The notes beneath the pieces are model-generated. The model was not told the origin of the DNA. It did no database searches and was given only the letters and a program-made list of their open reading frames with translations. The translations under genes and the position numbers were made by a program. Of a DNA stretch of 64,000 nucleotides, positions 1-64,000 are shown piece after piece. Source of the DNA: Gammaproteobacteria bacterium (GTDB lineage Bacteria; Pseudomonadota; Gammaproteobacteria; Steroidobacterales; PWYM01); the NCBI GenBank assembly GCA_003567855.1, contig PWYM01000237.1, positions 5,302 through 69,301 on the forward strand, read 5' to 3'. Each line of letters starts with the position of its first letter. Within the stretch, counting starts at the first letter, position 1.

Positions 1-2
1 TC

Positions 3-272
3 ATCGACCGCGCCGAGATTCGCAAGCTGTCGATCACCTACGCGGGCGACGAGCAGGTCCGCGCCGCCGGGAGCGACTACGATTCGCTGCGCATCGAGCA
101 CCAGTCGGAGAACTCCAGCCGCAGCACGCGGCTGTGGCTGGCCCGCGAGGAACGCTTCCTGCCAGTGCGTATCGAGCAGCTGCGCCGCGGCAGCACCGAG
201 TGGACCGGCGAGCTGCGCGAGGTGACCTGGGGCGAGGCGCCCTCACAGGCAGCAGCCTCCGCGCGCCGCTAA
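3..272 (+). CDS. C-terminal fragment of a DUF3108-like protein (5' end outside the window)
   Basis: Frame 3 is open from the window edge to TAA at 270-272. The translation ...LRIEHQSENSSRSTRLWLAREERFLPVRIEQLRRGSTEW... resembles the conserved C-terminal block of DUF3108 proteins. It is absent from the ORF track because it has no start codon in the window. Confidence 0.45.
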   Translation: MDRAEIRKLSITYAGDEQVRAAGSDYDSLRIEHQSENSSRSTRLWLAREERFLPVRIEQLRRGSTEWTGELREVTWGEAPSQAAASARR

Positions 273-304
273 GCGCGCGACACGGGGGCAGCGTACTTGG
301 GGTT

Positions 305-3300
305 TTACATGTTGCGGCGGTATTCGCCGCCCACCTCGTAGAGCGCGTGCGAGATCTGCCCGAGCGAACAGGTCTTCACCGCGTCCATCAGTGACTCGAA
401 CACGTTGCCACGCGCGCGGGCGACGCTGCGAAGGCGGTCCAGGGCTTCACGCGCCTCCGCCTCGTGGCACGCCTGGAAGGCCTGCACGGCACGGATCTGG
501 TCTTCCTTCTCATCGTCGGTGGAACGCATCAGCTCCAGCGTGTCGACTTTCTCCTCCTGGCCTTCCTTGGGCAGGTAGGTGTTCACGCCGATGAGCGGCA
601 GGCTGCCGTCGTGCTTCTTCGCCTCATAGTAGAGGCTTTCGTCCTGGATCTTGCCGCGCTGGTACATCGTATCCATTGCGCCGAGTACGCCACCGCGCTC
701 TGAAATGCGTTCGAATTCCTGGTAGACCGCCTCCTCGACGAGATTGGTGAGTTCCTCGACGATGAACGACCCCTGCCACGGGTTCTCGCAGAAGTTGAGC
801 CCCAGTTCGCGATTGATGATCAGCTGGATCGCGACCGCGCGGCGCACCGAAGCCTCGGTAGGCGTGGTGATCGCCTCGTCATAGGCGTTGGTATGCAGGC
901 TGTTGCAATTGTCGAACAGCGCATACAGCGCCTGTAGCGTGGTGCGGATGTCGTTGAAACTGATCTCCTGCGCGTGCAGCGATCGCCCGGAGGTCTGGAT
1001 GTGATATTTCATCATCTGGCTGCGCGCCGAGGCACCATAGCGCTCACGCATCGCACGCGCCCAGATGCGACGCGCGACGCGGCCGATCACGGTGTACTCG
1101 GGGTCCATGCCGTTGGAGAAGAAAAACGACAGGTTCGCCGCGAAGTCGTCGATGTTCATGCCTCGCGACAGGTAGTACTCGACGATCGTGAAGCCATTGG
1201 AGAGCGTGAACGCAAGCTGTGAGATCGGGTTCGCGCCGGCCTCTGCGATGTGGTAGCCGCTGATCGAGATCGAGTAGTAGTTTCGGACCTTGTGCTCGAT
1301 GAAGTGCGCCTGCACGTCGCCCATCATCTTCATCGCGAACTCTGTGGAGAAGATGCAGGTGTTCTGGGCCTGGTCCTCCTTGAGGATGTCAGCCTGCACG
1401 GTGCCGCGCACCTGCGACATCGTCTCTGCGGCGATGCGCGCGTAAGTCTCGGCGTCGACCACCTTGTCGCCGGAAATGCCCAGCAGCCCCAGGCCGAGGC
1501 CGTCGTTACCCTCGGGCAGTTCACCGTTGTAACTCGGCCGCGGCTTGCCTTCGAAATAGGCGTCGACAACCTTCTGCGCCTCGTCCCAGCGGCCCTGCTC
1601 GCGCAGGTACTTCTCGACCTGCTGGTCGATCGCGGTGTTCATGAAAAAAGCCAGAATCATCGGTGCCGGGCCGTTGATCGTCATCGACACTGAAGTCGTC
1701 GGGGCGCACAGGTCGAAACCCGAATAAAGCTTCTTCATGTCGTCGACGGTGGCGATCGATACACCGGAGTTGCCGACCTTGCCGTAGATGTCAGGGCGAT
1801 GGTGCGGGTCTTCGCCGTAGAGGGTCACCGAGTCGAACGCGGTGGACAGCCGCGCCGCGGGTTGGCCCAGCGAGAGATAGTGGAACCTGCGGTTGGTCCG
1901 CTCCGGCGTGCCTTCGCCGGCGAACATGCGCGTCGGGTCCTCGCCGGCGCGCCGGTACGGGTAGACGCCGCCGGTGTAGGGATACCCACCGGGCAGGTTT
2001 TCCATCATCAGGAACTTGAGCAGATCACCCCAGTCGCGGTAGGTTGGCGGTGCGATCTTCGGGATACGCTGGCGGCTCAGGGACTCGCGGTAGTTGTCGC
2101 CGGTGATCTCGCGCCCGCGCACGGTGTAGCTGTAGGTGTCGCTGCGCACGCCCTCGAGGCGTTCCGGCCACTCCTTGAGGAGCTTCAGCGCGTCGGGTGA
2201 CAAAGACTCGAGCGTCTGCTGATAGCGCTGGCGCAGATTGCGCAGCGTCGCGTCGACGTCCTCATCGGAGAGCGCGTCACGCGCGTAGGCCTCTAAAGCC
2301 CCGGGGCGCGCCGGATCCTCGAGTTCACCCAGCACCTCGAAGAAATCCTGCAGCCTGCCGGCGGCGTCGGCCTCGGCGAGGATACCCTCGTTGATGGCAC
2401 GCCCCTGCTCGGCGATTTCGGCCAGGTAGCGCAGGCGGTTGCCGGGAATCATCACCGAGGCCTTCGGTGACTTTTCCGTGGTGTCGATCTCCGGCGTCCA
2501 GCGTTCGGTATCGAGGGACAGGTACTCCGCCATCCGCTGGCAGAGATTCACGAACATCCATGTGGTGCCGGGATCGTTGAACTGGCTTGCGATCGTCGGG
2601 TAGACCGGGACCTGGTCGTTGTCCATGTCGAATGCCAGCCGATTGCGCTTCCACTGCTTGCGCACGTCGCGGAGCGCGTCTTCCGCGCCCTTCTTGTCGA
2701 ACTTGTTCAGCACCACGAGCTGGGCGAAATCGAGCATGTCGATCTTCTCGAGCTGGCTCGCCGCGCCGTAGTCGCTGGTCATCACGTAGACCGGGAAGTC
2801 GACGAGATCGACGATTTCGGTGTCGGACTGGCCGATACCGGCGGTCTCGACGATGATCAGGTCGAACCCGCTCGAGCGCAGGTAAGCGACGCAGTCACCA
2901 AGCACCTCGCTGGTGGCCAGGTGCTGGCGGCGCGTGGCCATGGAGCGCATGAACACGCGCTCCGAGCGCAGCGAATTCATGCGGATGCGGTCACCCAGCA
3001 GCGCGCCGCCGGTGCGCCGGCGAGTAGGGTCGACGGCGAGCACGGCAATTCTCATCTCTGGGAAACAGCTGAGGAATCGGTTCAGCAGTTCGTCGGTGAC
3101 CGAGCTCTTGCCGGCGCCGCCGGTGCCGGTGATGCCGAGCACCGGCACCTTGCCGGCACGCATCTCCCATTCCTTGCGCAGGCGACGCAGGTCGTGCTCG
3201 TCGATGCGGGCCGCCTCGAGCTGCGAGAGCACCGCGGCGATGCCGATCGTGGAGTCGGCCTCGGGATCAAACTCGGCGGGTCTGCGGTCGCGTCGGGCCA

Positions 3301-3754
3301 GCTGCGTGCGTTCGACGAGATCCTCGATCATCGCCTGCAGGCCCATCTTCATCCCGTCATTGGGGTGATAGACGCGCTCTACGCCATACTCGTGAAGTTC
3401 CGCGATCTCGTCGAGCGTAATGGTGCCACCGCCGCCACCGAAGACGCGGATATGCTCCGCGCCGTGCTCGCGCAGCATGTCGACCATGTATTTGAAGTAC
3501 TCCATGTGACCGCCCTGGTACGAGGAGATCGCGATGCCGTCGGCGTCCTCCTGGAGGGCGGCCTGTACGACGTCGGACACGCTCCGGTTGTGCCCCAGGT
3601 GCACCACCTCGGCGCCCTGAGCCTGGATCAGCCGGCGCATGATGTTGATCGCGGCATCGTGGCCGTCGAACAGTGACGCGGCGGTGACGAAGCGCAGCGG
3701 CGCCGCGCTCTTCTGATCACCGGCGCTGGGCAGATCGCTTGCAGCAGTACTCAT
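305..3754 (-). CDS. icmF: Fused isobutyryl-CoA mutase (B12-binding domain + MeaB-like G-protein + mutase domain)
   Basis: 1149 aa. N-terminal B12-binding motif ([13 protein letters not shown]), central GTPase P-loop ([19 protein letters not shown]), and a long C-terminal methylmalonyl-CoA-mutase-like catalytic domain. This architecture is diagnostic of IcmF. Confidence 0.93.
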
Positions 3755-3820
3755 GGCTCACCTCGCGAGACACGGCGCGACGAGCGGGTCGGACCCCGAT
3801 TCTAATCGCCGCAAGAAAAT

Positions 3821-3870
3821 TCTAGTATTGATTAAAATAGGCGAATTGAGTCTACAATACAAGAGTCTAC
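3821..3870. promoter_or_regulatory. AT-rich divergent promoter/operator region between icmF and the TetR gene
   Basis: The only strongly AT-rich patch in this part of the window. It has a 9/10 inverted repeat, TCTAGTATTG (3821-3830) and CAATACAAGA (3855-3864), and a direct repeat GAGTCTAC at 3848-3855 and 3863-3870. Confidence 0.4.
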
Positions 3871-3989
3871 GGGGGCCCGACCCGAACTGCACGGGGGCGA
3901 TATGACGGATATCTGGTCAGTGGCCGACGTCGCGCATCACCGTGCGGCGCTCCCGCCTGCTGGTCCGGCCGCGACCGACGGGTGAGCTG

Positions 3990-4691
3990 ATGACTGGCGA
4001 AGACAACTGGCATTTCGACCGTGACACGCGCTTCAGTCTCAAGCGTGATCGCCTGCTGCGCGCCGCCGCCGAGTGTTTCAACCGCAAGGGCTACAGCGGC
4101 ACTTCGCTCAAGGATGTCGCACAGCGGCTGGGGCTCACCGACGCGGCGCTTTACTATTATGTGCGCAGCAAGGAAGAGCTCGTCTACCGTTGCTATCTGC
4201 GTGCGGCCCAGGTCGGCGCCGAGGCCATGGCGCGCGGGCGTGAAGAAGGCGATAGCGGGCTCGACAAGGCGTTGCGCTATCTCGGTCATCACATCGACGC
4301 GATGTGCGGCGACGAGGGACCGATGGCGATCATGAGCGAAATCCCCTCCCTCAGCGACGCGCACAAGGCCGACATCCTCAAGCGCTCGCGCGAACACAGC
4401 CTCGACTTCGAGGCGCTGCTGGCTGAGGGCATCAACGACGGCAGCATCGCACCGTGTGACGTGCGCATGACGGGTAACGCGATCATGGGGGCGATCAACT
4501 GGATCCCGAAGTGGTACCGGCCCGATGGCTCGGCACAACGCGAGCAGATCCGAACCCAGTTCATCGACTTCTTCCGGCGAGGCCTCGCGCCGTCCGACCC
4601 GGCGCTTGCGGCCGATGCCGCACCGGTCAGCGATATCGCGGACCCGGCCGCCGGCCCGGTAGCCGGGCGCAGTTCCGCCGCGCGCAGCTGA
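3990..4691 (+). CDS. TetR family transcriptional regulator
   Basis: N-terminal TetR HTH ([46 protein letters not shown]). ATG at 3990 is preferred over the GTG at 3942 used by the track, because it puts the HTH about 20 aa from the N-terminus and GGTGAG lies upstream. Confidence 0.85.
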
Positions 4692-4866
4692 TCGCCCGCC
4701 AGGCGTTGGGACCGGCCACGACGGTTCAGACCAGGCCCCGCCGGGTGAAAACACGGGCCCGGCCCGGTATGATGCGCTGCACAATCCGGCCCGGAGCCGC
4801 TCCGGCCGGGGCGCCGAACCGGGCGTGCAAACACCACTGACCCAACCGAGGAAGGAACCACCACCC

Positions 4867-5628
4867 ATGGACCTGAAACAGAAGACCGTGGTCATCACGG
4901 GCGCCGGGCGCGGCCTCGGTGCCGCAATGGCACAGGATCTCGCGGGGCGCGGCGCAAACATCGCGCTCGTCGACGTCGACCGGGAAGCCCTCGACAAGAC
5001 CCGCGGCGAGTGCGAAAAGCACGGTGTCACCGCGCGCGGTTATGTCGTCAACGTCGCCCGCGAGGACGAGGTCGTGAAGCTGTTCGACGACGTCGTCAGC
5101 GACTTCGGCGGTCTCGACGCACTGGTGAACAACGCCGGTATCCTCCGTGACGGCCTCCTGGTGAAGGCCAAGAACGGTGAAATCTCCGGCAAGATGTCGC
5201 TGCAGCACTGGCAGCAGGTCATCGACGTGAACCTGACCGGCGTGTTCCTGTGCGGGCGCGAGGCTGCTGAGCGCATGATCAAGCTCCAGAGCAAGGGCGT
5301 GATCATCAACATTTCCAGTATTTCCCGCGTCGGCAACATGGGCCAGACCAACTATTCGGCGGCGAAGGCGGGCGTGCAGGCCATGGCCGTGGTGTGGGCA
5401 AAGGAGCTCGCGCGCTACGGCATACGCGCGGCATCGATCGCGCCCGGCTTCGTGAATACCGAGATGGTCGCCAGCATGAAGCCTGAAGCGCTGGACAAGA
5501 TGAAGTCGATGATTCCGCTGCGCCGCATGGCCGAGCCGGCAGAAATCGCGCATACCGTTGCGTTCATTCTCGAGAACGACTTCGTGAGCGGCCGCTGCAT
5601 CGAGGTCGACGGCGCGATGCGACTCTAG
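4867..5628 (+). CDS. SDR family oxidoreductase (FabG-like 3-oxoacyl reductase)
   Basis: TGxxxGxG motif ([14 protein letters not shown]), NNAG, catalytic YSAAKAG. ATG at 4867 is preceded by GAGGAAGG. Confidence 0.88.
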
Positions 5629-5643
5629 GTCGCCCGGGGCGCG

Positions 5644-5691
5644 GCCAGCCACCCCCGTAACGCCCACGTGGCGTGGGGGGGGGTGGCCGGC
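5644..5691. terminator. Long imperfect GC hairpin between convergent genes (candidate bidirectional terminator)
   Basis: GCCAGCCACCCCC ... GGGGGTGGCCGGC outer arms (one mismatch) with an inner ACGCC/GGCGT stem. It lies between the SDR stop (5628) and the HD-GYP stop (5691). There is no U-tract. Confidence 0.35.
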
Positions 5692-6848
5692 TAGTCGCCG
5701 AGCTCGTGCTCGACGTTGCTGACGGCGCCGGGCATCGCCTCAACCACTTGCCGGCGAAGCGCTTCGAGCCGCTCCCATTCGGCCAGTCCGCGAACCGCAG
5801 CCAGTCCACCGGCGTCGCGCGCGATACGCGCCACGGCTTCCCGGATCATGAACTTGATCTGGACGAGCGCCTCGGCGATGACCACCGAAATCTCGGTACA
5901 AAGCGCTTGATCCTCGCGAACGACGTCGAGCACCGCCTCCGGCGCACCCGGGTCGATGCCGATTGAAATCAGCCCGCGGCGGAGCGCGGCAACCTGTACC
6001 GCGAGCCACCCTTCGCCGGCTTCAGCCGTGCCGTCGCCGGGAAGCTGCAGCGCCGCGAGCGACAGCATCCATTCCTCGATGTCGCGCAGCCGCGCCGCGA
6101 TCGCTGCGGGCTCGAATTTATCGACGTCCGGGCGCGGACCGTGCTCGGCGAACAGTGTGGTGACCCAAGTCAACGTGCGCAGGTGGTACTTGCCCCGCTG
6201 GAGGCGCAACTTTACCGGAAGCTGCGCAGCCAGCCCCTTGTCGATAATGCCGACCACGGTCTCGGCAAGCGCCAGCAGCTGCCCGGAGACGCTGATCCGG
6301 GACTCGACCAGGCCAGCCGGATACCCCGACCCGTCGAGGCGCTCATGGTGTTCACGCACCGCGCGTGCGACCTCGGGCGGGACCCCTTCGACGTTGCTGA
6401 GAATCAGGTGCGACACGACCGGGTGGGAGCGCAGCTGGTAAAGGCCGGTCGTGTCGAGTTCGCCTTCAGCCACCGTGGCCAGCGCCTCGACCTTGAGATG
6501 GCCGAGGTCGTGGAACAGTCCGGCCATCGCCAGCGCCTGGCGCTTGCGCCAGTCCAGCTGGTTTAGTGCACCGAATGCCGACGCGACGAGCGCCACGCGC
6601 AGCGAATGCTGGTAGAGCGCCGGCGTGGCCTCACGCATGTGGTTGAGCCAATGCGGCAGCCCACCCGGCAACTCGAGCTCGGCCAGCGGTCTGAAAGGAG
6701 AATCGGCGCCTGCAGGGCTGCCCGCGACGATCAGCGCGATACAGGCGTCGGCGCTGCGCTGCATCCTCGCATCTTCGATCAGCTGCTCCTGGGAAACGGG
6801 CAACGTCATCGGCAAGGCATTGATCCTGGAAAGTGAGGTGCCGCTCAT
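5691..6848 (-). CDS. HD-GYP domain protein (putative c-di-GMP phosphodiesterase)
   Basis: HD motif (LFHDLGHLK) and HHERLDGSGYPAGL (the GYP signature). About 150 C-terminal residues have no motif I recognise. Confidence 0.8.
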   Translation of the reverse strand: MSGTSLSRINALPMTLPVSQEQLIEDARMQRSADACIALIVAGSPAGADSPFRPLAELELPGGLPHWLNHMREATPALYQHSLRVALVASAFGALNQLDWRKRQALAMAGLFHDLGHLKVEALATVAEGELDTTGLYQLRSHPVVSHLILSNVEGVPPEVARAVREHHERLDGSGYPAGLVESRISVSGQLLALAETVVGIIDKGLAAQLPVKLRLQRGKYHLRTLTWVTTLFAEHGPRPDVDKFEPAAIAARLRDIEEWMLSLAALQLPGDGTAEAGEGWLAVQVAALRRGLISIGIDPGAPEAVLDVVREDQALCTEISVVIAEALVQIKFMIREAVARIARDAGGLAAVRGLAEWERLEALRRQVVEAMPGAVSNVEHELGD

Positions 6849-6910
6849 TCGGACCCTGACTCCTCGTTCGAAATTGACAGGCTATCGCAGCGCCTTGCGA
6901 CACGGCCCCG

Positions 6911-8410
6911 TTGGAGGGTCATCGGCCGAAGCCGCCGATCCTTGAGCGCCGGGGCTGCTACCATCAGGGCTGTCCACTCCATGGAGTTCCCGCCATAGAC
7001 AGCAACTGGTTCCTGGTGCTGGTGCACGGGGTACTCGCGCCGGGCACCGCCCTGCACGCGATGCTCTACAAACGTGACTCGCGGGCGGCCTTCGGCTGGA
7101 TCGCCGTCTGCGTGATACTCCCGCTGCTCGGGCCCGTGCTCTACCTGCTGTTCGGCATCAACCGGGTACGCACCCGCGCGGCCCACATCCGCAGCCCGTC
7201 GTTCACCCCTGGATACGAGCGTGGCGACGCGCACCTGCAGCGACATCCATTGCCCCCCAGCCTGGAGCCCGAGTACGAACCGCTCGCGCGTGTCGGCGCC
7301 GGGCTCAGCCGTCATCCGCTGCTGGCTGGCAACACGGTATTGCCCCTTCACGACGGTGAGGGCGCCTATCCACAGATGCTCGACGCGATCGACAACGCCC
7401 GTGAACGGGTCTTGCTCAACAGCTACATTTTCGACAGCGACTCCAGCGGCCGCCGTTTTGTCGACGCATTTGCGGCAGCTGCCGCGCGTGGCGTGGAAGT
7501 CCGGGTACTCGTCGACGGACTCGGGGAATTCTACTCGCGGCCCCGCATCAGCCGTCTGCTGCGACGCAGCGACGTGACCTGCGCACGCTTCCTGCCGCTG
7601 CGCGTGTTTCCGCCATCGCTGCATGTGAACCTGCGCAGCCATCACAAGCTGCTGATCTGCGACAACACGGTTGGCTTCACGGGCGGCATGAACATCGGCG
7701 ACCGACACCTGGTGCAAAGCGCCGACGGTCACCGCGTACGTGACATGCACTTCAGTTTCCGCGGGCCTCTCGTGGCTCAGCTCGAGCAGACATTCATCGA
7801 CAGCTGGCACTTCGCCAGCGGCGAACGCCTGTCTCCCGGGCCACCGCCGACCGAGGCCGGCGCGGTGCGCTGCCGCGTGATCACCGACGGCCCCGACGAA
7901 GACCTCGACCGCCTCACCATGCTGCTCGTATCGGCAATCTCGCTCGCACGCGATCGCATCCTGATCATGACGCCGTATTTCCTGCCGCCACGGGAGATCA
8001 TCGCGGCCCTGCAGGCCGCTGCGGTGCGCGGCGTCGAAGTGGTGATCGTGCTGCCGGAAGAAAACAACCTGCCGTTCGTGCACTGGGCCACCCGCAACAT
8101 GCTCTGGGAGGTGCTGATGCGCGGGGTTCGTGTGATCTACCAGCCACCACCCTTCGCGCACACGAAACTGTTCGTCGTTGACGACGCCTACACGCTGGTA
8201 GGGTCGGCGAACTGGGATGCCCGCAGCCTGCGGCTGAACTTCGAACTTGTCGTTGAAATCTACGGCCAGGACTTTGCCGCAGCGATGGCCACGCACGTGA
8301 TGGCCGCCGTGGAGGCCGGCAGGCCCGTCGACCTCCAACAGCTCGACTCGCGCGCACTGCCTGCACGGCTGCGCGACAGCATCTGCTGGCTGTTCACGCC
8401 GTACCTCTGA
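6911..8410 (+). CDS. cls: Cardiolipin synthase (PLD superfamily, two HKD motifs)
   Basis: HHKLLICDNTVGFTGGMNIGD and HTKLFVVDDAYTLVGSANWDARS (two HKD motifs). The N-terminal hydrophobic segments followed by LYKRD...FGWIAVCVILPLLGPVLYLLFG are typical of Cls. The start is uncertain: position 6911 is TTG, and in-frame GTGs occur near 7015-7021. Confidence 0.85.
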   Translation: MEGHRPKPPILERRGCYHQGCPLHGVPAIDSNWFLVLVHGVLAPGTALHAMLYKRDSRAAFGWIAVCVILPLLGPVLYLLFGINRVRTRAAHIRSPSFTPGYERGDAHLQRHPLPPSLEPEYEPLARVGAGLSRHPLLAGNTVLPLHDGEGAYPQMLDAIDNARERVLLNSYIFDSDSSGRRFVDAFAAAAARGVEVRVLVDGLGEFYSRPRISRLLRRSDVTCARFLPLRVFPPSLHVNLRSHHKLLICDNTVGFTGGMNIGDRHLVQSADGHRVRDMHFSFRGPLVAQLEQTFIDSWHFASGERLSPGPPPTEAGAVRCRVITDGPDEDLDRLTMLLVSAISLARDRILIMTPYFLPPREIIAALQAAAVRGVEVVIVLPEENNLPFVHWATRNMLWEVLMRGVRVIYQPPPFAHTKLFVVDDAYTLVGSANWDARSLRLNFELVVEIYGQDFAAAMATHVMAAVEAGRPVDLQQLDSRALPARLRDSICWLFTPYL

Positions 8411-8438
8411 TGCGGCCACGGCCGCGCATGACCGGCTA

Positions 8439-9209
8439 TCAGCGTGGCTGCATCCGGATGGCACCGTCCAGGCGGATCACGCTGCCGTTGAGATACGCGT
8501 TCTCGAAGATCTGCAGCACCAGTCGCGCATACTCCTCGGGCAGACCCAGGCGCTTCGGAAACTGCACCATGTCGATCAGCGGGCCGCGCACCTTGTCGGG
8601 CAGGCCGGCCATCATCGGTGTCTCCATCAGGCCTGGCGCGATGGTCATCACCCGGATGCCCAGTGACGCGAGATCCCGTGCCGCCGGCAGGGTCAGGCCA
8701 CAGATGCCGGCCTTGGACGCGCTGTACGCAACCTGGCCGACCTGCCCTTCGTAGGCTGCCACCGACGCGGTGTTGACGATGACGCCGCGCTCGCCCGCCT
8801 CGCCGACGGGCTCGTTACGCTCCATTTCGCGCGCCGCCAGCCGTGCAACGTTGACGGTACCGACGAGGTTCACGTTGATCACGCGCGTGAAGTCGTCGAG
8901 CGCCATGGGGCCATCGCGCCCGAGCAGTTTCGCGCCGGAGCCTATGCCTGCACAGTTCACGCACAGGTGCAGCGCACCGAACCGCTCGCGGACCACGTCG
9001 AGCGCCGCGTTCACCGACGACTCGGAGGTCACGTCGCCGGCGACAAACGCGGCGTGGGCACCGAGTGCCTCAGCCGCCGCCGTGCCCTCTGCTTCGTCAC
9101 GATCGAACAGCACTACGCGCGCGCCCGCCTCGACCAGCGCCTCGGCCGTGGCGCGGCCGAGTCCGGACGCGCCACCGGTCACCAGGGCAACTGCATTCTC
9201 GATCTGCAT
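8439..9209 (-). CDS. SDR family 3-hydroxyacyl-CoA dehydrogenase (type-2 / 3-hydroxy-2-methylbutyryl-CoA dehydrogenase-like)
   Basis: VTGGASGLGRATAEAL, catalytic YSASKAGI, and the C-terminal LNGSVIRLDGAIRM typical of HSD10-like enzymes. It is the last gene of the beta-oxidation operon. Confidence 0.8.
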   Translation of the reverse strand: MQIENAVALVTGGASGLGRATAEALVEAGARVVLFDRDEAEGTAAAEALGAHAAFVAGDVTSESSVNAALDVVRERFGALHLCVNCAGIGSGAKLLGRDGPMALDDFTRVINVNLVGTVNVARLAAREMERNEPVGEAGERGVIVNTASVAAYEGQVGQVAYSASKAGICGLTLPAARDLASLGIRVMTIAPGLMETPMMAGLPDKVRGPLIDMVQFPKRLGLPEEYARLVLQIFENAYLNGSVIRLDGAIRMQPR

Positions 9210-9220
9210 GTTCGGCCTCC

Positions 9221-10450
9221 TCAGCCCGTACCGGTGGGACGCGAGGCCGACCGCGCCGGTGCCTCGCCACCGGACGCGTCGCGCCTGTCACCGCGCTCGC
9301 GCTTCCTCGGATCGAGGCCCATCGAGCGCGCGATGATCTCGCGCATGATCTCCGAACTGCCGGCGTAGATGCGCGAGATGCGCGCATTCACGAACAGGCG
9401 CGAGATCTCGTACTCGTCCATGTAACCGGCGCCACCGTGCAACTGCACGCATTCGTCGACCACGCGCCCTTCAAGTTCTGACGTGAACAGCTTGGCGCGG
9501 GCGGCAGTCTCGGCGGTCAGCTTGCCCTCGTTGTGTTCGATCACGCACTGGTCGACGAAGGCCTGAGCGACGTCGATCTGGGTGCGCAGGTCGGCGAGCT
9601 TGAAGCGCGTGTTCTGGAAGTCGGCGATGCGCTGCCCGAAGGCCTTGCGCTCCTGCACGTACTCGAGCGTGATCTCGAGCGCGTGCTCGGCCGCCGCCAC
9701 GTACTGGCACGCGCCGATCAGGCGCTCCTCGGCGAGAAACTGCATCAGGTAGTAAAACCCCCGCGTCGGGTCGCCGAGTACGTTTTCCTTCGGAATGCGC
9801 ACGTCGTTGAAAAAAAGCTCCGCGGTGTCCTGCGACTTCAGACCCATCTTCTTCAGGTTCCGGCCGCGTTCGAAACCCTCCATGCCGCGCTCGACGAGGA
9901 ACAGGCCGAGGCCGTGCGGCTTGTCGGGCACGGTGCGGGCGGCGACGACGAACACGTCACCATTGATGCCGTTGGAGATGTAGGTCTTCGAGCCGTTGAG
10001 CAGCCAGTGGTCTCCCCGGTCTTCGGCGCGCGAGCGGATCCCGGCGACGTCACTGCCGGCGCCGGGCTCGGTCATCGCCACGCCGAGTATGCTTCGCCCG
10101 GCGGCCATGTCGGGCAGAAAACGCGCCTTCTGGGCGTCGGTGCCGAGCTTGCCGATGTAAGGACCGACCAGCCGACTGTGCAGCGTCGCATAGAACCCGG
10201 GATCACCATGACGCGCCGCCTCCTCGATGAAGACCTGCTCGTAGCGAAAATCCTCGAGCCCCTGCCCGCCATGCTGCTCATCGGCCCACATCATGAGCAG
10301 ACCATGCTCGCCGGCTTTCTCGAAGGCCCAACGGTCGACGATGCCCTGGTCGTGCCAGCGGTCGCGATGTGGCTTGATCTCGTTGGCGAGAAAAGCGCGT
10401 ACCGAATCGCGGAACATCTCGTGTTCCATGTCGAAAATTCTGCGTGCCAT
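9221..10450 (-). CDS. Acyl-CoA dehydrogenase (LCAD/IVD-type)
   Basis: Full ACAD fold, with C-terminal RIYAGSSEIMREIIARS. It carries an unusual 35-aa Arg/Gly/Ser-rich tail after the conserved end. Confidence 0.9.
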   Translation of the reverse strand: MARRIFDMEHEMFRDSVRAFLANEIKPHRDRWHDQGIVDRWAFEKAGEHGLLMMWADEQHGGQGLEDFRYEQVFIEEAARHGDPGFYATLHSRLVGPYIGKLGTDAQKARFLPDMAAGRSILGVAMTEPGAGSDVAGIRSRAEDRGDHWLLNGSKTYISNGINGDVFVVAARTVPDKPHGLGLFLVERGMEGFERGRNLKKMGLKSQDTAELFFNDVRIPKENVLGDPTRGFYYLMQFLAEERLIGACQYVAAAEHALEITLEYVQERKAFGQRIADFQNTRFKLADLRTQIDVAQAFVDQCVIEHNEGKLTAETAARAKLFTSELEGRVVDECVQLHGGAGYMDEYEISRLFVNARISRIYAGSSEIMREIIARSMGLDPRKRERGDRRDASGGEAPARSASRPTGTG

Positions 10451-10497
10451 TGCGGACTCCCTCGCGCACTGCGTGCGCGTACGTGGGTGGGCGCCGA

Positions 10498-11280
10498 TCA
10501 GCGGCCGGTAAACTTCGGTTTGCGCTTCTCCAGAAACGCGCTCACGCCTTCTTTACAGTCTTCGCTGTCGATGCATTCGGACTGCAGTTCGGCCTCGAAA
10601 TCGATGCTGTCGGCAAAATCCAGTGATGCAGCACGACGCATGGCCTTCTTCGTGAGCCCCAGTGCGCGCGGCGCGCGCTCGCTGAGCGAATGTGCCCACT
10701 CGAGCGCCTCGTCGCGCACACGGTCATCGGCCACGACGCGATTGACGAGCCCGGTCTCGAGGCAGACCTGCGCAGACACGCGCTCGTTTTCCACCGCGAC
10801 CTGGAACGCCCGCCCGTACCCGAGCGCACGCGGCAGCAGCCACGTCGCACCGCCATCGGGAATCAGCCCGATGTTGGAAAAGGGTGACAGCAGAAACGCC
10901 CCCTCACCCATCACCGACAGGTCCGCAGCGAGTGCAAAAGAAAGCCCGATGCCGGCGGCCGAACCGTGTATGGCGCTGATCACGGGCTTTTCCATGTCGG
11001 CGATCGCCACCAGTCCCGGACGATACTCCTCACGCAGCTGCTTGCGCACCTGGTTGCCGTCGGGAAACCCCGCCTTGAGGTCTGCGCCTGCGCTGAAAAC
11101 CCGGCCGTTGCCGGCGAGCACGACGGCGCGCACCGCAGGGTCACTGCCGGCACGCTGCAGCGCTTCGGCGAGTTCCGCGCGCAGGTCTGCATTGAAGGCA
11201 TTCATCGCGTCCGGCCTGTTGAGTACCACCAGCGCCACGGGCCCATCGGTGATGTAATCAACCGTGCTGTAGTCAACCAT
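10498..11280 (-). CDS. Enoyl-CoA hydratase/isomerase family protein
   Basis: Crotonase motif VLAGNGRVFSAGADLK. The start is trimmed to the ATG at 11280 (MVDYSTVDYITDGPVALVVLNRP), 11 nt downstream of the upstream gene's stop. The track ORF start at 11412 would overlap that gene. Confidence 0.88.
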   Translation of the reverse strand: MVDYSTVDYITDGPVALVVLNRPDAMNAFNADLRAELAEALQRAGSDPAVRAVVLAGNGRVFSAGADLKAGFPDGNQVRKQLREEYRPGLVAIADMEKPVISAIHGSAAGIGLSFALAADLSVMGEGAFLLSPFSNIGLIPDGGATWLLPRALGYGRAFQVAVENERVSAQVCLETGLVNRVVADDRVRDEALEWAHSLSERAPRALGLTKKAMRRAASLDFADSIDFEAELQSECIDSEDCKEGVSAFLEKRKPKFTGR

Positions 11281-11291
11281 CGATGCGCTCC

Positions 11292-13466
11292 TCAGGCCGC
11301 GGAACGGCGGCTGCCGCTGCTGTCGTGAAAACTCTGGCCGGCCTTGGCCCGGTCCTTGAGCCACTTCGAAGGCCGGAAGCGCTTGCCGTGGCGACGCGCG
11401 AGGCGTTCGCATTCACGCACGAAGGTCTCGATGCCGATCATGTCGATGAACGACAGCGTGCCGCCGGTCCAGGCCGGGAAACCCCAGCCGAAGATAGAGC
11501 CGATATCGGCGTCCTCGGGACGATCGAGCACACCCTCTTCAAGGCAACGCGCCGTCTCCAGCGCCTGGATGTAGAGCAGCCGCTTTTTCACGTCGTCGAC
11601 GTCGGGCTGCTTCTCGGCCCGCGGGTACACCTCGGCAAGACCGGGCCACAGGCGCTTGGGGCCGTCGGCGGGATAGTCATAGAACCCCTTGCCGAAACGC
11701 TTGCCCTTGCGATCGAGCTCGTTGACGAAACGGTCGAGCACCGGGACGGCGATGTTAGGTTCGTACTTGCCACCCAGATCTGCACGCGTCTGCTCGGTGA
11801 CCTTCCATGCGAGTTCCAGCGTGACCTCGTCCATCACGGCCAGTGGCCCGACCGCCATCCCCGCGAACTTCGCGCCGTTCTCGATCAGCGCCGGATTCAC
11901 CCCCTCGGCAAGCATCGCCATGCCTTCCTGGGTGAATACGCCGAACACGCGGCTCGTATAAAAACCGCGGCTGTCATTGACGACGATCGGCGTCTTGCCG
12001 ATGGCGGCGACGTAGTCGAGCGCATGGGCGATCGCGCTTTCATCGGTCTTGCGCCCGACGATGATCTCGACCAGCGGCATCTTCTCCACGGGCGAAAAGA
12101 AGTGAATACCGATGAAGCGCTCGGGCCGGCTGCTGGCCTTCGCGAGCGAAGTGATCGGCAGCGTAGAGGTATTGGATGCGAACAGCGCGTCCTTGCCGAT
12201 CACGGCCTCGCTACGCGCGGTGACGTCGGCCTTGATTTCGCGATTCTCGAACACCGCCTCGATCACGAGTTCACAGCCTTCGAGATCTTCATAGCGCGTC
12301 GTCGGCTGGATCCGCGCCAGCACCTCGTCGGCCTGGCTGCGGGTCATGCGGCCTTTCTCGACGCGCTGTTCGACGAGGCGGCGCGAGTAGTCCTTGCCCT
12401 TGTCGGCGAGCGCCTGTTCGGTATCGAGCAGCACCGCGTGCTGGCCGGCCACTGCCGATACGTAGGCGATCCCCGCGCCCATCATCCCGGCGCCGAGGAT
12501 GCCCACGCGGCTGACCTTGAGCCTGTCCACGCCCTCGGGCCGGTAGGCGAGCTTGTCGGCCTTCTGCTTGTTCACGAACAGCGTGCGCACCATGTTGCCG
12601 GCAACCGGGTCGGCGAGCAGCTTGGTGAAGTAGCGTGCCTCGATCTTGAGCCCCGTATCCATGGGCACGATGGTGCCTTCGAAAACCGACGACATGATCG
12701 AGATCGGCGCCGGGTAGTTGTGGCGCGTCTCGCGCGCGACCATCGCGGCGCCGGCCATGAAGGTCTGCGCAGACTTCGGATGCATTGCACCTGCGCCACC
12801 GGGCACCTTGAAGCCCTTGCGGTCCCAGGGTTGCTCGGCAGTCGGCGACTCGAGCAGCCAGCGCCTCGCCGCCGCGAGCAGCGCATCGGGTTCGACGAGC
12901 TCGTCGACGATGCCGAGCTTCGCCGCCTTCTCGGGCGAAACATGGCGACCCTCGAGCATCAGTGGCAGCGACGCCTCGATGCCGATGAGACGCGGCAGCC
13001 GCTGCGTGCCGCCGGCACCAGGCAGCAGCCCCACCTGGACCTCCGGCAACCCGAGCACCGCGCGCGGTGCATTGGCGGCGACACGATAGTGGCACGCGAG
13101 GCAGATCTCGAGTCCGCCACCGAGCGCGGTCCCGTTGATTGCGGCAACGAACGGCTTGCCACAGGTTTCCATCCGTCGCAGCAACTGCGAGAAGTAGCCG
13201 ACCCGCTCGAGCGCCGCGGCCGGGTCCTTGCGCGCCAGTGCGACCAGTGCGTCCATGCCCTTGAGATCGGCTCCAGCCACGAAACTGGACTTTCCGGAGG
13301 TGATGATCGCGCCGCGCACGGCATCGTCGGCGGCGATCTTCTCTACGGCTTTTTCCAGGTCGGCGACGAGCTCGGGCGTCAGCACGTTCATGCTTCGGTC
13401 TTTCACGTCGAGCACGAGCTTCACGATCCCGTCATCGCCTGCTTTCCAGTTGATTGTCTTGAACAT
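11292..13466 (-). CDS. Multifunctional enoyl-CoA hydratase / 3-hydroxyacyl-CoA dehydrogenase (FadB/FadJ-like)
   Basis: 724 aa. N-terminal crotonase fold (SFVAGADLK), central Rossmann motif VGILGAGMMGAGIA, and C-terminal 3HCDH domains. Confidence 0.92.
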   Translation of the reverse strand: MFKTINWKAGDDGIVKLVLDVKDRSMNVLTPELVADLEKAVEKIAADDAVRGAIITSGKSSFVAGADLKGMDALVALARKDPAAALERVGYFSQLLRRMETCGKPFVAAINGTALGGGLEICLACHYRVAANAPRAVLGLPEVQVGLLPGAGGTQRLPRLIGIEASLPLMLEGRHVSPEKAAKLGIVDELVEPDALLAAARRWLLESPTAEQPWDRKGFKVPGGAGAMHPKSAQTFMAGAAMVARETRHNYPAPISIMSSVFEGTIVPMDTGLKIEARYFTKLLADPVAGNMVRTLFVNKQKADKLAYRPEGVDRLKVSRVGILGAGMMGAGIAYVSAVAGQHAVLLDTEQALADKGKDYSRRLVEQRVEKGRMTRSQADEVLARIQPTTRYEDLEGCELVIEAVFENREIKADVTARSEAVIGKDALFASNTSTLPITSLAKASSRPERFIGIHFFSPVEKMPLVEIIVGRKTDESAIAHALDYVAAIGKTPIVVNDSRGFYTSRVFGVFTQEGMAMLAEGVNPALIENGAKFAGMAVGPLAVMDEVTLELAWKVTEQTRADLGGKYEPNIAVPVLDRFVNELDRKGKRFGKGFYDYPADGPKRLWPGLAEVYPRAEKQPDVDDVKKRLLYIQALETARCLEEGVLDRPEDADIGSIFGWGFPAWTGGTLSFIDMIGIETFVRECERLARRHGKRFRPSKWLKDRAKAGQSFHDSSGSRRSAA

Positions 13467-13528
13467 TTCGAAGAGGTCCTTTCGCTGTGGACGCGCCGTC
13501 TCGCGGCGCGTGCTGATCGGGTGCGCGC

Positions 13529-14737
13529 TCAGACGCGCTCGATGATCGTCGCGGTGCCCATCCCGGCACCGACGCAGAGCGTGACCAGCGCGGTATTGAG
13601 ATCGCGACGCTCGATTTCATCGAGTGCGGTACCGAGCACCATCGCGCCGGTCGCGCCCAGCGGATGGCCCATCGCAATCGCGCCGCCATTGACGTTGATC
13701 TGCTCGTGCGGCACCTCCATGTCCTGCATGAAGCGCAGCACCACCGATGCGAAGGCCTCGTTGAGCTCGAACAGGTCTATGTCGGACTGCTGCATCCGGC
13801 AGCGCTTGAGCGCACGGCGCGCCGACGGTGCGGGGCCGGTGAGCATGATCGTCGGCTCGGACCCGATGGATGCGAACCCACGAATGCGTGCGCGCGGCTT
13901 CAGGCCGAGCTTGCGTCCGATCTTCTTGCTGCCGACCAGAACGCCGGCCGCGCCGTCGACGATGCCGCTGGAATTGCCGCCGGTGTGCACGTGGTTGATG
14001 CGCTCGACGTCGGGGTAACGCTGCAGTGCGACCGAATCGAAGCCAAACTGCTCGCCCGGCACCGCGAACGCGGGCTTGAGCCCTGCGAGGTCATCCATGG
14101 TCGTGCCGGGACGCATGTGCTCGTCGCGGTCGAGCACCACTGAGCCGAGCGAATCGCGCACCGGCAGTATCGAGCGGCTGAAATGGCCCTGTTCCCACGC
14201 GTGGGCGGCGCGGCGCTGGCTTTCCATCGCGTAGGCATCCACGTCGTCGCGCGAGAAGCCGTAGCGGCTGGCGATCAGGTCCGCGCCTATACCCTGCGGC
14301 GCGAAGTAGGTGTGATACGCGACGTTGGGGTCGCTGCCCCACGCGCCGCCATCGGCCCCCATGGGCACCCTCGACATCGATTCCACACCACCGCCGATGA
14401 CGAGCTGGGACATGCCCGACATCACCTGCGCGGCCGCGCTGTTGACGGCTTCGAGACCGGAAGCGCAGAAGCGGTTGAGTTGCGTGCCGGGCACCTGTTC
14501 GGAGTACCCCGCATTGATCGCCGCGACGCGTGCGATATTGGCACCCTGCTCTCCGACCGGCGTGACGCATCCCATGATCACGTCGTCGACGAGATTGGTG
14601 TCCATCTCGGCTCGGTCGCGCAGTGCCCTGAGCACCTGTGTCGTGAGCTCGATGGGCGTGATTTCGTGCAGCGCACCGCTCGCGCGTCCCTTCCCGCGGG
14701 GCGTGCGGATGTGGTCGTAAATGTAGGCCTCGGGCAT
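13529..14737 (-). CDS. Acetyl-CoA C-acyltransferase (thiolase)
   Basis: Active-site Cys context [28 protein letters not shown], and [15 protein letters not shown] at the C-terminus. The start is trimmed to [17 protein letters not shown]. Confidence 0.92.
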
Positions 14738-14775
14738 TTCGGTTTCCTCTCTCTGGAACCTGGTTCGTATGTCGA

Positions 14776-15453
14776 TCAACGCGTGCGCGCGCCCGCCACG
14801 TCCCCGTCACCGGGTGTGAGGCTCGCGCGCATCATCTGCTTGTGGGTTTCGGCCAGGCCGGTGAAGTCCACCGCGCCCGGCTCGACCAGCCACTGGTAGG
14901 TCGCGCCGTACACGAGCGCGCAGAAGTGCTCGGCCTGGCGCTCCGGGTCGAGGTCCGCCGCGATGTCGCCGTCGGCGATACCCTCGCGGACCCAGCGCGC
15001 AAGATCGGCGCGCTGGCGGGTCAGCACCTCGGCGACCCGCTCGCGCCAGCCGCTGTCGGGGCCGATGCTCTGGTAACACAGGATGTGCATGGCCCGGACG
15101 TGGCGGGGCGACTCCTGCGCAAACGCCGCCCATGTATCGATGCACGCGAGTAGCGCGGCGAGCCCTCGCCGGGCCCCGACCGCGCGCGTGAGTTCGCCGA
15201 GCCAGCGTTGCGACACGTAACGGATCACCGCCCGGTAAAGCCCCGCCTTGGATCCGAACCGGTAGGTCGCCAGGCCGCGGCTGTAGCCGGCGCGTTCACC
15301 GATGTCCTTCAGCGTCGCGCGATCCACGCCCCGTTCGACGATCAGCGATACCGCCGCCTCGATCATGCGGCCGTCGGACTCGGTCAGCCGCGACGGGTCT
15401 GCGGCAGCCGCCCCGGAGGCCGCGGAAACTTCAGGAAGTACGGTGTCCGGCAT
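14776..15453 (-). CDS. TetR family transcriptional regulator (first gene of the beta-oxidation operon)
   Basis: [46 protein letters not shown]. Same strand as the thiolase gene and immediately upstream of it. Confidence 0.88.
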
Positions 15454-15466
15454 TGGACCGGTGCTC

Positions 15467-15485
15467 GACTTGTCATTGACAAGTC
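15467..15485. promoter_or_regulatory. Perfect 9-1-9 palindrome, candidate TetR operator
   Basis: GACTTGTCA-T-TGACAAGTC, 14 nt upstream of the TetR start codon at 15453. Confidence 0.6.
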
Positions 15486-15549
15486 TGCAAGACTACGCGC
15501 GTTGACCGGTGACGGGCAAGCCGCCAACGCCCTCGGCCAGGGCAGCACA

Positions 15550-16212
15550 CTAGTCCTTATCGGGTTTGCACAACCGCCGGAATCCCGCCGCGGTATAAGG
15601 CACCAGCCGCTCGTGGACGCTTGCCAGATCGCTCGAGCGGCACACGCCACCCGAGAGCTTGTCGATACGCCCGGTCTGAGCAAACGTGAGCGTCAGCGCG
15701 CCGGACAGGAAGTGGTAGCTCCAGTAGATGTCCTCGTCCCTCGCGTCGGGGAGCGCCTCGCGGATCGCGGCGATGAACTGCTGAACCAACGGATCGAAGT
15801 AGCGCGTCATCCCGATCGGGGCGAGTTCGGGTGAGTTGTTGACCTGGGCGACGAGCGCGAAGTAGCGCCGCCAGCCGGCGCCGCCGCGCGCCGAACGCGT
15901 CAGCAGCGGGTGCGTGAACGCGTCGATGATGTCCTCGAGTTCGGGCGGGTCGGGCGCTGCGCGCTCGCGGCAGGCGTTGAGCATCGCCAGGCGCTCGCGG
16001 TTGAGCACCTCGGCGCGGCGCAGGAATACGGTTTCGAACAGATCGTTCTTGCGGCCGCAGTGGTAGTTCACCAGCGCCACGTCGACGTCCGCGGCGCGCG
16101 CGATCTCGCGTACCGAGACACCGTGAAAACCCTTTTCCGCGAACAGTTTCTCCGCGGCGTCGAGAATCCGCCGGCGGGTGGTATGTGCCGCTTTCCCCAT
16201 CTCGTCTGCCAC
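15550..16212 (-). CDS. TetR family transcriptional regulator
   Basis: HTH RRRILDAAEKLFAEKGFHGVSVREIARAADVDVALVNYHCGRKNDLF. Divergent from the TBDR / CoA-ligase / hydrolase genes. Confidence 0.88.
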   Translation of the reverse strand: MADEMGKAAHTTRRRILDAAEKLFAEKGFHGVSVREIARAADVDVALVNYHCGRKNDLFETVFLRRAEVLNRERLAMLNACRERAAPDPPELEDIIDAFTHPLLTRSARGGAGWRRYFALVAQVNNSPELAPIGMTRYFDPLVQQFIAAIREALPDARDEDIYWSYHFLSGALTLTFAQTGRIDKLSGGVCRSSDLASVHERLVPYTAAGFRRLCKPDKD

Positions 16213-16301
16213 TCCCTGGTGCTGCGCCGCAACAATGCGGGCCCGCGCTGAAACGCACTTTACACCGGCCGCGCGCCGTCATCGCTGTCACGGTCGGGTG
16301 C

Positions 16302-16339
16302 TTGATTTTCATCAAACGTTGAAATAAGTTGCCGGGCAA
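16302..16339. promoter_or_regulatory. Two small palindromes in the TetR/TBDR divergent region (candidate operators)
   Basis: TTGAT-tttc-ATCAA (16302-16315) and TTGCC-g-GGCAA (16329-16339). The flanks of the second, AAG..GTC, echo the CAAGTC half-site of the 15467 palindrome. Confidence 0.35.
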
Positions 16340-16383
16340 GTCAATCGCCACCGACGTGGCCCGCTTTCCGGGGGAGTACTCGC

Positions 16384-18633
16384 ATGACAATCCAGCCCAG
16401 CCACAGGGGTGGCCTCGTCGCCGCCGCCGTCGCCGCCGCCTTCGGTGCCAGCCTGCCCGCGGCCGCGCAGGAGACCGGCGCGCGGGCGATAGAACAGATC
16501 ACCGTCACCGCGCGGCGGGTCGAGGAAACGCTGCAGGACGTGCCGCTCGCGGTGTCGGCGTTCTCGGCCGACGACCTCGCGCGCCTGCAGGCCGACAGCC
16601 TCGATGGCCTGCAGGGCGCCGTACCGAACCTCAATCTCGTCCAGGGTCGCGGTTCGGCCTCCAGTGCGAATATTTTCATTCGCGGCATCGGCCAGCCCGA
16701 CGCCCTGCAGACCTTCGATCCGGGCGTCGGCGTCTACGTCGATGACGTCTACATCTCGCGCATCCAGGGCGCACTGTTCAACCTGCACGATGTGGAACGC
16801 GTCGAGGTGCTGCGCGGCCCACAGGGCACGCTCTACGGCAAGAACACGATCGCCGGCGCGGTGAAAATCGTCACGCGCCGGCCCACCGAGGAGACGGAGT
16901 TCGATGCCGAGGTCGGGATCGGCCGCTACAGCGCGCGCAACGGGCGCGTGTTCCTGGCCGGTGGCCTGACGGACACGCTGTTTGCGAGTTTCTCCGGACT
17001 GGTGTCGGAGCGCGACGGTACCGTTACCGACAGCGCAACCGGCGCAGAGTACAACGACATCGACACGCGCGCCGGTCGCATCGCGCTGCGCTGGGTGCCG
17101 ACCGACACGCTGGAGGCGCGGCTGTCGGTCGACGCGACGCGCGAACGCAACGCGCTCAACCTCGGGCGTGCGCGCGCGCCGCTGATCTCGGTGGATCTTG
17201 CCACGGGGGGTATCGTCCCGCGGTTCGTCCCCGAGGAGGGCTCATGGGATCGCACCGCGCGCTCGCAGCTGCCCAATGACCCCGGCCAGGAACTCGACCA
17301 CTGGGGCACGTCGCTGTCGGTAGACTGGGACATAGACGACGCGCTGACTGCAAAGTCGATCACCTCCTGGCGCAGGCTCGAGACCGACTTCTTCATCGAC
17401 ATCGACGCGACCGAGCTCGAGCTCGGCGACGTGTTCGTAGGCGTGCGCCAGGAACAGATGTCGCAGGAATTCCAGCTCGCGTGGGACGCCGGCGGGCGTT
17501 TCAACGGCGTCGCGGGCATCTACGCGCTGAAGGAACGCGTCGGTTCCGAGCAGTTTGCGTTCGCCGACGACTTCCTGCTGTTTGGCGGCATACCCCTGGA
17601 CTTCCTGCGCACCATCAACGACTTCCAGGAAACCCTGAGCTACGCGGCGTTCGGCCAGGGCACGTGGCAGCTCGACGAGCGCTGGAGCGCGACGGTGGGC
17701 CTGCGCTACACCTACGAGGAGAAGGATTACTTCCGCACCACGTCGGTGTTCTCGCAGGCGGGGCCGTTCCTCGAAAGCACCTTCGCGTTCGACATCGACG
17801 ACACCTGGAGCGCGTTCACGCCGAGCTTCACGCTCGACTACCGTGCCGCCGACGACGTGCTGCTCTATGCCACCGTCGCGCGCGGCTTCAAGAGCGGCGG
17901 GTTCAACGGCCGCGCGAATGCACCGACCGACGTCAGCGTGTTCGACCCCGAGTTCGTGTGGACCTGGGAAGCCGGCGTCAAGAGCGAGCTCGCCGACGGC
18001 CGGGTGCGCCTCAACGCCGCGGCGTTCTACAGCGACTACAAGGACTTCCAGGCGCGTGTCTCGGAAGTCGCGAATCCCGACGACCCCGTCCCCAATTTCG
18101 GCTTTCCGGTCATCAACGCCGGTGAACTCGAAATCTGGGGCGCGGAACTCGAAGCCGCGTGGGTGCCCGTCGACGGACTGACGCTGGCGACGCAGATCGG
18201 CTATCTGAATGCCGATTACAAGGAGTTCAATGCCGCCGAGGCCGGGCCCGACGGCTCCGTCGTGATCATCGACCGCTCGGGTGACGAAACCCCCTTCTCA
18301 CCCGAATGGACGATGCGCTTCGCGGGCAGCTACGCGTTCGATCTCGGTGCCAACGGTATGCTGACCGTCGGTGCTGACACCGCGTACCGCTCGAAGATGT
18401 GGCTCTCGGTGGACAACCGCGACGTGCTGACGCAGTCGGGATACTGGCTCAGCAACGCCTTCGTGACATGGTCGTCACCCGACACGCGCTGGAGCGTCAC
18501 CGGTGGACTGAAGAATCTCACCGACCGTGAATACAAGGTCGACGCCCAGGAGTTCTCCGCCGTCGGCAACATCCAGACGGCGTATTACGGAGATCCGCGC
18601 ACCTGGTCGCTGAGCCTGCGCTACCGCTACTGA
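16384..18633 (+). CDS. TonB-dependent receptor (TBDR-1)
   Basis: Signal peptide ending AAAQE, plug region (ITVTARRVEETLQDVPLAVSAF, VEVLRGPQGTLYGKNTIAGAV), a long beta-barrel, and the terminal ...LSLRYRY. Confidence 0.92.
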   Translation: MTIQPSHRGGLVAAAVAAAFGASLPAAAQETGARAIEQITVTARRVEETLQDVPLAVSAFSADDLARLQADSLDGLQGAVPNLNLVQGRGSASSANIFIRGIGQPDALQTFDPGVGVYVDDVYISRIQGALFNLHDVERVEVLRGPQGTLYGKNTIAGAVKIVTRRPTEETEFDAEVGIGRYSARNGRVFLAGGLTDTLFASFSGLVSERDGTVTDSATGAEYNDIDTRAGRIALRWVPTDTLEARLSVDATRERNALNLGRARAPLISVDLATGGIVPRFVPEEGSWDRTARSQLPNDPGQELDHWGTSLSVDWDIDDALTAKSITSWRRLETDFFIDIDATELELGDVFVGVRQEQMSQEFQLAWDAGGRFNGVAGIYALKERVGSEQFAFADDFLLFGGIPLDFLRTINDFQETLSYAAFGQGTWQLDERWSATVGLRYTYEEKDYFRTTSVFSQAGPFLESTFAFDIDDTWSAFTPSFTLDYRAADDVLLYATVARGFKSGGFNGRANAPTDVSVFDPEFVWTWEAGVKSELADGRVRLNAAAFYSDYKDFQARVSEVANPDDPVPNFGFPVINAGELEIWGAELEAAWVPVDGLTLATQIGYLNADYKEFNAAEAGPDGSVVIIDRSGDETPFSPEWTMRFAGSYAFDLGANGMLTVGADTAYRSKMWLSVDNRDVLTQSGYWLSNAFVTWSSPDTRWSVTGGLKNLTDREYKVDAQEFSAVGNIQTAYYGDPRTWSLSLRYRY

Positions 18634-18643
18634 GGACGCGGCG

Positions 18644-20221
18644 ATGGCGTGGTTTTACGCGGCGGCACCGCTGCTGCCCGAGATACTCGCGCGTCACGCG
18701 CGCAGTCGCCCGACTGCGCCTGCGCTCGTGTATGGCGACGTCTCGCTCGACTGGCAGGCCTTCGACGCGGCGCTGAACCGCGTCGCGAATGCGCTGCTGG
18801 ATGCCGGGCTCCGGCCCGGCGAACGCGTCGCGATTCTCATGGACAACGGGGTCGAGATGGCGCTGACGATGTTCGGCACGATGCGTGCCGGACTCGTCGC
18901 GGTCCCGTTAAACACCTCGGTTGCCGACGATGCGCTGGCCGCCATGATTGACGACTGCGCGGCGCGCGCGCTGGTCGTCACCGCGGCACACCGGGCGCGC
19001 GCCGATGAATGTCTTGCCCGGGGCACCCACGACCTGCCCTGCCGCGTCTGTGCCGCCGACACGACCGGGCCCGCCGGGGGTGGCGACTGGCTGGCCTGGA
19101 CGGCATGGCTGGAGGCAGCCGATGCCGCACCACCGGCAGTGACGGTGGCCGACGAGGACGACTGCAACATCATCTACTCGTCGGGCACCACCAGCCTGCC
19201 CAAGGGCATCGTGCACACGCACCGGCGCCGGCTGGACTGGGCGTTCGACCTCGCGATCGCGCTGCGCTACCACGCGCGCGCGGTAACGCTGTGCAGCCTG
19301 GGGCTGTATTCGAACATCAGCTGGGTGGGCCTGCTGTGCACCTGGGTCGCCGGCGGCACCGTGGTCGTGCTGCCCCGGTTCACGCCGGCCTCCGCGCTCG
19401 ACGCCATCGCACGCCACCGGATCACGCATTTCTCAATGGTGCCCGTGCAGTATCAGCGCCTGCTTGAGGACGCCGCGTGGTCCGCCCGTGATCTGCGCAG
19501 CCTTGAGGCCGTGATGTGCTGCGGCTCGCCGCTGCCCGCGATGCTCAAATCGCAGCTGCTGACCGGACTCGGGTGCCGCTTCATCGAGCTCTACGGGCTG
19601 ACCGAGGGCGTGATCACCACGCTTGATCCCGAGGATGCCGATGGTCGCATCGCATCGGTCGGCCGCGCGCTCACCGGCACCGAGATCCGCATCGTCGGCG
19701 ACGACGACCGCGAATGTGCGACCGGTGAGCCCGGTGAGATCGTCGGCCGCGGCCGCATCCTGATGAGCGGCTATCTCAACCGCGACGACGCCAGCGCCGA
19801 GGCGACCTGGACCGACGCGCAGGGACAGCGCTGGCTGCGCACCGGCGACATCGGCCGGCTCGACGGCGACGGGTTTCTCTATCTCGTCGATCGGAAAAAG
19901 GACATGATCCTCTCCGGCGGCCAGAACGTGTATCCGGCCGACATCGAGGCCGTGATGCTCGAACACCCGGCGGTCGCCGAGGTCGCGGTGATCGGCGTAC
20001 CCGACGCACGCTGGGGCGAGACCCCGGTCGCGATCGTCGTCGCGCGCTCCGTTACCGACGCGGACGGGAACACCGACGCCATCCGCGACTGGACCAACGC
20101 GCGCGTCGGCCGCCAGCAGCGCATTCGCGAGGTCCGCTTCACCGAAGAATTGCCTCGCAACCCCAACGGCAAGGTCCTCAAGCGCGAGCTGCGACGCACC
20201 CACGCCCAGATGCCGCACTGA
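18644..20221 (+). CDS. AMP-dependent acyl-CoA synthetase/ligase (FadD-like)
   Basis: AMP-binding motifs YSSGTTSLPKGIVHTH and TGDIGRLDGDGFLYLVDRKKDMILSGGQNVYPADIE, plus C-terminal NPNGKVLKREL. Confidence 0.9.
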   Translation: MAWFYAAAPLLPEILARHARSRPTAPALVYGDVSLDWQAFDAALNRVANALLDAGLRPGERVAILMDNGVEMALTMFGTMRAGLVAVPLNTSVADDALAAMIDDCAARALVVTAAHRARADECLARGTHDLPCRVCAADTTGPAGGGDWLAWTAWLEAADAAPPAVTVADEDDCNIIYSSGTTSLPKGIVHTHRRRLDWAFDLAIALRYHARAVTLCSLGLYSNISWVGLLCTWVAGGTVVVLPRFTPASALDAIARHRITHFSMVPVQYQRLLEDAAWSARDLRSLEAVMCCGSPLPAMLKSQLLTGLGCRFIELYGLTEGVITTLDPEDADGRIASVGRALTGTEIRIVGDDDRECATGEPGEIVGRGRILMSGYLNRDDASAEATWTDAQGQRWLRTGDIGRLDGDGFLYLVDRKKDMILSGGQNVYPADIEAVMLEHPAVAEVAVIGVPDARWGETPVAIVVARSVTDADGNTDAIRDWTNARVGRQQRIREVRFTEELPRNPNGKVLKRELRRTHAQMPH

Positions 20222-20233
20222 CCGGAGGTCACG

Positions 20234-21094
20234 ATGAGTGAACGCGCCCACCATTACAAAAGCGACGATGGTCTGACCCTGTACTGCCGCGATTTCGACG
20301 CGACCGCCAATGGGGGCGTCACCGCGCTTTGCCTCCCCGGCCTGACCCGCAACAGCCGCGACTTCATCGCGCTCGCGCACCACCTGCAGCCACAACGCCG
20401 CGTACTGTGCCCGGATCTGCGCGGCCGCGGGCATTCCGACCGCGACCCGGAATGGAAAAACTATCAGCCGCCAGTCTATGTACGCGACACGTGGACGCTG
20501 CTCGATGGGCTTGAAGTACAGCGCGTGGTGATCATCGGCACGTCACTCGGCGGGCTGATGGCCATGGTGATGGCGGTGCAGCAGCCCGAGCGCATCGCCG
20601 GCATCATCCTCAACGACGTCGGCCCCGAGATCGCACCGGAGGGCCTCGAGCGGATCCGCGGCTATGTGGGTGAGACGCCTTCAGCGGCAAACTGGGACGA
20701 GGCCGCTGCACGCACCCGGGCCGTCTACGGCCAGGCGCTGCCCGACCTCGACGACGCCGGCTGGCTCGCATACGCGCGCCAGGGCTGGCGCGAGGACGCG
20801 AACGGCGTGCCGCAGCCGGACTACGATGCCGGCATCGGGCGCGCGATCCGCGAGGCAAGCGGCGAGGCGCCCGATCCATGGCCGATGTTCCGGGCGCTGC
20901 AATGCCCGACCCTGGTGCTTCGGGGCGCCCATTCCGACATCCTGTCCGAGGCCATCCTGGCCCGGATGCACACCGAACTGCCGGCCCTGCAGTCGGAGAC
21001 GATCCCGGGGCGCGGCCACGTGCCGCTGCTCGACGAATCCCCGAGCCTCACGGCCATTGACGCTTTCCTCGCCGGGATCGACGCCTCGAAATGA
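20234..21094 (+). CDS. Alpha/beta hydrolase (paralog 1)
   Basis: Nucleophile elbow GTSLGG and C-terminal catalytic His context GRGHVPLLD. About half of the positions are identical by eye to the next gene. Confidence 0.85.
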   Translation: MSERAHHYKSDDGLTLYCRDFDATANGGVTALCLPGLTRNSRDFIALAHHLQPQRRVLCPDLRGRGHSDRDPEWKNYQPPVYVRDTWTLLDGLEVQRVVIIGTSLGGLMAMVMAVQQPERIAGIILNDVGPEIAPEGLERIRGYVGETPSAANWDEAAARTRAVYGQALPDLDDAGWLAYARQGWREDANGVPQPDYDAGIGRAIREASGEAPDPWPMFRALQCPTLVLRGAHSDILSEAILARMHTELPALQSETIPGRGHVPLLDESPSLTAIDAFLAGIDASK

Positions 21095-21171
21095 AACACA
21101 GGTCGCGTTTTCGCGCGGCCACACCCGTTAGCATCGCAGGCAGATCAGGACTCACCGACCGGGGTAAGACC

Positions 21172-22080
21172 ATGGCGCCATTGCCTGGTGCAACACGGCG
21201 CAGCACGCCCGACCCTGCCCGATTCATCGCGGGGGACGTTGAACGTCGCTACGAAAGCCGCGACGGGCTGTCGTTATGCTACCGCGACTACGACGGCGGC
21301 GGCGAAGGCTGGCCCCTGCTCTGCATCCCGGGACTGAGCCGCAACAGCCGTGACTTCCATCGCCTCGCGCTCGCGCTGCGACCCGCCCGGCGCGTCCTGG
21401 CCGTGGACCTGCGCGGCCGCGGCCTGTCCGACTACGACCCCGACGGCGACAACTACCGCCTCCCGACGTACGTCGTCGACATCGCCGGCCTGCTGCGCCA
21501 CGCCGGCATCGACCGTGCCGTGGTGCTCGGCAGCTCGCTCGGCGGCGTGGTCGCGATGATGCTCGCATCGGAGCAGCCAGCGAAGATCGCGGGGCTGGTA
21601 CTCAACGATATCGGCCCCGAGATCGCGCGCGCGGGCCTGGCGCGCATCCGCGAGCAGGCAGGCCGACTCGGGCCGGTCTGGAACTGGGACGAGGCCTGCG
21701 CACAGACGCGCGAAATCCACGGCCATGCGCTGCCCGACCTCGATGACGCGCGCTGGATGGAGTACACCCGCGCCGCGTATCGCGAAGGCCCCGACGGGGT
21801 GCCGCGCCTGGACCTCGATCCACGCATCGGTGAACGGCCGGCACGTCCGGGCGACCTGCCCGACCCCTGGACGATGTTCACGTCGCTGTCGATGCCCACG
21901 CTCGTCCTGCGTGGCGAACATTCCGACATCCTGACGCGCGAGACGGCCGAACGGATGCAGGCATGGAATCCCGGGCTGGAACTCGCCACCGTTTCGGGAC
22001 GCGGCCACGCGCCGCTGCTCGACGAGGCCGACAGCCTCGCGGCACTGGAGGCATTTCTCGCGCGCGCCGACGCGCTGTAA
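21172..22080 (+). CDS. Alpha/beta hydrolase (paralog 2, tandem duplicate)
   Basis: GSSLGG elbow and GRGHAPLLD. Colinear similarity to 20234-21094 (PGL.RNSRDF, DLRGRG.SD.DP, LND.GPEI). The start is trimmed to the ATG at 21172; the track start at 21091 overlaps the upstream stop. Confidence 0.82.
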   Translation: MAPLPGATRRSTPDPARFIAGDVERRYESRDGLSLCYRDYDGGGEGWPLLCIPGLSRNSRDFHRLALALRPARRVLAVDLRGRGLSDYDPDGDNYRLPTYVVDIAGLLRHAGIDRAVVLGSSLGGVVAMMLASEQPAKIAGLVLNDIGPEIARAGLARIREQAGRLGPVWNWDEACAQTREIHGHALPDLDDARWMEYTRAAYREGPDGVPRLDLDPRIGERPARPGDLPDPWTMFTSLSMPTLVLRGEHSDILTRETAERMQAWNPGLELATVSGRGHAPLLDEADSLAALEAFLARADAL

Positions 22081-22605
22081 TCAGCGGTCGCTGCGCACCT
22101 TCGACGCAAACAGCGCGCGCCGCTCCCGCTTGCTCAGGCGACGACGGGAAAAATACGACGCCATGCCGACGGCTACCGCTGCGTAGATCGGGTCCAGCGG
22201 TCCAAGTGCACGCAGGTAAAAACGCAGCGAGTCAGCGAGCCGCGACGGCGAAAGCACTTCGAACAGCGAGAGCTCCTCGGTCGTGCCGCGCAGAACGCCG
22301 ATCAGCAGCACGTGACCGAGCACCAGCCCGCCGAGCGCAAGCAGGCCGGCCGCGACCATGAACCGCAGCTCCAGGCCGCGGCCCGCAAACTGCACCGCGA
22401 GCCCCACCGCGAGACCGAGCACGACGACGAGGACGCCCGCATGCAGCCCCGACTGCATCGCAAACACCGCCCACGCGACCGCCGCGGTCACCGACATCGC
22501 CGCACCGGCGGCCACCCCCAGCGGGAAGTTCTGCTGCGCGCGCAGCGCCTCTGCCAGCGCCAGCCGCTGGCGGACCTCGGTTTCGTATTCATCGCGATCG
22601 GTCAT
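22081..22605 (-). CDS. Hypothetical membrane protein (about 4 TM segments)
   Basis: 174 aa from the ATG at 22605 (MTDRDEYETEVRQRL...), followed by hydrophobic helices. I recognise no family. The upstream extension in the track is Arg-rich and implausible. Confidence 0.55.
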   Translation of the reverse strand: MTDRDEYETEVRQRLALAEALRAQQNFPLGVAAGAAMSVTAAVAWAVFAMQSGLHAGVLVVVLGLAVGLAVQFAGRGLELRFMVAAGLLALGGLVLGHVLLIGVLRGTTEELSLFEVLSPSRLADSLRFYLRALGPLDPIYAAVAVGMASYFSRRRLSKRERRALFASKVRSDR

Positions 22606-22703
22606 AGGCGTATCCGTAACGTCGGGTGCAACGGCCCAGAGACTCTCGTCATGCGCAGGCGAATGCAAGCGCCGGGACCGGCAACGCAAGCCCCCGCGGC
22701 GGG

Positions 22704-23573
22704 TCAGTCCTCGCCGCGACCGCGGATACGCACCAGCCCTTCCTGTGCCGTGCTCGCAACCAGCGTGCCGTCCCGCGTGTAGATCATGCCTCGCGCGAGC
22801 CCGCGCGCGCCGCTCGCGCTCGGGCTGTCGAAGGTATAGAGCAACCACTCGTCAACCCGGGGCGGTCGGTGGAACCACATCGCGTGGTCGATGCTCGCCA
22901 TCTGCACGTTGTCATGCCCGAAGCGGATACCGTGTGGCAGCGTTGCCGTGCCGAGCAGCTCGTAGTCCGACACGTAGGCGAGCAGCACGCGGTGCAGCTG
23001 GTCATTGTCGGGGATCCGGTCCACCGTTCGCATCCACACGTGCTTGACCGGTTCGCGACGCTCCGGGTTCAGAAAGTTGACCGGATCCACCGGCCTGAAC
23101 TCGAACGGGCGCTTGGTCGTCAGCAACCGCCGCAGCTTCGTCGGCGCCCGGTCGGCAAGACGAAGATTCAGCTCGGTGACGTCGGTGAGCCCGTCCGGAC
23201 CCGGCACGTCGGGCATGTCGGCCTGGTGTGTAAAGCCTTCCTCCGGCACCTGGAACGAACACGACAGCGTGAAGATCGGGCGCCCGTGCTGGATCGCCAC
23301 AACGCGCCGTGCACTGAAGGAGCGGCCGTCACGTGAATGATCCACGTTGTAGACGATCGGTGCCTTCATGTCGCCCGGGCGCAGAAAGTAGGAGTGCAGC
23401 GAGTGCACGATGCGCCCGTCCACCGTCTGGCTGGCGGCCGACAGCGCCTGCCCGAGCACCTGGCCTCCGAACACCTGTGGACTGCCTATGTCGCGGCTTT
23501 CGCCGCGAAAAATGTCGACCTCGATGCGTTCGAGTTCGAGCAGTTGCAACAGGTCGGCAAGTATCGCGTTCAT
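22704..23573 (-). CDS. tesB: Acyl-CoA thioesterase II
   Basis: N-terminus MNAILADLLQLLELERIEVDIFRGESRDIGSPQVFGGQVLGQAL and a double hot-dog length (289 aa), both typical of TesB. Confidence 0.9.
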   Translation of the reverse strand: MNAILADLLQLLELERIEVDIFRGESRDIGSPQVFGGQVLGQALSAASQTVDGRIVHSLHSYFLRPGDMKAPIVYNVDHSRDGRSFSARRVVAIQHGRPIFTLSCSFQVPEEGFTHQADMPDVPGPDGLTDVTELNLRLADRAPTKLRRLLTTKRPFEFRPVDPVNFLNPERREPVKHVWMRTVDRIPDNDQLHRVLLAYVSDYELLGTATLPHGIRFGHDNVQMASIDHAMWFHRPPRVDEWLLYTFDSPSASGARGLARGMIYTRDGTLVASTAQEGLVRIRGRGED

Positions 23574-23645
23574 CGCACTTCATTCCCTGGGACTAAAGGG
23601 GAGGATTTCCGCCGGCTGCACGGCAGCGCGCACTCGCGCCAAACC

Positions 23646-24524
23646 TCAATCGCCGCGCGCCCGGCGCAGCCGGGTGATCAGGCTCGACGTGTCGAGGCGG
23701 GCTCCACCGGCGTTGGCGACGTCGGCGTAGAACTGGTCGACGAGCGCGGTCACCGGCAGCTGCGCACCGCTGTCACGTGCCTGCTCCAGACAGATGCGCA
23801 GATCCTTGCGCATCCATTCGACGGCGAACCCGAAGTCAAACTCACCGGCCGCCATGGTCGTTGCCCGGTTGTCGAGCTGCCACGACTGCGCGGCACCGCC
23901 GCCTATCGCTTCGATCACGCGTTCGATGTCGAGCCCGTTGCATTGTGCGAAGTGGATACCTTCCGAAAGCCCCTGCAGGAGCCCGGCGATGCAGATCTGG
24001 TTGACCATCTTCGCCAGCTGACCGGCGCCGTGATCGCCGACTCGCACCACGCGGTGGGCGTATGCCTCGAGCAGCGGTCGGACGCGCTCGCAGTCCGCGG
24101 AATCACCACCAAGCATGACCGTGAGCCGGCCGGCCTCGGCGCCCGCCTGACCACCCGACACCGGCGCGTCGAGCATGCGCCCGCCGGCCGCACGCGTCTG
24201 CTCGGCGAGTTCCCGCGCAAGTGCCGCCGACGCGGTGGTGTGGTCGATCCAGGTCGCACCCTGCTGCAGCCCTGCGATCAGCCCGTGTTCGCCCCCTGCC
24301 ACATCGAGCACGTCGGGGTCGTCACCGACACACGAGCAGACGAAATCCGCGCCGGCAACCGCATCGCGCGGCGTCGCGGCATGTTGTCCGCGGTACTCGT
24401 TCAGCCATGCATCACATCGCGCGACGGTGCGGTTGTACACGGTGACCTCGTGACCGGCACGCGCGAGGTGTCCCGCCATGGGATACCCCATCACGCCCAG
24501 CCCGATGAATGCGACCTTGGCCAT
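23646..24524 (-). CDS. NAD(P)-dependent 3-hydroxyisobutyrate dehydrogenase-family oxidoreductase
   Basis: N-terminal Rossmann motif VAFIGLGVMGYPMAGHL, about 290 aa, with beta-hydroxyacid dehydrogenase family organisation. Confidence 0.82.
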   Translation of the reverse strand: MAKVAFIGLGVMGYPMAGHLARAGHEVTVYNRTVARCDAWLNEYRGQHAATPRDAVAGADFVCSCVGDDPDVLDVAGGEHGLIAGLQQGATWIDHTTASAALARELAEQTRAAGGRMLDAPVSGGQAGAEAGRLTVMLGGDSADCERVRPLLEAYAHRVVRVGDHGAGQLAKMVNQICIAGLLQGLSEGIHFAQCNGLDIERVIEAIGGGAAQSWQLDNRATTMAAGEFDFGFAVEWMRKDLRICLEQARDSGAQLPVTALVDQFYADVANAGGARLDTSSLITRLRRARGD

Positions 24525-24534
24525 GGTGCCTCCG

Positions 24535-26313
24535 TCAGAACGGCCAGAACACGAGCAGCAGCGGCACGCTCGTAACGACGATGATCGCTTCCAGCGGCAG
24601 CCCCATGCGCCAGTAATCGCCGAAGCGGTAACCGCCGGGCTCCAGCACGAGCGTATTCGACTGGTGGCCTATGGGCGTCAGGAATGCGCATGATGCGCCG
24701 ATCGCGACGGCCATCAGCAGCGGATCGGCGCTGATCTCGAGCCGGGACGCGATATCCAGCGCAAGCGGTGCCATCAGCACCGCGGTTGCATTATTGTTGA
24801 TCACGTCGGACAGGAACATCGTACCGACCATCAGCACGACCAGCACCCATACCGGACCGAGAGATGCGGTCATTGCCAGCATCCCGTCGGCAATCAGTGC
24901 AGTCCCCCCGGTGGTTTCGAGCGTGGCACCGACCGGTATAAGTGCTCCCAGCAGCACGATCACCGGCCAGTCGATCGCCTTGTAGATCTCTTCGCCACGA
25001 ATCACCGACAGCAGCGCGAGCACTGCAACCGCGCCCACGAACGCGACGTGCGCGGGCAGCGTACCCGTCATCACCGTCACGATGGCGGCACCGAAGATAC
25101 CGGCCGACAGTAGCAGGTGGCGCGGGCGTGCGATTGAGAGCTCCCGCTCAGCCAGCGGCAGCAATCCGAACTCGGCGAGCGTCGCCGGCAGCCGTTCGGT
25201 CGGCCCCTGCAGCAGCAGGACATCGCCGGCCTGCAGCTGCGCGTGGCTGAGACGCCGGGTGATGCGCCGCCCCTGGCGTGAAACGGCAAGCAGGTTCACG
25301 CCGTGCACGGTGCGCAGCAGCAGGTTCGCCGGTGACCTGCCGCGCACGCTCGAGGCCGGACCGACGATGACCTCCTGGATCCCTATCTCGTCGGAACTGA
25401 GGTCATCGGTGAGGATTTCCTTATCCTCCTCGAGTTCGAAATCAGTCGTGTTGAGGAGCTCCTTGAGGGCCGCCGGATCCGACTCGACGACGAGGATGTC
25501 GCCGGCACGCACCGTCTCGTAGCCGCGTGGCACCAGGCGCCGACTTTCCTCGCGCACCAGCGCCACGATGACCGCGTCGTCCTCCGCGAGGGCCTCAATG
25601 TCGTCGATGGTCTTGCCGGCAAGCTCGGACTCCTCTGGCACGCGAAGTTCGGTCACGTAATCAGCGACGTTGAACATCGCTTCGCGACTCTGCGCCTCCA
25701 ACCGTTCCCGGGGAATGAGTCTCCAGCCGACCAGTGCGACGAAGGTTACGCCGAGCAGCGCGACGACGGCGCCAACCGGTGCGAAGTCGAACATCGAGAA
25801 CCCTTCGCCCAGCGCCTCGGCACGGTAAGCTGCGATGATGATGTTGGGCGGTGTTCCGATCAGCGTGCTCAAGCCGCCGAGGATGGAACCGAACGCGAGT
25901 GGCATCAACGCACGCGCCGGAGAGTAGCCGTCCCGGTAGGCGTTGCGCAGGGCTACCGGCAGCATCAGCGCCAGCGCGCCGACGTTGTTCATGAACGCCG
26001 ACAGCACCGCCACGACCAGCGTCTGCGCGATGAGCTGCAGGTTCGCACGACCGCGCAGCGGCGCGAGCACACGCAGCACCACGTCGACGATGCCCGCGTT
26101 CTGCAAGGCCCGGCTGATCACCAGGACCGCCGCGACGGTCACCACGGCCGGATGGGCAAACCCGTCGAAGGCCTGCTCGACCGGCAGGACACCGGTCAGG
26201 ACCACCGCCAGCAGCGCCAGGATCGCGACGATGTCGTAGCGGAACCGGCCCCACATGAACATGACCAGGGCCGCGCCCAGTACCGCGAAGACGATCGCCT
26301 GATCCGTCGTCAT
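24535..26313 (-). CDS. SLC13/DASS-family anion permease with central TrkA-C domains
   Basis: Polytopic N- and C-terminal membrane halves flank a soluble about 170-aa segment (VTELRVPEESELAGKTIDDI...ILVVESDP..., LQAGDVLLLQGP) typical of tandem TrkA-C domains. The start is trimmed to MTTDQAIVFAVLG. Confidence 0.8.
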   Translation of the reverse strand: MTTDQAIVFAVLGAALVMFMWGRFRYDIVAILALLAVVLTGVLPVEQAFDGFAHPAVVTVAAVLVISRALQNAGIVDVVLRVLAPLRGRANLQLIAQTLVVAVLSAFMNNVGALALMLPVALRNAYRDGYSPARALMPLAFGSILGGLSTLIGTPPNIIIAAYRAEALGEGFSMFDFAPVGAVVALLGVTFVALVGWRLIPRERLEAQSREAMFNVADYVTELRVPEESELAGKTIDDIEALAEDDAVIVALVREESRRLVPRGYETVRAGDILVVESDPAALKELLNTTDFELEEDKEILTDDLSSDEIGIQEVIVGPASSVRGRSPANLLLRTVHGVNLLAVSRQGRRITRRLSHAQLQAGDVLLLQGPTERLPATLAEFGLLPLAERELSIARPRHLLLSAGIFGAAIVTVMTGTLPAHVAFVGAVAVLALLSVIRGEEIYKAIDWPVIVLLGALIPVGATLETTGGTALIADGMLAMTASLGPVWVLVVLMVGTMFLSDVINNNATAVLMAPLALDIASRLEISADPLLMAVAIGASCAFLTPIGHQSNTLVLEPGGYRFGDYWRMGLPLEAIIVVTSVPLLLVFWPF

Positions 26314-26463
26314 ACCTGTCCCCGGCCCTTCAAACCGCGAAAGTGTACCGGCTGCGGCCCGCGGGGACGACTGCGGCACGCGCCGGCCGGGTGGGTCGGT
26401 CCGTGGTATGCCACCGCCATCGGGGTTATGGTACGGGCCGGTGCCGCATGGAGGAGCCTACTG

Positions 26464-27258
26464 ATGAACGAGCCCGGGACGCAGGCGTCGCGCTGGCCGA
26501 CGGTATTCGGATGGGCCGCGGCGCTGCTGCTGCTGACGACACTGGCGCTGCTGGCGTTCACCGGCCCGGCGTATCAGGCCGGCATGGTGGATATCCGTTT
26601 CGCGATATTCACGCTGCTCCGGCTGATATTCTTCGGCGCCATCGCCTGCGTGGTGGTCGGCGCGGTCGCCGCGGTATGGAACTGGCGCCGGGCCGCACGC
26701 GGCTGGGCGCTGACCGGCGCGGTCGCGCTGGTCGCCGGACTTGCCCTCAGCCTGCACTTCCTGTCGTGGATGCAGACCGCGCGCAGCGTGCCACCCATCC
26801 ACGACATCAGCACCGACCTGGAAACTCCGCCCGAGTTCGTCGATATCGCGCCGCTACGTGCCGACGCCCCGAACCCGGTCGAGCACCCCGGCGAGGAGGT
26901 CGCCGGGCAGCAGCGCGAGGCGTATCCGGACCTCGTGCCCATTCGCGTCGCCACCCCGCGGGAGCAGGTCTTCGCAGCGGCGGTCGCAGTCGTCGAGCGG
27001 GCTGGCTGGGAACTCGTGGCACAGGCACCTGGAGAGGGTCGTATCGAAGCTACCGATACAACGTTCTATTTCGGCTTCAAGGATGACGTGGTGATCCGCC
27101 TGCGTCGCGAGGGTGAACTGACCGTCGTCGACGTGCGTTCCAAGTCGCGGGTCGGCGGATCGGACGTGGGCACCAATGCCGCACGCATCCGCGACTTTCG
27201 TGAAGCACTGCTACGGCAGCTGGACGTCGACCCGGTGGACCCTCCGCCGGTGGCGTGA
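26464..27258 (+). CDS. DUF1499 domain membrane-anchored protein
   Basis: N-terminal TM segments followed by EATDTTFYFGFKDDVVIRLRREGELTVVDVRSKSRVGGSDVGTNAARIRDF (DUF1499 signature). The track start at 26152 overlaps the divergent permease and was rejected. Confidence 0.7.
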   Translation: MNEPGTQASRWPTVFGWAAALLLLTTLALLAFTGPAYQAGMVDIRFAIFTLLRLIFFGAIACVVVGAVAAVWNWRRAARGWALTGAVALVAGLALSLHFLSWMQTARSVPPIHDISTDLETPPEFVDIAPLRADAPNPVEHPGEEVAGQQREAYPDLVPIRVATPREQVFAAAVAVVERAGWELVAQAPGEGRIEATDTTFYFGFKDDVVIRLRREGELTVVDVRSKSRVGGSDVGTNAARIRDFREALLRQLDVDPVDPPPVA

Positions 27259-27307
27259 CGCCGCGCGGGGAAACGACCGCGGCTCGAGCGGTGCCGCCCC
27301 GCAACGC

Positions 27308-27631
27308 TCAGAACTTCAGCCGGCCGGTAAGCAGCTCCCAGAACATGCGGAAGTCGCCGAGCAGACTGTAGAGGGGATGGGTGAAAGTGGCCGGTCGGTT
27401 GCGCTCGAAGAAGAAGTGGCCGGCCCAAGCGAAGCCGTACCCGGCGACCGGCATGACGAGCAGCCACCACGGGTTCCATGTGACGACGGCAGCGACCGCG
27501 ATCAGGATCACCAGTGCCGTGCCCGCGAAGTGCAGGCGCCGGGACGTGCTGTGCCGGTGTTCCGACAGGTAGTACGGATAGAACTCGGTAAAGCTCGAAA
27601 ACCGCTGACCCGGCTGCTGATGGGCATCCAT
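27308..27631 (-). CDS. DUF962 (Mpo1-like) family protein
   Basis: 107 aa with FYPYYLSEHRHSTSRRLHFAGT and two TM segments, typical of DUF962. Confidence 0.7.
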   Translation of the reverse strand: MDAHQQPGQRFSSFTEFYPYYLSEHRHSTSRRLHFAGTALVILIAVAAVVTWNPWWLLVMPVAGYGFAWAGHFFFERNRPATFTHPLYSLLGDFRMFWELLTGRLKF

Positions 27632-27683
27632 AACGCCATTCTCCGACGGGGCGCCGCGGCGCGCAACGGGGTCGCAGATACGC

Positions 27684-28529
27684 CTAAAGGGCGCGTTCGA
27701 GCCGATTCAGCCATTCACGGGGATGAGGTGCGGCCGGATCCCGCGCGCGCTCGGCAAGCGCCCATGACCAGGACAGCAGCCGGACCAGCCGCTCGACGTC
27801 AGCGAGTTCACGCCGCGCTGCCGGCAACAGCCCGTTCGCGGCCAGCAGCCGATCCCGCTCCCGGCCGGCGAGCGGCGTGAGCGCGGTGATGCACGCGAGG
27901 TCGAAACGCCTGTCGAACGGCGCCGCGTACTCCCAGTCGACCAGCATCGGCTCGGGCCAGCCGACGACGTTCGCCGGCACGAGGTCATTGTGCGCGAGGC
28001 GGCTGCAGTCCGCGTCGCTGACGAAGTCTTCCAGCTCGCGCGCGAGTGCCGCCAGCCGCACCGCGATTGCGGGGGTGTCGCGCACTGCTGCCGGCAGCGC
28101 TTCGCTGTAGGCCCGCGCGGCGCGCACAGGATCGAACACCGGCATATCGAGTTCGACCGAGTGGAGCATCTCGAGCTTTCGCGCCAGTGCTTCCGCGCCG
28201 GCGGCACAGCCGAGTTCGGCGGGCGACCATGCAGGGTCATCGATCCAGCGCGTGACCAGTCCGCCGTCCTCGCCGAAGTACAGGAGCTCCGGCGCAATGC
28301 CAACGGCCGCCACCCGCGCGAGCACACGGCCCTCGTCGGCGATCGACGTTGCGAACCTTGGTGCCAGTGGCGCAAGCCGCGCGAGCAGCGCCCCTTCGCG
28401 GCTTTGTACCCGGTAAACGCGGTGTCGGGCAGAGGCGACACGCTCGGCGCCCCACCAGCCCTGCACGTTCGCGCGTGCGAGCAATGTCCCCAGCGCGGGA
28501 TCCGGAACAGGCGTACCGGAGCCGTTCAC
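27684..28529 (-). CDS. APH/choline-kinase-family phosphotransferase, candidate thiamine kinase
   Basis: Brenner motif LAHNDLVPANVV followed by LVDWEYA. The GTG start overlaps the PnuC stop (GTGA). It is the last gene of the TPP-riboswitch operon, and E. coli ThiK belongs to this fold family. Confidence 0.65.
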   Translation of the reverse strand: MNGSGTPVPDPALGTLLARANVQGWWGAERVASARHRVYRVQSREGALLARLAPLAPRFATSIADEGRVLARVAAVGIAPELLYFGEDGGLVTRWIDDPAWSPAELGCAAGAEALARKLEMLHSVELDMPVFDPVRAARAYSEALPAAVRDTPAIAVRLAALARELEDFVSDADCSRLAHNDLVPANVVGWPEPMLVDWEYAAPFDRRFDLACITALTPLAGRERDRLLAANGLLPAARRELADVERLVRLLSWSWALAERARDPAAPHPREWLNRLERAL

Positions 28530-29140
28530 GCCGTCGCCTGCGCGAACTCACGCCGGACGAGATCACGTCGCCACGCGATGTAGCCGAACACGATGATCAC
28601 GAGGTAGGCGCCGAACAGCAGTGCCGTCAGGTACAGCTCGCGGCTGAGATAGAGATAGATGTTGAGCGCGTCGATCACGAACCAGTACAGCCAGTTCTCG
28701 AGCACCTTGCGGGCGATCATGAAGGTTGCGACCAGACTCGCCCAGGTCGTGAACGAGTCGAGGTACGGCAGTTCCGCATCGGTCCAGCCGCTCAACCACC
28801 AGCCGCTTGCCAGGCTCGCGGTGATGACGCAGACGAGCACGTACAGGTGCCGACGCACCGGCCAGACCGAGACCCGCACCCCGGCGCCTCCCGCACCCCC
28901 GCGCGTCCACTGGTGCCAACCGTAAATGGCCATCACCATGTAGAACAGCTGCAGCCCGGACTCCATGTACAGCCGCGCCGACGCGAACACGAACAGGAAA
29001 ATCGTCGTGCTGACCAGCGCCGCCGGCCAGCAGAGGATGTTCTGGCGCACCGCCAGCAGCAGGTAGGCCACCGCCAGCACCACCGCCGTGGCCTCCCACA
29101 GGTTCACCGCCTGCGCCGCAGCGAGCAGCGGGTCGATCAC
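28526..29140 (-). CDS. pnuC: PnuC-family transporter (nicotinamide-riboside/thiamine type; the thiamine-type PnuT role is inferred from context)
   Basis: 204 aa, about 7 hydrophobic helices, Trp-rich motifs (YGWHQW, WTDAELPYLDSFTTW, NWLYWFVIDALN) typical of PnuC. The GTG start overlaps the upstream stop (GTGA). Confidence 0.8.
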   Translation of the reverse strand: MIDPLLAAAQAVNLWEATAVVLAVAYLLLAVRQNILCWPAALVSTTIFLFVFASARLYMESGLQLFYMVMAIYGWHQWTRGGAGGAGVRVSVWPVRRHLYVLVCVITASLASGWWLSGWTDAELPYLDSFTTWASLVATFMIARKVLENWLYWFVIDALNIYLYLSRELYLTALLFGAYLVIIVFGYIAWRRDLVRREFAQATA

Positions 29141-29400
29141 GCGTCGGCGCTCCCCGGCGCAAGATCACCGGCGAGAAACTTGGTGACGAATACGGTCTGG
29201 CCGGTGTCGGCGTGCACCCGCGCCATCTCGGCGCACAGCGCCGAGAACACCGCATCGTACTCGCCCGACAATTGGGTGCTGAGCGGGTTGGTCGCGACGC
29301 GCAGGTCGGGATAGGCGTTGAGCCGCTCGATGAACGCCGCGATCGCGGGCCGGAAGTCCTCGGCAAGCGGGTACATGCTGATTTCGACGGTAAGCTTCAT
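29137..29400 (-). CDS. Small YkoF/MTH1187-like (thiamine/HMP-binding, ACT-like) protein
   Basis: 87 aa with the pattern MKLTVEISMYPL...TQLSGEYDAVFSAL...VFVTKF, resembling the thiamine-binding MTH1187/YkoF superfamily. GGAG RBS upstream. Confidence 0.55.
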   Translation of the reverse strand: MKLTVEISMYPLAEDFRPAIAAFIERLNAYPDLRVATNPLSTQLSGEYDAVFSALCAEMARVHADTGQTVFVTKFLAGDLAPGSADA

Positions 29401-29414
29401 TTGGCGCTCCGTGG

Positions 29415-31484
29415 TCAGAAGCCGTAACTGACGGTCACCCCGACCTGGCGCGGATCACCCCGGCGCACGTAGAGGCGGTCGGCGAAATCCGGCGGCTCCA
29501 GCCCGAAGAAGAACCCGCGTACCGCGTAAGTCTGCTGCAGCAGGTTGCGACCCCACGCCGAGACGCTCCAGCGCTCGCCTTCCCAGCCGACCCGGGCATT
29601 GACGAGGTTGTAGCTGCTCGAACGCTGGTCATGACTGTTGGAGAAATAGAACGCGTCGCGTCCGTTGACCTCGACGCGTCCGAACCAGCCACCGGCGTCA
29701 CGATACTCGAGTCCCAGCGAGTACTGGTAGTTCGGCGCGTGGGCCTGGTCACGACCTACCGGGCCGCCCGGAAACTCACGGAACTCGGTCTCCAGGAGGC
29801 CGACCGATGCCAGCAGCCGCCAGTGCGGCATGAACTGCCACGCGACGTCGGCCTCGACCCCGTAGTTGAACCCGCGCGCGGCGTTGTCGGTGAAGAACAC
29901 GAACGACAGCGGGTCGGCCGGATCGACCTGCAGTGAAGTATCGACCTGCTGGTCTCGGCGCAGCATGTAGAACGCCGCGGCATTTGCCTGCAGACGCCCG
30001 TCCAGCCAGCGACCGCGGATGCCGGTTTCGAAGTTCCACAGGTACTCGGTGTCGAACTCGCGCCGGCCCGCGGGAATGGAGAGGCCGAGGTTGAAACCGC
30101 CGGCCTTGTAGCCTCTCGACGCCGACGCGTACGCGGTGAGCGCATCGGTTGCGAACCAGCTCAGCTCCACGGCACCGCCGAGCATGCTCTCACGCGGGTC
30201 GAAATCCAGCCCCTGCGTGTCGCGGTACTGCGCCCGCCGCTGTTCGAGTCGCAGGCCGGTGGTCAGCTGCCAGCGCTCGGCGAGCGAAAAGTCCAGTTCA
30301 CCGAAGATGGCGAGATTGTCCGCGCGGTAGCGGCTGTCGAGCTCGCGGAACACCGCCTCGTTGAACAGGTCGAGGAAGACGTTGTCCTCGCGAAGGCGCA
30401 TCGCGTAGGCGCCGACGATCCAGTCGACGCGCCCGTCGGCGAACCCGGTGCCGGGCTCCGACATCAACCGCAGTTCCTGGTTCCAGGTGCGCCGCCGACG
30501 GTCCGTGCTCGAGAAGAAATCGTACGGCGCGAAGTCTCCCCAGAACGCGTCGTTGCCCCAGTCACCGTCGAAACTCACGAGAATGTCGGAGTCGGCCCAG
30601 CTCGAGATGCTGACGACGCGCACGTCACCGGGCACCCAGTTCACGCGCAGCGAGGACGCGCGCGATTCCTGCACATCGCGTCCGGGGCGGTCGGACTGCG
30701 TCGTGAAGCTGTTATCGACCGCGAAGGCGTCGTAGCCGTTGTCCAGATCCACCCACATCAGCGTCAGGTCGACCTGCAGCGTATCGTCAGGTTCGAAGCG
30801 CAGGCGGCCGCGTGTCGTCAGTTCGTCCCGGTTGTTCGTATCGCTGCGATCGAGGAACGCGTTGTACCGGAAACCGTCACTTTTCCAGCGGTGCGCCGCG
30901 ATGCGATAGCTGAACCGGTCGTCGATCGGGCCGCCGAAGGCCACCCCCGCGGCGCGGACGTTGTCACCGCCTACGGTGAGTTCGCTGTCGAACTCGAACT
31001 CATCACCCGGCGCACGGGAACGCATGTAGACGAGCCCGGCCAGCGCATTTGCGCCGTATCGCGTGCCCTGCGGCCCCCGCAGCACCTCGACCTGTTCCAT
31101 GTCGAACAGCGTCGCCACGGTACCGATGCCACTGAAGTCGACATCGTCGATGATGAAACCCACCGACGGGTTCGGCGCGCCCTCGTACTGGCTGCGCTCG
31201 CCGATGCCGCGAAGCTGCAGGAAGCGCGGCCGCGACGATTCTCCGGACCAGTTCAGGTTCGGCACCAGCATCAGCAGGTCCTCGAAATGCTGCACGCCGG
31301 CATCGGCGAGCAGACGCTCATCGAGCACGGTGATGCTGCCGGCGATACGGTCGAGGGTGTCGCTGCGGAAATCGGCGGTGACGACGATCTCCTCGAGCGG
31401 CGGGCGGTCGGCGGCGAGCGCCGGCGCGCTCGCGAGCGCGGCCGCGACGCCGAGCGTGGCGGGCTTGATGAATGCACGGGACAT
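29415..31484 (-). CDS. TonB-dependent receptor (TBDR-2), TPP-riboswitch controlled
   Basis: Signal peptide (...SAPALAAD), plug motifs (EEIVVTADF, VEVLRGPQGTRYGANALAGLV), barrel, and terminal ...VTVSYGF. It lies directly downstream of the riboswitch. Confidence 0.92.
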   Translation of the reverse strand: MSRAFIKPATLGVAAALASAPALAADRPPLEEIVVTADFRSDTLDRIAGSITVLDERLLADAGVQHFEDLLMLVPNLNWSGESSRPRFLQLRGIGERSQYEGAPNPSVGFIIDDVDFSGIGTVATLFDMEQVEVLRGPQGTRYGANALAGLVYMRSRAPGDEFEFDSELTVGGDNVRAAGVAFGGPIDDRFSYRIAAHRWKSDGFRYNAFLDRSDTNNRDELTTRGRLRFEPDDTLQVDLTLMWVDLDNGYDAFAVDNSFTTQSDRPGRDVQESRASSLRVNWVPGDVRVVSISSWADSDILVSFDGDWGNDAFWGDFAPYDFFSSTDRRRRTWNQELRLMSEPGTGFADGRVDWIVGAYAMRLREDNVFLDLFNEAVFRELDSRYRADNLAIFGELDFSLAERWQLTTGLRLEQRRAQYRDTQGLDFDPRESMLGGAVELSWFATDALTAYASASRGYKAGGFNLGLSIPAGRREFDTEYLWNFETGIRGRWLDGRLQANAAAFYMLRRDQQVDTSLQVDPADPLSFVFFTDNAARGFNYGVEADVAWQFMPHWRLLASVGLLETEFREFPGGPVGRDQAHAPNYQYSLGLEYRDAGGWFGRVEVNGRDAFYFSNSHDQRSSSYNLVNARVGWEGERWSVSAWGRNLLQQTYAVRGFFFGLEPPDFADRLYVRRGDPRQVGVTVSYGF

Positions 31485-31512
31485 GGATCTCTCCTGCTGG
31501 CAAAAGAGATCC
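31485..31512 (-). promoter_or_regulatory. Riboswitch expression platform: hairpin overlapping the Shine-Dalgarno sequence
   Basis: On the minus strand, GGAUCUCU-uuugccagcagg-AGAGAUCC lies immediately before the AUG (31484). The SD AGGAG (31495-31491) lies in the loop and 3' arm. Confidence 0.6.
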
Positions 31513-31547
31513 GGTTACAACTGCGCGGGAGGTGCTGGGTAAGGCGG

Positions 31548-31647
31548 CCTCGTCCCTACGCCGGTACTAACCGGATCAGGTTCAACGGGTTGGCTGCTGT
31601 GCCGACGGGCCGGCAGCCTCTCAGGTCCGTTCAGACCACCCCGGAGG
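31548..31647 (-). promoter_or_regulatory. TPP (THI-box) riboswitch aptamer
   Basis: The minus strand reads CCUCCGGGGUGGUCUGAACGGACCUGAGAGGCUGCC...CAGCCAACCCGUUGAACCUGAUCCGGUUAGUACCGGCGUAGGGACGAGG. It contains the invariant GGGGUG, CUGAGA, ACCC..GAACCUGAUCCGG.UA.UACCGGCGUAGGGA blocks. Confidence 0.9.
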
Positions 31648-31707
31648 AAGAGTGAACTCTAAAGCACGTGAAGCGCCCGCTCAAGCGGCGCCGGGCAGCG
31701 CAGCGAG

Positions 31708-32238
31708 CTATTCGCCCATGCGCGGCAGCAGCTCGGCGAGGTTGCACGGCCGCGTACGGTTGTCGAGCTGGTGTGACAGCAGGCGGTCCCACGCGGTCGC
31801 GCAGGCGTTCGCCGAGCCGGGCAGGCAGAACACGCAGGTGCTGTTGGCAACCCCCGCGACGGCGCGCGACTGGATCGTCGAGGTGCCGATCTCGTCGAAC
31901 GACACCCAGCGGAAGACCTCGCCGAATCCCTCGATGTGCTTGTCGAGCAGCGGCACGATCGCCTCGGGCGTGCCATCGCGCCCGGTGACGCCGGTGCCGC
32001 CGGTGGTGATGATGACCTCGACGTCGGGGTCGGCGATCCATGCCGAGACGACCGCCCGAATCTTGTAGATGTCGTCGGGGACGATCTGGCGATCGGCCTG
32101 CGAGTGTCCGGCCCGCAGCAGGCGGTCGAGCAGCAGCGCGCCGGACTTGTCGGAGGCCTCGGTGCGCGTGTCGGAGATCGTCAGCACGGCGATCTTCAAC
32201 GGCCGCATTCCGTCGGCGCTGGCCTTCTTCTTCGTCAC
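31708..32238 (-). CDS. moaB: Molybdenum cofactor biosynthesis protein B
   Basis: MogA/MoaB fold with [12 protein letters not shown] and [18 protein letters not shown]. The GTG start at 32238 is preceded by AGGAG with a 6-nt spacer; the track start at 32307 is less likely. Confidence 0.85.
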
Positions 32239-32386
32239 GACGAACTCCTGTAGACGGGGTGGGTGTCGGGCGGACTCGGCCCGTCCTGACGGACGGGCCG
32301 GCCACATCCCGGGTCACGCTGGTCTTCGACCGCCAGTGCCGCCGACACCGTGCGCGTGACGCCGCGCCTCTCCCCAGAGAAATCGA

Positions 32387-32714
32387 TCAGCGTGCCTCCT
32401 GGCGCAAATGATCGCCCAGCAGCGCATTAAACCGCGATGCCGCGATGCGTCCGAGGCGCTCCGCGACGCCGCCGACGCGCTTGTAGCGCAGAATATCGTT
32501 GATCATGTCGCGCGAAACAAGCTTCGGGTCGGCAAACAGCTCGGTAAGCACCGGCTTGAGCTCACGCCGGTCGCGATCGCCTCCTGGCCCGCATAGAGGT
32601 GCAGGAAGCCGGGAATGTCGCCGGTGGTGTTCTCGGTGTGGATACGATCCTCGAAGTCGCGGATGGTACGCATCGCCGGTAGGCGTCGAGGAGCTGGTCT
32701 GGCGAGAGCTGCAT
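32387..32714 (-). pseudogene. Remnant of an acetoin/2-oxoacid dehydrogenase operon: E1-alpha (acoA-like) N-terminus joined to an internal AcoC-like (E2, alpha/beta-hydrolase type) segment
   Basis: MQLSPDQLLDAYRR (ATG at 32714), then a 1-nt frameshift, then MRTIRDFEDRIHTENTTGDIPGFLHLYAGQEAIATGV (E1-alpha N-terminus). At about 32563 it switches frame into ELKPVLTELFADPKLVSRDMINDILRYKRVGGV..., which matches the LKP..LFADP.LV.R.M..D.LK.KR..GV block of AcoC. TGA at 32389-32387. Confidence 0.6.
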
Positions 32715-32784
32715 GCTTCCCCCTGCAGGATCGTTCCGCCATTCTAGCCTGCACCGGTCACAACGTGAGGTTGTGGGGCGAGCC

Positions 32785-32820
32785 ATGCGTCATGGCCGCC
32801 TTAAGGCGGCCATGACGCAT
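32785..32820. repeat. Perfect 36-bp spacerless palindrome
   Basis: ATGCGTCATGGCCGCCTT|AAGGCGGCCATGACGCAT. The two 18-nt arms are exact reverse complements. It yields the same peptide (RHGRLKAAMTH) in ORFs on both strands. Confidence 0.95.
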
Positions 32821-32855
32821 CAGCCACGACGCGTGGCGCGCGGCCAGCGGATACA

Positions 32856-34520
32856 ATGCCAGGCGCCGCCCCCCAACCGGAACCGACTGGAGAGCCCTTG
32901 GCCGCCGCAGAACCGATCCAGGCCGGCGCGCTCGCGCCACTCAGGAGGCCGGTGTTCCGGGCGCTGTGGATCGCCATCTTCATCTCGTCGCTCGGCACCT
33001 GGATGCACGAGGTAGGCGCCGGCTGGCTGATGAGCTCGCTTGCCCCCGACCCGTTCATGGTTGCGCTGGTCCAGTCCGCGGTCGTGCTGCCGGGCTTCTT
33101 CCTTGCGCTGCCCGCCGGCGCGCTCGCCGACATGGTCGATCGCAGGATCTACCTGATCGTCGTGATGTGCTGGCAGATCACCGTCGCGGGGACGCTGGCG
33201 GTGATGACGGCTCTCGGGCTCGTCGACAGCCGCACGCTGCTGGCGCTGACCTTTGCGATGGGCATGGGCACCGCGATGATGATGCCTGCGTTCAGCGCGG
33301 TCATCCCCGACCTCGTGCCACGCCGCGAGCTGACCGCCGCACTGACACTCAACAGCATCGCGATGAACACCACGCGCGCGCTCGGACCGGCGCTGGCCGG
33401 TGTGCTGATCGCGATCGCCGGTCCGGCGGTGGTGTTCGCGTTCAACTCGGTCAGTTTTCTCGCGCTGCTCGCGGTGCTGATCCCGTGGCGCAACACCCAG
33501 CCGCGCAGCACGCTGCCCGGGGAACGATTCTTCGGCGCCATCCGCACCGGTCTGCGTTTCGCCGCGCAATCGCCGGCGCTCAAGGTCGTGCTGGTACGCA
33601 CGCTGGCGTTCTTCGGCATGGGCAGCGTGCTGTGGGCGTTCCTGCCACTGATCGTGCGGGAACAGCTCGGCGGCGGTCCCCAGGCCTATGGCCTCGTGCT
33701 CGGCTCGGCCGGTGCCGGTGCGGTGATCGGCGGACTCAACCTGCCCCGGCTGCGCAATCGGTTCAGCGGCGACCAGATCATGACATATGCGACCTTCACG
33801 CTCGTCACGGGGCTGATCGGTCTTGCATTCCTGCCGACCATCCCGCTGGTCGCGCTCGCGATGGTGCTCGCCGGCAGCGCATGGATCGCCGCAGTCTCCA
33901 CGCTGCAGGTCGCCGCCCAGCTCGCTTTGCCCGCGTGGGTGCGCGCGCGCGGCCTCGCAATATTCCTGACGTGCTTCATGGGTGCGATGGCACTGGGCGC
34001 GGCGCTCTGGGGCCGCGTCGCATCGCTGACCGACATCCCGACGGCGATCGTCGGTGCGTGCGTGTTCGGCATTCTCGCGTGGCTTGCGACCGCGCGGCTG
34101 CGAATCGAGCGGCATGACGAGCACGACCGCTCGCTCGCGGTCCCGGTGCCGGTACCCGAACTCGAGGTACCCGTCGCCCACGAACGCGGCCCGGTCATGG
34201 TCGAGGTCACCTACACGATTCCACCTGGCAGTGTCGCCGCTTTCCAGCGCGCGATGCGCGACGTCCGCCGCATGCGCCTGCGCAATGGCGCGGTGAACTG
34301 GAACCTCTTCCAGGACACCGCCGACAGCAGGCGCTGGACCGAGGTCTTCATCGACGACACGTGGCTGTCACACCTGCGCCAGCACCATCGCCTGACGGTC
34401 GAGGACCGCGCGATCAAGGCGCACGCCGACACCTTTCACGTCGGCGACGGCCCGCCGCACGTGCGGCACATGATCGCGCGCAACCCGCGCAAGCGCCGAC
34501 GGCGCTGGCAGTGGCTGTGA
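32856..34520 (+). CDS. MFS transporter with an extra about 130-aa C-terminal soluble domain
   Basis: About 12 TM helices beginning LAPLRRPVFRALWIAIFISSLGTWM, then a non-membrane tail (VMVEVTYTIPPGSVAAFQRAMRDVRRMRLRNGAVNWNLFQD...RWTEVF). Alternative upstream and downstream starts are possible. Confidence 0.8.
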   Translation: MPGAAPQPEPTGEPLAAAEPIQAGALAPLRRPVFRALWIAIFISSLGTWMHEVGAGWLMSSLAPDPFMVALVQSAVVLPGFFLALPAGALADMVDRRIYLIVVMCWQITVAGTLAVMTALGLVDSRTLLALTFAMGMGTAMMMPAFSAVIPDLVPRRELTAALTLNSIAMNTTRALGPALAGVLIAIAGPAVVFAFNSVSFLALLAVLIPWRNTQPRSTLPGERFFGAIRTGLRFAAQSPALKVVLVRTLAFFGMGSVLWAFLPLIVREQLGGGPQAYGLVLGSAGAGAVIGGLNLPRLRNRFSGDQIMTYATFTLVTGLIGLAFLPTIPLVALAMVLAGSAWIAAVSTLQVAAQLALPAWVRARGLAIFLTCFMGAMALGAALWGRVASLTDIPTAIVGACVFGILAWLATARLRIERHDEHDRSLAVPVPVPELEVPVAHERGPVMVEVTYTIPPGSVAAFQRAMRDVRRMRLRNGAVNWNLFQDTADSRRWTEVFIDDTWLSHLRQHHRLTVEDRAIKAHADTFHVGDGPPHVRHMIARNPRKRRRRWQWL

Positions 34521-34548
34521 ACGGCAATCACGGATACGGACGCCTGCC

Positions 34549-35226
34549 GTGAGCCTTGACAGGCGCGCCATCGCACGTCGCCGGTCACCGCCGGGCCGCG
34601 CGCGCCACGAACCGGTCGCCGTGCTGCTCGCCGCCGGTGCCTCGCGGCGACTGGGATTCAACAAGGCGCTGCTGTCGGACCGCGGTGCCCCGCTGGTCGT
34701 CGGGCGCATCCGGGCACTCAAGGCCGCGGGCCTGCGCGACATCAGGGTCGTCGTCGGTCGTGACTGGCTGCGCGTGGCCCGCACCGTGCGCCGCGCCGGC
34801 GCCCGCCCGGTACGCAACCCCGACTGGCGCGCGGGCATGGCAGGGAGTCTTGCCAAGGGCCTGGGCGACACCCCGCCGGGCACGCGGTGCCTGATCGCTG
34901 CGGTAGACCAGTACCGGCTGCGCGCCGAAGACTATCGCCGTATCGTTGCGCGTACCGACGCTGCCGGGCTGCGCGCAAGTGCCGCGGCATCTCCCGGCGG
35001 AGCAGGCGTGCCTGTGATGCTGCCGGCCCGATGGCGTGCACCGCTGCTTCGCGCGCGCCCTGATCCCGACCACGGCGCACGCCGGTTGCTGCGCGCGCGG
35101 GCGCGCGCCGTCAACGTGAGTGCGCTACCCCGCGCACGCGACGATCTTGACCGGCCGACAGACCTGCGACCCGGGCGTCACCGGGTGCCCCGGGATGCGC
35201 ATGACCCGCACAACCGGCACAGTTGA
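34549..35226 (+). CDS. MobA/MocA-like nucleotidyltransferase (candidate molybdenum cofactor cytidylyltransferase)
   Basis: N-terminal LLAAGASRRLG..KALL (NTP_transf_3 signature) and a C-terminal DDLDRPTDL (DIDTPEDL-like) motif. The 3' tail overlaps moaE by about 116 nt. Confidence 0.7.
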   Translation: MSLDRRAIARRRSPPGRARHEPVAVLLAAGASRRLGFNKALLSDRGAPLVVGRIRALKAAGLRDIRVVVGRDWLRVARTVRRAGARPVRNPDWRAGMAGSLAKGLGDTPPGTRCLIAAVDQYRLRAEDYRRIVARTDAAGLRASAAASPGGAGVPVMLPARWRAPLLRARPDPDHGARRLLRARARAVNVSALPRARDDLDRPTDLRPGRHRVPRDAHDPHNRHS

Positions 35227-35644
35227 CCCAGCCTGAATCGCCGTCGACGTAGAACTCTTTCTTCCAGATCGGCAGGCGGTGCTTGACCTCATCGATGATG
35301 TAGCGACATGCGGCGAACGCCGCATCGCGGTGCCGGGCAGTGACGCCGACCCAAACCGCGACTTCGCCGAGTTCGAGATCGCCGGTGCGGTGACTGCAGC
35401 GCGCATCGAGGATATCGAAACGCGCCAGCGCCTCGGCGATAATGCGATCGCCTTCGCTGATGCAGATCGGCGCATGTACCTCGTAATGCAGCGCGCACAC
35501 CTCGCGGCCCTCGTTGCGGTCGCGCACCCGCCCCTCGAACGACGCATAGCCGCCCGCGCGCGCGTCGTCGAGCGCCGCCTGCAGCGTCGCGATATCGAGT
35601 GCCGAAGCGGTCACCGACATGCGTGCGGTCTGCTCCAAACTCAA
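35111..35644 (-). CDS. moaE: Molybdopterin synthase catalytic subunit
   Basis: FEGRVRDRNEGREV..LHYE and DEVKHRLPIWKKEFYVDGDSGWV are typical of MoaE. Position 35644 is a TTG start; ATG at 35620 is the alternative. It has an extended C-terminal tail. Confidence 0.85.
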   Translation of the reverse strand: MSLEQTARMSVTASALDIATLQAALDDARAGGYASFEGRVRDRNEGREVCALHYEVHAPICISEGDRIIAEALARFDILDARCSHRTGDLELGEVAVWVGVTARHRDAAFAACRYIIDEVKHRLPIWKKEFYVDGDSGWVNCAGCAGHAHPGAPGDARVAGLSAGQDRRVRGVAHSR

Positions 35645-35895
35645 CCTCCTGCCACCGGTGGAAAAAACAGCACGCGGTCACCCTCGGCGAGCGGTGAATG
35701 CCAATCGGATAACGTATCGTTCACCGCCACCTTGCAGCGTTCCGCGTGCTCTGCGAATCCATGACGTGCGGCGAGCTCCTGATAAAGCGCTGCCGGCGTC
35801 TCGGCAGCGGTCTCGACCGTCTCCCGGTCGGTGCCGGCCTGCTCGCGGAACACCGCGAAGTACTCGGCGGTCACGGCTTTAACCGCGGCGCTCAT
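35641..35895 (-). CDS. moaD: Molybdopterin synthase sulfur-carrier subunit
   Basis: 84 aa ending ...FFPPVAGG (the C-terminal Gly-Gly). ATG at 35895 overlaps the moaC stop (ATGA). Confidence 0.85.
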
Positions 35896-36440
35896 GCAGG
35901 GCCACCCCCCGTGTGCCACGACGCGGTGCCGTGACCGGCTTCGTCATCGTCCCGGGTATGGTCGAAGTCGCGGCGCCCCCCCTGCTTGGCGAGCAGCTCG
36001 GTGCGTTCGATGACGATCTCGTGCGACAGCGCCTTGCACATGTCATAGACCGTCAGCGCGGCGACGCTGGCCCCGGTCAGCGCCTCCATCTCGACGCCGG
36101 TGCGATGCGTGACGGCGACTTCGCAGGTGATTTCCAGGTGGCGGTCCCCGGACCAGTCGATGTGCACGTCAACGCGCTCGAGCGGCAGTGGATGGCAGAA
36201 CGGCACGAGCTCGTGCGTACGCTTCGCGGCCATCACGCCCGCGACGATCGCGGTGTGGACGATCGGCCCCTTCGGACCCGACAGCGACTGCGCCCGGAGC
36301 GTTTGCGCCACGTCCGCCGGAAACGCGACCAGCGCCCGTGCCCGCGCTGACCGCCGTGTGGCGCGCTTGCCGCCGACGTCGACCATGGTCGGACGGTCGG
36401 CCGCATCCACGTGCGAGAGCGTCGTGCGGTGTTCGTTCAT
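35892..36440 (-). CDS. moaC: Cyclic pyranopterin monophosphate synthase
   Basis: [25 protein letters not shown]...[34 protein letters not shown] is the conserved MoaC core. Confidence 0.9.
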
Positions 36441-36574
36441 CCGTACATCCGAAGCGTTTCAAAGCCCGAGCATGCCGCATCGCGGCCGCCGGGGGAACAC
36501 CCGTCACGGGACCCCGCCGGGCTCGTGTAGACTGCGAGCCCGCACGTTGGGCAAGCCGACCACGGAGGCCTGAG

Positions 36575-37780
36575 ATGGACCTGCGATTCAGCGACGATGA
36601 CCGCGCGTTCAGGGAGGAAGTACGCACCTTTCTCGCGGAGAAATACCCGGCCGACATCCGTGAACGCACGCAGCGCGGCCTGCGCCTGGGCCGCGACGAC
36701 CATATGCGCTGGCAGCAGACGCTCTACGAACAGGGGTGGGCCGCACCGAACTGGCCGGTCGAGCACGGCGGTACCGGCTGGAGTGCGACCCGGCGCTACA
36801 TTTTCGACTCCGAGCTTGCCCTGGCGAACACGCCGCAGATCATGCCGTTCGGACTGTCGATGGTCGGCCCGGTCATCTACACCTACGGCACCGAGGCGCA
36901 GAAGGCGCGCTTCCTGCCCGACATCCTCGCGAGCCGCGTCTGGTGGTGCCAGGGGTACTCGGAACCGGGCGCGGGCTCCGATCTCGCATCGCTGAAGACC
37001 CGTGCCGACCGCGACGGCGACGAGTATGTGATCAACGGCACCAAGACGTGGACCACCCTCGGCCAGCACGCCGACTGGATATTCCTCCTCGCGCGCACTT
37101 CCCAGGACGTCGCCCGCAAGCAGGAGGGCATCAGCTTCCTGCTCGCCGACATGCGCACACCGGGCATCAGCGTGCGGCCGATCATCACCGTCGACGGCGA
37201 GCACGAGGTCAACGAGGTGCACTTCGAGAACGTGCGCATTCCGGTCGACAACCTCGTCGGCGACGAGGGCCACGGCTGGACCTACGGCAAGGTTCTGCTG
37301 CAGCATGAACGTACCGGCATCGCCGCGGTCGCCCGCTCCAAGTATCGGCTCTCGCGCCTGCGCGCACTCGCAGGCTCGATCCCGGCGGGCGATGGCACCC
37401 TGCTCGACGACCCGCAGTTCCGCCGACGTCTCGCACGCGTCGAGATCGAACTGACCGCTCTCGAGTACACCGAGCTTCGCACGCTCGCGGCGGTGGCCAC
37501 CGGTGGCGCACCCGGGCCCGAATCGTCGCTGCTTAAAATTCGTGGCACCGAGGTGCAGCAACAGCTGGACCTGCTCTACGTCGAAGCCGCCGGCTACCGC
37601 GCGCTGCCATTCGTACCCGGGCAGTTCCGCGATCCCGACATCGCCGACGACGAGCGCATCGGCGGACCGTGGGCGGCGGACACCGCGCCGCGCTATTTCA
37701 ACGGCCGCAAGGTGACGATCTACGGCGGCACCAACGAGATTCAGAAAAACATCATCGCGAAGGCGGTGCTCGGCCTCTGA
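36575..37780 (+). CDS. Acyl-CoA dehydrogenase family protein (first of an adjacent pair)
   Basis: 401 aa from the ATG at 36575 (MDLRFSDDDRAFREEVRTFL; GGAGG upstream). ACAD fold with C-terminal TIYGGTNEIQKNIIAK. The track start at 36188 overlaps moaC and was rejected. Confidence 0.88.
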   Translation: MDLRFSDDDRAFREEVRTFLAEKYPADIRERTQRGLRLGRDDHMRWQQTLYEQGWAAPNWPVEHGGTGWSATRRYIFDSELALANTPQIMPFGLSMVGPVIYTYGTEAQKARFLPDILASRVWWCQGYSEPGAGSDLASLKTRADRDGDEYVINGTKTWTTLGQHADWIFLLARTSQDVARKQEGISFLLADMRTPGISVRPIITVDGEHEVNEVHFENVRIPVDNLVGDEGHGWTYGKVLLQHERTGIAAVARSKYRLSRLRALAGSIPAGDGTLLDDPQFRRRLARVEIELTALEYTELRTLAAVATGGAPGPESSLLKIRGTEVQQQLDLLYVEAAGYRALPFVPGQFRDPDIADDERIGGPWAADTAPRYFNGRKVTIYGGTNEIQKNIIAKAVLGL

Positions 37781-37819
37781 GCCGCAGCTGCGCCACGCCA
37801 CGACCAGGAAGCGAAGGCC

Positions 37820-38944
37820 ATGGATTTCGATCTCAGCGACGAGCAGGCCCTGCTCAAGGACAGCCTCGAACGCTTCGTTCGCAACGACTACGACTTCGAC
37901 TCGCGGCGCCGCAACCTTGCAAGCGAGCGGGGGTTCAGCAGCACACACTGGCAACTTTTCGGCGAACTCGGCTGGACCGCGATGCCGTTCCCGGAGGTCG
38001 ACGGCGGCCTCGACGGCGGCGCCATCGAGCTGATGCTGATCATGGAGCAGTTCGGCCGCGGTCTCGTCATCGAGCCGTACCTGCCGACCATCGTGCTCGC
38101 TGGCGGCGCGTTGCGACGCGCCGGCTCCGAAGCGCAGAAGTCGCGCTGGCTCGCACCGCTGGTGGCGGCCGAGCAGACTGCCGCGCTCGCGTTCGCCGAA
38201 CCCGGCGGACGGTTCGACCCATGGCACGTGACCACGCGCGCCGAGCGCGACGGCGAAGGCTGGCGCCTGCACGGCGAGAAGATCGCGGTACTCAATGCGC
38301 GCGACGCGGGCCTGGTCGTCGTGCCCGCACGCACGGCGGGCGCAACTGGCGATCGCGACGGCATCGGCCTGTTCGTCGTCACGGCCGGCACGAAAGGTAT
38401 GCGCGTCACCGCCTACCCCACCGTGGACGGGCTGCAGGCGGCCGATCTCGCGCTGGACGGCGTACGCGTCGACGGTGAGGCCCTGCTGGGCACACCCGAC
38501 GGTGGCGGATCCGTGCTCGCGGAGGTGTACGACGAGGCCCTGCTCGCCGTATCGGCCGAGGCCGTCGGCGTGATGTCGGTATTGCTCGAGAAAACGATCG
38601 ACTACACGCGCAACCGCCGCCAGTTCGGTGTACCCATCGGCACCTTCCAGGCGCTGCAGCACCGCATGGTCGAGATGTTCATGTGCGTCGAGCAGAGCCG
38701 TTCGCTGCTGTACATGGCGGCGATGAAGCTCGCGGCCGGGCACGACGATGCATCGCGCGCGCTCGCCGCGCTCAAGTACCAAGTCGGCACTTCAGGCCGG
38801 CTCATCGGCGAGGAAGCCGTGCAGCTGCACGGCGGCATGGGTGTCACCGACGAACTCGACGTCGCCCACTACTTCAAGCGCGTCACGACGCTGGACCTGC
38901 TGTTCGGCAACGCGGACCATCACCTGACACGCTACACCGGCTGA
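37820..38944 (+). CDS. Acyl-CoA dehydrogenase family protein (second of the pair)
   Basis: 374 aa, MDFDLSDEQALLKDSLERFV..., with C-terminal QLHGGMGVTDELDVAHYFKR. It begins 39 nt after the previous ACAD. Confidence 0.88.
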   Translation: MDFDLSDEQALLKDSLERFVRNDYDFDSRRRNLASERGFSSTHWQLFGELGWTAMPFPEVDGGLDGGAIELMLIMEQFGRGLVIEPYLPTIVLAGGALRRAGSEAQKSRWLAPLVAAEQTAALAFAEPGGRFDPWHVTTRAERDGEGWRLHGEKIAVLNARDAGLVVVPARTAGATGDRDGIGLFVVTAGTKGMRVTAYPTVDGLQAADLALDGVRVDGEALLGTPDGGGSVLAEVYDEALLAVSAEAVGVMSVLLEKTIDYTRNRRQFGVPIGTFQALQHRMVEMFMCVEQSRSLLYMAAMKLAAGHDDASRALAALKYQVGTSGRLIGEEAVQLHGGMGVTDELDVAHYFKRVTTLDLLFGNADHHLTRYTG

Positions 38945-38973
38945 CCCGCCACAGGGGCTGTATGCCCGGTCGT

Positions 38974-40659
38974 TCAGCCGAGTTCGGCCGCCTCGATCTT
39001 CGCCCACGAATCGCGAAGCGTGACCGTGCGGTTGAACACCGCGCGTCCATCTGCGCCGTTTTCGCGCTCCCGGGTGAAGTAGCCGACGCGCTCGAACTGC
39101 ATCCCTTCGCCGGGCTGAAAATCTAGCACCGCCGGCTCCGCGCGCGCCTCGGCGATCACCTGCAGCGAATCCGGATTGAGGTCTTCCAGCCACGCGTCGC
39201 CGCCCACCGGCGATGCGGTCCTGAGCAGGCGGTCGTAGAGACGCAGCTCCACCGGTATCGCGCTCGGCGCATGCACCCAGTGGATCGTACCCTTGACCTT
39301 GCGATCGCTGCCGCTGCCACCGCTGCGGGTGTCGGGGTCGTAGCTGCAGCGCAGTTCGACGACGACGCCGTCGGCGTCGTGGACGACCTCGTCGCAGCGG
39401 ATGATGTAGGCACCCCTGAGGCGCACTTCGCCGCCAGGCTTGAGGCGATGAAACTTGCGGGGCGGATCCTCCATGAAGTCGTCGGCGTCGATCCACAGTT
39501 CCCGCCCGAAACGCACCTCGCGGCTGCCCTGTTCAGGATCGCCGGGATGGTTGGGCAGGGATACGAATTCCTCGGTACCGGCGTCGTAGTTGGTGAGCAC
39601 CACACGCAGGGGACGTACGACGACGAGGCGTCTGTGTGCGACGGCGTTGAGACTGTCGCGCACCGCGTGCTCGAGCACGCCCATCTCGATGGTGTTCTCT
39701 TTCTTGGTGATCCCGACGCGACGCGCGAACTCGCGAATCGCCACCGGCGGATACCCGCGGCGCCGCATGCCCGCGATCGTCGGCATGCGCGGGTCGTCCC
39801 AGCCGTCGACGATGCCGCGATTCACGAGTTCGGCAAGTCGGCGCTTGCTGGTGACCGTGTAGGCGAGATTGAGCCGTGAAAACTCGATCTGTCGCGGGCG
39901 GTGCGGCAGGTCCAGGCTGTCGAGGAACCATTCGTACAGCGGCCGATGGTCCTCGAACTCGAGCGTGCACAGCGAATGGGTGATGCCCTCGAAGGCATCC
40001 GACAGCGTATGCGCAAAGTCGTACATCGGGTAGATGCACCAGCGCTCGCCAGTGCGGTGATGCGCGGCATGGCGGATACGGTAGAGCGTCGGGTCACGCA
40101 GGTTGATGTTCGGCGCCGCCATGTCGATGCGGGCGCGCAGCACGCATTCCCCCTCGGCGAACTCGCCACTGAGCATGCGCTCGAACAGGTCGAGGTTCTC
40201 GTCCACGCTCCTGTCTCGCCAGGGGCTGTTGCGGCCCGGCTCGGTCAGAGTGCCGCGGTACTCGCGGATCTGCTCGGCCGGCAGGTGATCGACGTAGGCG
40301 AGGCCGCCGCGAATCAGCGCCACGGCCTGCTCGTAGAGTCGGTCGAAGTAGTCCGAGGCGTGGGTCAGCCGGTCACCCCATTCGAATCCCAGCCACTCGA
40401 CGTCCTCGCAGATCGACGCGGTATAGCGTTCGTCCTCGCGCACCGGATTGGTGTCGTCGAAACGCAGGAAGCAGCGCCCGTCGTACTCGGCGGCGACGCC
40501 GAAGTTCAGGCAGATGCTCTTCGCATGACCGATATGCAGGTAACCATTGGGCTCGGGCGGAAAACGCGTGACGATCTCGCGATGTCGACCGGCCGCGAGG
40601 TCGTCACGGACGGTCTGGCGGATGAAATCGAGCGGAGTATCGGGCGCTTCGGTGGCCAT
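38974..40659 (-). CDS. glnS: Glutamine--tRNA ligase
   Basis: Class I HIGH motif (PEPNGYLHIGHAKSICLNFG), a KMSKS-like VTSKRRL, and the GlnRS-type C-terminal anticodon-binding beta-barrels. 561 aa. Confidence 0.93.
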   Translation of the reverse strand: MATEAPDTPLDFIRQTVRDDLAAGRHREIVTRFPPEPNGYLHIGHAKSICLNFGVAAEYDGRCFLRFDDTNPVREDERYTASICEDVEWLGFEWGDRLTHASDYFDRLYEQAVALIRGGLAYVDHLPAEQIREYRGTLTEPGRNSPWRDRSVDENLDLFERMLSGEFAEGECVLRARIDMAAPNINLRDPTLYRIRHAAHHRTGERWCIYPMYDFAHTLSDAFEGITHSLCTLEFEDHRPLYEWFLDSLDLPHRPRQIEFSRLNLAYTVTSKRRLAELVNRGIVDGWDDPRMPTIAGMRRRGYPPVAIREFARRVGITKKENTIEMGVLEHAVRDSLNAVAHRRLVVVRPLRVVLTNYDAGTEEFVSLPNHPGDPEQGSREVRFGRELWIDADDFMEDPPRKFHRLKPGGEVRLRGAYIIRCDEVVHDADGVVVELRCSYDPDTRSGGSGSDRKVKGTIHWVHAPSAIPVELRLYDRLLRTASPVGGDAWLEDLNPDSLQVIAEARAEPAVLDFQPGEGMQFERVGYFTRERENGADGRAVFNRTVTLRDSWAKIEAAELG

Positions 40660-40756
40660 ACGGTTCCAGTGACAGGTGCAAGCGGGGATTGAAGGCCCGA
40701 GCCTTCGGGCCCGGGCGGCGCGTGGTCGGCATTGTACCGCCTGGCCGCGTCGGCGC

Positions 40757-42310
40757 TCAGCCGCGCGCGGTGACGGCCTCGATCAGCGTCGGTTCGCCGG
40801 CGGACAGCGCTCGCGCCAGCGCCGCGTGAAAACCGTCGGCGTCGTCGGCACGCACGGCTGCGACGCCGTGGCCCCGCGCGAGCTGCACCCAGTCCAGTGC
40901 CGGGCGCGAGAGGTCGAACAGCGCTCGCCCGCACGGATACCCGCCACCGCCGAGCGCATCCAGTTCCATGTCGAGGATCGCATAGCGGCGGTTGGAGACA
41001 ATCACGACGACGACCGGCAGGCGCTCGCGCGCCAACGTCCACAGCGCCTGCAGCGTGTACATCGCGCCGCCATCGCCGTGCACGCAAAGCACCGGTCGGT
41101 CCGGGCCCGCGAGCTGCGCACCCACCGCCAGCGGCAGGCCCTGGCCGATGGACCCTCCGGTCAGCGCCAGCCAGTCATGCGGCGGCGCACCGGCAGTCGC
41201 CTTGTACAGCGCGGCACCGGCGGTCGTAGCCTCGTCGACGACGATCGCCTCGGGCGGCAACAGGTGCGCGACCGAGGCTGCGACCGCATCCGCGGTAAGT
41301 GCGCCTGACGGCGCCGGCGGGCGCAGTGCGGATGCGGTTCCGGTCGGTTCACGCGCGCAGCCGAGCGCATCGACAAGCGCCTCGAGCGTCTGGTGTGCCG
41401 CAGCGTCGCGGCCGCCGAGGTCGATGCGTGACGCGTCGGCCGGCGCCATGCGCCCGGGCTGCCCGGGATACGCGAACAGCGACGCCGGGTCCGCAGCCCC
41501 CAGCAGGAGCAGGTGCCGGGTGCCGTCGAGCTGGGCCCGCGCGGCATCGACCCGGTAGGCGAGCCGCCGCGGCATCACGACGCCGGCGCCGCGTCTCAGG
41601 CGCGGCGGAAAGGTTTCCAGCAGCAGTCGGCAACCGGTGGTCGCGGCCACCCGCCCCGCCATGGTCAGCGAGGCCTCGTCGAGTGCGGGACCACCGAGCA
41701 GCAGCGCGGTGTGCTCTCCGCCACCACGAAGGGCGGTGACGGCCGCGTGCAGTGCGTCCGCGTCAACCGGCACTCGCGGCCGGGACGGCGGCGCGTGGCG
41801 CACCGGTTCGGCATCCCCCCACGCATGATCGGCCGGGACGCGCAGCGTGGCCACGCCGCCGTTGGCGTCGCGCGCCCGCGCCAGCGCCAGCGCCCCGGCC
41901 CGTGGCAGTCCGGCCGCGTCCGGCGACGCGCCGACCCAGTCGCTCATCGGCCGGGCGAGCGCCTCGATATCGGCTGTCAGCGGTGCATTCAGCCCGACAT
42001 GCGCGGTCGCATGATCACCGACGATATTCAGCAGCGGCGTCGCTGCGCGCCGCGCGTTGTGCAGGTTGGCCAGCCCGTTCGCAAGCCCCGGGCCGAGGTG
42101 CAGCAGGGTCGCGGCAGGGCGGCGCTGCATGCGCGCGTAACCGTCGGCGGCCCCGGTGACGACGCCCTCGAACAGACCAAGCACCGGGCGCACCTGCGGC
42201 ACCGAGTCGAGCGCCGCGACCAGGTGCATTTCCGACGTCCCGGGGTTTGCGAACAGCGTGTCGATGCCGGCATCGGCGAGCGTCGCCAGCAGGGCGCGTG
42301 CGGCATTCAT
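40757..42310 (-). CDS. Thiamine-diphosphate-dependent enzyme (acetolactate-synthase-large-subunit-like)
   Basis: N-terminal LLATLADAGIDTLFANPGTSEMHLVAAL and the ThDP-binding motif HGDGGAMYTLQALWT...VIVSNRRY. The ATG at 42310 overlaps the upstream stop. The substrate is unknown. Confidence 0.82.
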   Translation of the reverse strand: MNAARALLATLADAGIDTLFANPGTSEMHLVAALDSVPQVRPVLGLFEGVVTGAADGYARMQRRPAATLLHLGPGLANGLANLHNARRAATPLLNIVGDHATAHVGLNAPLTADIEALARPMSDWVGASPDAAGLPRAGALALARARDANGGVATLRVPADHAWGDAEPVRHAPPSRPRVPVDADALHAAVTALRGGGEHTALLLGGPALDEASLTMAGRVAATTGCRLLLETFPPRLRRGAGVVMPRRLAYRVDAARAQLDGTRHLLLLGAADPASLFAYPGQPGRMAPADASRIDLGGRDAAAHQTLEALVDALGCAREPTGTASALRPPAPSGALTADAVAASVAHLLPPEAIVVDEATTAGAALYKATAGAPPHDWLALTGGSIGQGLPLAVGAQLAGPDRPVLCVHGDGGAMYTLQALWTLARERLPVVVVIVSNRRYAILDMELDALGGGGYPCGRALFDLSRPALDWVQLARGHGVAAVRADDADGFHAALARALSAGEPTLIEAVTARG

Positions 42311-43320
42311 GCCCGCCGGGTTCGCGCAGTCTCCACCGTGTCGCCGGCGAGCCGGTCGCGCCAGGCCCCGCGCGCGGCACGATACTCGGCATCGAGCGTG
42401 GCGACGACGTCGCCGGCCGGCGTGACGTCGCGTATGGCACCGAGTCCCTGGCCCGCACCCCAGATATCGCGCCACGCCTTGCTGTCCTTGAGCGCGCTCC
42501 CAGCGTCGGCGAAATTCATCGCGCTCTTGTCGGCGCCGGGCAGCCGGTCGGGGTCCAGGCCCGCGGCGCGGATGCTCGGTGCCAGGTAGTTGCCCGGAAC
42601 ACCGGTGAACGTCGAGGTGTAGACGATGTCCTCGGCGGCGCCCTCAACGAGCATGCGCTTGTAGGTGTCAGGTGCATTGGCTTCGGCTGTCGCGATGAAG
42701 CGGGTGCCCACGTAGGCGAGGTCGGCCCCCATCACCTCGGCGGCAAGCACCGCCTCACCATGTGCGATCGCCCCCGCGAGCAGCAGCAGGCCGTCAAACT
42801 CGGCGCGCACCTCCTGGAGCAGCGCGAAGGGGCTCAGCATGCCCGCATGGCCGCCGGCGCCCGCACACACGAGGATGAGCCCGTCTACGCCCGCTGCAAT
42901 AGCCTTGCGCGCATGGCGCAGCGTCGTGACGTCATGCAGCACCAGTCCGCCGTATCCGTGCACGGCGTCGACGACGACTGACGGCTCACGCAGGCTGGTG
43001 ATCACGACGGGGACGCGATGGCGCACGCAGGCTTCGAGGTCATGCTCGAGCCGGTCGTTGGTGTGGTGGACGATCAGGTTGACCGCGTACGGCGCGATGG
43101 GCTCGTCCGGGCGCGCCGCGCGGGCCTCAGCCAGTGCCGTATCGATACGGGTCAGCCATTCGTCGAGCGCTTCGGCCGGACGCGCGTTGAGCGACGGGAA
43201 GGCGCCGACAATGCCCGCCGTGCATTGCGCGATCACGAGTTCCGGCGTCGAGACGATGAACATCGGCGCGCCTACCACCGGCAGGCGCAGCGAGGACTTG
43301 AGTTCCTGGATCGTCGGCAT
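42307..43320 (-). CDS. Nitronate monooxygenase (NMO/2-nitropropane dioxygenase, FMN) family protein
   Basis: LRLPVVGAPMFIVSTPELV and LILVCAGAGGHAG are typical of PF03060-type enzymes. The start is trimmed to MPTIQELK (43320). Confidence 0.8.
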   Translation of the reverse strand: MPTIQELKSSLRLPVVGAPMFIVSTPELVIAQCTAGIVGAFPSLNARPAEALDEWLTRIDTALAEARAARPDEPIAPYAVNLIVHHTNDRLEHDLEACVRHRVPVVITSLREPSVVVDAVHGYGGLVLHDVTTLRHARKAIAAGVDGLILVCAGAGGHAGMLSPFALLQEVRAEFDGLLLLAGAIAHGEAVLAAEVMGADLAYVGTRFIATAEANAPDTYKRMLVEGAAEDIVYTSTFTGVPGNYLAPSIRAAGLDPDRLPGADKSAMNFADAGSALKDSKAWRDIWGAGQGLGAIRDVTPAGDVVATLDAEYRAARGAWRDRLAGDTVETARTRRA

Positions 43321-43528
43321 GGGTCTCCCTTCCTCCGGAGCGGCTTCGTGGCGCAGCGCCGAAACCCTATCACGGGCACCGACCGTCGCAGCGCCCCGTC
43401 GCGAGGGCCGGACGACGTCGGTACCCACAGAGACCATGAATGTTGCGAATCAACAACATCAGACGATGCTGCATTGCCAGATACGGGGCGTCCCGGATCG
43501 ACCTTGTTGGAAATTTCCCAGCTTGCAA

Positions 43529-43561
43529 TTGACGGCACCCGCGTCGCGTGATTGTATACAA
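43529..43561 (+). promoter_or_regulatory. Candidate promoter/operator of TBDR-3: TTGACG hexamer plus palindrome TTGTATACAA
   Basis: TTGACG (43529-43534), then 17 nt, then the perfect 10-bp palindrome TTGTATACAA (43552-43561). The identical palindrome recurs at 53322-53331. A further palindrome, GGAAATTTCC, lies at 43509-43518. Confidence 0.5.
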
Positions 43562-43653
43562 AAGCGTTTTAGGGAGGGATGCCGCGGTCGTGCCGGGCCA
43601 GGAGGGCTCGCGGGCGGCGTGCACTGATGCCATCAAGCCGTGAGGATCGAACC

Positions 43654-46155
43654 GTGAACGAGTACGTCTACACCCGTCGTCCGTTGCGCGCCGCCGTCAG
43701 GCGCGCGTTGTTCATTTCCGGCGTGGGCGCCTGCCTGGCAGCGCCGACCTACGCACAGGCCCCCGCGCAGCAGCCGGAGACGCGCGCCGTCGACGAGATC
43801 GTCGTCACCGCCCGCCAGCGCGCAGAGCTGCTGCAGGACGTGCCCGCGTCGGTGACGGCGTTCACCGCGGCCGACATCGCCGACGCCGGCATCGACCGTG
43901 CCGAAGACTTCATCGGGCTGACCCCTGGCGTGTCGATGATCAACAGTACCGAGGCCGGTGATCTGCAGGTCAACATCCGCGGCATCAACACCTCGCGCGA
44001 TGCCGAGACCAACTTCGCTTTCATCGTCGACGGCGTACTGCTGACGAACCCGAACGCCTTCAACCAGGAATTCGCGCATATCGAGCAGATCGAGATCGTG
44101 AAGGGCCCGCAGGGCGCGCAGTACGGGCGCAACGCGTCGGCCGGCGCGATCATCGTCACCACACGCGAACCCGGCCCGGAACTCGAGGGCCGCGTGCGGG
44201 CCGGTTACGGCAACAACAACGCGTTCACCGCCAATGCCGCGTTCTCCGGCCCACTGGTCGAGGACACGATGTACGGCGGGATCAACTTCGCCTATCGCGA
44301 CAGCGACGGGCACTTCCGCAATGTGACCACCGGCAACAAGGACGTCGATGACTACAACGAGTGGTCCATCGACGGCCGCCTGATCATCGAACCCACTGAT
44401 GCGCTGAAGCTCGACTTCAAGGCGCGCTACAGTGAAATCGACAGCGGCGCGATCGGTTTCAACGCGGCGTTTGCGATCCCCGGACTGGTCGAGGGCCTGG
44501 AAGGCGTGTTCGGCCGACCGGCCACCGAAGCTTTCATCGACGTGAACGAGCACCAGTTCGTCTACCAGAACAACGTCGTGCCACAGAACGAACAGGAAAA
44601 CATCAACCTGTCGCTGAAGGCCGATTACGACCTCGGCTTCGCGATGCTCACCGGCATCGTCGCGTACAACGACCAGGAGCAGTTCTTCCTGACCGACGGC
44701 ACGAGCGCGGCGTTCGGCATCTATTTCGCAGAGCCCACGTGCCTGGCCAGCCTCGAGCAGACGGCCGCGGAGTTCGAACAGCCGCCGCCGTTTTTCAACT
44801 TCGGCAGTCCGGATGCTCAGCTCCTGCCCGCGTACTCGAACACGACCTGCGACGGTTACCAGTACCAGGTCCGCAACCAGGAGGACCTGTCGCTGGACGT
44901 ACGCCTGACCTCGATGGGTGACGGCCCGCTGCGCTGGATCGCCGGCGCGAACTTCGTCGACATCGACCGGACGGTGATCGTCTCGCAGGGTGCCGACCTC
45001 GACCAAGGCTTCCTGCTGCAGCCTTTCGTGCCGGCCGACGGCCCTAATCCCACCGACCTGCTCTACCACGACGAACTCGACAACAAGGTCTGGGCGGCAT
45101 ACGGCAGCATTGACTACGACCTGCGGGACGACCTGGAGCTGTCGCTCGCGCTGCGCTACGACCGCGAGCGTCGCAAGGTCAGCAACCGCGTGCCCACCGA
45201 CGCGGTCGCCCCGTTCATCAATCCGCTTGGGATCGACAACCCGCCGATCAATCCGGCGCTGCTGTTCGCCGACAGCATCGAAGACCGCAGCCGCACCTTC
45301 AGCCAGTGGCAACCCAAGGTCAGCGTGAGCTGGTCGGCCACCGACGAGCTGAGCCTGTACGCGACCTACGGCGTCGGCTTCCGCAGCGGCGGCTTCAACT
45401 CGCAGGGCGTGGAGGCCACGATCGAGGTGTTCTACACCGACGCTTTCGGCGCCCAGCTGTTCAACGCCCGCGACGAGTTCGAAAAGGAAGTCTCCAAGTC
45501 TTTCGAGGTCGGCTTCAAGGCCGAACTGCTTGACCGGCAGCTGCGCATTAACGGCGCCGCTTACCGCACCAAGGTCGACGACATGCAGTTCTTCAACTTC
45601 TTCGCCGGCCCGTTCGGTCTGCTGCGCGTCGTGACCAACATCGACGAGGTCGAGATCGACGGCATAGAGCTGGACTTCCGCTACAACGTCAACGACTACT
45701 TCACGCTCTATGGTGGCGCCTCCTACCTGGACGGCGAGATCAAGCGCAACACCAACCGCCCGTTCACCGTCGGCAATGACGTCCCGATGGCGCCCAACTA
45801 CACCTTCAACCTTGGCGGCCAATTCACTGTCCCTGTCACCCCCGACATGGACTTCGTCGCCCGTACCGACTGGATCGGCACCGGCAAGACCTGGTTCTCG
45901 GAGGTACAGAACAACACCGTACCGACGCTCTTCGGACTCGACGGCGACTTCTCCCGCACTCGGCGAGATGCGTTCGAGGTCGTCAACGCACGGTTCAGTC
46001 TGCAGTCCGAGAACTGGCGTGCAACGCTTTGGGCACGTAACCTGTTCGACAAGAAGTACCTGCAGGAAGTCATTCCGGCGCCGGAGTTCGGGGGCTCTTT
46101 CATCCATGACTCGCCACGCCGCAGTTACGGCATCGAACTGAGCTACATGTTCTGA
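43654..46155 (+). CDS. TonB-dependent receptor (TBDR-3)
   Basis: Signal peptide (...CLAAPTYAQA), plug (DEIVVTARQRAELLQDVPASVTAF, IEIVKGPQGAQYGRNASAGAI), barrel, and terminal ...IELSYMF. The GTG at 43654 has GAGGA 7 nt upstream; ATG at 43627 is the alternative. Confidence 0.9.
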   Translation: MNEYVYTRRPLRAAVRRALFISGVGACLAAPTYAQAPAQQPETRAVDEIVVTARQRAELLQDVPASVTAFTAADIADAGIDRAEDFIGLTPGVSMINSTEAGDLQVNIRGINTSRDAETNFAFIVDGVLLTNPNAFNQEFAHIEQIEIVKGPQGAQYGRNASAGAIIVTTREPGPELEGRVRAGYGNNNAFTANAAFSGPLVEDTMYGGINFAYRDSDGHFRNVTTGNKDVDDYNEWSIDGRLIIEPTDALKLDFKARYSEIDSGAIGFNAAFAIPGLVEGLEGVFGRPATEAFIDVNEHQFVYQNNVVPQNEQENINLSLKADYDLGFAMLTGIVAYNDQEQFFLTDGTSAAFGIYFAEPTCLASLEQTAAEFEQPPPFFNFGSPDAQLLPAYSNTTCDGYQYQVRNQEDLSLDVRLTSMGDGPLRWIAGANFVDIDRTVIVSQGADLDQGFLLQPFVPADGPNPTDLLYHDELDNKVWAAYGSIDYDLRDDLELSLALRYDRERRKVSNRVPTDAVAPFINPLGIDNPPINPALLFADSIEDRSRTFSQWQPKVSVSWSATDELSLYATYGVGFRSGGFNSQGVEATIEVFYTDAFGAQLFNARDEFEKEVSKSFEVGFKAELLDRQLRINGAAYRTKVDDMQFFNFFAGPFGLLRVVTNIDEVEIDGIELDFRYNVNDYFTLYGGASYLDGEIKRNTNRPFTVGNDVPMAPNYTFNLGGQFTVPVTPDMDFVARTDWIGTGKTWFSEVQNNTVPTLFGLDGDFSRTRRDAFEVVNARFSLQSENWRATLWARNLFDKKYLQEVIPAPEFGGSFIHDSPRRSYGIELSYMF

Positions 46156-46199
46156 CCCTGCGGCGTGCCGCGCCGCGGTACTGCAGTGCTGCCCCTGGA

Positions 46200-46230
46200 G
46201 GCCCGGACGGTACGCCGTCCGGGCCTTTTT
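46200..46230 (+). terminator. Rho-independent terminator after TBDR-3
   Basis: GGCCCGGACGG-tacg-CCGTCCGGGCC followed by TTTTT. Confidence 0.8.
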
Positions 46231-46298
46231 CATGGCCGACGTGTCACCGTACTGTCATCCGTGGTGTGCACAGTCCGCGGGCGTCGGAGGTCTTCGCC

Positions 46299-46706
46299 GT
46301 GGGGAGTCATCAGCGCTTGAAGCCAGCCCATACAGGTTTTAGGCACGTGTGGTATGCGACGGTGTACTCGCTGCGCGGGCTGCGCGCGGCGTGGACGTGG
46401 GAGTCGGCGTTCAGGCAGGAGTTCGCGCTTGCCGTGCTCGCGCTGCCACTCGGCTTCTGGCTGGGACAGACGCCGGCTGAACGCGCAGTGCTGGTCGGCT
46501 GCGTGCTACTCGTGCTCGTGGTTGAACTGCTGAACTCGGCGATCGAGGCAACCATCGACCGCATCGGGCACGACTACGATCCCGACGCCGGGCGCGCGAA
46601 GGATCTGGGTTCCGCGGCCGTGATGACCTCGCTGATGATCGCCGGACTGGTGTGGCTGATTGTGCTCTGGGACCGGCTGTTCGCTGTCGACGGCTGGTTC
46701 GCCTGA
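46299..46706 (+). CDS. dgkA: Diacylglycerol kinase
   Basis: TGFRHVWYATVYSLRGLRAAWTWESAFRQE and VELLNSAIEATIDRIGHDYDPDAGRAKDLGSAAV match the E. coli DgkA blocks. The GTG at 46299 has GGAGG 8 nt upstream. Confidence 0.88.
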   Translation: MGSHQRLKPAHTGFRHVWYATVYSLRGLRAAWTWESAFRQEFALAVLALPLGFWLGQTPAERAVLVGCVLLVLVVELLNSAIEATIDRIGHDYDPDAGRAKDLGSAAVMTSLMIAGLVWLIVLWDRLFAVDGWFA

Positions 46707-46744
46707 CCCGTGTGCCCTCCGCCCCCGCGTGAGAAGTGCCCGAA

Positions 46745-47353
46745 TCAGCCCGCAATCACTCCAATCGGCGGCATAAGCCAGAGCGCGGCACGCGCCAGCA
46801 GCCACCCGAGCACTGCGCCCGCGACTACGTCGCTCGGATAATGCAGTCCGAGGATCACCCGCGACAGCGCGACGAGCAGTGCGAACGGTACAAGCAGCGG
46901 CGCAAGCCACGGAAACCACGCCAGCGCCAGGGTCGTGAACAGCACCGCCTGCAGCGTGTGGCCGGACGGGAAGCTGTATCGGTCCAGCGGTGCGGTGGCA
47001 CACATGACGCCGACGTGGGATACGAAGGGGCGCTCACGCACGAGCGTGCCTTTCAGCAGCTTGTAGATCCCCACGCCGACCAGTGCGGTAAGCCCCATCT
47101 GCAGTGCCGCGACCCGGCCATCGGCACCTTCAAGCAGGACGAGCGCCGCCATCAGACCGTACCAGAAAATGCCGTCGCCCAAGCGGCTGACGAGCGCGAA
47201 CAGACGCTTGACCGACCGCTGTCGGGCGGCCCGGTTCAGGCACACGCAGACACCGCGCTCTGCGGCGTCGAGCCAGAGCATGCCGGGATGGGTGAAGGTG
47301 CGAAATCGCGTGTACACGCCGCGAAGTTTCTGCGCGCCGTGCGACCAATCCAT
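46745..47353 (-). CDS. PAP2-family (type 2 phosphatidic acid phosphatase-like) membrane phosphatase
   Basis: The three PAP2 motifs: KGTLVRERPF, FPSGHT, and LSRVILGLHYPSDV. An alternative start at Met25 (47281) would leave room for a promoter downstream of the Pho-like box. Confidence 0.85.
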   Translation of the reverse strand: MDWSHGAQKLRGVYTRFRTFTHPGMLWLDAAERGVCVCLNRAARQRSVKRLFALVSRLGDGIFWYGLMAALVLLEGADGRVAALQMGLTALVGVGIYKLLKGTLVRERPFVSHVGVMCATAPLDRYSFPSGHTLQAVLFTTLALAWFPWLAPLLVPFALLVALSRVILGLHYPSDVVAGAVLGWLLARAALWLMPPIGVIAG

Positions 47354-47362
47354 GACGGTTGT

Positions 47363-47380
47363 CTGACAGTCACGTGACAG
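47363..47380 (-). promoter_or_regulatory. Pho-box-like tandem direct repeat oriented toward the PAP2 gene
   Basis: The minus strand reads CTGTCAC-GTGA-CTGTCAG, a 7+4+7 layout with 11-bp phasing. The enterobacterial PhoB box is CTGTCAT-N4-CTGTCAY. It also contains the palindrome GTCACGTGAC. Confidence 0.45.
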
Positions 47381-47390
47381 CCCACCAGCC

Positions 47391-47408
47391 TCGTCATCGA
47401 TTCGTCAT
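47391..47408 (+). promoter_or_regulatory. Second Pho-box-like tandem direct repeat oriented toward the glycosyltransferase gene
   Basis: TCGTCAT-CGAT-TCGTCAT (exact 7-bp repeat, 11-bp phasing), ending 45 nt upstream of the ATG at 47453. Confidence 0.4.
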
Positions 47409-47452
47409 CGCCCCGCAAGACTCCGGTAACGCGCCCGGACGACCATCAGCGC

Positions 47453-48454
47453 ATGAAAATCGCGCTGTGTACCGATGCCTGGACTCCCCAGGTGAACGGG
47501 GTCGTCACCACGCTGTCGCGCACCTGCGAACAGCTCTCCGCTTTCGGTCACGAGGTCGAGGTCATCTCACCCGCGAGCGGTTTCAGGACTTTTCCGCTGC
47601 CGGGCTACCCGGAGATCCGGCTGCCGGTGGCTCCCGGGGGCCGCATGGGCCGTCTGCTCGACGCCTGTGCACCGGACGCGGTACACATCGCGACCGAGGG
47701 GCCGGTCGGACTCGCCGCGCGGCGCTGGTGCCTGCGCCGTCGCATGCCGTTCACGACCTCGTATCACACGCAGTTTCCGGAGTACCTGCGCCGACGCGTA
47801 CCGGTGCCGGAAGCGTTGACCTATCGTATTCTTCGCCGGTTTCACTCGCGGGCCGCGCGCGTGCTCGTCGCCACCCGGCAGATGCAGCAGCGGCTCGACG
47901 CGCACGGCTTCGAACGCCTCGTGACCTGGACGCGGGGTGTGGACACCGCGCTGTTCCGCCCCGACCCCGCTGCACCGCTCGACCTGCCCCGCCCGATCTG
48001 GGTATATGCCGGGCGCGTCGCGGTAGAGAAGGGACTGCCGGAATTCCTCGCACTGGACCTGCCGGGCAGCAAGCTCGTGATCGGCGATGGTCCCGCGCGC
48101 GCGCAGCTCCAGAGACACTACCCCGAGGCCACGTTCATCGGCTACCGGTTCGGCGAGGCGCTGGCTCAGCATCTCGCGGCGGCTGACGTGTTCGTATTTC
48201 CCAGCCGTACCGACACTTTCGGGCTCGTGATGCTCGAGGCGATGGCCTGCGGGCTGCCCGTGGCCGCCTTCCCGGTGACCGGTCCGATCGACGTCGTCGA
48301 AGACGGCGTGACCGGCGCGCTCGACCAGGACCTGCGAGCTGCCTGCGAACGCGCGCTGACACTCGACCCTGCAGCCGCGCGGCGGGCGGCGCTCGCCTGC
48401 AGCTGGGAGGTCTCGGCACGGCAGTTCGAGCGTCATCTCGAGCCGCGCGCCTGA
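47453..48454 (+). CDS. GT4-family (group 1) glycosyltransferase, SQD2/Agt-like
   Basis: N-terminus MKIALCTDAWTPQVNGVVTTL..GHEVEVI and the C-terminal donor-binding block VFVFPSRTDTFGLVMLEAMACGLPV. Confidence 0.85.
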   Translation: MKIALCTDAWTPQVNGVVTTLSRTCEQLSAFGHEVEVISPASGFRTFPLPGYPEIRLPVAPGGRMGRLLDACAPDAVHIATEGPVGLAARRWCLRRRMPFTTSYHTQFPEYLRRRVPVPEALTYRILRRFHSRAARVLVATRQMQQRLDAHGFERLVTWTRGVDTALFRPDPAAPLDLPRPIWVYAGRVAVEKGLPEFLALDLPGSKLVIGDGPARAQLQRHYPEATFIGYRFGEALAQHLAAADVFVFPSRTDTFGLVMLEAMACGLPVAAFPVTGPIDVVEDGVTGALDQDLRAACERALTLDPAAARRAALACSWEVSARQFERHLEPRA

Positions 48455-48459
48455 TTCGG

Positions 48460-48792
48460 TCAGCGTGGCTCCAGCGACTGGTCGACGACGCGCAGGATCC
48501 GGGCGATGAATGCCCGGTGCCACTCGAGACGGGCCTGCTGCACGTCGTCGGACGGTTCAAATGCGTCGAGTTCACCCTCGTCGATCAGGCCGCGCGACTC
48601 GAGCAGGCGTTGCATGCTGTCGAGGCGTTCTGCCATTACGCCCACCTCTTCGGCGACCGCGAGCGTGATCGCCAGCACCCGATCGATGTCGGGGTCATCG
48701 AAGTACACGGGCCGGGGGTCACTGCTCTCGCGCAGCGCCCGATGCACATGGGACAGGGGATCGCTGGGCTTCACTTTGTCTCGAGGCTCCAT
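48460..48792 (-). CDS. Small acidic hypothetical protein
   Basis: 110 aa, begins 12 nt downstream of the SBP gene on the same strand. The composition looks protein-like rather than shadow-like. I see no recognisable family and no clear SD. Confidence 0.45.
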   Translation of the reverse strand: MEPRDKVKPSDPLSHVHRALRESSDPRPVYFDDPDIDRVLAITLAVAEEVGVMAERLDSMQRLLESRGLIDEGELDAFEPSDDVQQARLEWHRAFIARILRVVDQSLEPR

Positions 48793-48804
48793 GCAGGAAA
48801 GGGC

Positions 48805-50334
48805 TCAGTGGGCTGCGCGGTCGACCATTTGCAGCTGCTCGTAGACCGGGACGCGGTTCGCAACGCCGAACCCGGCCACGCCATCACGGTACGCGAACAG
48901 GTCGATCTGTTCGACCAGGAACAGTGCCGGGACGCGTTCGCGTATTTCCCGGGCCAGTTCACGCAACAGCGCTGCGCGACGGTCCGGATCCATCTCGCGC
49001 TGGGCGGCCTCAAGCAGCGGCATCAGTTCGGGGTCGCAGTAGAACGGCTGGCGCTTGGCGCACGAGTAGTACTCCATCGGACGCATCACGTCGTTGTATG
49101 GCGCCGCGTTCCAGGCGAGACCGAACAGGTCGGCCCGCAGCCTACCGGCGAGATAGTCGCGCAACCACGCCGAGAACGGTCGAACCCGCAGGCGCGCCCG
49201 CACGCCGACCCGTGCGAGATCCTGCACCACGACCTGGTAGATCTGTGATGCGCCCGGTGCGCCCCCGCCTGCGACCTCGATGGACAACGTGAGGCCCTCG
49301 CCGTGTCCGGCCTCGGCGAGCAGAGCGCGCGCGGCGTCCGGATCGTGGGGAAACGGTGCAAGCTCCGGATCGTGTCCGACTGTCACCCGGGAGGCCGGCT
49401 GGCTGGAGGGCTCGACCAGGCCCTGCATCAGGATCCCGGCAATGGCCTCGCGGTTGACCGCGAGGTTCAGCGCGCGGCGCACGCGCGGGTCGGCGACCGG
49501 TGACGGTGGGTCGCGCTCGACGTTGAACGCGAGCGCCATGACCTGCATCGACGGGCTGTGTCGGACATGGAAACCGCGCGCCCGCAGAAAATCCACATCC
49601 TCGATGTCGACCATCGTCAGGTCGATCTCGCGCGATCGCAGCGCCTGGACGCGCACCGCCTGGTCGGGAAGCGCGATCACCTCCAGCCCCGAAAGCTGCG
49701 GACGCCGCCAGCCGTCATCGCGCGCGACGAGGTGTACGCGGCGGTCGGACTCGCTCCAACGCTCGAGCCGGAACGGGCCGGTACCCGATGGCGCGCGCGC
49801 GAAACCGTCCGGGCCGAGTTCGGCCCATGCCCGGGGCGGAACCATGAACACCGCCGACAGCCGTTGCGGCAGGATCGCGTCGGGTGCTTCGGTGATCACA
49901 TCCACGGTATGGGTGTCGACGACCTCCACCCGCGCGACATGGCGGACCTCGTTGCCAATCACCGTGCGCGCCCCGGCGCTCGAGCGCAGCCAGTCGAAAA
50001 CCGCGACCACCGCCTCGGCGTCGAAAGGCTCACCGTTATCGAAGTGCACGCCGGCACGCAGCTCGAAGCGCCAGCGGTCAGTATCGACGAGCGACCAGTC
50101 GGTTGCGAGCGCGGGCTGCAGGTCGCCCTGCGCGTCGAGTCGCGTCAGCGCGTCGAACATCGCCGCCCACGTGTAGCTTGACGGCGTGCCGTTCGCGCCA
50201 TAGGGGTTGCCCATCGTCGGCGGCAGGTTCGACACGCCGAAGCGCAGCGTGTCGGCCGGTGCGGCCGCGTACCAGGCGCACAGCACCAGCACCATGACGG
50301 CACGCGCCGCCAACGGACCGTGACGGCTATGCAC
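48805..50334 (-). CDS. Family-5 (Opp/Dpp/Nik-type) periplasmic solute-binding protein with no adjacent ABC permease or ATPase
   Basis: Signal-like N-terminus (AARAVMVLVLCAWYAAAPA), then LRFGVSNLPPTMGNPYG...ALATDWSLVDTDRWRFELRAGVHFDNGEPFDAEAV, typical of SBP_bac_5. The start is uncertain (GTG 50334 or ATG 50295). The track start at 50574 overlaps the upstream gene. Confidence 0.78.
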   Translation of the reverse strand: MHSRHGPLAARAVMVLVLCAWYAAAPADTLRFGVSNLPPTMGNPYGANGTPSSYTWAAMFDALTRLDAQGDLQPALATDWSLVDTDRWRFELRAGVHFDNGEPFDAEAVVAVFDWLRSSAGARTVIGNEVRHVARVEVVDTHTVDVITEAPDAILPQRLSAVFMVPPRAWAELGPDGFARAPSGTGPFRLERWSESDRRVHLVARDDGWRRPQLSGLEVIALPDQAVRVQALRSREIDLTMVDIEDVDFLRARGFHVRHSPSMQVMALAFNVERDPPSPVADPRVRRALNLAVNREAIAGILMQGLVEPSSQPASRVTVGHDPELAPFPHDPDAARALLAEAGHGEGLTLSIEVAGGGAPGASQIYQVVVQDLARVGVRARLRVRPFSAWLRDYLAGRLRADLFGLAWNAAPYNDVMRPMEYYSCAKRQPFYCDPELMPLLEAAQREMDPDRRAALLRELAREIRERVPALFLVEQIDLFAYRDGVAGFGVANRVPVYEQLQMVDRAAH

Positions 50335-50375
50335 AGCCTCCCACCCGGGCGCGCGACGTTGCGTAATGACGCGGG

Positions 50376-50840
50376 TCAGGCCGAAGCCTGGCGCCGCGCC
50401 GCGTCGTGGACGGCCTGACGGACGCGGTCGTAGGTGCCGCATCGACAGATGTTGGTCATCGCCTCGTCGATGTCGGCGTCGCTCGGCGCAGGGTTGCGCT
50501 CGAGCAGCGCGACGGCGGCCATGATCATGCCACTCTGGCAGTAGCCGCACTGGGGAACCTGCGCGGCGATCCACGCCTGCTGCACCGGATGATCACCGTC
50601 GGCCGACAGGCCTTCGATGGTGCGTACGTCGCGCCCCTGTGCTGCCGACACCGGCAGTACACAGGCGCGGGTGGCACGCCCGTCGACATGCACGGTGCAG
50701 GCGCCGCACAGCCCCTGGCCGCAGCCGAACTTGGAACCGGTCATGCCGAGGCGGTCCCTCAACACCCAGAGCAGTGGCATGCGGGGGTCGGCCTCGACTT
50801 CCCGCGACTCGCCGTTGATCTTCAGTGTGTACTTCTGCAC
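50376..50840 (-). CDS. (2Fe-2S)-binding small subunit of a molybdenum hydroxylase (IorA/aldehyde-oxidase type)
   Basis: [15 protein letters not shown] and [11 protein letters not shown] are the two [2Fe-2S] Cys clusters. 154 aa. Confidence 0.9.
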
Positions 50841-50879
50841 TTCAGAGTCTCCTCAGCCACTGTGACTGTGAGCGCGGAG

Positions 50880-53048
50880 TCAGGCCAGGCGCCAGCCCTG
50901 GCGCTCGAGCGGCAGCTCGCGGATGCGAATACCGGTGGCCGCATGGATCGCATTGGTGACCGCCGGTGCCGCCGGGGGCAGCCCGGGTTCACCGACACCC
51001 CCCATCTCATGACCACTCTCGATGATGTGGGTCTCGACCGGTGGCGCGTGTCGCAGCAGCAGGCTTCGATAGTCGTTGAAGTTCTGCTGCTGGACGCTGC
51101 CGCCGCGCACGTCGATCGCGCCGTGCATCATCGCCGTCAGGCCGTAGAGGATACCGCCCTCCATCTGCGCGCGGATGTTGTCCGGATGGATCGCGCGCCC
51201 GCAGTCGACCACGCAGTAGAAACGCTCGAGCTTCAGCTGCCTCTCGGCGGACACGCTGACCTGGGCGACCTGTGCGACGATCGACCCGTAGGAATCGGTC
51301 AGGGCAACGCCCCGGCCCCGACCGTCACCCAGCGGTCCGTCCCAGCCCGACACCTCTGCGAGCTTCTCGAGCACCGCGCGGATGCGTGAATCCTGCAGGT
51401 GCCTGAGTCGCCACTCGAGCGGATCCACGCCCGCCGCATGCGCGATCTCGTCGATGATCGACTCGAGGAAAAAGCCGTTCTGGGAGTGTGACACCGCGCG
51501 CCAGACCCCGATCGGCACCGGCGTCGGGTGCGGTACCCATTCGACGTGAGAATTCGCCATCCGGTAGGAGTGATCGTTGAGTCCGGCGATCACTGTCGGG
51601 TCGACGCGTCCGCCGAGCATGCCCGGGCGCATCGCCTCCAGAATCGACGCACCGCCAACACGCAGGTGCAGCGCGTTGATCCCGCCATCGTCATCGAGCG
51701 CGGCGCGGAAGCGCAGCGCATAAGCTGGCCGATAGAAGTCGTGGCGTATGTCCTCCTCGCGGCTCCAGATCAGCTTGACCGGAACACCTGGAATCTCGCG
51801 CGCGATGGACACCGCCTGCACGACGAAATCGGTCTGCCAGCGCCGTCCGAAACCGCCCCCGGAGAACGTTCGGTGCATGGTGACATCTGCAGCATCGATG
51901 CCGAGCGCGCGCGCCGCGGCGTCCCGCGACTGCATCGGCGACTGGGTACCGGACCACACCTCGCAGCGCCCGTTTTCCACCAGTGCGGCGCAGCTCATGG
52001 GTTCCATCGTCGCATGGGCCAGGTACGGCGCCTTATACACCGCGTCGAGCACGCGGTCGCCGGCCGCCGCGAGTGCGCTGTCGACGTCACCGTCACGACC
52101 TGCCTCGAGCACCTGCTCGCCCGGTTGCGCAAGCTGCGCGACGAGCGTATCCATCATGGCGTCGCTTTCGAAGTCCGCGGCATCACCCTCGTCGAACTCC
52201 ACCGGCAGCTCGGTGAGCGCGCGGCTGGCCTCCCACCAGCTGTCGGCGACCACCGCGACGGCATCGGCCAGTGCGATCACCTCGTAGACACCCGGCATGC
52301 CGATGACGGCGTCCCGCTCCACGCTTCGCACGCGGCCACCGAAGACCGGACAGGCGCGAATCGCGGCCACCTTCATTCCGGGGCGCTGCACATCGACCGC
52401 GTATTCGGCCTCGCCCCGCACCATCGCCGGCACGTCCTGTCGCGGCATGCTGCGCCCGATGTAGCGCAGGTCTGCGTCGTCGCGCAGCGGCGGATCGTCC
52501 GGCACCGGGACGTTCGACGCCGCTTCGACAAGTTCGGCGAAATCGAGCGCGCGGTCGCTGGCTGCGTGCACAACCTTGCTGTCGCGCGTGTCGCATTCGC
52601 TGGCCGGCACGCCCAGCTTCTGTGCACCCGCGGTGACCAGCTGCACACGCGCGGCCGCCCCGACCCTGCGCAGCAGGTCGAAGTAGCCGGTCGCGCCCAT
52701 GCTGCGACCGGTCGCCTGCAGGTTCTTCTGGGGATTCGTATAGATCTCGCCGGCGCCGGAAAAGCCGACCTTCAGCCGCGACCAGTCGGCCCCCATTTCG
52801 TCGGCTATGTACATCGCGTGAGTGGTCAGGATGCCCTGGCCCAGCTCGGCGTCCGGGGTGAGGATCGCGACCGTGCCATCAGCTTCGATGCGCAGGTACG
52901 CGGTCTGCAGGGCCGACTGTTCCGGCGCGAATCCGTTACCACCGCGCGCCCGCACCGGCAGCGCGAACGCGAGCAGCGTGCCGGCGCCCGCAGCCTTCAG
53001 CATGCTGCGGCGCGTGAGTGTCAGCGCATAGTCGGCAGCGTTTTCCAT
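50880..53048 (-). CDS. Molybdopterin-binding large subunit of a xanthine-dehydrogenase-family hydroxylase (IorB-type), with a Tat signal
   Basis: The start is trimmed to [34 protein letters not shown] (twin-arginine motif). It has about 720 aa of aldehyde oxidase/xanthine dehydrogenase a/b-hammerhead and Moco-binding domains. Confidence 0.88.
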
Positions 53049-53300
53049 GCTCCGTATCCCCTGTTCGCAGCGCGACGCGCAGCGCCGGCATGACATCAGC
53101 CGTAAACAATAGCCGAGCCTTCCAGCGCACACCAACCCGGGCTGCAACAACACCTGGTTGTGCCACCGAGGCGCCGGGTTTTCGCGCCGATCCAACACAT
53201 GACACGTGACCTTCGGCTGAAGGAGGCCCAGAACCCCTGCTCCGAGGCTGGTGCTGCACTGCAACCCAAGCCGGACAATGACGTCTTGTGAAATAAGCGT

Positions 53301-53331
53301 TTGACGCACACCCATCACGCATTGTATACAA
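53301..53331 (+). promoter_or_regulatory. Candidate promoter/operator of TBDR-4: TTGACG hexamer plus palindrome TTGTATACAA
   Basis: TTGACG (53301-53306), then 15 nt, then TTGTATACAA (53322-53331). The 10-mer is identical to the one at 43552-43561, and the shared left flank is CGC-(G)T/A-TTGTATACAA. Confidence 0.5.
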
Positions 53332-53482
53332 CGTCCGGTGTTTCTGGCCGAGGTTCGGCCAAACCTGTGGCTGACCGGCGCGGCTGTCCGTGTATCTTGG
53401 CCGCAACATGTACGCACGCCGGTGTTCCACCACAGCGCCCGCCCAACCTGTCGAATCCGAAATCCTGGAGGGAAATCTGAGG

Positions 53483-55723
53483 ATGAAAAGCCTATACCGC
53501 ACGCCCCTCGCGCTCGCCGTCGCGGTCGCGTTGACCAGCCCGCTGGCCGCCTACGCGCAGCAGCCGGACGCCCCTGTCGCGCAGCAGCGCGCTCTGGACG
53601 AGGTGGTGGTCACCGCACAGCGGCGCCAGGAATCAGTTCAGGACATTCCGATTGCGGTTTCGGCATTCGACGCCGACCAGCTCGGCCGGCTTGGCGTCAC
53701 CGAGACGCTCGACATGACCCGGCTGGTGCCGAACTTCATCGGCAGCAGCAACACCGGACTCGGCACGGCCAACGTTTATTCGATTCGCGGCCTGAACAAC
53801 ACCGAATCCATTCCGACTTTTGACCCGCCGGTCGGCAGCTACATCGACGACATCTACGTCTCGCGCCAGAACGCGAACAACTTCACGCTGTTCGACGTCG
53901 ACCGCATCGAGGTGCTGCGCGGACCACAGGGCACGCTGTTCGGACGCAACACCACCGGTGGTGCGGTCAACGTGATCATGGCGCGGCCGTCCGAAGAGTT
54001 TGGCGGCTACGTGGAAGTCGGTTACGGCCGTTTCAACCGCAAGACCGCACGCGCGAGCGTGGACCTGCCGGTCAACGACCAGTTCCTGACCAAGATCAGC
54101 GGCTACTGGATCGAGGACGATGGCTGGCTCTACAACGAGACCACCGGCGAGACGCTCAATTTCGAGGATAACAAAGGCGTGCGGGTCGATCTGCGCTGGC
54201 TGCCCACCGACGAGATCATCTGGGATGTCGCGGTCGATTACGTAGACACGCAGAACGCCGCGATCGCCGGCACCCCCGTTGGCAGCAACTTCGTCACCCA
54301 GACGGGGCTGCGTCGCGGTGAAAACCTCAGCGACTTCGTCGATCTCACCGGCAACAAGTCGTTCATCCCGACAGGCAACCTGGTACGCGCCTGGTCCATC
54401 ACGTCACGTCTCAACATCGCGACGGCGCTCGGTGATCTCGAGCTGATCACCGGCTACCGGGACATGAACCAGAAGTACATGCTCGACTTCTTCAACAACC
54501 CCGCGCCGTTCGGTGGATTCGTCATAGCCAACGACGGCGAACACACGCAGTTCAGCCAGGAAATCAAGCTCGCCGGCAGCACCGACGACAACCGCATCGA
54601 CTACGTCGTCGGCGTGTTCTACCTCGACGAGGACAACGACACCGACTTCGCCGACGTGTTCAACCTCGGGTTCCCGGCGCTGATTTCCGACCGCACGCTC
54701 GACAACAATACCGAGACGTGGGCGGTGTACGGCCAGGCCGACTTTCACCTCAACGACGCCTGGACGGCGACCGTCGGCCTGCGCTACACCGAGGAAGAAC
54801 AGGACATACGGCTGTTCTCGAACCAGCCTAACTTCGTCGGCGCGAGTTTCGACTCGAGCGACCTGGAAGCCGTCGGCGTACCGCTCAGCGACAAGACCAC
54901 GCTGTGGACGCCGCGCGTCGCGCTTCAGTACAACATCGACGACGACACCAACGTCTACGCATCGGCGACGCGCGGGTTCAAGTCCGGCGGCTGGAACGCG
55001 CGAAACAACGACCCGCTGTTGGTGCTGCCGTTCGGACCGGAGCGCGTCTGGTCGTACGAGGCCGGCATGCGCAGCCAGTGGATGGACAACCGCGTGCGAT
55101 TCAACGCCACCGCGTTCTGGACCGACGTCAGCGACTTCCAGCTGCCCACCGCGACCACGGATGCGCAGGGCGGTATCAACTTCGTGACGCGGAACTTCGC
55201 CGACCTCGAGGTCAAGGGCCTCGAGGTCGAGCTGCTGGCGCTCGCGACCGACCGGCTCACGATCTACGCCAACCTCGGCTGGCAGGACTCCGAGTACAAG
55301 AACCTCGATCCCGCGATCCGCGACCAGCAGCAGCTGTGTCTCGAAGAGGCGCTGCAGTGCGGCGAGGGCATCATCGCACCTGACGGCAGCGTGGCCGACC
55401 CGGTGCGTGCGCCGAACTTCACCATTGCCGCCGGCGGCGACTACCGATTGCCGCTCGGGCCGCGGCTGGAGCTCGTGCCGTCGCTGTCGATCACCCGCTA
55501 CGGCACCCACTCGATCGATACCGGGAACGCTTCCTTTCCCGGCGGCGTGTCCTACACGAACGTCAACGGCGGTATCGCCCTCGAGGATGTAGACGGCACC
55601 TGGGCGGTACGCGCGAACTGCAAGAACTGCACGAGCCGCGTACAGCCCAATTCGTCGCTCGCCGGGGGGCTCTACTACAACCAGCCTCGGACCTGGACGA
55701 TAAACTTCCGCTACAACTTCTGA
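53483..55723 (+). CDS. TonB-dependent receptor (TBDR-4)
   Basis: ATG at 53483 preceded by GGAGGGAAATCTGAGG. Signal peptide (...SPLAAYAQQ), plug (DEVVVTAQRRQESVQDIPIAVSAF, IEVLRGPQGTLFGRNTTGGAV), and terminal ...INFRYNF. Confidence 0.92.
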   Translation: MKSLYRTPLALAVAVALTSPLAAYAQQPDAPVAQQRALDEVVVTAQRRQESVQDIPIAVSAFDADQLGRLGVTETLDMTRLVPNFIGSSNTGLGTANVYSIRGLNNTESIPTFDPPVGSYIDDIYVSRQNANNFTLFDVDRIEVLRGPQGTLFGRNTTGGAVNVIMARPSEEFGGYVEVGYGRFNRKTARASVDLPVNDQFLTKISGYWIEDDGWLYNETTGETLNFEDNKGVRVDLRWLPTDEIIWDVAVDYVDTQNAAIAGTPVGSNFVTQTGLRRGENLSDFVDLTGNKSFIPTGNLVRAWSITSRLNIATALGDLELITGYRDMNQKYMLDFFNNPAPFGGFVIANDGEHTQFSQEIKLAGSTDDNRIDYVVGVFYLDEDNDTDFADVFNLGFPALISDRTLDNNTETWAVYGQADFHLNDAWTATVGLRYTEEEQDIRLFSNQPNFVGASFDSSDLEAVGVPLSDKTTLWTPRVALQYNIDDDTNVYASATRGFKSGGWNARNNDPLLVLPFGPERVWSYEAGMRSQWMDNRVRFNATAFWTDVSDFQLPTATTDAQGGINFVTRNFADLEVKGLEVELLALATDRLTIYANLGWQDSEYKNLDPAIRDQQQLCLEEALQCGEGIIAPDGSVADPVRAPNFTIAAGGDYRLPLGPRLELVPSLSITRYGTHSIDTGNASFPGGVSYTNVNGGIALEDVDGTWAVRANCKNCTSRVQPNSSLAGGLYYNQPRTWTINFRYNF

Positions 55724-55753
55724 CCGGGCCGGCGTCAGGCCCGCCCCCTCGAA

Positions 55754-55787
55754 CGGCTGGCGTGCCCCGGTGCGCCGGCCGTTTTTC
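55754..55787 (+). terminator. Rho-independent terminator after TBDR-4
   Basis: CGGCTGGCG-tgccccggtg-CGCCGGCCG (one G-U pair) followed by TTTTTC. Confidence 0.7.
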
Positions 55788-56010
55788 TGGCCCGGAAACA
55801 ATCAGGCCGGACTGTTTTATCCTGCCGGATTTCGTGGCATCCATTGCGCGCGGGTCCGACCCGGCCCGGGGTAACCAACGGCGGCCGGGCAGCGGTCCGT
55901 CAGTATCGGGCAGCAGCGGAGGGGGAATCGAATGAGCGCACGGTCCAGGGACGCCGTACCCCGGCAGGGCGGCGATGCGCGCTGCGGCAGGCGCACCGAT
56001 GGGACAGGCG

Positions 56011-56880
56011 CTATTCTCCAGCGAGCTGCAGCAGGCGGCGCGCCTGCTTCAGGTGCGGAATATCGAGCATTGCGCCGTCCATCTGTACCGCGCCGGCCCC
56101 GTCCGAGCGTTCGAACAGCGCGACGACGCGCCGGGCCCAGTCGACCTCGTCTGCCGTCGGGGTAAAGGCATCGTTGATCACCTCGACCTGCGCCGGATGG
56201 ATTGCGAGCATGCCGGTGAACCCGTCGCGGCGCGCACGTTCGCAGTAACCGCGCAACCCCTCGGTGTTCCGGAAGTCGGTGTAGACGGTTTCTATGGCCT
56301 GCGCCTCGCAGGTTGCCGCCGCGGCGAGCGTCAGCGAACGCGCGAGCTGGTACGTGAAAGTCCAGGCGCCGGTCTCATCGCGGTTGCGCATCGCGCCCAG
56401 GTCCACCGCCAGGTCTTCGGCCCCCCACGTGACGCCGCGAAGCCGGTCACCGATCGATCGAAGCTCGCCCATGGAGAAGAGCGACTCGGCGGTTTCGGTG
56501 AGCACCGGCACAAGTGGCACGGAACCGCGGGTCAGCCCGTGCGCGACCTCGAGCACCTCGAGGTAATGATTCAACGCGACCAGGTCCCACGGGCTTGAGA
56601 TTTTCGGCACCATGATGCCATCCGGCTGACCGGGCATGACCGCGACCAGGTCATCGAGCGCGAGCGCCGAAGCCAGCGGGTTGATGCGCACCCATAGCGG
56701 CGCGGCCCGCTGGCCTCGCGGCCGCGCGGCCAGTACGTCGTGGACCAGGGCGCGCGCCCGGGGCTTGGCCTCGGGCAGCACGGCATCCTCCAGGTCGAGG
56801 ATGACCGCATCGGCACCGGTGCCGTCCACCTTGCCGAGCTTCTTTTCGCTGTCTCCCGGGATGAACAACCACGAACGCAT
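56011..56880 (-). CDS. HpcH/HpaI aldolase / citrate-lyase beta (CitE)-like acyl-CoA lyase
   Basis: MRSWLFIPGDSEKKLGKV..GADAVILDLEDAV is the CitE-family N-terminus. The start is trimmed to 56880. Confidence 0.82.
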   Translation of the reverse strand: MRSWLFIPGDSEKKLGKVDGTGADAVILDLEDAVLPEAKPRARALVHDVLAARPRGQRAAPLWVRINPLASALALDDLVAVMPGQPDGIMVPKISSPWDLVALNHYLEVLEVAHGLTRGSVPLVPVLTETAESLFSMGELRSIGDRLRGVTWGAEDLAVDLGAMRNRDETGAWTFTYQLARSLTLAAAATCEAQAIETVYTDFRNTEGLRGYCERARRDGFTGMLAIHPAQVEVINDAFTPTADEVDWARRVVALFERSDGAGAVQMDGAMLDIPHLKQARRLLQLAGE

Positions 56881-57016
56881 GCACTCGCTCCGGTACGGAC
56901 TCGCACGCAGTCTAGCATCGGGGCCGAAGCTGCAGCGGATTCCAATGCGCCCCCACACCTGCAGGCACCGTCCGATCTGCTAGGCTCTGCAGCGCAATCC
57001 GCCACGGAGACCGTCG

Positions 57017-57466
57017 TTGCGATATTTCGAGGACCTGCAACCTGGCGATGTCGAGGAATCGGCTCCGCACGTGGTCGATCGCGACCACATGCTCGCGTTC
57101 GCGCGCCAGTACGACCCGCAGTATTTCCACGTCGACCCGGAAGCCGCCCGCAGCTCCACCTTCGGTGAGGTCATCGCCTCGGGCATCTACACGATGGCGC
57201 TGTGGCGGCGTCTCGATCACCAGGTTGCCGAGGATATCGCGTGGATCTGTGGCGTCGCGTGGGACGACGTGCGTTTTCCCGTCGCAGTACGCGCCGGTGA
57301 TGCGGTGCGCGCACGCGCCGAGGTCCGCGAAAAGCGCCCTTCGGACTCGGACCCGAGCCGCGGCGTGGTCGTGATGCTCTACCAGCTCGTCAATCAGCGC
57401 GACGAGGTGGTGTTCACCTGCCTGAGCACAAACCTGGTAAACCGGCGACCTGCAACTGGCGACTGA
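57017..57466 (+). CDS. MaoC-like (R)-hydratase/dehydratase domain protein
   Basis: FEDLQPGDV...[40 protein letters not shown] (hot-dog, MaoC signature). TTG start with GGAGA upstream. Confidence 0.78.
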
Positions 57467-57629
57467 ATCGGACCTGGCTGCCGGCAGCCTGACCGGTCAG
57501 GGGACGTCGCGGCCAACCCCTCAGTGGTCATCGCCACCGGTGCATGAATCCGGTGGCGTGCGGACTTCGAATCCTCTCGCGTGTCACCAATACGGTGGCG
57601 TTGAATTGATTCACACGGAGGTTCGAATC

Positions 57630-58142
57630 ATGAGCAGGCGCATACAGACCCTGATGGCTGCCCTGGCGGCGATGTTCATCGTCGGCACAGCGGCCGCACA
57701 CAACCACGGCGGTGGTTACGGCAACGACAAGGATGCCAAGGACATCGTCGATACCGCCGTAGCCGCGGGTTCGTTCGAGACTTTGGTTGCCGCACTCGAG
57801 GCGGCCAGGCTGGTAGACACGCTCAAGGGTGACGGCCCGTTCACGGTGTTCGCTCCCACCGACGAGGCCTTCGCGGCGCTGCCCGAGGGCACCGTGGAGT
57901 CACTGCTTCAGCCCGAGAACCGCGACCAGCTCATCGCGGTGCTGAGCTATCACGTCGTCGCCGGCAAGGTCTCAAGCGAGCAGGTCATCGATCTGTCGTC
58001 GGCCGAGACGCTGCAGGGCGGCAGCCTCACTATCGAAAACGGCTACAACGGCGTGCAGATCAACGGCGCGAACGTCGTGCAGGCCGATATAGAGACTTCG
58101 AACGGCGTGATTCACGTCATCGACGAGGTGCTCCTGCCCTGA
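57630..58142 (+). CDS. Secreted fasciclin (FAS1) domain protein
   Basis: Signal peptide [26 protein letters not shown]1 motifs [15 protein letters not shown] and [13 protein letters not shown]. Confidence 0.85.
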
Positions 58143-58154
58143 GCGCAACCGGTC

Positions 58155-58183
58155 GGGCCGGCCGCTGAAGGCCGGCCCTTTTC
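58155..58183 (+). terminator. Rho-independent terminator after the fasciclin gene
   Basis: GGGCCGGCC-gctgaa-GGCCGGCCC followed by TTTTCT. Confidence 0.75.
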
Positions 58184-58241
58184 TCGATGGTGATCCGCGC
58201 CGTCGCGGCGCATCGTTTTCTCACTGACGAGCGCGTTGGGT

Positions 58242-59555
58242 CTACGACCGGCCTTCAGCCCCATCCTCGGTCGATACGGCCGCTTCTGCAGACCCGGCCT
58301 CCCCCTGCACTTCGGCAAGCACCTGGGCGGCGACCGGCGACTCGCCTGCAGGGCGCGTGGCGACCCATGGGCGCTTCTGCAGACCCGGCAGAATCGTGTT
58401 GTGCCATATCCGTCCGACGGCGAAGCACAATACTACGGCGTGCACGCCGATAAAAAACCACAGGAACCCGGACGAACCGATCAACCCCATCAGCGTCGCG
58501 GCCAGCACGGGTCCGCACGCGGCCCCGACCCCCCCGAGGAGGATCAGCGTGCCACTGGCCGCGACCATTTCGTCGGGCGCAATCTGGTCGTTCAGGTGCG
58601 ATGCGGCCAGCCCATGGATCGGCATGCTCGCACCCCCGAGCAGCGCCATGGCCACGAACAGCCACACCGACGCACTCGGCGCAACCAGCGTCGCGACGGT
58701 GGCCACGATGCCCAGGGTCGACGCACTGAGGATCACCTGCCGGCGATCGACCCGATCGGATATCCAGCCTAGCGGCCATTGCAGCAGCATCGCCCCGAAG
58801 ATCGGCATCGCGACGAAGGTCGCGGTCTGCGCGATGCTGAGCCCCATACCCACGGCAAACACCGCCGCCATGCCGAAGATCGCGCCGGATGCGAGGCCCG
58901 CGGCGGTTACACCGATGACCGCCATCGGCGACCGCCGGTAGGTTTCGGCAATCCCCAGCGGCGTCGCCCGATCGAACGCCGGCGCCGGCGTCGAACTCAG
59001 CACCAGCGGTACCGCCGCCAGCGACACCAGCACCGACACGATGATGAACAGCGTGGCCTGCTGCGGATCAGCGACGTTGAGCAGAAACTGGCCGAACGCC
59101 AGGCCCGCGAAGTTGATCATCATGTACACCGCAAACAGCTGGCCGCGGGTACGGTTGCTGGCGCGGTCGTTGAGCCAGCTCTCGACGACGATGAAGATGC
59201 CTGCAAAACACATGCCGCTGATGAAGCGGAACATCGCCCAGACCCAGACGTCGACGACCAGCGCGTGCAGCAGGATCGTCATCGACGCGACCGACGTCAG
59301 CGCCGCAAACACGCGGATATGGCCGACCTGCGACACCAGCTTCACGGTAACCAGCGAGCCGACGAGGAACCCGCCGTAGTAGGCCGACATGATCAGCCCC
59401 ACGGAGACCGTGGCGAAGCCTTCCATCGCCGCGCGCAGACCGAGCAGCGTGCCCTGCAGGCCGCCGCCGAGCATGATCAGCGCGAAACCGAGCAGCAGCG
59501 CCGATGACGACGCCAGCGCCTGTCGCAGATTTCCGGGGGGTGCGGCGGCGCTCAT
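58242..59555 (-). CDS. MFS transporter
   Basis: About 12 TM helices. The start is trimmed to MSAAAPPGNLRQALASSSALLLGF. The N-terminal extension in the track is not hydrophobic or conserved-looking. Confidence 0.82.
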   Translation of the reverse strand: MSAAAPPGNLRQALASSSALLLGFALIMLGGGLQGTLLGLRAAMEGFATVSVGLIMSAYYGGFLVGSLVTVKLVSQVGHIRVFAALTSVASMTILLHALVVDVWVWAMFRFISGMCFAGIFIVVESWLNDRASNRTRGQLFAVYMMINFAGLAFGQFLLNVADPQQATLFIIVSVLVSLAAVPLVLSSTPAPAFDRATPLGIAETYRRSPMAVIGVTAAGLASGAIFGMAAVFAVGMGLSIAQTATFVAMPIFGAMLLQWPLGWISDRVDRRQVILSASTLGIVATVATLVAPSASVWLFVAMALLGGASMPIHGLAASHLNDQIAPDEMVAASGTLILLGGVGAACGPVLAATLMGLIGSSGFLWFFIGVHAVVLCFAVGRIWHNTILPGLQKRPWVATRPAGESPVAAQVLAEVQGEAGSAEAAVSTEDGAEGRS

Positions 59556-59750
59556 CACAAGCTCCAGAAACCGGTTGGAGCGGACCGGCGGGCCCACCCG
59601 GGTGCAGCGCGAAGGCGCCGGACGCGAAGTATCGATGACCGGGACATGCCGACACAAGGCCAGCCATCGCGCCGGACCATCACCGGCTGCTGAAGTGTGG
59701 CGCCGGCTCTGCGATCATGCGGTTCGGTCTTCAACCCGGTGCATGACCAC

Positions 59751-62423
59751 ATGTCCGTACGCCATCTCGATCACCTGTTCCGCCCGCGTTCGGTCGCGGT
59801 ATTCGGCGCCTCCGACCGCCCGCTCAGCGTGGGTGCCGCCGTCATGGACAACCTGCTCGCCGGCGGTTTCGGCGGACCTGTCATGCCCGTCAACCGGCGA
59901 CACGACAACGTACGCGGACAGCGCGCATGGCGCGATGCCGGCACGCTGCCGGAGGCACCCGATCTCGCGGTAATCTGCACCCCGCCGTCGACGATCCCCG
60001 GGATCGTCGACGCGGTCGGACGCCTCGGCACGCGCGCGGCTGTCATCATCAGCGCGGGCTTCGCCGAAGCCAGCGCCGAGGCCGGACGCGACCTCGAGGC
60101 CGAAACGCTCGCCGCGGCAGGGCGCCATCAGGTGCGGCTGCTCGGTCCGAACTGCGTGGGCCTGATCGTCCCGGCGCTCGGACTCAACGCGAGCTTTGCA
60201 CCCGGCATGGCGGCGCCCGGCGACATCGCCTTCGTGTCGCAGTCCGGCGCGATGGCCACCGCGGTGCTCGACTGGGCGAGCGAGCGCCATATCGGCTTCT
60301 CGCACTTCATCTCGATGGGCAACTGCCTCGACGTGGACATCGGCGACGTGATCGACTGGCTCGGCGCAGACCCCGGCACGCGCTCCATCCTCGTCTACAT
60401 GGAGTCGTTGCGCGAGGCGCGCAAGTTCATGTCGGCCGCCCGCGCAGCCGCCCGCAACAAGCCACTGCTGTTCGTGAAGGCCGGCCGCATGCCCGAGGGT
60501 GCCCGCGCGGCGGCGTCACACACCGGCGCACTCGCCGGCAGTGACGCCGTCTACGAGGCCGCGATACAGCGCGCCGGCGCGCTGCGCGTGCGCGGCATCG
60601 AGGATCTGTTCGACACGGCCGAGATCCTCGGCCGCGGCCGACCCATCGGCGGACCCCGCCTGGCGATACTCACCAACGGTGGCGGGCCCGGCATCCTCGC
60701 CACCGACGCGCTCGTCGAACAGGGCGGCACGCTGGCCGAGCTTGCCGATGCAACCACGCAACGCCTCGATGCGCTGCTGCCGGGCAACTGGTCGCGGGCA
60801 AACCCCGTCGACATCATCGGCGACGCCCCCGCGGAGCGCTACCGCGGCGCACTGCTGGCGCTGCTCGACGACCCGGGCATCGACGCCGTGCTCATCGTGC
60901 ATGCACCCACCGCAATCGTCGCCAGCGAAGCGGTCGCCGAGGCACTTGCGGAAGTGGCGACCACCGCCACCAAGCCCGTACTGGGCTGCTGGCTGGGCGG
61001 CGCGTCCGCGCGCCGCGCAGCGGGTATCTTTCACCGCGCCCGGCTGCCGGCGCTGAACTCGCCCGAGGACGCGGTCGCAGCGTTCCTGCGCATGCACGCG
61101 TACCGACGCAACCAGGCGGCGCTGATGGAGCTGCCCGCGCGCCCCGCGGCGGGCGGACCGACCGATCACGACACCACCGCCCGGACGATCGCGCGCGCCC
61201 GGGCCGAGTCGCGACGCTGGCTGAGCGAGTTCGAATCCAAGGCGGTGTTCGAGGCATGGGGCATCCCGGTGGTACCCACCCGCATCGCCCATACGCCCGA
61301 CGAGGCCGCAGAAATTGCCCACGAGATCGGTCTGCCCGTGGCCGTGAAGGTGCTGTCACCGGACATCACGCACAAGTCCGACGTCGGTGGCGTGGTGCTG
61401 GACCTCGAAACCGCCGACCAGGTTCGCGACGCGGCACAGGGCATTGCACGTCGCGTCGAACGTCGCGGCAACGCGCGTCTGGACGGCTTCTCGGTGCAGG
61501 CCATGGCGCGCAGGCCGGGGGCACACGAACTCATCGTCGGTGCCCATACCGATGCGGTGTTCGGGCCGGTCCTGGTGTTCGGTGCCGGCGGCACCGGCGT
61601 CGAGGTCATCGACGACAGCGCGATTGCGCTGCCGCCACTCAACATGGCGCTGGCACGTCAGCTCGTCGAGCGCACTCGGATTGCGCGCCTGCTGGCCGGC
61701 TACAGACAGCAGCCGGCTGTTCACATGGACGCACTGTGCGAGGTGCTGGTCCGCGTGGGTGAGCTCGTCTCTGCTCAGCCCGAGATCGAGTCGCTGGACA
61801 TCAACCCGCTGCTCGCCGATGCCGACGGCGTGGTCGCACTAGATGCACGCATCGCACTGCGCTCACCCGAAGACGGCCCGCGGCCCGAACTCGCGATCCT
61901 GCCCTACCCGCAGGCTCTGGAAGAGCACGCCGTCTTCGACGGACACGAAATCATGCTGCGCCCGATCCGACCGGAAGACGAACCTGCACACCGTGAATTT
62001 TTCTCAAGCCTCACCGACGAAGACGTACGCTTTCGCTTCTTCGGACTGACCCGACTGTACGAACATTCACAGCTCGCACGCTATACGCAGATCGACTACC
62101 TCCGCGAGATGGCGTTCATCGCGCAGGAAACGCAAACACGATCACCAAGAACACTCGGTGCCGTGCGCGCCGTCAGCGATCCCGACCGCATCGAGGCGGA
62201 GTTTGCGATCGTCGTACGCTCCGACATCAAGGGCCGCGGACTCGGCAGGCTGCTGCTCGAAAAACTGGTGCGCTACTGTCGCGACACCGGCATTCGGCGG
62301 ATAACCGGCCAGGTTCTGCAGCAGAACCGGCGGATGCTCTCACTGGCCCGTGACCTGGGCTTCACGGTGGGGCCGGCAGAGGATGGGGTGCACGAGGTCG
62401 TGCTGGAAACGGGGCGCGACTGA
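59751..62423 (+). CDS. Bifunctional NDP-forming acyl-CoA-synthetase-like / GNAT protein (Pat/PatZ-type protein lysine acetyltransferase)
   Basis: N-terminal CoA-binding region (LFRPRSVAVFGASDRP...), succinyl-CoA-ligase-like and ATP-grasp regions, and a C-terminal GNAT with VRSDIKGRGLGRLLLEKLV. 890 aa from the ATG at 59751. Confidence 0.88.
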   Translation: MSVRHLDHLFRPRSVAVFGASDRPLSVGAAVMDNLLAGGFGGPVMPVNRRHDNVRGQRAWRDAGTLPEAPDLAVICTPPSTIPGIVDAVGRLGTRAAVIISAGFAEASAEAGRDLEAETLAAAGRHQVRLLGPNCVGLIVPALGLNASFAPGMAAPGDIAFVSQSGAMATAVLDWASERHIGFSHFISMGNCLDVDIGDVIDWLGADPGTRSILVYMESLREARKFMSAARAAARNKPLLFVKAGRMPEGARAAASHTGALAGSDAVYEAAIQRAGALRVRGIEDLFDTAEILGRGRPIGGPRLAILTNGGGPGILATDALVEQGGTLAELADATTQRLDALLPGNWSRANPVDIIGDAPAERYRGALLALLDDPGIDAVLIVHAPTAIVASEAVAEALAEVATTATKPVLGCWLGGASARRAAGIFHRARLPALNSPEDAVAAFLRMHAYRRNQAALMELPARPAAGGPTDHDTTARTIARARAESRRWLSEFESKAVFEAWGIPVVPTRIAHTPDEAAEIAHEIGLPVAVKVLSPDITHKSDVGGVVLDLETADQVRDAAQGIARRVERRGNARLDGFSVQAMARRPGAHELIVGAHTDAVFGPVLVFGAGGTGVEVIDDSAIALPPLNMALARQLVERTRIARLLAGYRQQPAVHMDALCEVLVRVGELVSAQPEIESLDINPLLADADGVVALDARIALRSPEDGPRPELAILPYPQALEEHAVFDGHEIMLRPIRPEDEPAHREFFSSLTDEDVRFRFFGLTRLYEHSQLARYTQIDYLREMAFIAQETQTRSPRTLGAVRAVSDPDRIEAEFAIVVRSDIKGRGLGRLLLEKLVRYCRDTGIRRITGQVLQQNRRMLSLARDLGFTVGPAEDGVHEVVLETGRD

Positions 62424-62454
62424 CACACCGCGTCGGCGCACATTGCGACGGACG

Positions 62455-63312
62455 TCAACCCACGTGTTCGCCGGCGAGTACCGCCAGCGCCGCACGGTGC
62501 AACTCGGGCGTCGCCGCGGCGATCACCTGCCCCCCGCCATCGAGGGCACGACCTGCCCAGTCTGTCACCACACCGCCCGCACCCTCGATCACCGGCACAA
62601 GTGGCAGGATGTCATAGGCCTGCAGCCCGCTCTCGACGACGAGGTCCACGTGGCCGGCAGCGAGCATGCAGTAGCTGTAGCAGTCACCACCGTAGCGATT
62701 GAGCCGACAGTGCGCCGCAAGCCTCGCGTAGCGGTCGAATTCGCCCGGTTCGGCAAACTGCTCGGGGTGCGTCGTGTATACGCAGGCGTCGGCCAGCCGC
62801 TCGATGCGCGACACGACGAGCGGGCGCCTTGCATCGCCGCGTTCGAGCCACGCGTGGTGGCCGTCACCACCGAAAAGCTCGCCCAGGTAAGGTTGATACA
62901 TCCACCCCAGCCGGGGCCGCCCGTGCTCGAGCAGCCCTAGCAGCATGCCCCAAAGCGGCACACCGGTGATGAACGCCCGGGTGCCGTCGATGGGATCGAT
63001 CATCCAGCGCCAACCTTCGGCCGGCGCATCGGCGCCATGCTCTTCTCCGGTCACCGCGTGTTCGGGAAAGCGGGCCGAGATCGATTCTCGCAACCGCGCC
63101 TCCACCGCCCGGTCGGCCTCGGTGACCGGGTCGAAACCGGCACCACGGTCCTTGTCGTCGATGACCAGGGGACGGCGGAAGTGCGCCAGCGCAACCGCAC
63201 CGGCCTCGAGCAGCGCGGCCCGGCCGAACGCGGTGAATGCTTCGATGTCGTCGTTTCGGGAGGTGTCCATCCGGGCTCCGGTCCGGCGCGCGGCGGGGGC
63301 CGGCGCAGTCAT
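62455..63312 (-). CDS. Inositol monophosphatase family protein (possibly a HisN-type histidinol-phosphatase)
   Basis: WMIDPIDGTRAFITGVPLWG and the C-terminal IMPase fold. Alternative start at Met15 (63270). Confidence 0.82.
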   Translation of the reverse strand: MTAPAPAARRTGARMDTSRNDDIEAFTAFGRAALLEAGAVALAHFRRPLVIDDKDRGAGFDPVTEADRAVEARLRESISARFPEHAVTGEEHGADAPAEGWRWMIDPIDGTRAFITGVPLWGMLLGLLEHGRPRLGWMYQPYLGELFGGDGHHAWLERGDARRPLVVSRIERLADACVYTTHPEQFAEPGEFDRYARLAAHCRLNRYGGDCYSYCMLAAGHVDLVVESGLQAYDILPLVPVIEGAGGVVTDWAGRALDGGGQVIAAATPELHRAALAVLAGEHVG

Positions 63313-63404
63313 ATGTCAAAAGCGTGATGCATTTCCGAGGCTTGGCCACGCGAGGCCGCTAGTGTGCATGTTGAACCATTCAGTCGCCACCGTGTGCCGA
63401 TACC

Positions 63405-64000
63405 TTGAACGCTCCGCAGAGACCGTCCCACGAAGATGCGATCGAGACGATCGTTGAAGGCCTGCGCGCGTCGGAGGCCCGCGTCGCCGAACTCGAGGCC
63501 AGGCTCGCCGAGCGCAGCCCGGAAACGCGTGAACTGCGCGAGAACCTCGCCGCGATGGAGGCGCGCATCGCGCAGCTAGAACTCGAGCGCGATCACCTGC
63601 GTCACGAACTCGAGCACAGCCGCGAGGTCATCCGCGACGAACGCCGCACCGCGAACTACCTGCGGCGCAAGCTTCGTGTCGCCGAGGGCGGCCCCGAACA
63701 GACAACTCGCAAGGAACTGAATTTCTGGCGTGGTCGGGTCGATGCGCTGGAGTCGGAACTCGCGCCGCTGCGCGAGCGCGAACAGCGCATCGCGCAGCTC
63801 GAAGCAAGCTGCGCCGAGGCGCTCGCCGCGCGTACCGCAGCCGAAACACAGCTTCGCGCAAGCGAGCGCGAACAGCGTGAACAGGAATCACGGCTGTGCG
63901 GCCTCGACGCCGACCTGCAGTCGCGCAAGGCCGAGCTCGAGCGTATCGAGACCCAGCTGCGCCGTGCCGACGAGGCTGCCGCGCGTCTGCTGACTGACAA
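63405..64000 (+). CDS. Coiled-coil protein, N-terminal part (3' end outside the window)
   Basis: Frame open from 63375 to the window end: ...EDAIETIVEGLRASEARVAELEARLAERSPETRELRENLAAMEARIAQLELERDHLRHELE... with heptad-like Glu/Arg/Leu/Ala composition. The only early start candidate is TTG at 63405; the first ATG is about 150 nt in. It is absent from the ORF track. Confidence 0.5.
   Translation, partial: MNAPQRPSHEDAIETIVEGLRASEARVAELEARLAERSPETRELRENLAAMEARIAQLELERDHLRHELEHSREVIRDERRTANYLRRKLRVAEGGPEQTTRKELNFWRGRVDALESELAPLREREQRIAQLEASCAEALAARTAAETQLRASEREQREQESRLCGLDADLQSRKAELERIETQLRRADEAAARLLTD

Follow-up and report, generated by a model that had tools for sequence, protein, structure and literature searches.

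The window, i.e., the whole 64-kb stretch of DNA that was analysed, carries on its minus strand a four-gene operon behind a TPP riboswitch. The operon would be repressed through this riboswitch, and its most likely function is thiamine import across both membranes, followed by trapping through phosphorylation. The features are as follows, in the order of transcription.

31656..31684, minus strand: candidate sigma-70-like promoter (read by eye, low confidence)
31535..31653, minus strand: TPP (THI-box) riboswitch aptamer (RF00059, 72.3 bits, full-length match)
31568..31577, minus strand: aptamer segment GAUCCGGUUA, the 5' strand of P4/P5 plus loop, exact complement of 31517-31508 and proposed anti-sequestor partner
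31508..31517, minus strand: expression-platform segment UAACCGGAUC, proposed anti-sequestor strand, overlapping the first 5 nt of the sequestor 5' arm
31485..31512, minus strand: Shine-Dalgarno (SD) sequestor hairpin (5' arm 31512-31501, loop 31500-31497, 3' arm 31496-31485)
29415..31484, minus strand: TonB-dependent outer-membrane receptor (Omr1-type), 689 aa, with Plug and TonB_dep_Rec_b-barrel domains
29137..29400, minus strand: 87-aa single-domain YkoF/MTH1187-fold protein without a signal peptide, above the PF07615 cut-off
28526..29140, minus strand: Pnu-family facilitator assigned as PnuT, 204 aa, with a GTG start overlapping the stop of the small gene (PF04973, 173.9 bits)
27684..28529, minus strand: choline-kinase/APH-fold small-molecule kinase, ThiK-like, 281 aa, with a GTG start overlapping the transporter stop (PF01633)

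The gene order is thus TPP aptamer, TonB-dependent receptor (TBDR), 87-aa YkoF/MTH1187-fold protein, Pnu-family transporter and choline-kinase-fold kinase. The initial annotation had proposed these four families, and profile searches found all four assignments to be right. It had also described the last three genes as coupled by GTGA overlaps, and both overlaps can be read directly from the sequence, at 29140-29137 between the small gene and the Pnu gene and at 28529-28526 between the Pnu gene and the kinase gene. GC3 ranges from 0.79 to 0.91 across all four open reading frames, which is typical of real genes in a window of 67% GC. The operon is genuine but fairly ordinary; its less-understood part is the small, widely conserved thiamine-binding-like protein.

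The aptamer matched RF00059 from 31653 to 31535 with 72.3 bits (gathering score 54.3, E 2.8e-12), covering model positions 1-105 of 105, and this was the sole Rfam match in the window. A purpose-built covariance model, R1, scored it at 90.1 bits. The range 31647-31548, previously read by eye as a THI-box, falls inside this match, and every sequence block quoted for it is present. The 3' end of the aptamer lies on the same strand as the cassette, 50 nt ahead of its first start codon, a position repeated in 68 related loci. Upstream, TTGAGC (31684-31679) and TAGAGT (31661-31656) are separated by a 17-nt spacer and match 8 of 12 consensus positions. This candidate falls below the 9-of-12 threshold at which a promoter scan found none; with low confidence, it would have transcription begin roughly at the first base of stem P1 of the aptamer.

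Between the aptamer and the first gene, GGAUCUCUUUUG (31512-31501) pairs with CAGGAGAGAUCC (31496-31485) around the loop CCAG to form a 12-bp stem, which covers the entire SD AGGAGA (31495-31490) and reaches up to the base directly preceding the AUG at 31484. The hairpin had been described correctly as abutting the AUG and overlapping the SD, but its length had been given as 8 bp. The hairpin alone has a folding energy of -17.3 kcal/mol and the expression platform folds at -23.4 kcal/mol (z = -2.05), and the unpaired probability of the SD in the full-leader ensemble is at most 0.06. The sequestor is kept with compensatory changes in nine leaders, spanning three lineages. No intrinsic terminator was found 3' of the aptamer.

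The aptamer segment GAUCCGGUUA is perfectly complementary to 31517-31508 over 10 nt. Within the window this 10-mer is confined to these two sites, with 0.02 expected by chance, and complementarity of 10 nt was reached in none of 200 shuffles. The forced anti-sequestor state has an energy of -70.0 kcal/mol, compared with -71.2 for the minimum free energy fold; of the 12-bp sequestor it leaves a weak remnant of 7 bp. Because the SD remains in this 7-bp stem, the on-state would be relative rather than absolute. A homologous (A)GCCGGAUC segment is present in leaders of Shewanella, Parashewanella, Gallaecimonas and Marinobacter, and the complement is absent from the Microbulbifer and Zhongshania leaders. 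The conserved sequestor and the complement within the aptamer together support the translational control suggested in the initial annotation.

The receptor contains a PF07715 Plug (53.6 bits) and a PF00593 beta-barrel (123.9 bits), and its translation shows a signal peptide ending in APALA before AD and a TonB box, EEIVVTA. It reached no cut-off of the curated siderophore, B12 and haem equivalog models; among solved structures, the pesticin receptor FyuA (4epa) comes closest. The TBDRs that head the cassette in 50 other loci share 33-46% identity with the window receptor. With a TPP riboswitch ahead of it and pnuT in the same cluster, it is a putative thiamine-regulated receptor of the Omr1/OMthi type, whose cargo would be thiamine.

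The 87-aa protein is predicted to bind thiamine, or the pyrimidine part of it, in the cytoplasm. Of the two families proposed for it earlier, PF07615 (Ykof) was matched above its cut-off (25.1 bits, cut-off 21), whereas PF01910 stayed below (22.9 bits, cut-off 24.9). A profile of its family matches both repeats of B. subtilis YkoF in the PDB (E 2.3e-8), where S-L-Y-P and A-L-Y-P in the two repeats stand opposite the family motif S-M-Y-P. The AF2 model (pLDDT 90.6) has a ferredoxin-like beta-alpha-beta-beta-alpha-beta fold, with Foldseek TM scores of 0.71-0.80 to TM0486, MJ1052, SP2199, MTH1187 and the YkoF-thiamin complex (1vk8, 2eky, 2ibo, 1lxn, 1sbr). The family comprises 517 clusters at E <= 1e-10, all stand-alone proteins of about 75-140 aa with one matched stretch each. 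The tandem two-domain architecture of YkoF proper was not found in the window protein, which is a single domain. In some loci the small protein is also found on its own. Literature searches found no paper linking the small protein to omr1/pnuT, which agrees with the earlier remark that a small cytoplasmic binder in this setting is poorly characterised experimentally. The function of YkoF itself is described as unclear (PMC5037267).

The transporter matched PF04973 over profile positions 2-175 of 175 (173.9 bits) and is 44% identical over its full length to the cassette protein P0240 of Shewanella woodyi (E 4e-51). PnuT of S. woodyi mediates facilitated diffusion of thiamine, and neither TMP nor TPP is a ligand (PMC5749112). 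Because that paper gives no locus tag, P0240 is only presumed to be the published PnuT-Sw. Given this similarity and its control by a TPP riboswitch and not by an NAD-related one, we assigned the window protein as a putative thiamine transporter PnuT.

The kinase matched PF01633 (Choline_kinase) with 33.5 bits (cut-off 29), and its AF2 model (pLDDT 80.7) is closest in Foldseek to choline/ethanolamine kinases, with a TM of 0.75 to LicA. The initial annotation had called it an APH-fold kinase of the ThiK fold. The choline-kinase/ThiK fold held, but the score against the ThiK equivalog TIGR02721 was 38.1 bits, far below the cut-off of 299.45; as a control, E. coli ThiK scored 338 and 554 bits against the ThiK equivalogs (TIGR02721 / PRK10271). 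The curated ThiK model was among the top two matches of the window kinase, which scored slightly higher on the GntI model, and also among the top two for each of six cassette kinases from other loci (27-118 bits, below the 299 cut-off). E. coli ThiK as a tblastn query recovered 13 cassette kinases. The catalytic H180-x-D182-x4-N187 and the metal-binding D198-W-E200 are conserved: in a 31-sequence alignment including ThiK, H180, D182, D198 and E200 are invariant and N187 nearly so. The glycine-rich loop GGLTNxSY, present in nearly all other family members, is missing from the window kinase. We describe it as ThiK-like and not as a ThiK equivalog, with conversion of thiamine to TMP as its probable activity. 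Known HMP and thiazole kinases (ThiD and ThiM) have a different, ribokinase-type fold.

The distribution of the cassette was surveyed in 80 species loci carrying the small protein. At least 42 of them have the complete order of riboswitch, TBDR, small gene, Pnu gene and kinase gene, and 16 more have it without the TBDR, so that the cassette stands behind a TPP aptamer in at least 58. The four-gene arrangement is common and not unusual, and the comparative evidence agrees with the thiamine-salvage function proposed in the initial annotation. A TPP aptamer precedes the first gene in 68 of the 80 loci, and the small gene is directly upstream of the Pnu gene in 69. These two genes share a start/stop overlap in 50 of 70 loci, and the gap is at most 20 nt in 66 of the 70. 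In Porticoccus, the small gene instead closes a thiC-thiO-thiG-thiS-thiD/E operon that begins with a riboswitch, and it overlaps the gene before it. Not every carrier is an auxotroph, since the Oceanicoccus cassette has a thiC-thiO operon as its neighbour.

The cassette of S. woodyi (CP000961.1) has the same layout as that of the window, with an 83-bit TPP aptamer followed in order by a TBDR, an 86-aa small protein, a Pnu transporter and a ChoK/APH kinase. The small protein and the transporter are each 44% identical to those of the window, whereas the kinases are 28% identical over 79 aa and barely alignable beyond the catalytic core. The same SD-sequestor and anti-sequestor platform as in the window was found in the seven Shewanella and Parashewanella leaders examined, all from loci other than that of S. 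woodyi. The published work on this species covered the transporter only (PMC5749112).

Several known systems share parts of this design. The OMthi-pnuT-tnr3 operon of Bacteroides likewise combines a TPP riboswitch, a TonB-dependent transporter, PnuT and a trapping kinase (PMC5613172; bioRxiv 10.1101/867226), and genetics show that its riboswitch-linked OMthi and pnuT both contribute to growth at low thiamine and are jointly needed for it (PMC5613172); for thiamine transport by a receptor of the Omr1/OMthi type, OMthi is the one case with genetic evidence. Its kinase, however, is the thiamine pyrophosphokinase Tnr3/TPK, which has another fold and makes TPP directly, whereas TMP is the expected product of the ChoK/ThiK-fold kinase of the window; a small YkoF-like gene has not been described for the Bacteroides operon. 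B. subtilis ykoFEDC, a THI-box-controlled ECF-type thiamine/HMP transporter with a soluble YkoF (PDB 1s7h, 1s99, 1sbr), resembles the window in that a thiamine transporter operon under TPP-riboswitch control also encodes a soluble, cytoplasmic protein of the YkoF fold. YkoF, however, is a 200-aa two-domain tandem partnered with an ATP-driven ECF transporter, whereas the window protein is one 87-aa domain next to a passive Pnu facilitator and a kinase. ThiK of E. coli and Salmonella (YcfN; TIGR02721, PRK10271) has the ChoK/APH-like fold and the H-x-D-x4-N-L and (I/V)-D-W-E-Y-A motifs in common with the window kinase, but the overall identity is about 17%, and E. coli thiK has no adjacent riboswitch, TBDR, small gene or pnuT. 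PnuC-NadR salvage of nicotinamide riboside also pairs a Pnu facilitator with a trapping kinase in the cytoplasm, which phosphorylates the vitamin; this system differs in substrate, kinase family (the NadR RNK domain) and regulation, and lacks an outer-membrane receptor and a small binder.

The best explanation, which we hold to be probable, is a TPP-riboswitch-repressed operon that salvages external thiamine (vitamin B1). At high TPP, the bound aptamer would lock stems P4/P5, and the 12-bp hairpin would bury the SD of the first gene and block translation of the operon. At low TPP, UAACCGGAUC would pair with GAUCCGGUUA of the aptamer, and the sequestor would lose 5 bp, leaving the weak 7-bp stem to be opened by ribosomes. 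The Omr1-type receptor would pump scarce thiamine into the periplasm with energy transmitted by TonB, and PnuT would provide the path for its gradient-driven diffusion across the inner membrane. Phosphorylation by the ThiK-like kinase would then yield TMP, which could not return through PnuT. Start/stop coupling would hold the 87-aa protein at a constant ratio to PnuT. The most likely role of the small protein is to bind the pyrimidine moiety of the incoming vitamin in the cytoplasm, and it may keep free thiamine low, pass thiamine to the kinase, or both.

One alternative concerns the small protein and another the cargo. With the uptake pathway unchanged, the small protein might be an ACT-like sensor of thiamine, TMP or TPP that controls PnuT or the kinase allosterically and so supplements the riboswitch with rapid feedback at the post-translational level. 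Its fold is typical of small-molecule-sensing regulatory domains, its translational coupling to pnuT suggests a complex of fixed stoichiometry, and its presence in a biosynthetic operon and alone is what a general thiamine-sensing module would show. Nevertheless, no fusion to a kinase, transporter or enzyme was found among the best 150 of 939 family matches, and the solved relatives are described as binders only, which makes a sensor rather unlikely. The cargo, in turn, might be a precursor or breakdown product with a pyrimidine or thiazole moiety (HMP, AmMP, FAMP, hydroxyethylthiazole or a carboxylated form) instead of intact thiamine; in that case the pyrimidine would be the ligand of the small protein, and the kinase would add its phosphate to the hydroxyethyl group of a thiazole-type compound. 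YkoF is called a thiamin/HMP-binding protein in the title of Devedjiev 2004, as cited in PMC5037267, and marine B1 studies list omr1 with unclear specificity (PMC12442306). Moreover, the Porticoccus small gene adjoins thiD/E, which handle HMP(-P), and the Oceanicoccus cassette adjoins thiC-thiO. We consider such a cargo distinctly improbable, as ThiK is among the nearest curated families of the kinase, the ThiK neighbourhood is common to the cassette in several genera, and ThiD and ThiM belong to the other fold. In addition, PnuT of the same cassette type, from S. woodyi, binds and transports thiamine, pyrithiamine and oxythiamine (PMC5749112).

The other two alternatives concern the transporter. 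Automatic annotation implies a true PnuC, with import of nicotinamide riboside or another pyridine compound: the transporter passed the NCBIfam PnuC equivalog TIGR01528 (60.2 bits, cut-off 42.45), and the listed Shewanella homologs are all named by their sources PnuC or nicotinamide mononucleotide/riboside transporter, except one "putative Transporter". A second PnuC model, NF011926, was missed by a wide score difference (59 against 335 bits), and since the context is also thiamine-specific, we judged the TIGR01528 call to be a false-positive name. The match to the structurally characterised nicotinamide riboside transporter PnuC (4qtn) is weak (31.6 bits), the riboswitch in 68 loci is of the TPP class and not an NAD-related one, and the adjacent kinase is ThiK-like, with no NadR-type ribosylnicotinamide kinase as a partner. 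With the S. woodyi homolog also corresponding to a protein shown to carry thiamine, if its presumed identity holds, a nicotinamide riboside importer is extremely unlikely. Nearly as improbable is that PnuT mainly releases surplus unphosphorylated thiamine, as overflow or for cross-feeding. Jaehme et al. considered this because the Km of PnuT, about 14 uM, seemed too high for the picomolar thiamine of seawater (PMC5749112), and some carriers do make thiamine. However, the riboswitch would close the operon at high TPP, just when an overflow valve should be open; this logic fits uptake and not export. In 42 of the 80 species the gene shares its transcript with those of an energised outer-membrane importer and a trapping kinase; the TBDR was left out by Jaehme et al., whose paper contains neither "TonB" nor "outer membrane" (PMC5749112).

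Synthesis of vitamin B1 is lacking in most marine and many soil bacteria, which have to scavenge it at picomolar concentrations. A tentative extension of the salvage model, possible though not favoured, is that the 87-aa protein is an obligatory cytoplasmic partner of PnuT, which would make a low-affinity facilitator the inner-membrane stage of a high-affinity chain. The protein would capture thiamine as it emerges and hand it over to the ThiK-like kinase; the TBDR would concentrate the vitamin in the periplasm, while binder and kinase would hold the free cytoplasmic pool near zero. Such a protein would do on the cytoplasmic side what periplasmic binding proteins do for ABC importers, and would answer the question of Jaehme et al. 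of how PnuT takes up thiamine at picomolar marine levels. Binder and kinase, two of the four cassette proteins, are conserved and unmentioned in the searchable literature, and offer a concrete, testable account of a low-affinity PnuT in dilute environments. Together with its relatives, at least 58 in number, the locus defines a full gammaproteobacterial cassette. In public databases these transporters bear the name of the nicotinamide riboside transporter PnuC, and predictions of vitamin auxotrophy from metagenomes would be misled by it. In a metatranscriptome from the Baltic Sea, omr1 ranked with the more strongly expressed genes for B1 uptake (PMC12442306).

The neighbourhood of the cassette also bears on enterobacterial thiK. 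The genes hinT-ycfL lie upstream of the cassette in Shewanella, including S. woodyi, and in Marinobacter, and hinT alone does so in Gallaecimonas; this synteny is absent from the window itself, where the cassette follows moaB. E. coli thiK is likewise preceded by hinT-ycfL, and the shared neighbourhood suggests the origin of this gene. If the 87-aa protein is indeed the PnuT partner, a corollary would be that enterobacterial thiK is a surviving relic of the cassette.

The Rfam TPP model RF00059 matches positions 31653-31535 of the minus strand over its full length at 72.3 bits (E 2.8e-12; gathering score 54.3 bits), and all the sequence blocks quoted for a TPP aptamer in the initial annotation of this leader were found. 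This aptamer is the sole Rfam match within the 64-kb window. Pfam searches recovered each of the four genes that had been described downstream of it, and the two GTGA start/stop overlaps were read directly in the sequence. GC3 of the four ORFs was 0.79-0.91, as in real genes, and the window has a GC content of 67%. The genes, in operon order, are:

TonB-dependent receptor (TBDR), 689 aa, minus strand, Plug and barrel domains
Small protein, 87 aa, minus strand, Pfam YkoF at 25.1 bits (cut-off 21 bits)
28526-29140, minus strand, Pnu-family transporter, 204 aa, 173.9 bits
Choline-kinase-family protein, 281 aa, minus strand, 33.5 bits (cut-off 29 bits)

The window DNA matches MAG contigs in GenBank (GCA_003560115.1 and GCA_007136465.1). 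Three of the cassette proteins (the TBDR, the small protein and the kinase) were looked up, and none carried a source-given name. Among the families listed (25 of 76), no other thiamine gene occurred in the window. An Mpo1-like/DUF962 gene (134 bits) lies at 27308-27631 on the same strand, 52 nt beyond the kinase. The gap holds no recognisable terminator, so this gene may be co-transcribed with the cassette in the window. We rejected it as a fifth cassette member because it follows the kinase in same-species contigs only, and other genera have different genes there. Elsewhere, the window encodes a 1149-aa fusion of B12-binding, MeaB-like GTPase and methylmalonyl-CoA-mutase domains (305-3754, minus strand; IcmF-type architecture), three more TBDRs, and several acyl-CoA dehydrogenases and TetR regulators; these genes have no link to the operon.

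A hairpin that buries the Shine-Dalgarno (SD) sequence had been proposed between the aptamer and the TBDR start codon. The hairpin is present, but its stem is longer than annotated. The entire SD sequence AGGAGA (31495-31490) lies inside the stem, whose last base directly precedes the AUG at 31484. The leader segments concerned are:

31577-31568, minus strand, aptamer segment GAUCCGGUUA, the 5' strand of P4/P5
31517-31508, minus strand, platform segment UAACCGGAUC, the exact complement of aptamer segment GAUCCGGUUA
31512-31501 and 31496-31485, minus strand, SD-sequestor hairpin with 5' arm GGAUCUCUUUUG, 3' arm CAGGAGAGAUCC and a CCAG loop, 12 bp, -17.3 kcal/mol

The platform segment, which could pair with the aptamer as an anti-sequestor, shares the first five bases of the sequestor 5' arm. 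This 10-mer pairing has just these two sites in the window, where 0.02 would be expected by chance, and a 10-nt complement was reached in none of 200 leader shuffles. When the anti-sequestor helix was forced, the leader folded at -70.0 kcal/mol, compared with -71.2 kcal/mol for the minimum-energy fold, and the sequestor was cut to a 7-bp stem with two G-U pairs. The two predicted states are therefore nearly isoenergetic, and one of them would guard the SD sequence far more weakly. No terminator-like site was found in the leader, the single site in the scan being within the TBDR gene, and transcriptional (terminator-based) control was rejected on this ground.

The arrangement recurs in other lineages. 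CCGGAUC opens the 5' arm of an SD-burying hairpin in seven Shewanella and Parashewanella leaders and in Gallaecimonas, and these hairpins end 0-2 nt ahead of the AUG. The aptamer and platform segments covary across lineages (GGUUA/UAACC versus GGC(U)/(A)GCC), and sequestor stem positions 8-10 show compensatory changes (U-A, A-U and C-G); sequestor pairs were counted directly, since the MAFFT alignment mis-registers the 3' arms where loop lengths differ. The complement to P4/P5 was not found in the Microbulbifer or Zhongshania leaders, so a universal anti-sequestor was rejected and the element is limited to the lineage of the window, Shewanellaceae, Gallaecimonas and Marinobacter. On the sequestor and anti-sequestor evidence, the predicted translational control of the operon by the riboswitch is well supported in silico.

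Two further features of such leaders were observed. The TBDR-less cassettes belong to Steroidobacteraceae and unclassified gammaproteobacterial MAGs; in these the start codon of the small gene overlaps the aptamer match or directly follows it. In the one such leader that was read (locus L045, 5902-6010), the P1 3' strand of the aptamer, GCAGGUGAAAUG, contains the SD sequence; similar loci are L005, L049, L052, L055-L058, L060, L064-L066, L070 and L071. Such a leader would be a minimal riboswitch without a separate expression platform. A sigma-70 promoter scan of the window's leader gave nothing at threshold. A weak sigma-70-like candidate below it (TTGAGC-17 nt-TAGAGT, 31656-31684, minus strand, 8 of 12 consensus positions) was picked out by eye in the 54 nt that separate moaB from the aptamer; transcription from it would begin near the first base of P1.

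The 87-aa protein was used as the probe for a survey of one genome per species. The survey detected it in 288 species. The best 80 loci were retrieved and belong to Microbulbifer, Zhongshania, Shewanella, Parashewanella, Marinobacter, Gallaecimonas, Porticoccaceae, Steroidobacteraceae, SAR86, Oceanospirillum and Saprospiraceae. Genes and aptamers were called with tblastn, Pfam, an HMM for the kinase and a covariance model that was derived from twelve Rfam-confirmed aptamers. Within these best 80 loci, the exact order of the window (riboswitch, TBDR, small protein, Pnu, kinase) occurs in 42 and the cassette minus the TBDR in 16. Seven more have the riboswitch, TBDR, small and Pnu genes with a failed ORF-based kinase call, tblastn finding a kinase in four of them, and in 10 the small gene stands alone. 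A TPP aptamer precedes the first cassette gene in 68. These counts show that the four-gene arrangement is a widespread, conserved unit and no peculiarity of the window's genome. In Oceanicoccus (L025, 202-3820), two back-to-back TPP riboswitches serve the salvage cassette and a divergent thiC-thiO operon; the cassette thus also occurs in carriers of thiamine biosynthesis genes, adjoining those genes.

The small proteins form a stand-alone family of 75-140 aa with an invariant N-terminal E-I-S-M-Y(-P) motif, and an exhaustive profile search yielded 517 clusters at E <= 1e-10. No fusion to a kinase, transporter or enzyme was seen in the top 150 of 939 matches; at some loci the long ORFs ahead of pnuT do not share the frame of the small gene and were discarded as fusions. 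The family profile picks up MJ1052, SP2199 and TM0486 and, at E 2.3e-8, the two repeats of B. subtilis YkoF; the function of YkoF itself has been termed unclear (PMC5037267). The AF2 model (pLDDT 90.6) has a beta-alpha-beta-beta-alpha-beta fold and superposes on TM0486, MJ1052, SP2199, MTH1187 and the YkoF-thiamin complex with TM 0.71-0.80. The protein has no signal peptide and is thus predicted to be cytoplasmic. In 50 of 70 loci its stop codon overlaps a Pnu start (-8, -4 or -1 nt), and in 66 of 70 the two genes lie at most 20 nt apart, whereas 10 to 525 nt separate the TBDR gene from the small gene; this points to production in a fixed ratio with the transporter. A thiamine link independent of transport is indicated by Porticoccus sp. 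W117 (L047, 26-6252), where the small gene is the last of a riboswitch-led thiC-thiO-thiG-thiS-thiD/E operon and starts within a TAATG overlap with the stop codon of thiD/E. In Oceanospirillum, Oleiphilus and Saprospiraceae the small gene is accompanied by neither a riboswitch nor a Pnu gene. In the last of these (Bacteroidota) the TBDR is absent too, and the next, overlapping gene encodes a conserved multi-pass membrane protein of 180-190 aa without a Pfam match (L075, 6258-6809; L079, 6258-6800; L074, 2529-3107), which could be an unrecognised transporter partner.

The kinase had been assigned to the ThiK fold. Its membership of the choline-kinase family held, and ThiK is consistently among the two closest curated families for the cassette kinases, but identity as a ThiK equivalog was rejected, the score against TIGR02721 (38 bits) being far below the cut-off of 299. 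Six cassette kinases from other loci scored 27-118 bits against the same model. A tblastn search with E. coli ThiK recovered 13 cassette kinases at 24-29% identity, and BLASTP of the window's kinase against ThiK gave a single 36-aa match around the catalytic loop. The AF2 model (pLDDT 80.7) is closest to choline/ethanolamine kinases, with TM 0.75 to pneumococcal LicA. Among 31 aligned sequences, E. coli ThiK included, H180 and D182 of the H180-x-D182-x4-N187 motif, D198 and E200 of D198-W-E200, and the ChoK-type Arg51 are invariant, and N187 and the helix-C Glu66 are nearly so. From these residues the window's kinase looks catalytically competent. As a caveat, it lacks the glycine-rich GGLTNxSY-type nucleotide loop of nearly all relatives and E. 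coli ThiK; SARHRVYRV takes its place (residues about 33-43, window 28400-28430), and the catalytic loop is intact.

Gene order gives a further clue. The cassette lies directly downstream of hinT and DUF1425/ycfL in S. woodyi, five other Shewanella species and Marinobacter nauticus, and of hinT alone in Gallaecimonas (L090, 188-2009; L053, L059, L069, L072, L084 and L085, about 1500-3500; L041, 3393-3737; L089, 1886-4085). The E. coli order hinT-ycfL-lpoB-thiK mirrors this arrangement, which suggests that enterobacterial thiK is a positional ortholog, perhaps a relic, of the cassette kinase. For the window locus the clue is indirect because its cassette lies behind moaB.

The pairing of omr1 and pnuT behind a THI element is reportedly an old comparative-genomics prediction, Rodionov 2002 being the founding paper. 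No mention of either the small protein or any ChoK-type kinase as part of the omr1/pnuT operon was found in the full-text papers searched; Rodionov 2002 may mention the small gene. A transporter of the same cassette type is already characterised, and a Bacteroides variant has been tested genetically. The S. woodyi locus around the Pnu protein P0240 is the same cassette, with an aptamer (83 bits with our own covariance model), a TBDR, an 86-aa small protein (44% identical to the window's, E 2e-25), a transporter (44% identical over its full length, E 4e-51) and a ChoK/APH kinase. P0240 is presumed to be the PnuT purified by Jaehme et al., whose paper gives no locus tag; that protein mediates facilitated diffusion of thiamine (Kd 12 uM, Km 14 uM) and does not bind TMP or TPP (PMC5749112), the basis for trapping by phosphorylation. 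The riboswitch-linked OMthi (a TBDR) and pnuT of Bacteroides are analogous and jointly required at low thiamine, whereas the kinase there is the pyrophosphokinase Tnr3, unlike the ChoK-type kinase of the cassette (PMC5613172).

The conserved cassette with its aptamer and the link to S. woodyi PnuT favour the thiamine salvage operon originally proposed, and TPP-riboswitch-controlled uptake and trapping of thiamine is, in our judgement, the likely and best explanation. At low TPP the SD sequence would open; the TBDR would bring thiamine in with TonB energy, PnuT would let it equilibrate through the inner membrane, and it would be trapped as TMP by the ThiK-like kinase, while the small protein would bind the vitamin on the cytoplasmic side, probably via the pyrimidine moiety. 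That a thiamine precursor or degradation product is the cargo instead seems quite unlikely. Nicotinamide riboside uptake is implied by the database names of the transporter, and we give it next to no weight. Jaehme et al. considered an export role for PnuT, faced with a micromolar Km and picomolar thiamine in seawater, and did not mention the TBDR (PMC5749112). Export is highly improbable, as the riboswitch is off when TPP is high and the transporter is co-transcribed with an energised importer and a kinase; these same elements offer an answer to the puzzle of the Km. For the small protein, a regulatory rather than buffering role, which concerns this one component only, is rather unlikely. Tentatively, it might be an obligatory cytoplasmic capture partner that makes Pnu uptake effective at trace concentrations. 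The role of this conserved protein, like the activity of the ThiK-like kinase, becomes testable through the analysis.

In marine metatranscriptome papers omr1 is still entered as a transporter of unclear specificity (PMC12442306, PMC10881298). NCBI and UniRef give riboswitch-linked Pnu proteins (window 28526-29140, minus strand; L090, 5001-5639) the name 'nicotinamide riboside transporter PnuC' or a similar one across about 120 top matches, mostly from Shewanella, and the window's transporter itself exceeds the TIGR01528 PnuC equivalog cut-off (60.2 versus 42.45 bits). This naming of thiamine-type Pnu transporters looks like a systematic misannotation, which would distort predictions of vitamin auxotrophy.

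Follow-up and report, generated by a model that had tools for sequence, protein, structure and literature searches.

The window, by which we mean the whole stretch of 64,000 nucleotides analysed here, contains a perfect 36-bp palindrome in the spacer between two putative divergent promoters, and we consider this palindrome to be probably (at roughly 60 %) the product of a template-switch mutation specific to the lineage of the window. The two closest relatives (L030 from Logan SRR7901806 and L042 from JGI 3300050212) do not have the palindrome. All changes specific to the window are confined to the left arm, and the right arm is collinear with the homologous sequence of the relatives. The palindrome is most likely a new natural example of an already known mutational mechanism. 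A selected function seems unlikely, because the palindrome is not conserved, has no regulator nearby, no second site and no RNA context, and occupies the least constrained part of the spacer. The features of the locus are collected in Table 1.

Table 1. Features at and around the palindrome (positions of the window; L030, L042 and L031 are related loci described in the text)
Feature	Position	Strand	Remarks
Decayed acoA remnant, frameshifted and truncated	32335..32714	-	Seen in the translation and by tblastn with AcoA residues 16-100 of L031, E = 1.5e-17
Leftward promoter -10 box TAGAAT (reverse complement of ATTCTA), putative	32741..32746	-	Within the invariant CATTCTAGCC
Inverted repeat CACAAC-GTGAG-GTTGTG (CACAAC-N5-GTTGTG)	32759..32775		Conserved in L030 and L042; unique in the window
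Perfect spacerless palindrome	32785..32820		18+18 nt, CTTAAG centre
Left arm, probable derived copy (reverse complement of the right arm)	32785..32802		Carries every window-specific change
5-nt insertion GTCAT	32789..32793		Window lineage only; exact complement of ATGAC 32812-32816
Inner stem, left half GGCCGCC, putative pre-existing quasipalindrome seed	32794..32800		Majority state in the putative reconstruction
Right arm, probable ancestral sequence and template	32803..32820		No window-unique column
Inner stem, right half GGCGGCC, putative pre-existing quasipalindrome seed	32805..32811		Majority state ?GCGGCC
MFS promoter -10 box TACAAT, putative	32852..32857	+	Conserved upstream of the MFS gene in relatives
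MFS_3-family transporter gene	32898..34520	+	Likely start TTG 32898, with GGAGAG at 32886-32891

The palindrome consists of ATGCGTCATGGCCGCCTT followed directly by AAGGCGGCCATGACGCAT. It is an exact inverted repeat of 18+18 nt with 100 % complementarity, no spacer and CTTAAG at the centre, as had been described in an earlier reading of this DNA made without database searches (hereafter the sequence-only reading). The C residues at 32784 and 32821 do not lengthen it. No other spacerless palindrome in the window reaches more than half its length, the runners-up having arms of 9 nt. The same reading had judged such a palindrome very unlikely to occur by chance, and the numbers agree with this judgement. 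With the base composition of the window (67 % G+C), spacerless palindromes with arms of at least 18 nt are expected about 6.7e-6 times per 64 kb and about 4e-4 times per 4 Mb, and none with 18-nt arms appeared in 100 shuffles of the window. Folded as single-stranded DNA, the 36 bp form a hairpin of -22.9 kcal/mol, which corresponds to z = -8.8 against shuffled sequences.

Three further independent assemblies from the same species-level population contain the identical palindrome. They are the MAGs GCA_007127295.1 and GCA_007136465.1 from NCBI and one assembly from ENA, and in all three it is internal to the contig. Elsewhere, the contig of GCA_007136465.1 differs from the window by 6 SNPs and the ENA contig by 13 SNPs. 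Two Logan contigs (L040 and L041) both start at 32791, so that their first 30 nt (1-30, corresponding to 32791-32820) lie inside the palindrome. We take the Logan assemblies to be built on a de Bruijn graph with k=31, and a break at 32791 would then be expected, because such a graph must branch at a perfect palindrome of 36 bp. As the break falls at the expected branch point, the raw reads of those runs must contain the palindrome as well. An assembly artefact is thus ruled out by the independent contigs with SNPs elsewhere together with the Logan breakpoints. In practical terms, k=31 de Bruijn assemblies are interrupted exactly at the sixth base of the palindrome, which makes it a cause of contig breaks. 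It is unchanged in four haplotypes, but only about 0.05 SNPs are expected in 36 nt, so this invariance carries no weight.

The genes to the left of the palindrome are a TonB-dependent receptor gene with a TPP riboswitch, mogA and the minus-strand remnant of acoA. To the right lie the MFS_3-family transporter gene, a mobA-like gene, moaE, moaD, moaC and genes for acyl-CoA dehydrogenases. The distance of 71 nt to the decayed acoA start given in the sequence-only reading was essentially right, as we measured 70 nt to the minus-strand ATG at 32714-32712. The 36 nt that it gave for the distance to the MFS start had been counted to ATG 32856, the start of the long ORF, and needs to be revised. This ATG overlaps the TACAAT box and is not conserved, being out of frame in L030 and replaced by ATA in L042. 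The real start is probably TTG 32898, which yields a 540-aa product and is the start of the gene call in every assembly; counted from there, the palindrome ends 77 nt upstream of the gene. The 540-aa form was found through its cluster and is present on 10 contigs. The 554-aa form had no exact match in the look-up, because the annotated start is TTG 32898.

The promoters were assigned by phylogenetic footprinting of the -10 boxes. A TACAAT or TAGAAT box, flanked by G on both sides in most loci, precedes the MFS gene in L030, L042, L031, L032, L033, L034 and L036. In the window, the palindrome ends 31 nt before this conserved box, and, relative to the transcription start deduced from the box, its centre would be at about -61.5. 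On the opposite side, the stretch CATTCTAGCC (32740-32749) is invariant across the window, L037, L030 and L042. The leftward TAGAAT promoter within it likely drives the amidase gene in the relatives and the aco scar in the window. A consensus scan of 32500-33000 returned neither a full sigma-70 promoter nor a terminator; the TACAAT box did not give a full sigma-70 match because its -35 element is poor. A sigma-54-like GG-N10-GC on the minus strand at about 32843-32860 was also considered and rejected because of its poor -12 element, its overlap with the conserved sigma-70-type -10 box and the lack of a sigma-54 arrangement in L031. Judging from the two boxes, the palindrome would sit between back-to-back promoters and upstream of both -10 elements, so it should be outside both transcripts. 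Just upstream of the leftward TAGAAT box sits the repeat CACAAC-N5-GTTGTG, which from its conservation seems a better candidate for an operator of the divergent promoters than the palindrome does. The last base of this repeat (32775) is polymorphic in the population, with G>A in L037 and a difference also in L038.

The MFS genes of L030 and L042 are 95 % identical to that of the window at the nucleotide level. In both relatives the flanks of the palindrome are conserved, including both -10 boxes, the Shine-Dalgarno region and CACAAC-N5-GTTGTG, and at the position of the palindrome there is a homologous segment of 31 nt which is not palindromic. In the alignment, the row of the window reads ATGCGTCATGGCCGCCTT AAGGCGGCCATGACGCAT, that of L030 reads GCGC-----GGCCACCTG CGCGCCACCATGACGCGA and that of L042 reads ACGC-----AACGGCCTG TATGCGGCGATGACGCCT. 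The segments of the two relatives fold no better than shuffled sequences (z = 0.46 for L030 and -0.65 for L042). The sequence-only reading had proposed that absence of the palindrome from relatives with otherwise conserved flanks would mark it as probably a recent accident without function, and this is the pattern seen in L030 and L042. More distant relatives (L031-L036, MFS 70-73 % identical) have a much shorter spacer between the amidase and MFS genes, in which about 130 nt including the segment of the palindrome are absent, and they cannot root the comparison. The comparison of the window, L030 and L042 is thus unrooted and has two close outgroups only. The neighbouring amidase protein was used to look for further close relatives; its best matches had 51-52 % identity and added no new outgroups.

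The two arms of the palindrome compare differently with the relatives. The flanks (32740-32784 and 32821-32897, 127 columns) contain 6 events unique to the window, 12 unique to L030 and 10 unique to L042, and all three lineages differ in one. Among the 18 columns of the left arm, 7 columns representing 3 events are unique to the window, 2 are unique to L030 and 3 to L042, and there is no column in which all differ. The 18 columns of the right arm include none unique to the window, 4 unique to L030 and 1 unique to L042. All three lineages differ at its positions 32803, 32805 and 32819, so the ancestral right arm is partly known. In the flanks the window is 84 % identical to L042 and 83 % to L030. 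The identity of the left arm, with its 5-nt gap, is below that of the flanks, at 8/18 to L042 and 9/18 to L030 (Fisher p = 5e-4 and 4e-3, respectively). The right arm aligns without gaps and is identical at 14/18 positions to L042 (p = 0.50 against the flanks) and at 11/18 to L030, which is borderline lower (p = 0.053). Since the left arm is far below the identity of the flanks and the right arm is near it, the right arm appears to be old and the left arm appears to have been rewritten as its reverse complement. Taken in reverse complement, the L042 right arm matches the left arm of the window at 14/18 positions without gaps, as counted by hand from the alignment.

The three events specific to the window are C>T at 32786, the insertion of GTCAT and G>T at 32802. 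All three are in the left arm and each of them yields complementarity to the right arm; as a cluster they are marginally above the rate of the flanks (Poisson p = 0.055). The site patterns in the flanks are star-like and the three lineages are approximately equidistant, so the majority state should approximate the common ancestor and, by parsimony, the changes would fall on the branch of the window. The ancestor reconstructed by majority rule reads ACGC GGCCGCC TG?A ?GCGGCC ATGACGC?T, which would contain a GC-rich stem of 6-7 bp. The left half of this stem is GGCCGCC in the window, GGCCACC in L030 and AACGGCC in L042, and the right half is GGCGGCC, CGCCACC and TGCGGCG, respectively. L030 and L042 thus each deviate from the reconstructed stem, and the state of the window acts as the tie-breaker.

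Based on this comparison, we propose that a short GC-rich quasipalindrome GGCCGC(C)...(G)GCGGCC was present in the ancestral and presumably untranscribed spacer between the divergent promoters. A nascent strand, growing in replication or in repair synthesis, would have left its template, taken the complement of the present right arm AAGGCGGCCATGACGCAT from its own sequence or from the other strand at the fork, and then returned. One such event could have replaced the left arm by an exact reverse complement of its partner, introducing the two substitutions and the insertion at once and turning a non-palindromic segment of 31 nt into a perfect palindrome of 36 bp. The switch can be imagined in two variants. 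In the fold-back variant, the nascent bottom strand would pair on the GGCCGCC/GGCGGCC stem with a 4-nt loop, and outward extension would produce C>T and GTCAT. Such a simple fold-back on the inner stem leaves G>T at 32802 unexplained and requires a whole-arm switch or a second event in addition. In the inter-strand variant, the switch at the fork would span the whole arm and no loop would be needed.

The hallmarks of template switching are present in the locus: a perfect repeat where the homologues do not fold, changes clustered in one arm and including an indel, and a new arm that equals the reverse complement of its neighbour. It has been experimentally established in E. coli that template switching at quasipalindromes renders them perfect (PMC7202029). 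One such event can be enough to create a perfect stem (PMC8794818), and template switching is the proposed source of the excess of perfect inverted repeats in Proteobacteria (PMC5941160). The palindrome resembles the quasipalindrome mutations treated in these studies (the Ripley model; thyA and lacZ reporters of E. coli) in the clustered changes of one arm with an indel, and in the perfect repeat that results while the other arm stays unchanged; a short inverted repeat may have seeded the change here as well. It differs from them in that we infer it from natural variation among metagenome-assembled genomes with two outgroups and did not see it in an experiment. It is also unusually long, with arms of 18 nt, and has no spacer, and this makes an inter-strand switch more plausible than a fold-back within one molecule.

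The same alignment may be read in the opposite direction, the palindrome being ancestral to the lineages of the window, L030 and L042 and having decayed independently in the latter two. In favour of this direction are the instability of long perfect palindromes and the unrooted comparison, and also the fact that no other part of the locus varies as much between L030 and L042 as the homologous segment does (66-70 % identity, with 80-100 % in its surroundings). Moreover, L030 and L042 are sisters in the MFS gene, so the 5-nt deletion that they would share counts as a single event. We nevertheless find this direction quite unlikely and, as far as the aligned sites tell, less parsimonious than a template switch. 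The branch of the window is the shortest in the intergenic flanks (6 events against 12 and 10), which leaves little of a shared L030 and L042 branch for the deletion. Both lineages would also need to have suffered much stronger decay in the left arm than in the right one, and on the side of the window a neutral palindrome would need to have stayed perfect through about 15 % neutral divergence. The palindrome might, on the other hand, be new but not independent of the gene loss next to it. In the relatives an amidase gene lies between aco (or mogA) and the MFS gene (regions compared: 32335-32740 of the window, L030 1-662, L042 3-1220, L031 660-3212), and it adjoins the MFS gene in L030, L042, L031, L033 and L034. 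In the lineage of the window this gene is missing, with no tblastn match anywhere in the window, and only the frameshifted acoA stub remains of aco. The contigs of L030 and L042 end inside the amidase gene, so the state of aco in these two lies beyond them. The palindrome and the loss of the amidase both appear to be derived on the same branch. They would have arisen together if one serial template-switching or break-repair event (FoSTeS/MMBIR-like) had produced the palindrome and the amidase/aco deletions, and the presence of both in the window lineage and of neither in L030 or L042 fits such an event, as does the position of the deletion junction, at or before about 32740 and only about 45-70 nt left of the palindrome. 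We hold this to be very unlikely, since the relatives align collinearly and with good conservation over the 45 nt (32740-32784) that separate the junction from the palindrome, no intermediate genotype is available and co-occurrence on one long branch is weak evidence. Of the suggestions made in the sequence-only reading, that of a recombination hotspot related to the neighbouring deletion came closest to the evidence, in so far as the palindrome looks like an aberrant product of replication or repair in the lineage with the deletion.

The explanations that give the palindrome a role or a mobile origin were weighed against the same relatives. It could be a lineage-specific operator or activator site for a dimeric factor acting on one or both of the promoters, MFS and leftward; it may have been selected step by step, or a template switch may have created it before its co-option. 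The position between two divergent promoters would suit such a site, the symmetry centre at about -61.5 is a classical activator position, the poor -35 element is as in activator-dependent promoters, and the sequence is constant among the haplotypes, which, as explained above, is weightless. We still regard a site of this kind as unlikely, because the closest relatives keep the -10 boxes and CACAAC-N5-GTTGTG but not the palindrome, there is no gene for a regulator in the roughly 3 kb before or 4.6 kb after the MFS start, no second half-site was found at up to 4 mismatches in the 64 kb, and real operators are rarely 36 bp long and perfect. Class I activator sites, such as that of CRP at -61.5 of lac P1, are alike in having a symmetric site near -61.5 (counted here from the deduced start) and a weak -35, but they are about 22 bp long and imperfect, whereas the palindrome is perfect over 36 bp, is not conserved in the orthologous promoters and has no cognate regulator. 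The narrower proposal of an operator or UAS orphaned by the aco deletion is not supported: besides the missing regulator and the absence from L030 and L042 despite conserved flanks, the palindrome is absent from L031, which keeps an intact acoA, and thus it is not a UAS left over from aco. Footprinting in relatives that retain aco, which had been suggested along with this proposal, therefore speaks against it, and L032-L036 are without the palindrome too. A REP, a MITE, another dispersed palindromic element or the footprint of a mobile element would agree with the perfect symmetry, the GC-rich intergenic sequence able to form a stem-loop and the AGCC on both sides, which superficially looks like a target-site duplication. 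We consider this origin extremely improbable. The relatives hold the homologous 31 nt and no empty site, and their right-hand AGCC reads GGCC or CGCC, so that the flanking AGCC is not duplicated there. The search for further copies, which had been recommended as a test for repeats, found none. In the organism itself it covered the 64-kb window, where the half-site has no second copy at up to 3 mismatches and only unrelated matches at 5 mismatches. The 18-mer half-site gave 29 single matches in 185,579 species-representative genomes, scattered over unrelated taxa at about chance level and none of them palindromic. The 10-bp stem core with any 4-nt centre (CATGGCCGCC-N4-GGCGGCCATG) gave 98 unrelated hairpins in metagenome contigs, none centred on TTAA and all with at least 7/36 mismatches, and no match to the palindrome was found in plasmid and phage collections. 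Unlike REP, BIME and MITE families, the palindrome is thus single-copy, has no pattern of empty and filled sites and no family members in the collections searched. An RNA hairpin in the 5'-UTR of the MFS mRNA, which had also been suggested, would be very stable if transcribed, and the same stem might be thought of as a transcription terminator; either role is hardly conceivable. The palindrome should lie upstream of the conserved -10 boxes on both strands, it has no T-run or terminator-like pattern, it is not conserved, and Rfam gave no match to it above noise, only generic hairpins below the threshold such as miRNA precursors.

A template switch in the lineage of the window thus remains the explanation that we prefer, and it has some consequences for how such sequences are interpreted. 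A palindrome in a promoter region may look statistically impossible and still be neither an operator nor a REP nor an RNA element, and here the comparison with relatives diverged by about 5 % points to a replication error made in one step. Such cases document template-switch mutagenesis in uncultured bacteria and indicate that long perfect stems can arise instantly. If the palindrome has any effect, this would be at the level of DNA, because it lies upstream of both -10 boxes: it could extrude as a cruciform when divergent transcription supercoils the DNA negatively, or it could change the spacing of the promoters, between which it adds 5 bp or half a helical turn. We regard it as highly doubtful that a 36-bp site born by a template switch near -61.5, maybe in the same event as the amidase/aco deletion, has since been co-opted, whether by a dimeric regulator or as a supercoiling-sensitive cruciform coupling the promoters. 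Should the palindrome prove to act on the MFS promoter, it would show in a natural bacterial population how a regulatory site is born by template switching in one mutational step. A report on template switching at yeast GRE2 (PMC13100816) describes a similar situation, with an inverted repeat expanded in a promoter region and symmetric sites that dimeric factors can bind; the present case differs from what is described there in being bacterial, and here factor binding or a change in expression is purely hypothetical.

The divergence between L030 and L042 is itself uneven along the locus. Their MFS genes are 98.5 % identical, their spacers 66-82 % and their amidase genes about 82-100 % in patches. 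This mosaic suggests that homologous recombination took place recently and that its boundary lies near the MFS start. In L030 the homologous segment contains a near-direct repeat, GCGCGGCCACC T GCGCGCCACC (GCCACC...GCCACC, L030 747-772). It suggests slippage or a templated change in this lineage too, in which case the site may be generally mutation-prone. Two further resemblances were noted and set aside. A match of 13/18 between the right arm and the spacer of L034 probably reflects the promoter -10 region and was not relied on, and CATGACGCA in the right arm, which resembles the start region of the amidase gene in L033, is too short to interpret.

Several other elements were observed elsewhere in the window. 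The TPP riboswitch (RF00059, 31535-31653, minus strand, 72.3 bits, E = 2.8e-12) lies upstream of the TonB-dependent receptor gene (29415-31484, minus strand), which is followed by an ORF for a PnuC-like transporter (28526-29140) and a kinase-like ORF (27684-28529), both assigned by reading the translations. Together these look like an operon for thiamine uptake and salvage. A second perfect inverted repeat, CGTCGACGATCCC-C-GGGATCGTCGACG, is present at 59986-60012 within an ORF of 908 aa (59697-62423, plus strand). It has arms of 13 nt around a 1-nt centre, with about 0.004 such repeats expected by chance, and it may be another product of template switching, in this case within coding sequence. 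Finally, directly after an ORF ending at 46155, a perfect stem of 12 bp with a 4-nt loop is followed by TTTTT (46199-46226), and this is an ordinary intrinsic terminator.

Follow-up and report, generated by a model that had tools for sequence, protein, structure and literature searches.

A conserved palindrome of the FadR/FCD-type GntR kind predicted to place two TonB-dependent receptor genes in one nutrient-uptake regulon

Introduction

To our knowledge, no substrate is known for most non-iron TonB-dependent receptors, and least of all for those of uncultured sediment bacteria such as Woeseiaceae. The DNA analysed here, a stretch of 64 kb referred to as the window, carries the genes of two receptors, TBDR-3 and TBDR-4, each preceded by the same short palindrome. 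The question raised by this locus is whether the palindrome is an operator which places both genes under one regulator, and of which family this regulator would be. We predict that it is a real, evolutionarily conserved operator of the FadR/FCD-type GntR kind, and because such a conserved site precedes both receptor genes they very probably belong to one nutrient-uptake regulon. This type of regulation is solid yet ordinary for bacteria and its mechanism is conventional. The operator links two orphan receptors and, via related genomes, connects them to a defined regulator and to catabolic enzymes forming a coherent set; this offers a testable path to the receptor substrate.

Results and Discussion

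Two palindromic sites upstream of two receptor genes

The features of the window discussed in this work are the following.

42307 to 43320, minus strand: NMO-family flavoenzyme gene (Pfam NMO), divergent from TBDR-3, with 43320 as revised start at a distance of about 232 nt from site 1
43529 to 43534, plus strand: -35-like box TTGACG, 17-nt gap to site 1; TTGAC invariant and at fixed spacing in 7 of 7 orthologous promoters
43552 to 43561, no strand assigned: predicted operator site 1, TTGTATACAA, extended GATTGTATACAAAA at 43550 to 43563; 102 nt 5' of the TBDR-3 start
43654 to 46155, plus strand: TBDR-3, TonB-dependent receptor of 833 aa (Pfam Plug and TonB_dep_Rec_b-barrel), predicted regulated gene
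50880 to 53048, minus strand: molybdenum-hydroxylase large subunit, predicted to be Tat-exported (Pfam MoCoBD_1/2), divergent from TBDR-4, with 53048 as revised start at a distance of about 274 nt from site 2
53301 to 53306, plus strand: -35-like box TTGACG, 15-nt gap to site 2; retained in the 90% ortholog L076
53322 to 53331, no strand assigned: predicted operator site 2, TTGTATACAA, extended CATTGTATACAACG; 161 nt 5' of the TBDR-4 start
53483 to 55723, plus strand: TBDR-4, TonB-dependent receptor of 746 aa (Pfam), predicted regulated gene

A TonB-dependent receptor is composed of an N-terminal Plug domain and a 22-strand barrel domain, and both proteins have these domains (PF07715 and PF00593). 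They belong to different TBDR families, TBDR-4 clustering with TBDR-1 of the same window, and neither reaches an NCBIfam substrate subfamily cutoff. The 833 aa gene call of TBDR-3 is also found in the near-identical contig SLGX01000114.1, and the exact 746 aa protein of TBDR-4 is recorded as P0147. The window matches assembly GCA_007136465.1.

The original prediction, made on the letters of this DNA, had placed two copies of the palindrome upstream of two different TBDR genes, and its coordinates as well as its distances to the start codons (GTG at 43654 and ATG at 53483) are right. Both sites are intergenic, both read TTGT-AT-ACAA (consensus ATTGTATACAAT), and they are the only exact copies of TTGTATACAA in the 64-kb window. 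That two such sites are non-random was equally correct, exact copies being found in none of 100 dinucleotide-preserving shuffles of the window. A position weight matrix trained on related loci only gave 24.9 bits to site 1 and 22.1 bits to site 2, with the next best match in the window at 8.9 bits and no further site above noise. As 22 bits was also reached in one of 30 mononucleotide shuffles of the window, a single site alone is not decisive. In other loci the motif has an auxiliary partner; the sites of the window are single, and the search for phased near-sites beside them gave background-level matches only, including a candidate at +86 of site 2 which is not conserved in L076.

The probability that the palindrome is a chance occurrence, for which the one shuffle at 22 bits might be quoted, or a hairpin or riboswitch of the leader RNA, is practically nil. 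Chance is contradicted by the absence of exact copies from the 100 shuffles and is effectively refuted, as is the RNA element, by the conservation of the sites across orthologs described below. The RNA element was rejected also on its own terms: there is no significant Rfam family and no stable hairpin, folding energies being no better than those of shuffled sequences (z-scores 0.46 and 0.29).

Position of the sites relative to the promoters

Local alignment of the two window promoters to each other gives a match which runs from the TTGACG box through the palindrome, and the 17 and 15 nt gaps are those of the prediction. The further claim, that the palindrome covers the -10 position in a repressor geometry, stands in part. 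The sites lie in or next to the predicted core promoters, a repressor-like position, but there is no recognisable -10 hexamer: none of canonical type was found at the expected spacing in either region, and a stringent canonical sigma-70 scan gave no promoter in either intergenic region. Given this negative scan, the overlap with the -10 position relies on the conserved spacing of TTGAC. In TBDR-4 promoters more distant than that of L076 the TTGACG box is unrecognisable (alignment A2). Lineages also differ in where the site lies with respect to the predicted promoter, since it overlaps the spacer or -10 region here and is 3' of a TATGAT -10 in Steroidobacteraceae. Promoters of TonB-dependent receptors typically carry Fur and Zur boxes, responding to iron and zinc; compared by eye with the consensus sequences of these boxes, neither promoter showed any resemblance.

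Conservation in related genomes

The core TGTATACA is kept upstream of TBDR-3 orthologs of 43-74% protein identity, including those of Steroidobacteraceae, and the site precedes TBDR-4 orthologs in L003-L005, L076 (90%), L077 (65%) and L078 (58%). Three alignments were built from sequences not selected for the motif. The longest invariant block is TGATTGTATAC in A1, composed of seven orthologous TBDR-3 promoters, while the invariant blocks of A2, composed of orthologous TBDR-4 promoters, and of A3 are TGTATACAA and TTGTATACAAC, all within backgrounds of 59-71% identity. The footprinting across related genomes which had been proposed as a check thus returns the palindrome as the invariant block in the orthologous promoters of both receptors, and the idea of a regulon common to two different TBDR genes is borne out by sites which are non-random and conserved before both. 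A second palindrome, GGAAATTTCC, is present at 43509-43518 as had been noted; it does not appear as a conserved block in the orthologous promoters, and a function for it is unsupported.

The motif is also strongly enriched. In 1.03 Mb of protein-anchored related loci we counted 99 exact TGTATACA cores against about 2.6 expected, virtually all of them intergenic, and in counts against the 63 further palindromic 8-mers of identical composition it occurred 39 and 56 times, the mean of the others being 1.5.

A candidate regulator and its operon in related loci

No GntR gene is present in the window, as Pfam analysis of about 50 ORFs confirmed, and the only regulators found are three TetR genes (3942-4691, 14776-15453 and 15550-16212). 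A GntR gene is likewise absent from the loci of the closest relatives, L001-L006. The search for a linked regulator elsewhere, suggested along with the original prediction, gave a candidate: in related loci an FCD-type GntR gene is co-localised with the motif. In these relatives motif pairs about 64 bp apart head an operon of genes for an HMG-CoA-lyase-like protein (HMGL), hydantoinase A/B, a GntR(FCD) regulator, an isochorismatase and a CoA-transferase, and the GntR+FCD gene is inside this operon in all 13 metagenome loci which reach the operon's 5' end. In a second tier of orthologs, from MAGs labelled only Steroidobacteraceae or Gammaproteobacteria, all 10 loci have a site which precedes the GntR start by 35-47 nt. 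The paired sites are spaced 63-65 bp apart (23 cases), which is about six helical turns, a phasing consistent with cooperative binding.

The candidate regulator has a GntR and an FCD domain (Pfam 7e-18 and 4e-19) and no UTRA domain. Its AF2 model (pLDDT 88) has McbR, PmiR and Atu1419 as best structural matches. It reaches no curated NCBIfam equivalog cutoff, the best being phnR_burk with 111 of 271 bits, and the enzymes of the regulon also fall below equivalog cutoffs, with the exception of the HMG-CoA lyase subfamily. Literature searches on the regulon's enzyme combination, and on the complete 10-mer in connection with GntR, gave no relevant paper; the 8-mer led to Atu1419. From the co-localisation we infer that this protein is the reader of the motif.

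It is quite unlikely that the palindrome is instead the operator of a regulator of another family, be it a TetR protein of the window or an unlinked factor, with the co-localisation of GntR coincidental. TetR proteins likewise bind short palindromes and three are encoded in the window, where, as in L001-L006, GntR is lacking. However, more than 27 kb separate these TetR genes, which adjoin beta-oxidation genes, from the sites, none of the related loci has a TetR gene accompanying the motif, each GntR gene of the second tier is preceded by a site of its own, and the motif fits the GntR/FadR consensus and a solved FCD-GntR operator, as discussed below.

Still more improbable is that the block is a core promoter element (-10 or extended -10, e.g. 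TACAAT) read by RNA polymerase only, without a dedicated regulator. Such a reading would account for TACAAT on both strands of ATTGTATACAAT, for the TTGAC conserved 15-17 nt upstream in the window, and for the sites of the HMGL/CoA-transferase region, located 5-15 nt from start codons as are the -10 boxes of leaderless mRNAs. It does not account for a conserved block of 11 nt with dyad symmetry, more than a -10 needs, for the phased pairs, or for the restriction of the motif to the upstream regions of one functionally coherent gene set which includes a regulator gene. The block also changes its position relative to other promoter-like elements according to context, and in A3 the palindrome is preceded by a separate invariant TTGCGG-N18-TATGAT.

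Motif class and nearest known systems

Acinetobacter MdcY and E. coli DgoR bind ATTGTA/TACAAT-like sites. The palindrome had been likened to GntR/HutC-type operators, of which the GntR part holds. In HutC operators the core is GTMTAKAC, in which 4 nt separate GT from AC (PMC4494728); here there are only 2 nt and the co-localised regulator carries FCD, not UTRA, so that HutC was rejected in favour of the FadR/FCD subfamily, to which both motif and domain conform. The FadR-subfamily consensus of TKGT/ACMA boxes, GTM-N0-1-KAC (PMC4494728), is fitted exactly by the window motif. As here, operators of this subfamily (DgoR, ExuR, LldR, PdhR and GlcC) are A/T-rich palindromes and are found in the promoter regions of genes for catabolism and transport (PMC4494728). 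Effectors of the subfamily are typically carboxylic acids (PMC4494728). In the majority of characterised members GT and AC are separated by 3 nt, while the motif described here has 2, the N0 variant.

The closest known operator is that of Atu1419, an FCD-GntR repressor of the VanR group of Agrobacterium fabrum, solved bound to its operator ATGTATACAT (PMC7797058). This crystallographically defined operator is a 10-bp palindrome around the same 8-bp core TGTATACA; the flanking bases differ, T/A here and A/T in Atu1419. The candidate regulator has the FCD fold in common with Atu1419 and aligns gap-free to its residues 11-72, with SRTPVREAL (Arg45, Thr46, Arg49) and Glu34 identical; Arg45 of the Atu1419 recognition helix contacts guanine (PMC7797058). 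As this helix is common among GntR proteins, its identity is weak evidence of specificity. At the wing tip Gly66 of Atu1419 is Asn66 in the candidate. With about 25% identity (E = 5e-9) the candidate is not an Atu1419 ortholog, and PmiR and others are closer.

Operators of Atu1419 overlap or adjoin -10 boxes, come as two sites per regulated region and include its own gene (PMC7797058). Its sites are 190 bp apart and tetramer-looped, in distinction to the pairs of about 64 bp in the relatives and the single sites of the window. Atu1419 regulates hydroxycinnamate degradation; here the predicted targets are TonB receptors and a cyclic-amide/CoA pathway. By sequence the closest solved relative is PmiR (Pseudomonas aeruginosa, PDB 7xp0/7xp1). 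This FCD-type GntR has a similar length (full-length alignment E = 2e-24) and represses a catabolic operon via two adjacent promoter sites. It differs in sensing 2-methylisocitrate, in controlling prp genes, in reported footprints of other sequence and in a Foldseek identity of about 28%.

Proposed mechanism

Taken together, the palindrome is probably the operator of a FadR/FCD-subfamily GntR protein encoded outside the window, which would repress both receptors. In this genome, as we infer from the related loci, a dimer of this factor would bind ATTGTATACAAT, each TTGTA half-site being read by one wing-helix domain; the candidate from the relatives is expected to bind DNA carrying ATTGTATACAA. 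Free of effector, the protein may bind within or beside the core promoters of both receptor genes and obstruct RNA polymerase. On binding a small molecule, for which a carboxylate or an intermediate of the imported compound is the probable candidate, it would leave the site and both receptors would be induced together. In related genomes the motif would control the regulator's own gene, the cyclic-amide-hydrolase/CoA-transferase/HMG-CoA-lyase-like operon and a TRAP transporter. From these targets it follows that TBDR-3 and TBDR-4 are most likely the outer-membrane uptake arm of this catabolic regulon.

Divergent neighbour genes

The oxidative operons opposite both receptors had been proposed as further members of the regulon. 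This found no support in the comparison of relatives, where the partner genes vary while the site stays with the TBDR. Opposite TBDR-3, NMO (a 337 aa gene call in L073) is shared by the window with L004 and L005, its place being taken by GlnRS in L003, by another gene in L001/L002 and by LeuCD in Steroidobacteraceae; L004 lacks the gene of the ThDP (thiamine-diphosphate) enzyme. In L003-L005 and L078 the TBDR-4 ortholog retains its site without the adjoining Mo-hydroxylase/SBP operon.

A wider regulon, in which the single sites also control the NMO/ThDP and the Mo-hydroxylase/ferredoxin/SBP operons as an uptake-and-oxidation unit, would be compatible with repression of the receptors by a GntR protein, and we consider it unlikely. 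Both sites lie in divergent intergenic regions, and read on the minus strand each gives TACAAT, a good -10-like hexamer facing the divergent gene. The Mo-hydroxylase, whose large subunit carries a Tat signal in its sequence, would also suit the cyclic-amide and N-heterocycle hydrolases of the conserved regulon. Against this, the minus-strand reading is without any -35 match, the revised starts lie 232 and 274 nt away from the sites, and the divergent partners are not conserved. The NMO and Mo-hydroxylase genes are possible, unsupported second targets. The conserved partners of the receptors are, as predicted from the related loci, the enzyme set encoded elsewhere, other than the divergent oxidative genes.

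A possible reading of the predicted regulon

One reading of this enzyme set, which we put forward tentatively, is a previously undescribed regulon across Woeseiaceae-/Steroidobacteraceae-like Gammaproteobacteria of sediment and soil. The TBDRs and the TRAP transporter would import a cyclic amide or N-heterocyclic compound, hydantoinase/lactamase-like (ATP-dependent), allantoinase-like and isochorismatase-like hydrolases would open the ring, glutarate-type CoA-transferases would activate the product, the HMG-CoA-lyase-like enzyme would cleave it and the FCD-GntR would act as sensor. If true, the regulon would be a handle on the substrate of a pathway as yet uncharacterised, in bacteria which are abundant and uncultured.

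As far as the account of the Zobellia alginate locus goes (PMC7641319), TBDRs are co-induced there with a catabolic pathway by a GntR-family repressor and not by Fur, in another phylum and with another regulator subfamily and substrate. Unlike in that locus, as far as it is described, the regulator and pathway predicted here are unlinked from the receptors of the window.

Two operator copies and their gene surroundings

The 10-mer TTGTATACAA is present in exactly two copies in the 64-kb window (67% G+C), at 43552-43561 (site 1) and 53322-53331 (site 2), both downstream of a TTGACG hexamer and upstream of a TonB-dependent receptor gene, as the original prediction had it. Chance occurrence is excluded (0 copies in 100 dinucleotide-preserving shuffles), and so is RNA structure as an explanation. 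The gene identities are borne out by Pfam annotation:

40757-42310, minus strand, ThDP (thiamine-diphosphate) enzyme
42307-43320, minus strand, NMO (nitronate-monooxygenase-family) flavoenzyme
43529-43534, TTGACG hexamer, 17-nt gap to site 1
43654-46155, plus strand, TonB-dependent receptor TBDR-3
48805-53048, minus strand, SBP_bac_5, [2Fe-2S] subunit and Mo-hydroxylase large subunit
53301-53306, TTGACG hexamer, 15-nt gap to site 2
53483-55723, plus strand, TonB-dependent receptor TBDR-4

The Mo-hydroxylase start was moved to the Tat-signal methionine (53048), and those of NMO and the ThDP enzyme to 43320 and 42310, to match the genes called on a near-identical contig (GCA_007136465.1). Because of these revised starts the divergent genes lie 232 nt (site 1) and 274 nt (site 2) from the operators; the distances to the receptor starts are 102 nt (TBDR-3) and 161 nt (TBDR-4). 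In a local alignment of the two promoters the match runs from TTGAC through the palindrome. Pfam annotation of the whole window also agrees that it holds no GntR gene; its three TetR genes are each more than 27 kb from the sites and adjoin beta-oxidation genes. The observation is confirmed; its interpretation, a GntR/HutC-type operator shared by the two receptors and the divergent oxidative operons, is partly supported.

Conservation of the sites

TBDR-3 orthologs with 10-kb flanks were taken from 31 species-representative genomes, all MAGs labelled Woeseiaceae, Steroidobacteraceae or Gammaproteobacteria. Seventeen of the 31 carry the 10-mer, exact or with one mismatch, 100-150 nt upstream of the receptor, some of these orthologs having only 43-52% protein identity to the window, and to these locus L005 adds TTGTATACCG. 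When the promoters of the window and its six closest relatives are aligned (mean identity 60%), the longest invariant block is TGATTGTATAC, with TTGAC invariant 17 nt upstream of it. Ten Steroidobacteraceae promoters share an invariant TTGTATACAAC, a second invariant near-site, TGTATACC, 74 bp upstream of it, and between the two an invariant promoter-like TTGCGG-N18-TATGAT. Site 2 is invariant as TGTATACAA upstream of the TBDR-4 orthologs of three related loci (L003-L005); orthologs with 90, 65 and 58% identity have it at -161, -199 and -213, respectively, and a 56% TBDR-4 homolog in another gene context is without it. Phylogenetic footprinting, which had been proposed as a check, finds both sites as invariant blocks in orthologous promoters; a second palindrome pointed out just upstream of site 1, GGAAATTTCC, is not conserved there.

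The seven Woeseiaceae-like promoters have two further conserved boxes in the NMO/TBDR-3 intergenic region (window 43441-43462 and 43504-43510), reading TGTTGCGC...ACAA (invariant GTTGC and ACA) and TGTTGG, with about 63 bp between them. Both are unrelated to the GntR motif and may belong either to a second regulator or to the NMO promoter.

For motif counts the loci were chosen by protein homology, not by motif. Exact cores, TGTATACA, number 99 in 1.03 Mb of loci versus about 2.6 expected from base composition; virtually all are intergenic. Counted by independent locus set, TGTATACA has 39 copies in one and 56 in the other, where the other palindromic 8-mers of the same composition (64 in the class including TGTATACA) average 1.5. 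The runner-up of this class, ATGATCAT, has 25-26 copies per locus set (L001-L072, whole loci) against this mean, probably a coding-sequence effect (Met-Ile-Ile/Met codons).

Divergent neighbours

The divergent oxidative operons had been suggested as regulon members. The genes opposite TBDR-3 and TBDR-4 are not conserved and the site is: by lineage, TBDR-3 faces NMO, GlnRS, another gene or LeuCD, and in L003-L005 and L078 TBDR-4 retains its site with the Mo-hydroxylase operon absent nearby. Since the neighbours vary while the site stays with the receptor, the operator appears to belong to the receptors, not to the divergent genes. In Steroidobacteraceae the genes divergent from TBDR-3 are bona fide leuC/leuD (L007-L015 and L029, about 8300-9800, minus strand; LeuC reaches 697 bits, the cutoff being 510), and that a biosynthetic operon shares the operator's intergenic region speaks for the receptor as the site's only target.

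Following TBDR-4 are an HpcH/CitE-like CoA-ester lyase and a MaoC/mesaconyl-CoA-hydratase-like gene (window 56011-57466; L003 18498-19951; L076 2769-5671; L078 8456-11279). In the relatives a Rieske ring-hydroxylating oxygenase gene separates TBDR-4 from the lyase gene, and the window is without this oxygenase; no operator stands in front of the lyase and MaoC-like genes.

Candidate regulator and its regulon

Steroidobacteraceae loci have two sites, spaced 64 bp, that take up the short stretch between a family-III CoA-transferase gene and a divergent operon. The operon encodes HMGL (HMG-CoA-lyase-like), hydantoinases A and B, a small protein of 209-215 aa, an isochorismatase-like hydrolase and another CoA-transferase. 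The small protein belongs to the GntR family of regulators and carries an FCD effector domain. Scanning metagenomes with the alignment of this protein gave 35 loci, with paired sites in all 13 that reach the 5' end of the operon; TBDR-3 orthologs have a site of their own in every case where the upstream region is covered. Second-tier GntR orthologs (69-75% identity) adjoin the same enzyme cluster, with a site 35-47 nt upstream of the GntR start in 10/10 loci and more sites before a TRAP transporter and an allantoinase-like amidohydrolase. A candidate for the linked GntR regulator to be sought elsewhere is this GntR-FCD gene, which lies in the operon behind the paired sites in 13/13 related loci and behind a site of its own in 10/10, and the site pattern is the standard comparative-genomics signature of a putative autoregulated local repressor and its regulon.

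Binding in relatives may be cooperative, to judge from the spacing of 63-65 bp (about six helical turns) in 23 site pairs; sites 1 and 2 of the window are single and unpaired. In the metagenome contig L045 two sites (2409 and 2545) come after the GntR gene, 136 bp or about 13 helical turns apart, and precede another TonB-dependent receptor (787 aa), which has only 23% identity to TBDR-3; which receptors the regulon recruits seems to differ between lineages. In the divergent CoA-transferase/HMGL region (L007, L009, L010, L015, L029, L031 and many of L032-L065, e.g. L010 13650-13850) only 5-15 nt separate each operator from a start codon, and in the direction of the gene the operator reads TACAAT; this suggests leaderless or very short-leader mRNAs with the -10 box inside the operator.

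Enzymes conserved in the regulon are similar to cyclic-amide hydrolases, namely a caprolactamase/hydantoinase-like HyuAB pair, enzymes like allantoinase or dihydropyrimidinase, PuuE-like enzymes, and biuret-hydrolase-like isochorismatases; glutarate-type CoA-transferases and an HMG-CoA lyase are also among them. This set points, with low confidence, to a cyclic amide or N-heterocycle as the effector or transported compound.

Comparison with known GntR systems

The FadR-subfamily consensus is TKGT/ACMA (GTM-N0-1-KAC), and in that of HutC GT and AC stand 4 nt apart (PMC4494728); the window palindrome agrees with the former and does not fit the HutC-type operator originally proposed. Among known systems Atu1419 from Agrobacterium fabrum comes nearest, a VanR-group FCD-GntR repressor crystallised on ATGTATACAT, whose Arg45 reads G3 and whose sites overlap -10 boxes, two per region (PMC7797058). 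The 8-bp core of ATGTATACAT is identical to that of the window motif. Over Atu1419 residues 11-72 the alignment with the candidate regulator is gap-free; the candidate has an identical SRTPVREAL and retains Glu34, but has Asn66 for the wing residue Gly66. Its AlphaFold model (pLDDT 88) best matches McbR, PmiR and Atu1419, PmiR being nearest by sequence (E = 2e-24); the candidate is an ortholog of none of the three and falls below every NCBIfam equivalog cutoff.

Promoter geometry

Most likely, a dimeric FCD-GntR protein would occlude the promoter and an effector would relieve the occlusion. In the window clade the operator begins 15-17 nt past the conserved -35-like TTGAC and would therefore cover the spacer/-10 region. 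The placement at the -10 position that had been claimed is thus a prediction from the conserved spacing: no canonical -10 is detectable in the two window promoter regions, and in Steroidobacteraceae the operator is instead just downstream of the predicted TATGAT -10. Binding and repression in the window genome are predictions from sequence, the regulator gene being seen in related genomes.

Other features of the window

A third TonB-dependent receptor gene (29415-31484, minus strand) immediately precedes those of a PnuC-type nicotinamide-riboside/NMN transporter and a choline-kinase-like kinase; the unit (27684-31484) is without a GntR site and looks like a vitamin-salvage uptake unit. The molybdenum-cofactor cluster at 31708-36440 (MoaB-like, MobA-like, MoaE, MoaD/ThiS, MoaC) is 15-20 kb from the Tat-exported Mo-hydroxylase and syntenic in the near-identical contig and close relatives. 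At 305-3754 (minus strand) a fused B12-binding/MeaB GTPase/methylmalonyl-CoA-mutase protein (IcmF-like, 1149 aa) is encoded, adjoining a TetR gene and beta-oxidation genes.

Follow-up and report, generated by a model that had tools for sequence, protein, structure and literature searches.

The replacement of phospholipids by glycolipids is a major bacterial response to scarce phosphate, be it in oceans, in soils or during infections, and it also changes antibiotic tolerance. In bacteria, the accepted pathway for this exchange leads from PlcP to Agt. Members of this pathway are found in Sinorhizobium meliloti, Agrobacterium (Agt), SAR11 HTCC7211, Phaeobacter MED193, P. aeruginosa (PA3219/PA3218/PA0842) and Methylosinus OB3b, and the products expected under phosphate stress are MGDG or GADG, made from diacylglycerol (DAG) (PMC4796936, PMC8528852, PMC9239053). 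In B. cenocepacia, plcP, agt and dagK form an operon (BCAL2364-2366) that is induced by Pi depletion, with the PlcP, Agt and DagK proteins all up-regulated (bioRxiv 10.1101/2023.05.30.542800). In cyanobacteria and plastids, PAP2-type LPPs provide a phosphatidate phosphatase route to DAG, according to the summary of Nakamura et al. (2007) given in PMC4796936.

Here we describe a locus in a 64-kb stretch of gammaproteobacterial DNA (hereafter the window) in which a dgkA gene, a gene for a PAP2 phosphatase and a GT4 glycosyltransferase gene, agt, lie side by side (Table 1). The linkage of an Agt-type enzyme with a diacylglycerol kinase is already known; what is new is the PAP2 phosphatase with its own candidate Pho boxes. 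The PAP2 and GT4 genes are divergent and separated by a gap of 99 bp. A re-reading of the sequence and Pfam searches located each gene and repeat of the preliminary description where it had been placed. The association of the three genes was also borne out, since the trio was found together in further genomes and the order dgkA-> <-PAP2 agt-> is identical in locus L025. The upstream gene encodes a TonB-dependent receptor and is followed by an intrinsic terminator (dG -32.6 kcal/mol, z -4.9), not among the matches of a consensus scan, which insulates dgkA from that gene. We consider the cluster to be probably, if by no means certainly, a module for membrane-lipid renovation under PhoB control, in which each of the three genes has its own promoter.

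Table 1. Positions of genes and putative regulatory elements of the locus within the window
Feature	Position	Strand	Description
Intrinsic terminator of upstream TonB-dependent receptor gene	46200..46230	+	11-bp G+C stem, 4-nt loop, five-U run
dgkA candidate Pho box	46241-46258	+	GTGTCAC-CGTA-CTGTCAT; one mismatch to consensus; 17.2 bits
-10-like hexamer of dgkA	46269-46274	+	CACAGT; 10 bp past dgkA box; putative, from sequence reading
Shine-Dalgarno of dgkA	8 nt before GTG	+	GGAGG; putative, from sequence reading
dgkA	46299-46706	+	PF01219, E 1e-35; 135 aa; GTG start; convergent with PAP2
PAP2 ORF	46745-47353	-	PF01569, E 2e-22
-10-like hexamer of PAP2	47325..47330	-	GAAACT; 10 bp past fourth heptamer, 7 nt before GTG 47317
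PAP2-side candidate PhoB site	47341..47380	-	four heptamers, 11-bp phasing; 19.7 bits twice
Box 1	47380->47363	-	CTGTCAC-GTGA-CTGTCAG; first two heptamers of PAP2-side array
agt-side candidate PhoB site	47391..47430	+	four phased heptamers; 12.8 bits
Box 2	47391-47408	+	TCGTCAT-CGAT-TCGTCAT; first two heptamers of agt-side array
-10-like hexamer of agt	47441..47446	+	GACCAT; 10 bp past fourth heptamer, 6 nt before agt ATG
agt (GT4 gene)	47453-48454	+	PF13439 + PF00534; 333 aa

The glycosyltransferase has the two-domain GT4/GT-B architecture, with PF13439, PF00534 and PF13692 all above their cut-offs, and is 52-69% identical over the full length to glycosyltransferases of 80 genomes. In 56 of the 80 homologous loci the glycosyltransferase gene lies directly downstream of a PlcP-like gene (median gap ~6 bp), and enzymes with and without plcP are interleaved in the identity ranking. 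The LpxH-like metallophosphoesterase encoded beside the glycosyltransferase fits PlcP, because its scores of 35-52 bits are far below the LpxH cut-offs (134/190). The window protein is 54% identical to the agt product of a Burkholderia plcP-agt-dgkA operon (L068), and homologues of 64-66% identity carry the JGI name '1,2-diacylglycerol 3-alpha-glucosyltransferase/glucuronosyltransferase'. Genes for phoB (7 loci), pstS (7) and a phnC-like protein (9) are found nearby in other glycosyltransferase loci. To judge from sequence, then, the GT4 protein is a diacylglycerol glycosyltransferase of the Agt family, as the preliminary description had proposed.

The catalytic motifs of the PAP2 protein, KX6RP, PSGH and SRX5HX3D (KGTLVRERP, PSGH and SRVILGLHYPSD in the window), are invariant in 20 homologues. 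An AF2 model (pLDDT 87.7) has an integral-membrane helical fold, and the closest structures found by Foldseek are A. aeolicus LpxE (6EBU, TM 0.75/0.81) and B. subtilis PgpB (5JKI, E 7e-5). LpxE was also matched by phmmer (E 1.5e-5) and in a profile search (E 9e-14). The scores fall short of the NCBIfam equivalogs for SepP, PgpB and YbjG-type undecaprenyl-diphosphatase, the best being 58 bits against a cut-off of 250 and the remaining ones 39-41 bits against cut-offs of 229-261. From its motifs and fold, the enzyme is predicted to be catalytically competent. It is assigned to a gammaproteobacterial subfamily of its own, whose hallmarks are Pho boxes and linkage to agt; its substrate is most likely phosphatidate (PA) or lysophosphatidate.

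LpxE, a lipid A 1-phosphatase, also acts on C55-PP and PGP. As it is the best match in both sequence and fold, PAP2 might be a Pho-induced, LpxE-like envelope dephosphorylase of lipid A 1-phosphate and/or C55-PP/PGP, co-regulated with agt and supplying it with no DAG; phosphate stripped from LPS or carrier lipids would then be spared or salvaged. The weak NCBIfam matches to undecaprenyl-diphosphatases and PgpB, the naming of homologues as undecaprenyl-diphosphatase by JGI, the presence of PAP2 without agt in L083 and L084, and the gene's own Pho box, which would suit any phosphorus-sparing role, are consistent with this alternative. We nevertheless consider it rather unlikely. Apart from the equivalog scores, which are far under the cut-offs, the genomic setting argues against it. 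Orthologous PAP2 genes adjoin agt in 18 of the 80 loci, where the two genes may be divergent, convergent or co-directional, and are found next to two different cytoplasmic GT4 paralogues, being co-transcribed with the second GT4 gene (L017, L024) or with agt (L034). They also lie beside dgkA in the window, L018, L025 and L034, and a lookup from the PAP2 side revealed GT4-PAP2 pairs in Alkalispirillum and Amnimonas. Such recurrent linkage to GT4 enzymes and a DAG kinase would make little sense if neither DAG nor PA were the metabolite that they have in common.

The preliminary description had suggested that a PAP2-based variant would be a different route from that of PlcP to glycolipids. In the strong version of this reading, PAP2 would replace PlcP as the sole supplier of DAG to Agt, and de novo phosphatidate would be diverted to glycolipid, as proposed for cyanobacteria and plastids. 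Neither phoB, nor pstS, nor plcP is present within the 64-kb window (for PlcP, there is no tblastn match at E 1e-3). Eight PAP2-agt loci, the window, L001, L004, L006, L034, L038, L081 and L082, which include the nearest relatives of the window, are without plcP in the flank (<=~6 kb, less at contig ends), and phosphatidate phosphatases have been proposed as the DAG source of PlcP-less cyanobacteria (Sebastian et al., PMC4796936). However, absence from a 64-kb window or a flank of <=~6 kb is uninformative as to the remainder of the genome, a PlcP-like gene is found within 6 kb in 13 of the 18 glycosyltransferase loci carrying PAP2, and L025 combines the identical dgkA/PAP2/agt triad with plcP. 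Replacement is therefore not supported as stated, and we regard it as unlikely; the same holds for its wider form, in which a hitherto unrecognised subfamily of small PAP2 phosphatases would be a core PhoB-controlled member of bacterial lipid renovation under phosphorus stress and, in lineages such as this one, Alkalispirillum and Amnimonas, the sole DAG supplier, with PlcP dispensable. If true, DAG supply by PAP2 only would amount to a route like that of plants or cyanobacteria, operating in heterotrophic Gammaproteobacteria, with de novo phosphatidate converted directly to the glycolipid precursor. Since a PlcP-like gene accompanies it in those 13 of 18 loci, PAP2 appears to be more a companion than a substitute, and our preferred reading is that it adds a DAG-supply and phosphorus-salvage arm to the known PlcP-Agt pathway. 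Phosphatidate is a minor lipid, and a PA phosphatase by itself is unable to degrade bulk PE or PG; as there is also no phospholipase D in the cluster, PAP2 alone would be unable to recycle bulk phospholipid.

All three genes are preceded by candidate Pho boxes. The one in front of dgkA (GTGTCACCGTACTGTCA(T), 41 nt upstream of the GTG) was absent from the preliminary description. The heptamers and spacers read CTGTCAC GTGA CTGTCAG ACAA CCGTCAT GGAT TGGTCGC on the PAP2 side, where box 1 extends to a third phased half-site, CCGTCAT, that overlaps ATG 47353, and TCGTCAT CGAT TCGTCAT CGCC CCGCAAG ACTC CGGTAAC on the agt side. The motif CTGTCA-N5-CTGTCA with at most one mismatch occurs three times in 64 kb, every time at this locus, while 0.18 occurrences are expected; a count of three was reached in 0 of 100 shuffles. 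A PhoB-type matrix was built from 25 orthologous sites of other genomes, and its evidence is partly circular because it was seeded with the E. coli/Pseudomonas consensus; ranks 1-4 of the window (19.7, 19.7, 17.2 and 12.8 bits) belong to these promoters, and maxima in shuffles ranged from 11.7 to 17.9 bits. Box 2 by itself (12.8 bits) is within the shuffle range and not beyond chance, and exact 7-mer repeats at an 11-nt offset are present at 4 sites in the window versus ~8 matching positions expected from shuffles; the weight of box 2 comes from its position, orientation and conservation in relatives. When compared with CTGTCAT-like 7-bp direct repeats with a 4-bp gap, box 1 and the dgkA box match at 12/14 positions each, and box 2 at 10/14. 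The spacers GTGA, CGAT and CGTA are not A/T-rich, unlike those of E. coli. Spacers of orthologous sites in GC-rich genomes are likewise variable.

The published PhoB consensus is CTGTCATNNNNCTGTCAT (PMC8528852), and sites with <=2 mismatches were observed in 11 of 44 plcP-agt operon promoters and 6 of 15 PAP2 promoters (209-nt intervals) against a background of 0.97%, counts that overstate significance because the loci are phylogenetically non-independent. A perfect CTGTCATACCGCTGTCAC is present in the intergenic region of Alkalispirillum mobile. In L085, the closest relative, the PAP2-side array is CTGTCAC ATGA ATGTCAG ACAA TCGTCAC, a layout shared by L082 and L083, and the agt-side array is CCGTCAT CGAT TCGTCAT CACC CCGCAAG ACTC CGGTAAC; the agt-side array of L086 is GCGTCAT GCGG CTGTCAT GATC CCGCAAG GGTC TGGTAAC. 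The PAP2 orthologue of L083, which has no agt nearby, is preceded by a 17.5-bit box that starts 62 nt and ends 45 nt before the ATG. The distance of the putative Pho boxes of PAP2 is conserved also in loci that lack an adjoining agt. The earlier reading of the repeats as candidate PhoB boxes is supported by their match to the consensus, their enrichment in orthologous promoters and their conserved position. PAP2 lipid A phosphatases of other bacteria are often controlled by PmrA or PhoP. The preliminary description had allowed for a non-PhoB dimeric regulator, and it is true that a perfect 10-bp palindrome, GTCACGTGAC (47369-47378), lies inside box 1 and that the PAP2 gene of L084 adjoins an OmpR-family pair whose regulator is 35% identical to PhoB, but control by such a palindrome-binding protein or by an OmpR-family regulator of the PmrA/PhoP type, responding to a signal other than phosphate, is very improbable, as the palindrome is broken in L085 (GTCACATGAA) with every TGTCA half-site kept, which argues against a regulator that binds it, and is absent from all other orthologous regions, while the half-site CTGTCA(C/T) is that of the PhoB consensus (PMC8528852), not of PmrA/PhoP, and the identical motif stands upstream of plcP-agt operons that are experimentally Pi-regulated in several species.

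A consensus scan revealed no sigma-70 -35/-10 pair at these promoters. The -10 hexamers of Table 1 are weak. L085, L082 and L083 have exactly the PAP2 promoter layout of the window, heptamers-N10-nAnnnT-N6/7-start; in the last two, the starts called by the source records fall exactly at +62. The agt promoter geometry is common to nine loci (the window, L085, L086, L001, L004, L039, L077, L081 and L082). The hexamer nAnnnT was found at N6/N7 before the start of 13 of 33 stand-alone agt genes and of 4 of 39 agt genes that lie within plcP operons, with a background of 6.8%. Since agt has no Shine-Dalgarno sequence upstream of its start and a -10-like hexamer 6 nt before the ATG, its mRNA is presumably leaderless, and the position of GAAACT relative to GTG 47317 points the same way for PAP2. 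The fact that one geometry is common to both divergent promoters likewise suggests that the agt and PAP2 mRNAs are leaderless or near-leaderless. The preliminary description had cautioned that, with box 1 so close to ATG 47353, translation of PAP2 would have to begin at Met25 (ATG 47281, 178 aa). ATG 47353 indeed appears not to be the start, as it is not conserved and is lost in L085; in place of Met25, we prefer GTG 47317, which is probably the start of a 190-aa protein, because the layout then matches that of L085, L082 and L083 and the source-record starts at +62. A GTG start would be uncommon in a leaderless mRNA.

The dgkA product resembles E. coli DgkA along its full length (structures 3ZE4 and 3ZE5, E 5e-32), with residues 4-126 aligned with 3ZE4. 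The gene is deleted in the closest relative and is therefore dispensable. In 12 alphaproteobacterial loci, its place is taken by an unrelated kinase of the DAGK_cat/YegS type. The active sites of LpxE and PgpB face the periplasm. With PAP2 facing the periplasm and DgkA the cytoplasm, the two would run a futile cycle unless they were separated in space or time. The preliminary description was right about the gene and about its linkage to PAP2 and agt, but the link as such is not new, having been published for Burkholderia (10.1101/2023.05.30.542800).

In the module that we propose, phosphorylated PhoB would, upon Pi limitation, bind the 11-bp-phased arrays of CTGTCA-type heptamers, which would stand in for -35 elements, and activate all three genes. 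The promoters of agt and PAP2 lie back to back, and each transcript would start at or beside the start codon. At the cytoplasmic face of the inner membrane, Agt would glycosylate diacylglycerol with glucose or glucuronate taken from a UDP-sugar, yielding MGDG or GADG, which are phosphorus-free. PAP2 would dephosphorylate a lipid phosphomonoester, most likely phosphatidate or lysophosphatidate, freeing Pi for re-uptake and feeding diacylglycerol to Agt, and DgkA would re-phosphorylate surplus diacylglycerol, so that the DAG/PA pool is buffered. The conserved linkage of a Pho-box PAP2 gene to agt, a second GT4 gene and DAG kinases indicates a further enzymatic step, which could be a second source of DAG or an additional phosphorus-salvage reaction and would escape current models as well as marker-gene surveys based on plcP. 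The promoter architecture, two back-to-back candidate PhoB arrays with apparently leaderless transcripts, is compact and testable.

The locus shares with the PlcP-Agt pathway its GT4 family, the window protein being 52-69% identical to the plcP-following glycosyltransferases of 56 of 80 genomes, and promoter Pho boxes of the published consensus. It differs in that agt has no adjoining plcP, nor any in 64 kb, is monocistronic with its own apparently leaderless promoter, and is accompanied by a divergent PAP2 phosphatase gene with its own Pho boxes, of which there is no mention in the literature searched on PlcP-Agt renovation. A diacylglycerol kinase is linked with agt here as in the plcP-agt-dagK operon of B. 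cenocepacia, an arrangement also seen in L057 and L068, whose Agt proteins are 54-56% identical to that of the window. In contrast to that operon, dgkA of the window is a separate unit, convergent with PAP2 and on its far side from agt, and has a Pho-box-like site and a Shine-Dalgarno sequence of its own. The PAP2 protein has the three catalytic motifs, the size (178-190 aa versus 180-203 aa) and the all-helical membrane fold of Aquifex aeolicus LpxE (6EBU), B. subtilis PgpB/YodM (5JKI) and E. coli PgpB, but is only 23-26% identical to them and stays below the cut-offs of the NCBIfam equivalogs it matches. As far as the cyanobacterial and plastid route can be gathered from its summary in PMC4796936, a PAP2-type enzyme would in both cases supply a glycolipid synthase with DAG without PlcP; that route is one of constitutive de novo synthesis in phototrophs, whereas the enzyme described here would be PhoB-induced, belongs to a heterotrophic gammaproteobacterium, and coexists with PlcP in most related loci.

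The gene calls, the two direct repeats (boxes 1 and 2), the palindrome and the internal Met25 codon of the preliminary description were all found at their positions in the dgkA/PAP2/agt locus (see table). The receptor gene upstream of the locus encodes a TonB-dependent receptor and ends in a strong intrinsic terminator, a hairpin that was missed by a consensus terminator scan and was shown by folding. A scan for σ70 promoters and terminators at 46100-48900 listed nothing. Downstream of agt are a 110-aa ORF, which has a counterpart at the same position in L086, a locus of another genome (68% identity), and a gene for a family-5 solute-binding protein. The genes flanking dgkA/PAP2/agt are unrelated to the module. 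plcP, phoB and pstS were not found within the 64-kb window, and no other phosphate-related genes were seen among those of its ORFs that were annotated. The nearest relatives of the source organism were Moraxellaceae/Amnimonas, Steroidobacteraceae and Aquisalimonadaceae MAGs, at ca. 65-75% identity.

Features of the dgkA/PAP2/agt locus and its surroundings; L handles denote loci of other genomes used in comparison
Feature	Position	Strand	Evidence
Intrinsic terminator after TonB-dependent receptor gene	46200-46230	+	folding: 11-bp stem, dG -32.6 kcal/mol, z -4.9
Additional Pho-box-like site GTGTCAC-CGTA-CTGTCAT before dgkA	46241-46258	+	CTGTCA-N5-CTGTCA search
dgkA	46299-46706	+	PF01219, E 1e-35; E. 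coli DgkA structures, E 5e-32, full length
PAP2 ORF	46745-47353	-	PF01569
Met25 codon of PAP2 ORF	47281		sequence read
Box 1 CTGTCAC-GTGA-CTGTCAG	47380->47363	-	sequence read
Palindrome GTCACGTGAC	47369-47378		sequence read
Box 2 TCGTCAT-CGAT-TCGTCAT	47391-47408	+	sequence read
GT4 glycosyltransferase gene (agt)	47453-48454	+	domain search
110-aa ORF, convergent with agt	48460-48792	-	no Pfam or NCBIfam match
DAGK_cat/YegS-type kinase gene in L022, L027, L035, L040, L044, L049, L051, L053, L058, L059, L062, L067	ca. 1 kb upstream of agt	-	

The glycosyltransferase has widely distributed homologues among Gamma-, Alpha- and Betaproteobacteria. Of 80 genome loci, 56 have the gene preceded, at a median distance of ca. 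6 bp, by a co-directional gene for a ca. 270-aa metallophosphoesterase that is LpxH-like, yet scores far under the LpxH equivalog cut-offs, which is the signature of a predicted PlcP. At other loci, phoB, pstS or phnC-like genes lie beside the glycosyltransferase gene, and JGI names homologues at 64-66% identity '1,2-diacylglycerol 3-alpha-glucosyltransferase/glucuronosyltransferase'. Given the plcP linkage, the phosphate-gene neighbours and the JGI names, the enzyme was filed as a putative member of the Agt family, assigned through homologues and their gene neighbours, plcP not being adjacent here; the Agt-type enzyme proposed in the preliminary description is supported by the plcP-linked loci and the naming. 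Published plcP-agt operons have Pho boxes and, during phosphate stress, yield MGDG and GADG (PMC4796936, PMC8528852, PMC9239053). In seven loci without plcP nearby (L010, L012, L015 (5212-5814, minus strand), L021, L031, L050 and L079), a conserved ca. 200-aa membrane protein without a Pfam match is encoded divergently from agt; the family, found in nine loci overall, may be a further uncharacterised partner of Agt. Four of these loci (L012, L015, L021 and L079) have Pho-box-like sites, 42-44 nt ahead of agt.

A PAP2 orthologue (more than 50% identity) was found no more than 6 kb from agt in 18 of the 80 loci, with the two genes divergent, convergent or co-directional. PAP2 is downstream of agt in L034, while L025 reproduces the order and orientation of dgkA, PAP2 and agt seen in the window and has a plcP-GT4 pair in addition. 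Divergent GT4-PAP2 pairs were also found in Alkalispirillum mobile and Amnimonas aquatica in a search started from PAP2. Two PAP2 orthologues had no agt nearby: that of L083 has a strong Pho box, and that of L084 lies beside a phosphate-selective porin gene. Assignment of the L084 two-component system as PhoBR was not supported, its regulator being just 35% identical to PhoB. A second GT4 paralogue of ca. 390 aa, 30-34% identical to Agt, is encoded in L017 (7286-8245, minus strand), L024 (2030-3148, minus strand) and L025 (2615-3800, minus strand). In L017 and L024 it lies downstream of PAP2 on the same strand, and in L025 it follows plcP; it may be another glycolipid synthase that differs in sugar specificity.

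DgkA is encoded near agt in ca. 10 loci, including the plcP-agt-dgkA arrangement of Burkholderia. In 12 mostly alphaproteobacterial loci, its place is taken by an unrelated lipid kinase of the DAGK_cat/YegS type (PF00781 and PF19279), whose gene is divergent from plcP-agt; gamma- and betaproteobacterial loci have DgkA instead. Two unrelated diacylglycerol (DAG) kinases have been recruited to one module, and the fact that two GT4 paralogues and both types of DAG kinase occur in linkage argues for DAG and phosphatidate as the metabolites that the linked enzymes would share. In L085, the closest relative (PAP2, Agt and receptor 91%, 95% and 97% identical, respectively), dgkA is cleanly deleted (1554-1789, corresponding to window positions 46156-46744), leaving ca. 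13 first codons, ca. 4 last codons and a promoter with the Pho-box-like CTGTCAC-CGGA-CTGCAAT. By this deletion, dgkA is dispensable for the PAP2-agt pair. Inclusion of DgkA in the module, as first proposed, agrees with its recurrence near agt.

The three catalytic motifs of PAP2 are invariant among its homologues. A confident AF2 model (pLDDT 87.7) was closest to A. aeolicus LpxE (TM 0.75/0.81) and B. subtilis PgpB, and every score against NCBIfam equivalogs was far under the cut-off. These relatives are promiscuous, with active sites facing the periplasm, and therefore the fold does not fix the substrate of PAP2. In the preliminary description, a PAP2-based variant would be a different route to the glycolipids made by PlcP with Agt. 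PlcP is not encoded in the window, and it is absent within flanks of at most ca. 6 kb in eight PAP2-agt loci, but 13 of the 18 PAP2-bearing loci also have PlcP, and replacement of PlcP by PAP2 is not supported. When the L025 PlcP was used as a query for counterparts in the cultured Alkalispirillum and Amnimonas, the 120 matches listed had identities of 66% or more, and most were metagenome proteins without a name. A phosphatidate phosphatase would need a phospholipase D to act on PE or PG, and the dgkA/PAP2/agt cluster encodes none. In Sebastian et al. (PMC4796936), a route through phosphatidate phosphatase is suggested for cyanobacteria alone. On the simplest interpretation, PAP2 would convert phosphatidate to DAG, adding a de novo DAG supply to the PlcP-Agt pathway and doubling as a Pi-salvage step, and DgkA would then buffer DAG.

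A search for CTGTCA-N5-CTGTCA with at most one mismatch returned three matches in 64 kb, versus 0.18 expected, and all three were at the locus. One reflects extension of box 1 into a third phased half-site; the site before dgkA is new and starts 11 nt past the T-run of the terminator, with 41 nt between its end and the GTG of dgkA. With a position weight matrix built on 25 sites from orthologous promoters of other genomes, the four locus sites ranked first to fourth over all window positions (19.7, 19.7, 17.2 and 12.8 bits; maxima in shuffles, 11.7 to 17.9 bits). Box 2, whose 12.8 bits fall within the range of the shuffles, is not significant by itself; it gains weight from its context in orthologous promoters, not from its own score. 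No high-scoring Pho-box-like site was found upstream of any of the four TonB-dependent receptor genes of the window (16384-18633, plus; 29415-31484, minus; 43579-46155, plus; 53390-55723, plus), and none of the top 25 matrix matches precedes the receptor gene adjoining the locus. A conserved Agt coding motif, GVVTTL, makes a Pho-box look-alike (47502-47519, plus strand, 10.7 bits; 18.6 bits in L034 at 6050-6067) and is a false-positive trap in matrix scans.

Over promoter stretches of 209 nt, where the background chance of a site with at most two mismatches is 0.97%, such a site was present for 11 of 44 plcP-agt operons and for 6 of 15 PAP2 genes. The palindrome within box 1 had suggested a dimeric, palindrome-binding regulator. 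In L085, all TGTCA half-sites are kept on both sides, while the spacer GTGA has become ATGA and the palindrome is thereby broken; the L086 agt (product 76% identical) is preceded by GCGTCAT-GCGG-CTGTCAT-GATC-CCGCAAG-GGTC-TGGTAAC, which has the architecture seen in the window and a second half-site of canonical sequence. The palindrome is kept in no orthologous region, and these patterns disfavour a regulator that binds it; half-site conservation and promoter enrichment favour the direct-repeat-binding regulator, probably of the PhoB type, of the preliminary description. The third and fourth phased heptamers, C(C/G)GCAAG-N4-(C/T)GGTAAC, are conserved across genera (window 47413-47430; agt promoters of L039/L077, L085 and L086; PAP2 promoter of L081), far above what is expected of degenerate PhoB half-sites.

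Alignment of agt upstream regions on the start codon revealed one layout common to nine loci of ca. six lineages: four heptamers at 11-bp phasing, 10 bp, nAnnnT, 6-7 nt and the ATG, without a Shine-Dalgarno sequence. Among stand-alone agt genes, 13 of 33 have the hexamer, versus a 6.8% background, and among those inside plcP operons only 4 of 39 do. This layout is also found before PAP2, in the window and in L082, L083 and L085; in L082 and L083, the PAP2 start called in the source record is exactly at +62, and the matching codon in the window is GTG 47317, yielding a 190-aa protein. ATG 47353 was rejected as the start, being ACG in L085 and just 9 nt from box 1; the 202-aa ORF is also excluded by the lengths of called homologues, most of which have 175-200 aa. 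The earlier doubt about this ATG was well placed, but the layout favours GTG 47317 over Met25 as the probable start. We infer a back-to-back pair of PhoB-dependent promoters that would produce leaderless or near-leaderless mRNAs. The dgkA promoter differs in having just one box, followed after 10 bp by a -10-like CACAGT, and a GGAGG Shine-Dalgarno sequence.

The original observation is therefore confirmed and extended, and its interpretation partly supported. Literature searches returned no paper in which a proteobacterial PAP2 enzyme is connected with PlcP-Agt or PhoB, none treating PlcP, PAP2 and diacylglycerol jointly, and nothing relevant on PAP2 with the Pho regulon, phosphate limitation or glycolipid; the top-ranked Pho box/PhoB papers were without PAP2. 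Agt and DgkA are already known parts of the system: in the Burkholderia plcP-agt-dgkA operon, a DAG kinase is linked to agt, as in the window, and all three proteins are increased under Pi depletion (10.1101/2023.05.30.542800). What is new is a PAP2 subfamily linked to agt with putative Pho boxes, together with the symmetric, predicted leaderless promoter pair, and these set the locus apart within the known lipid-renovation system.
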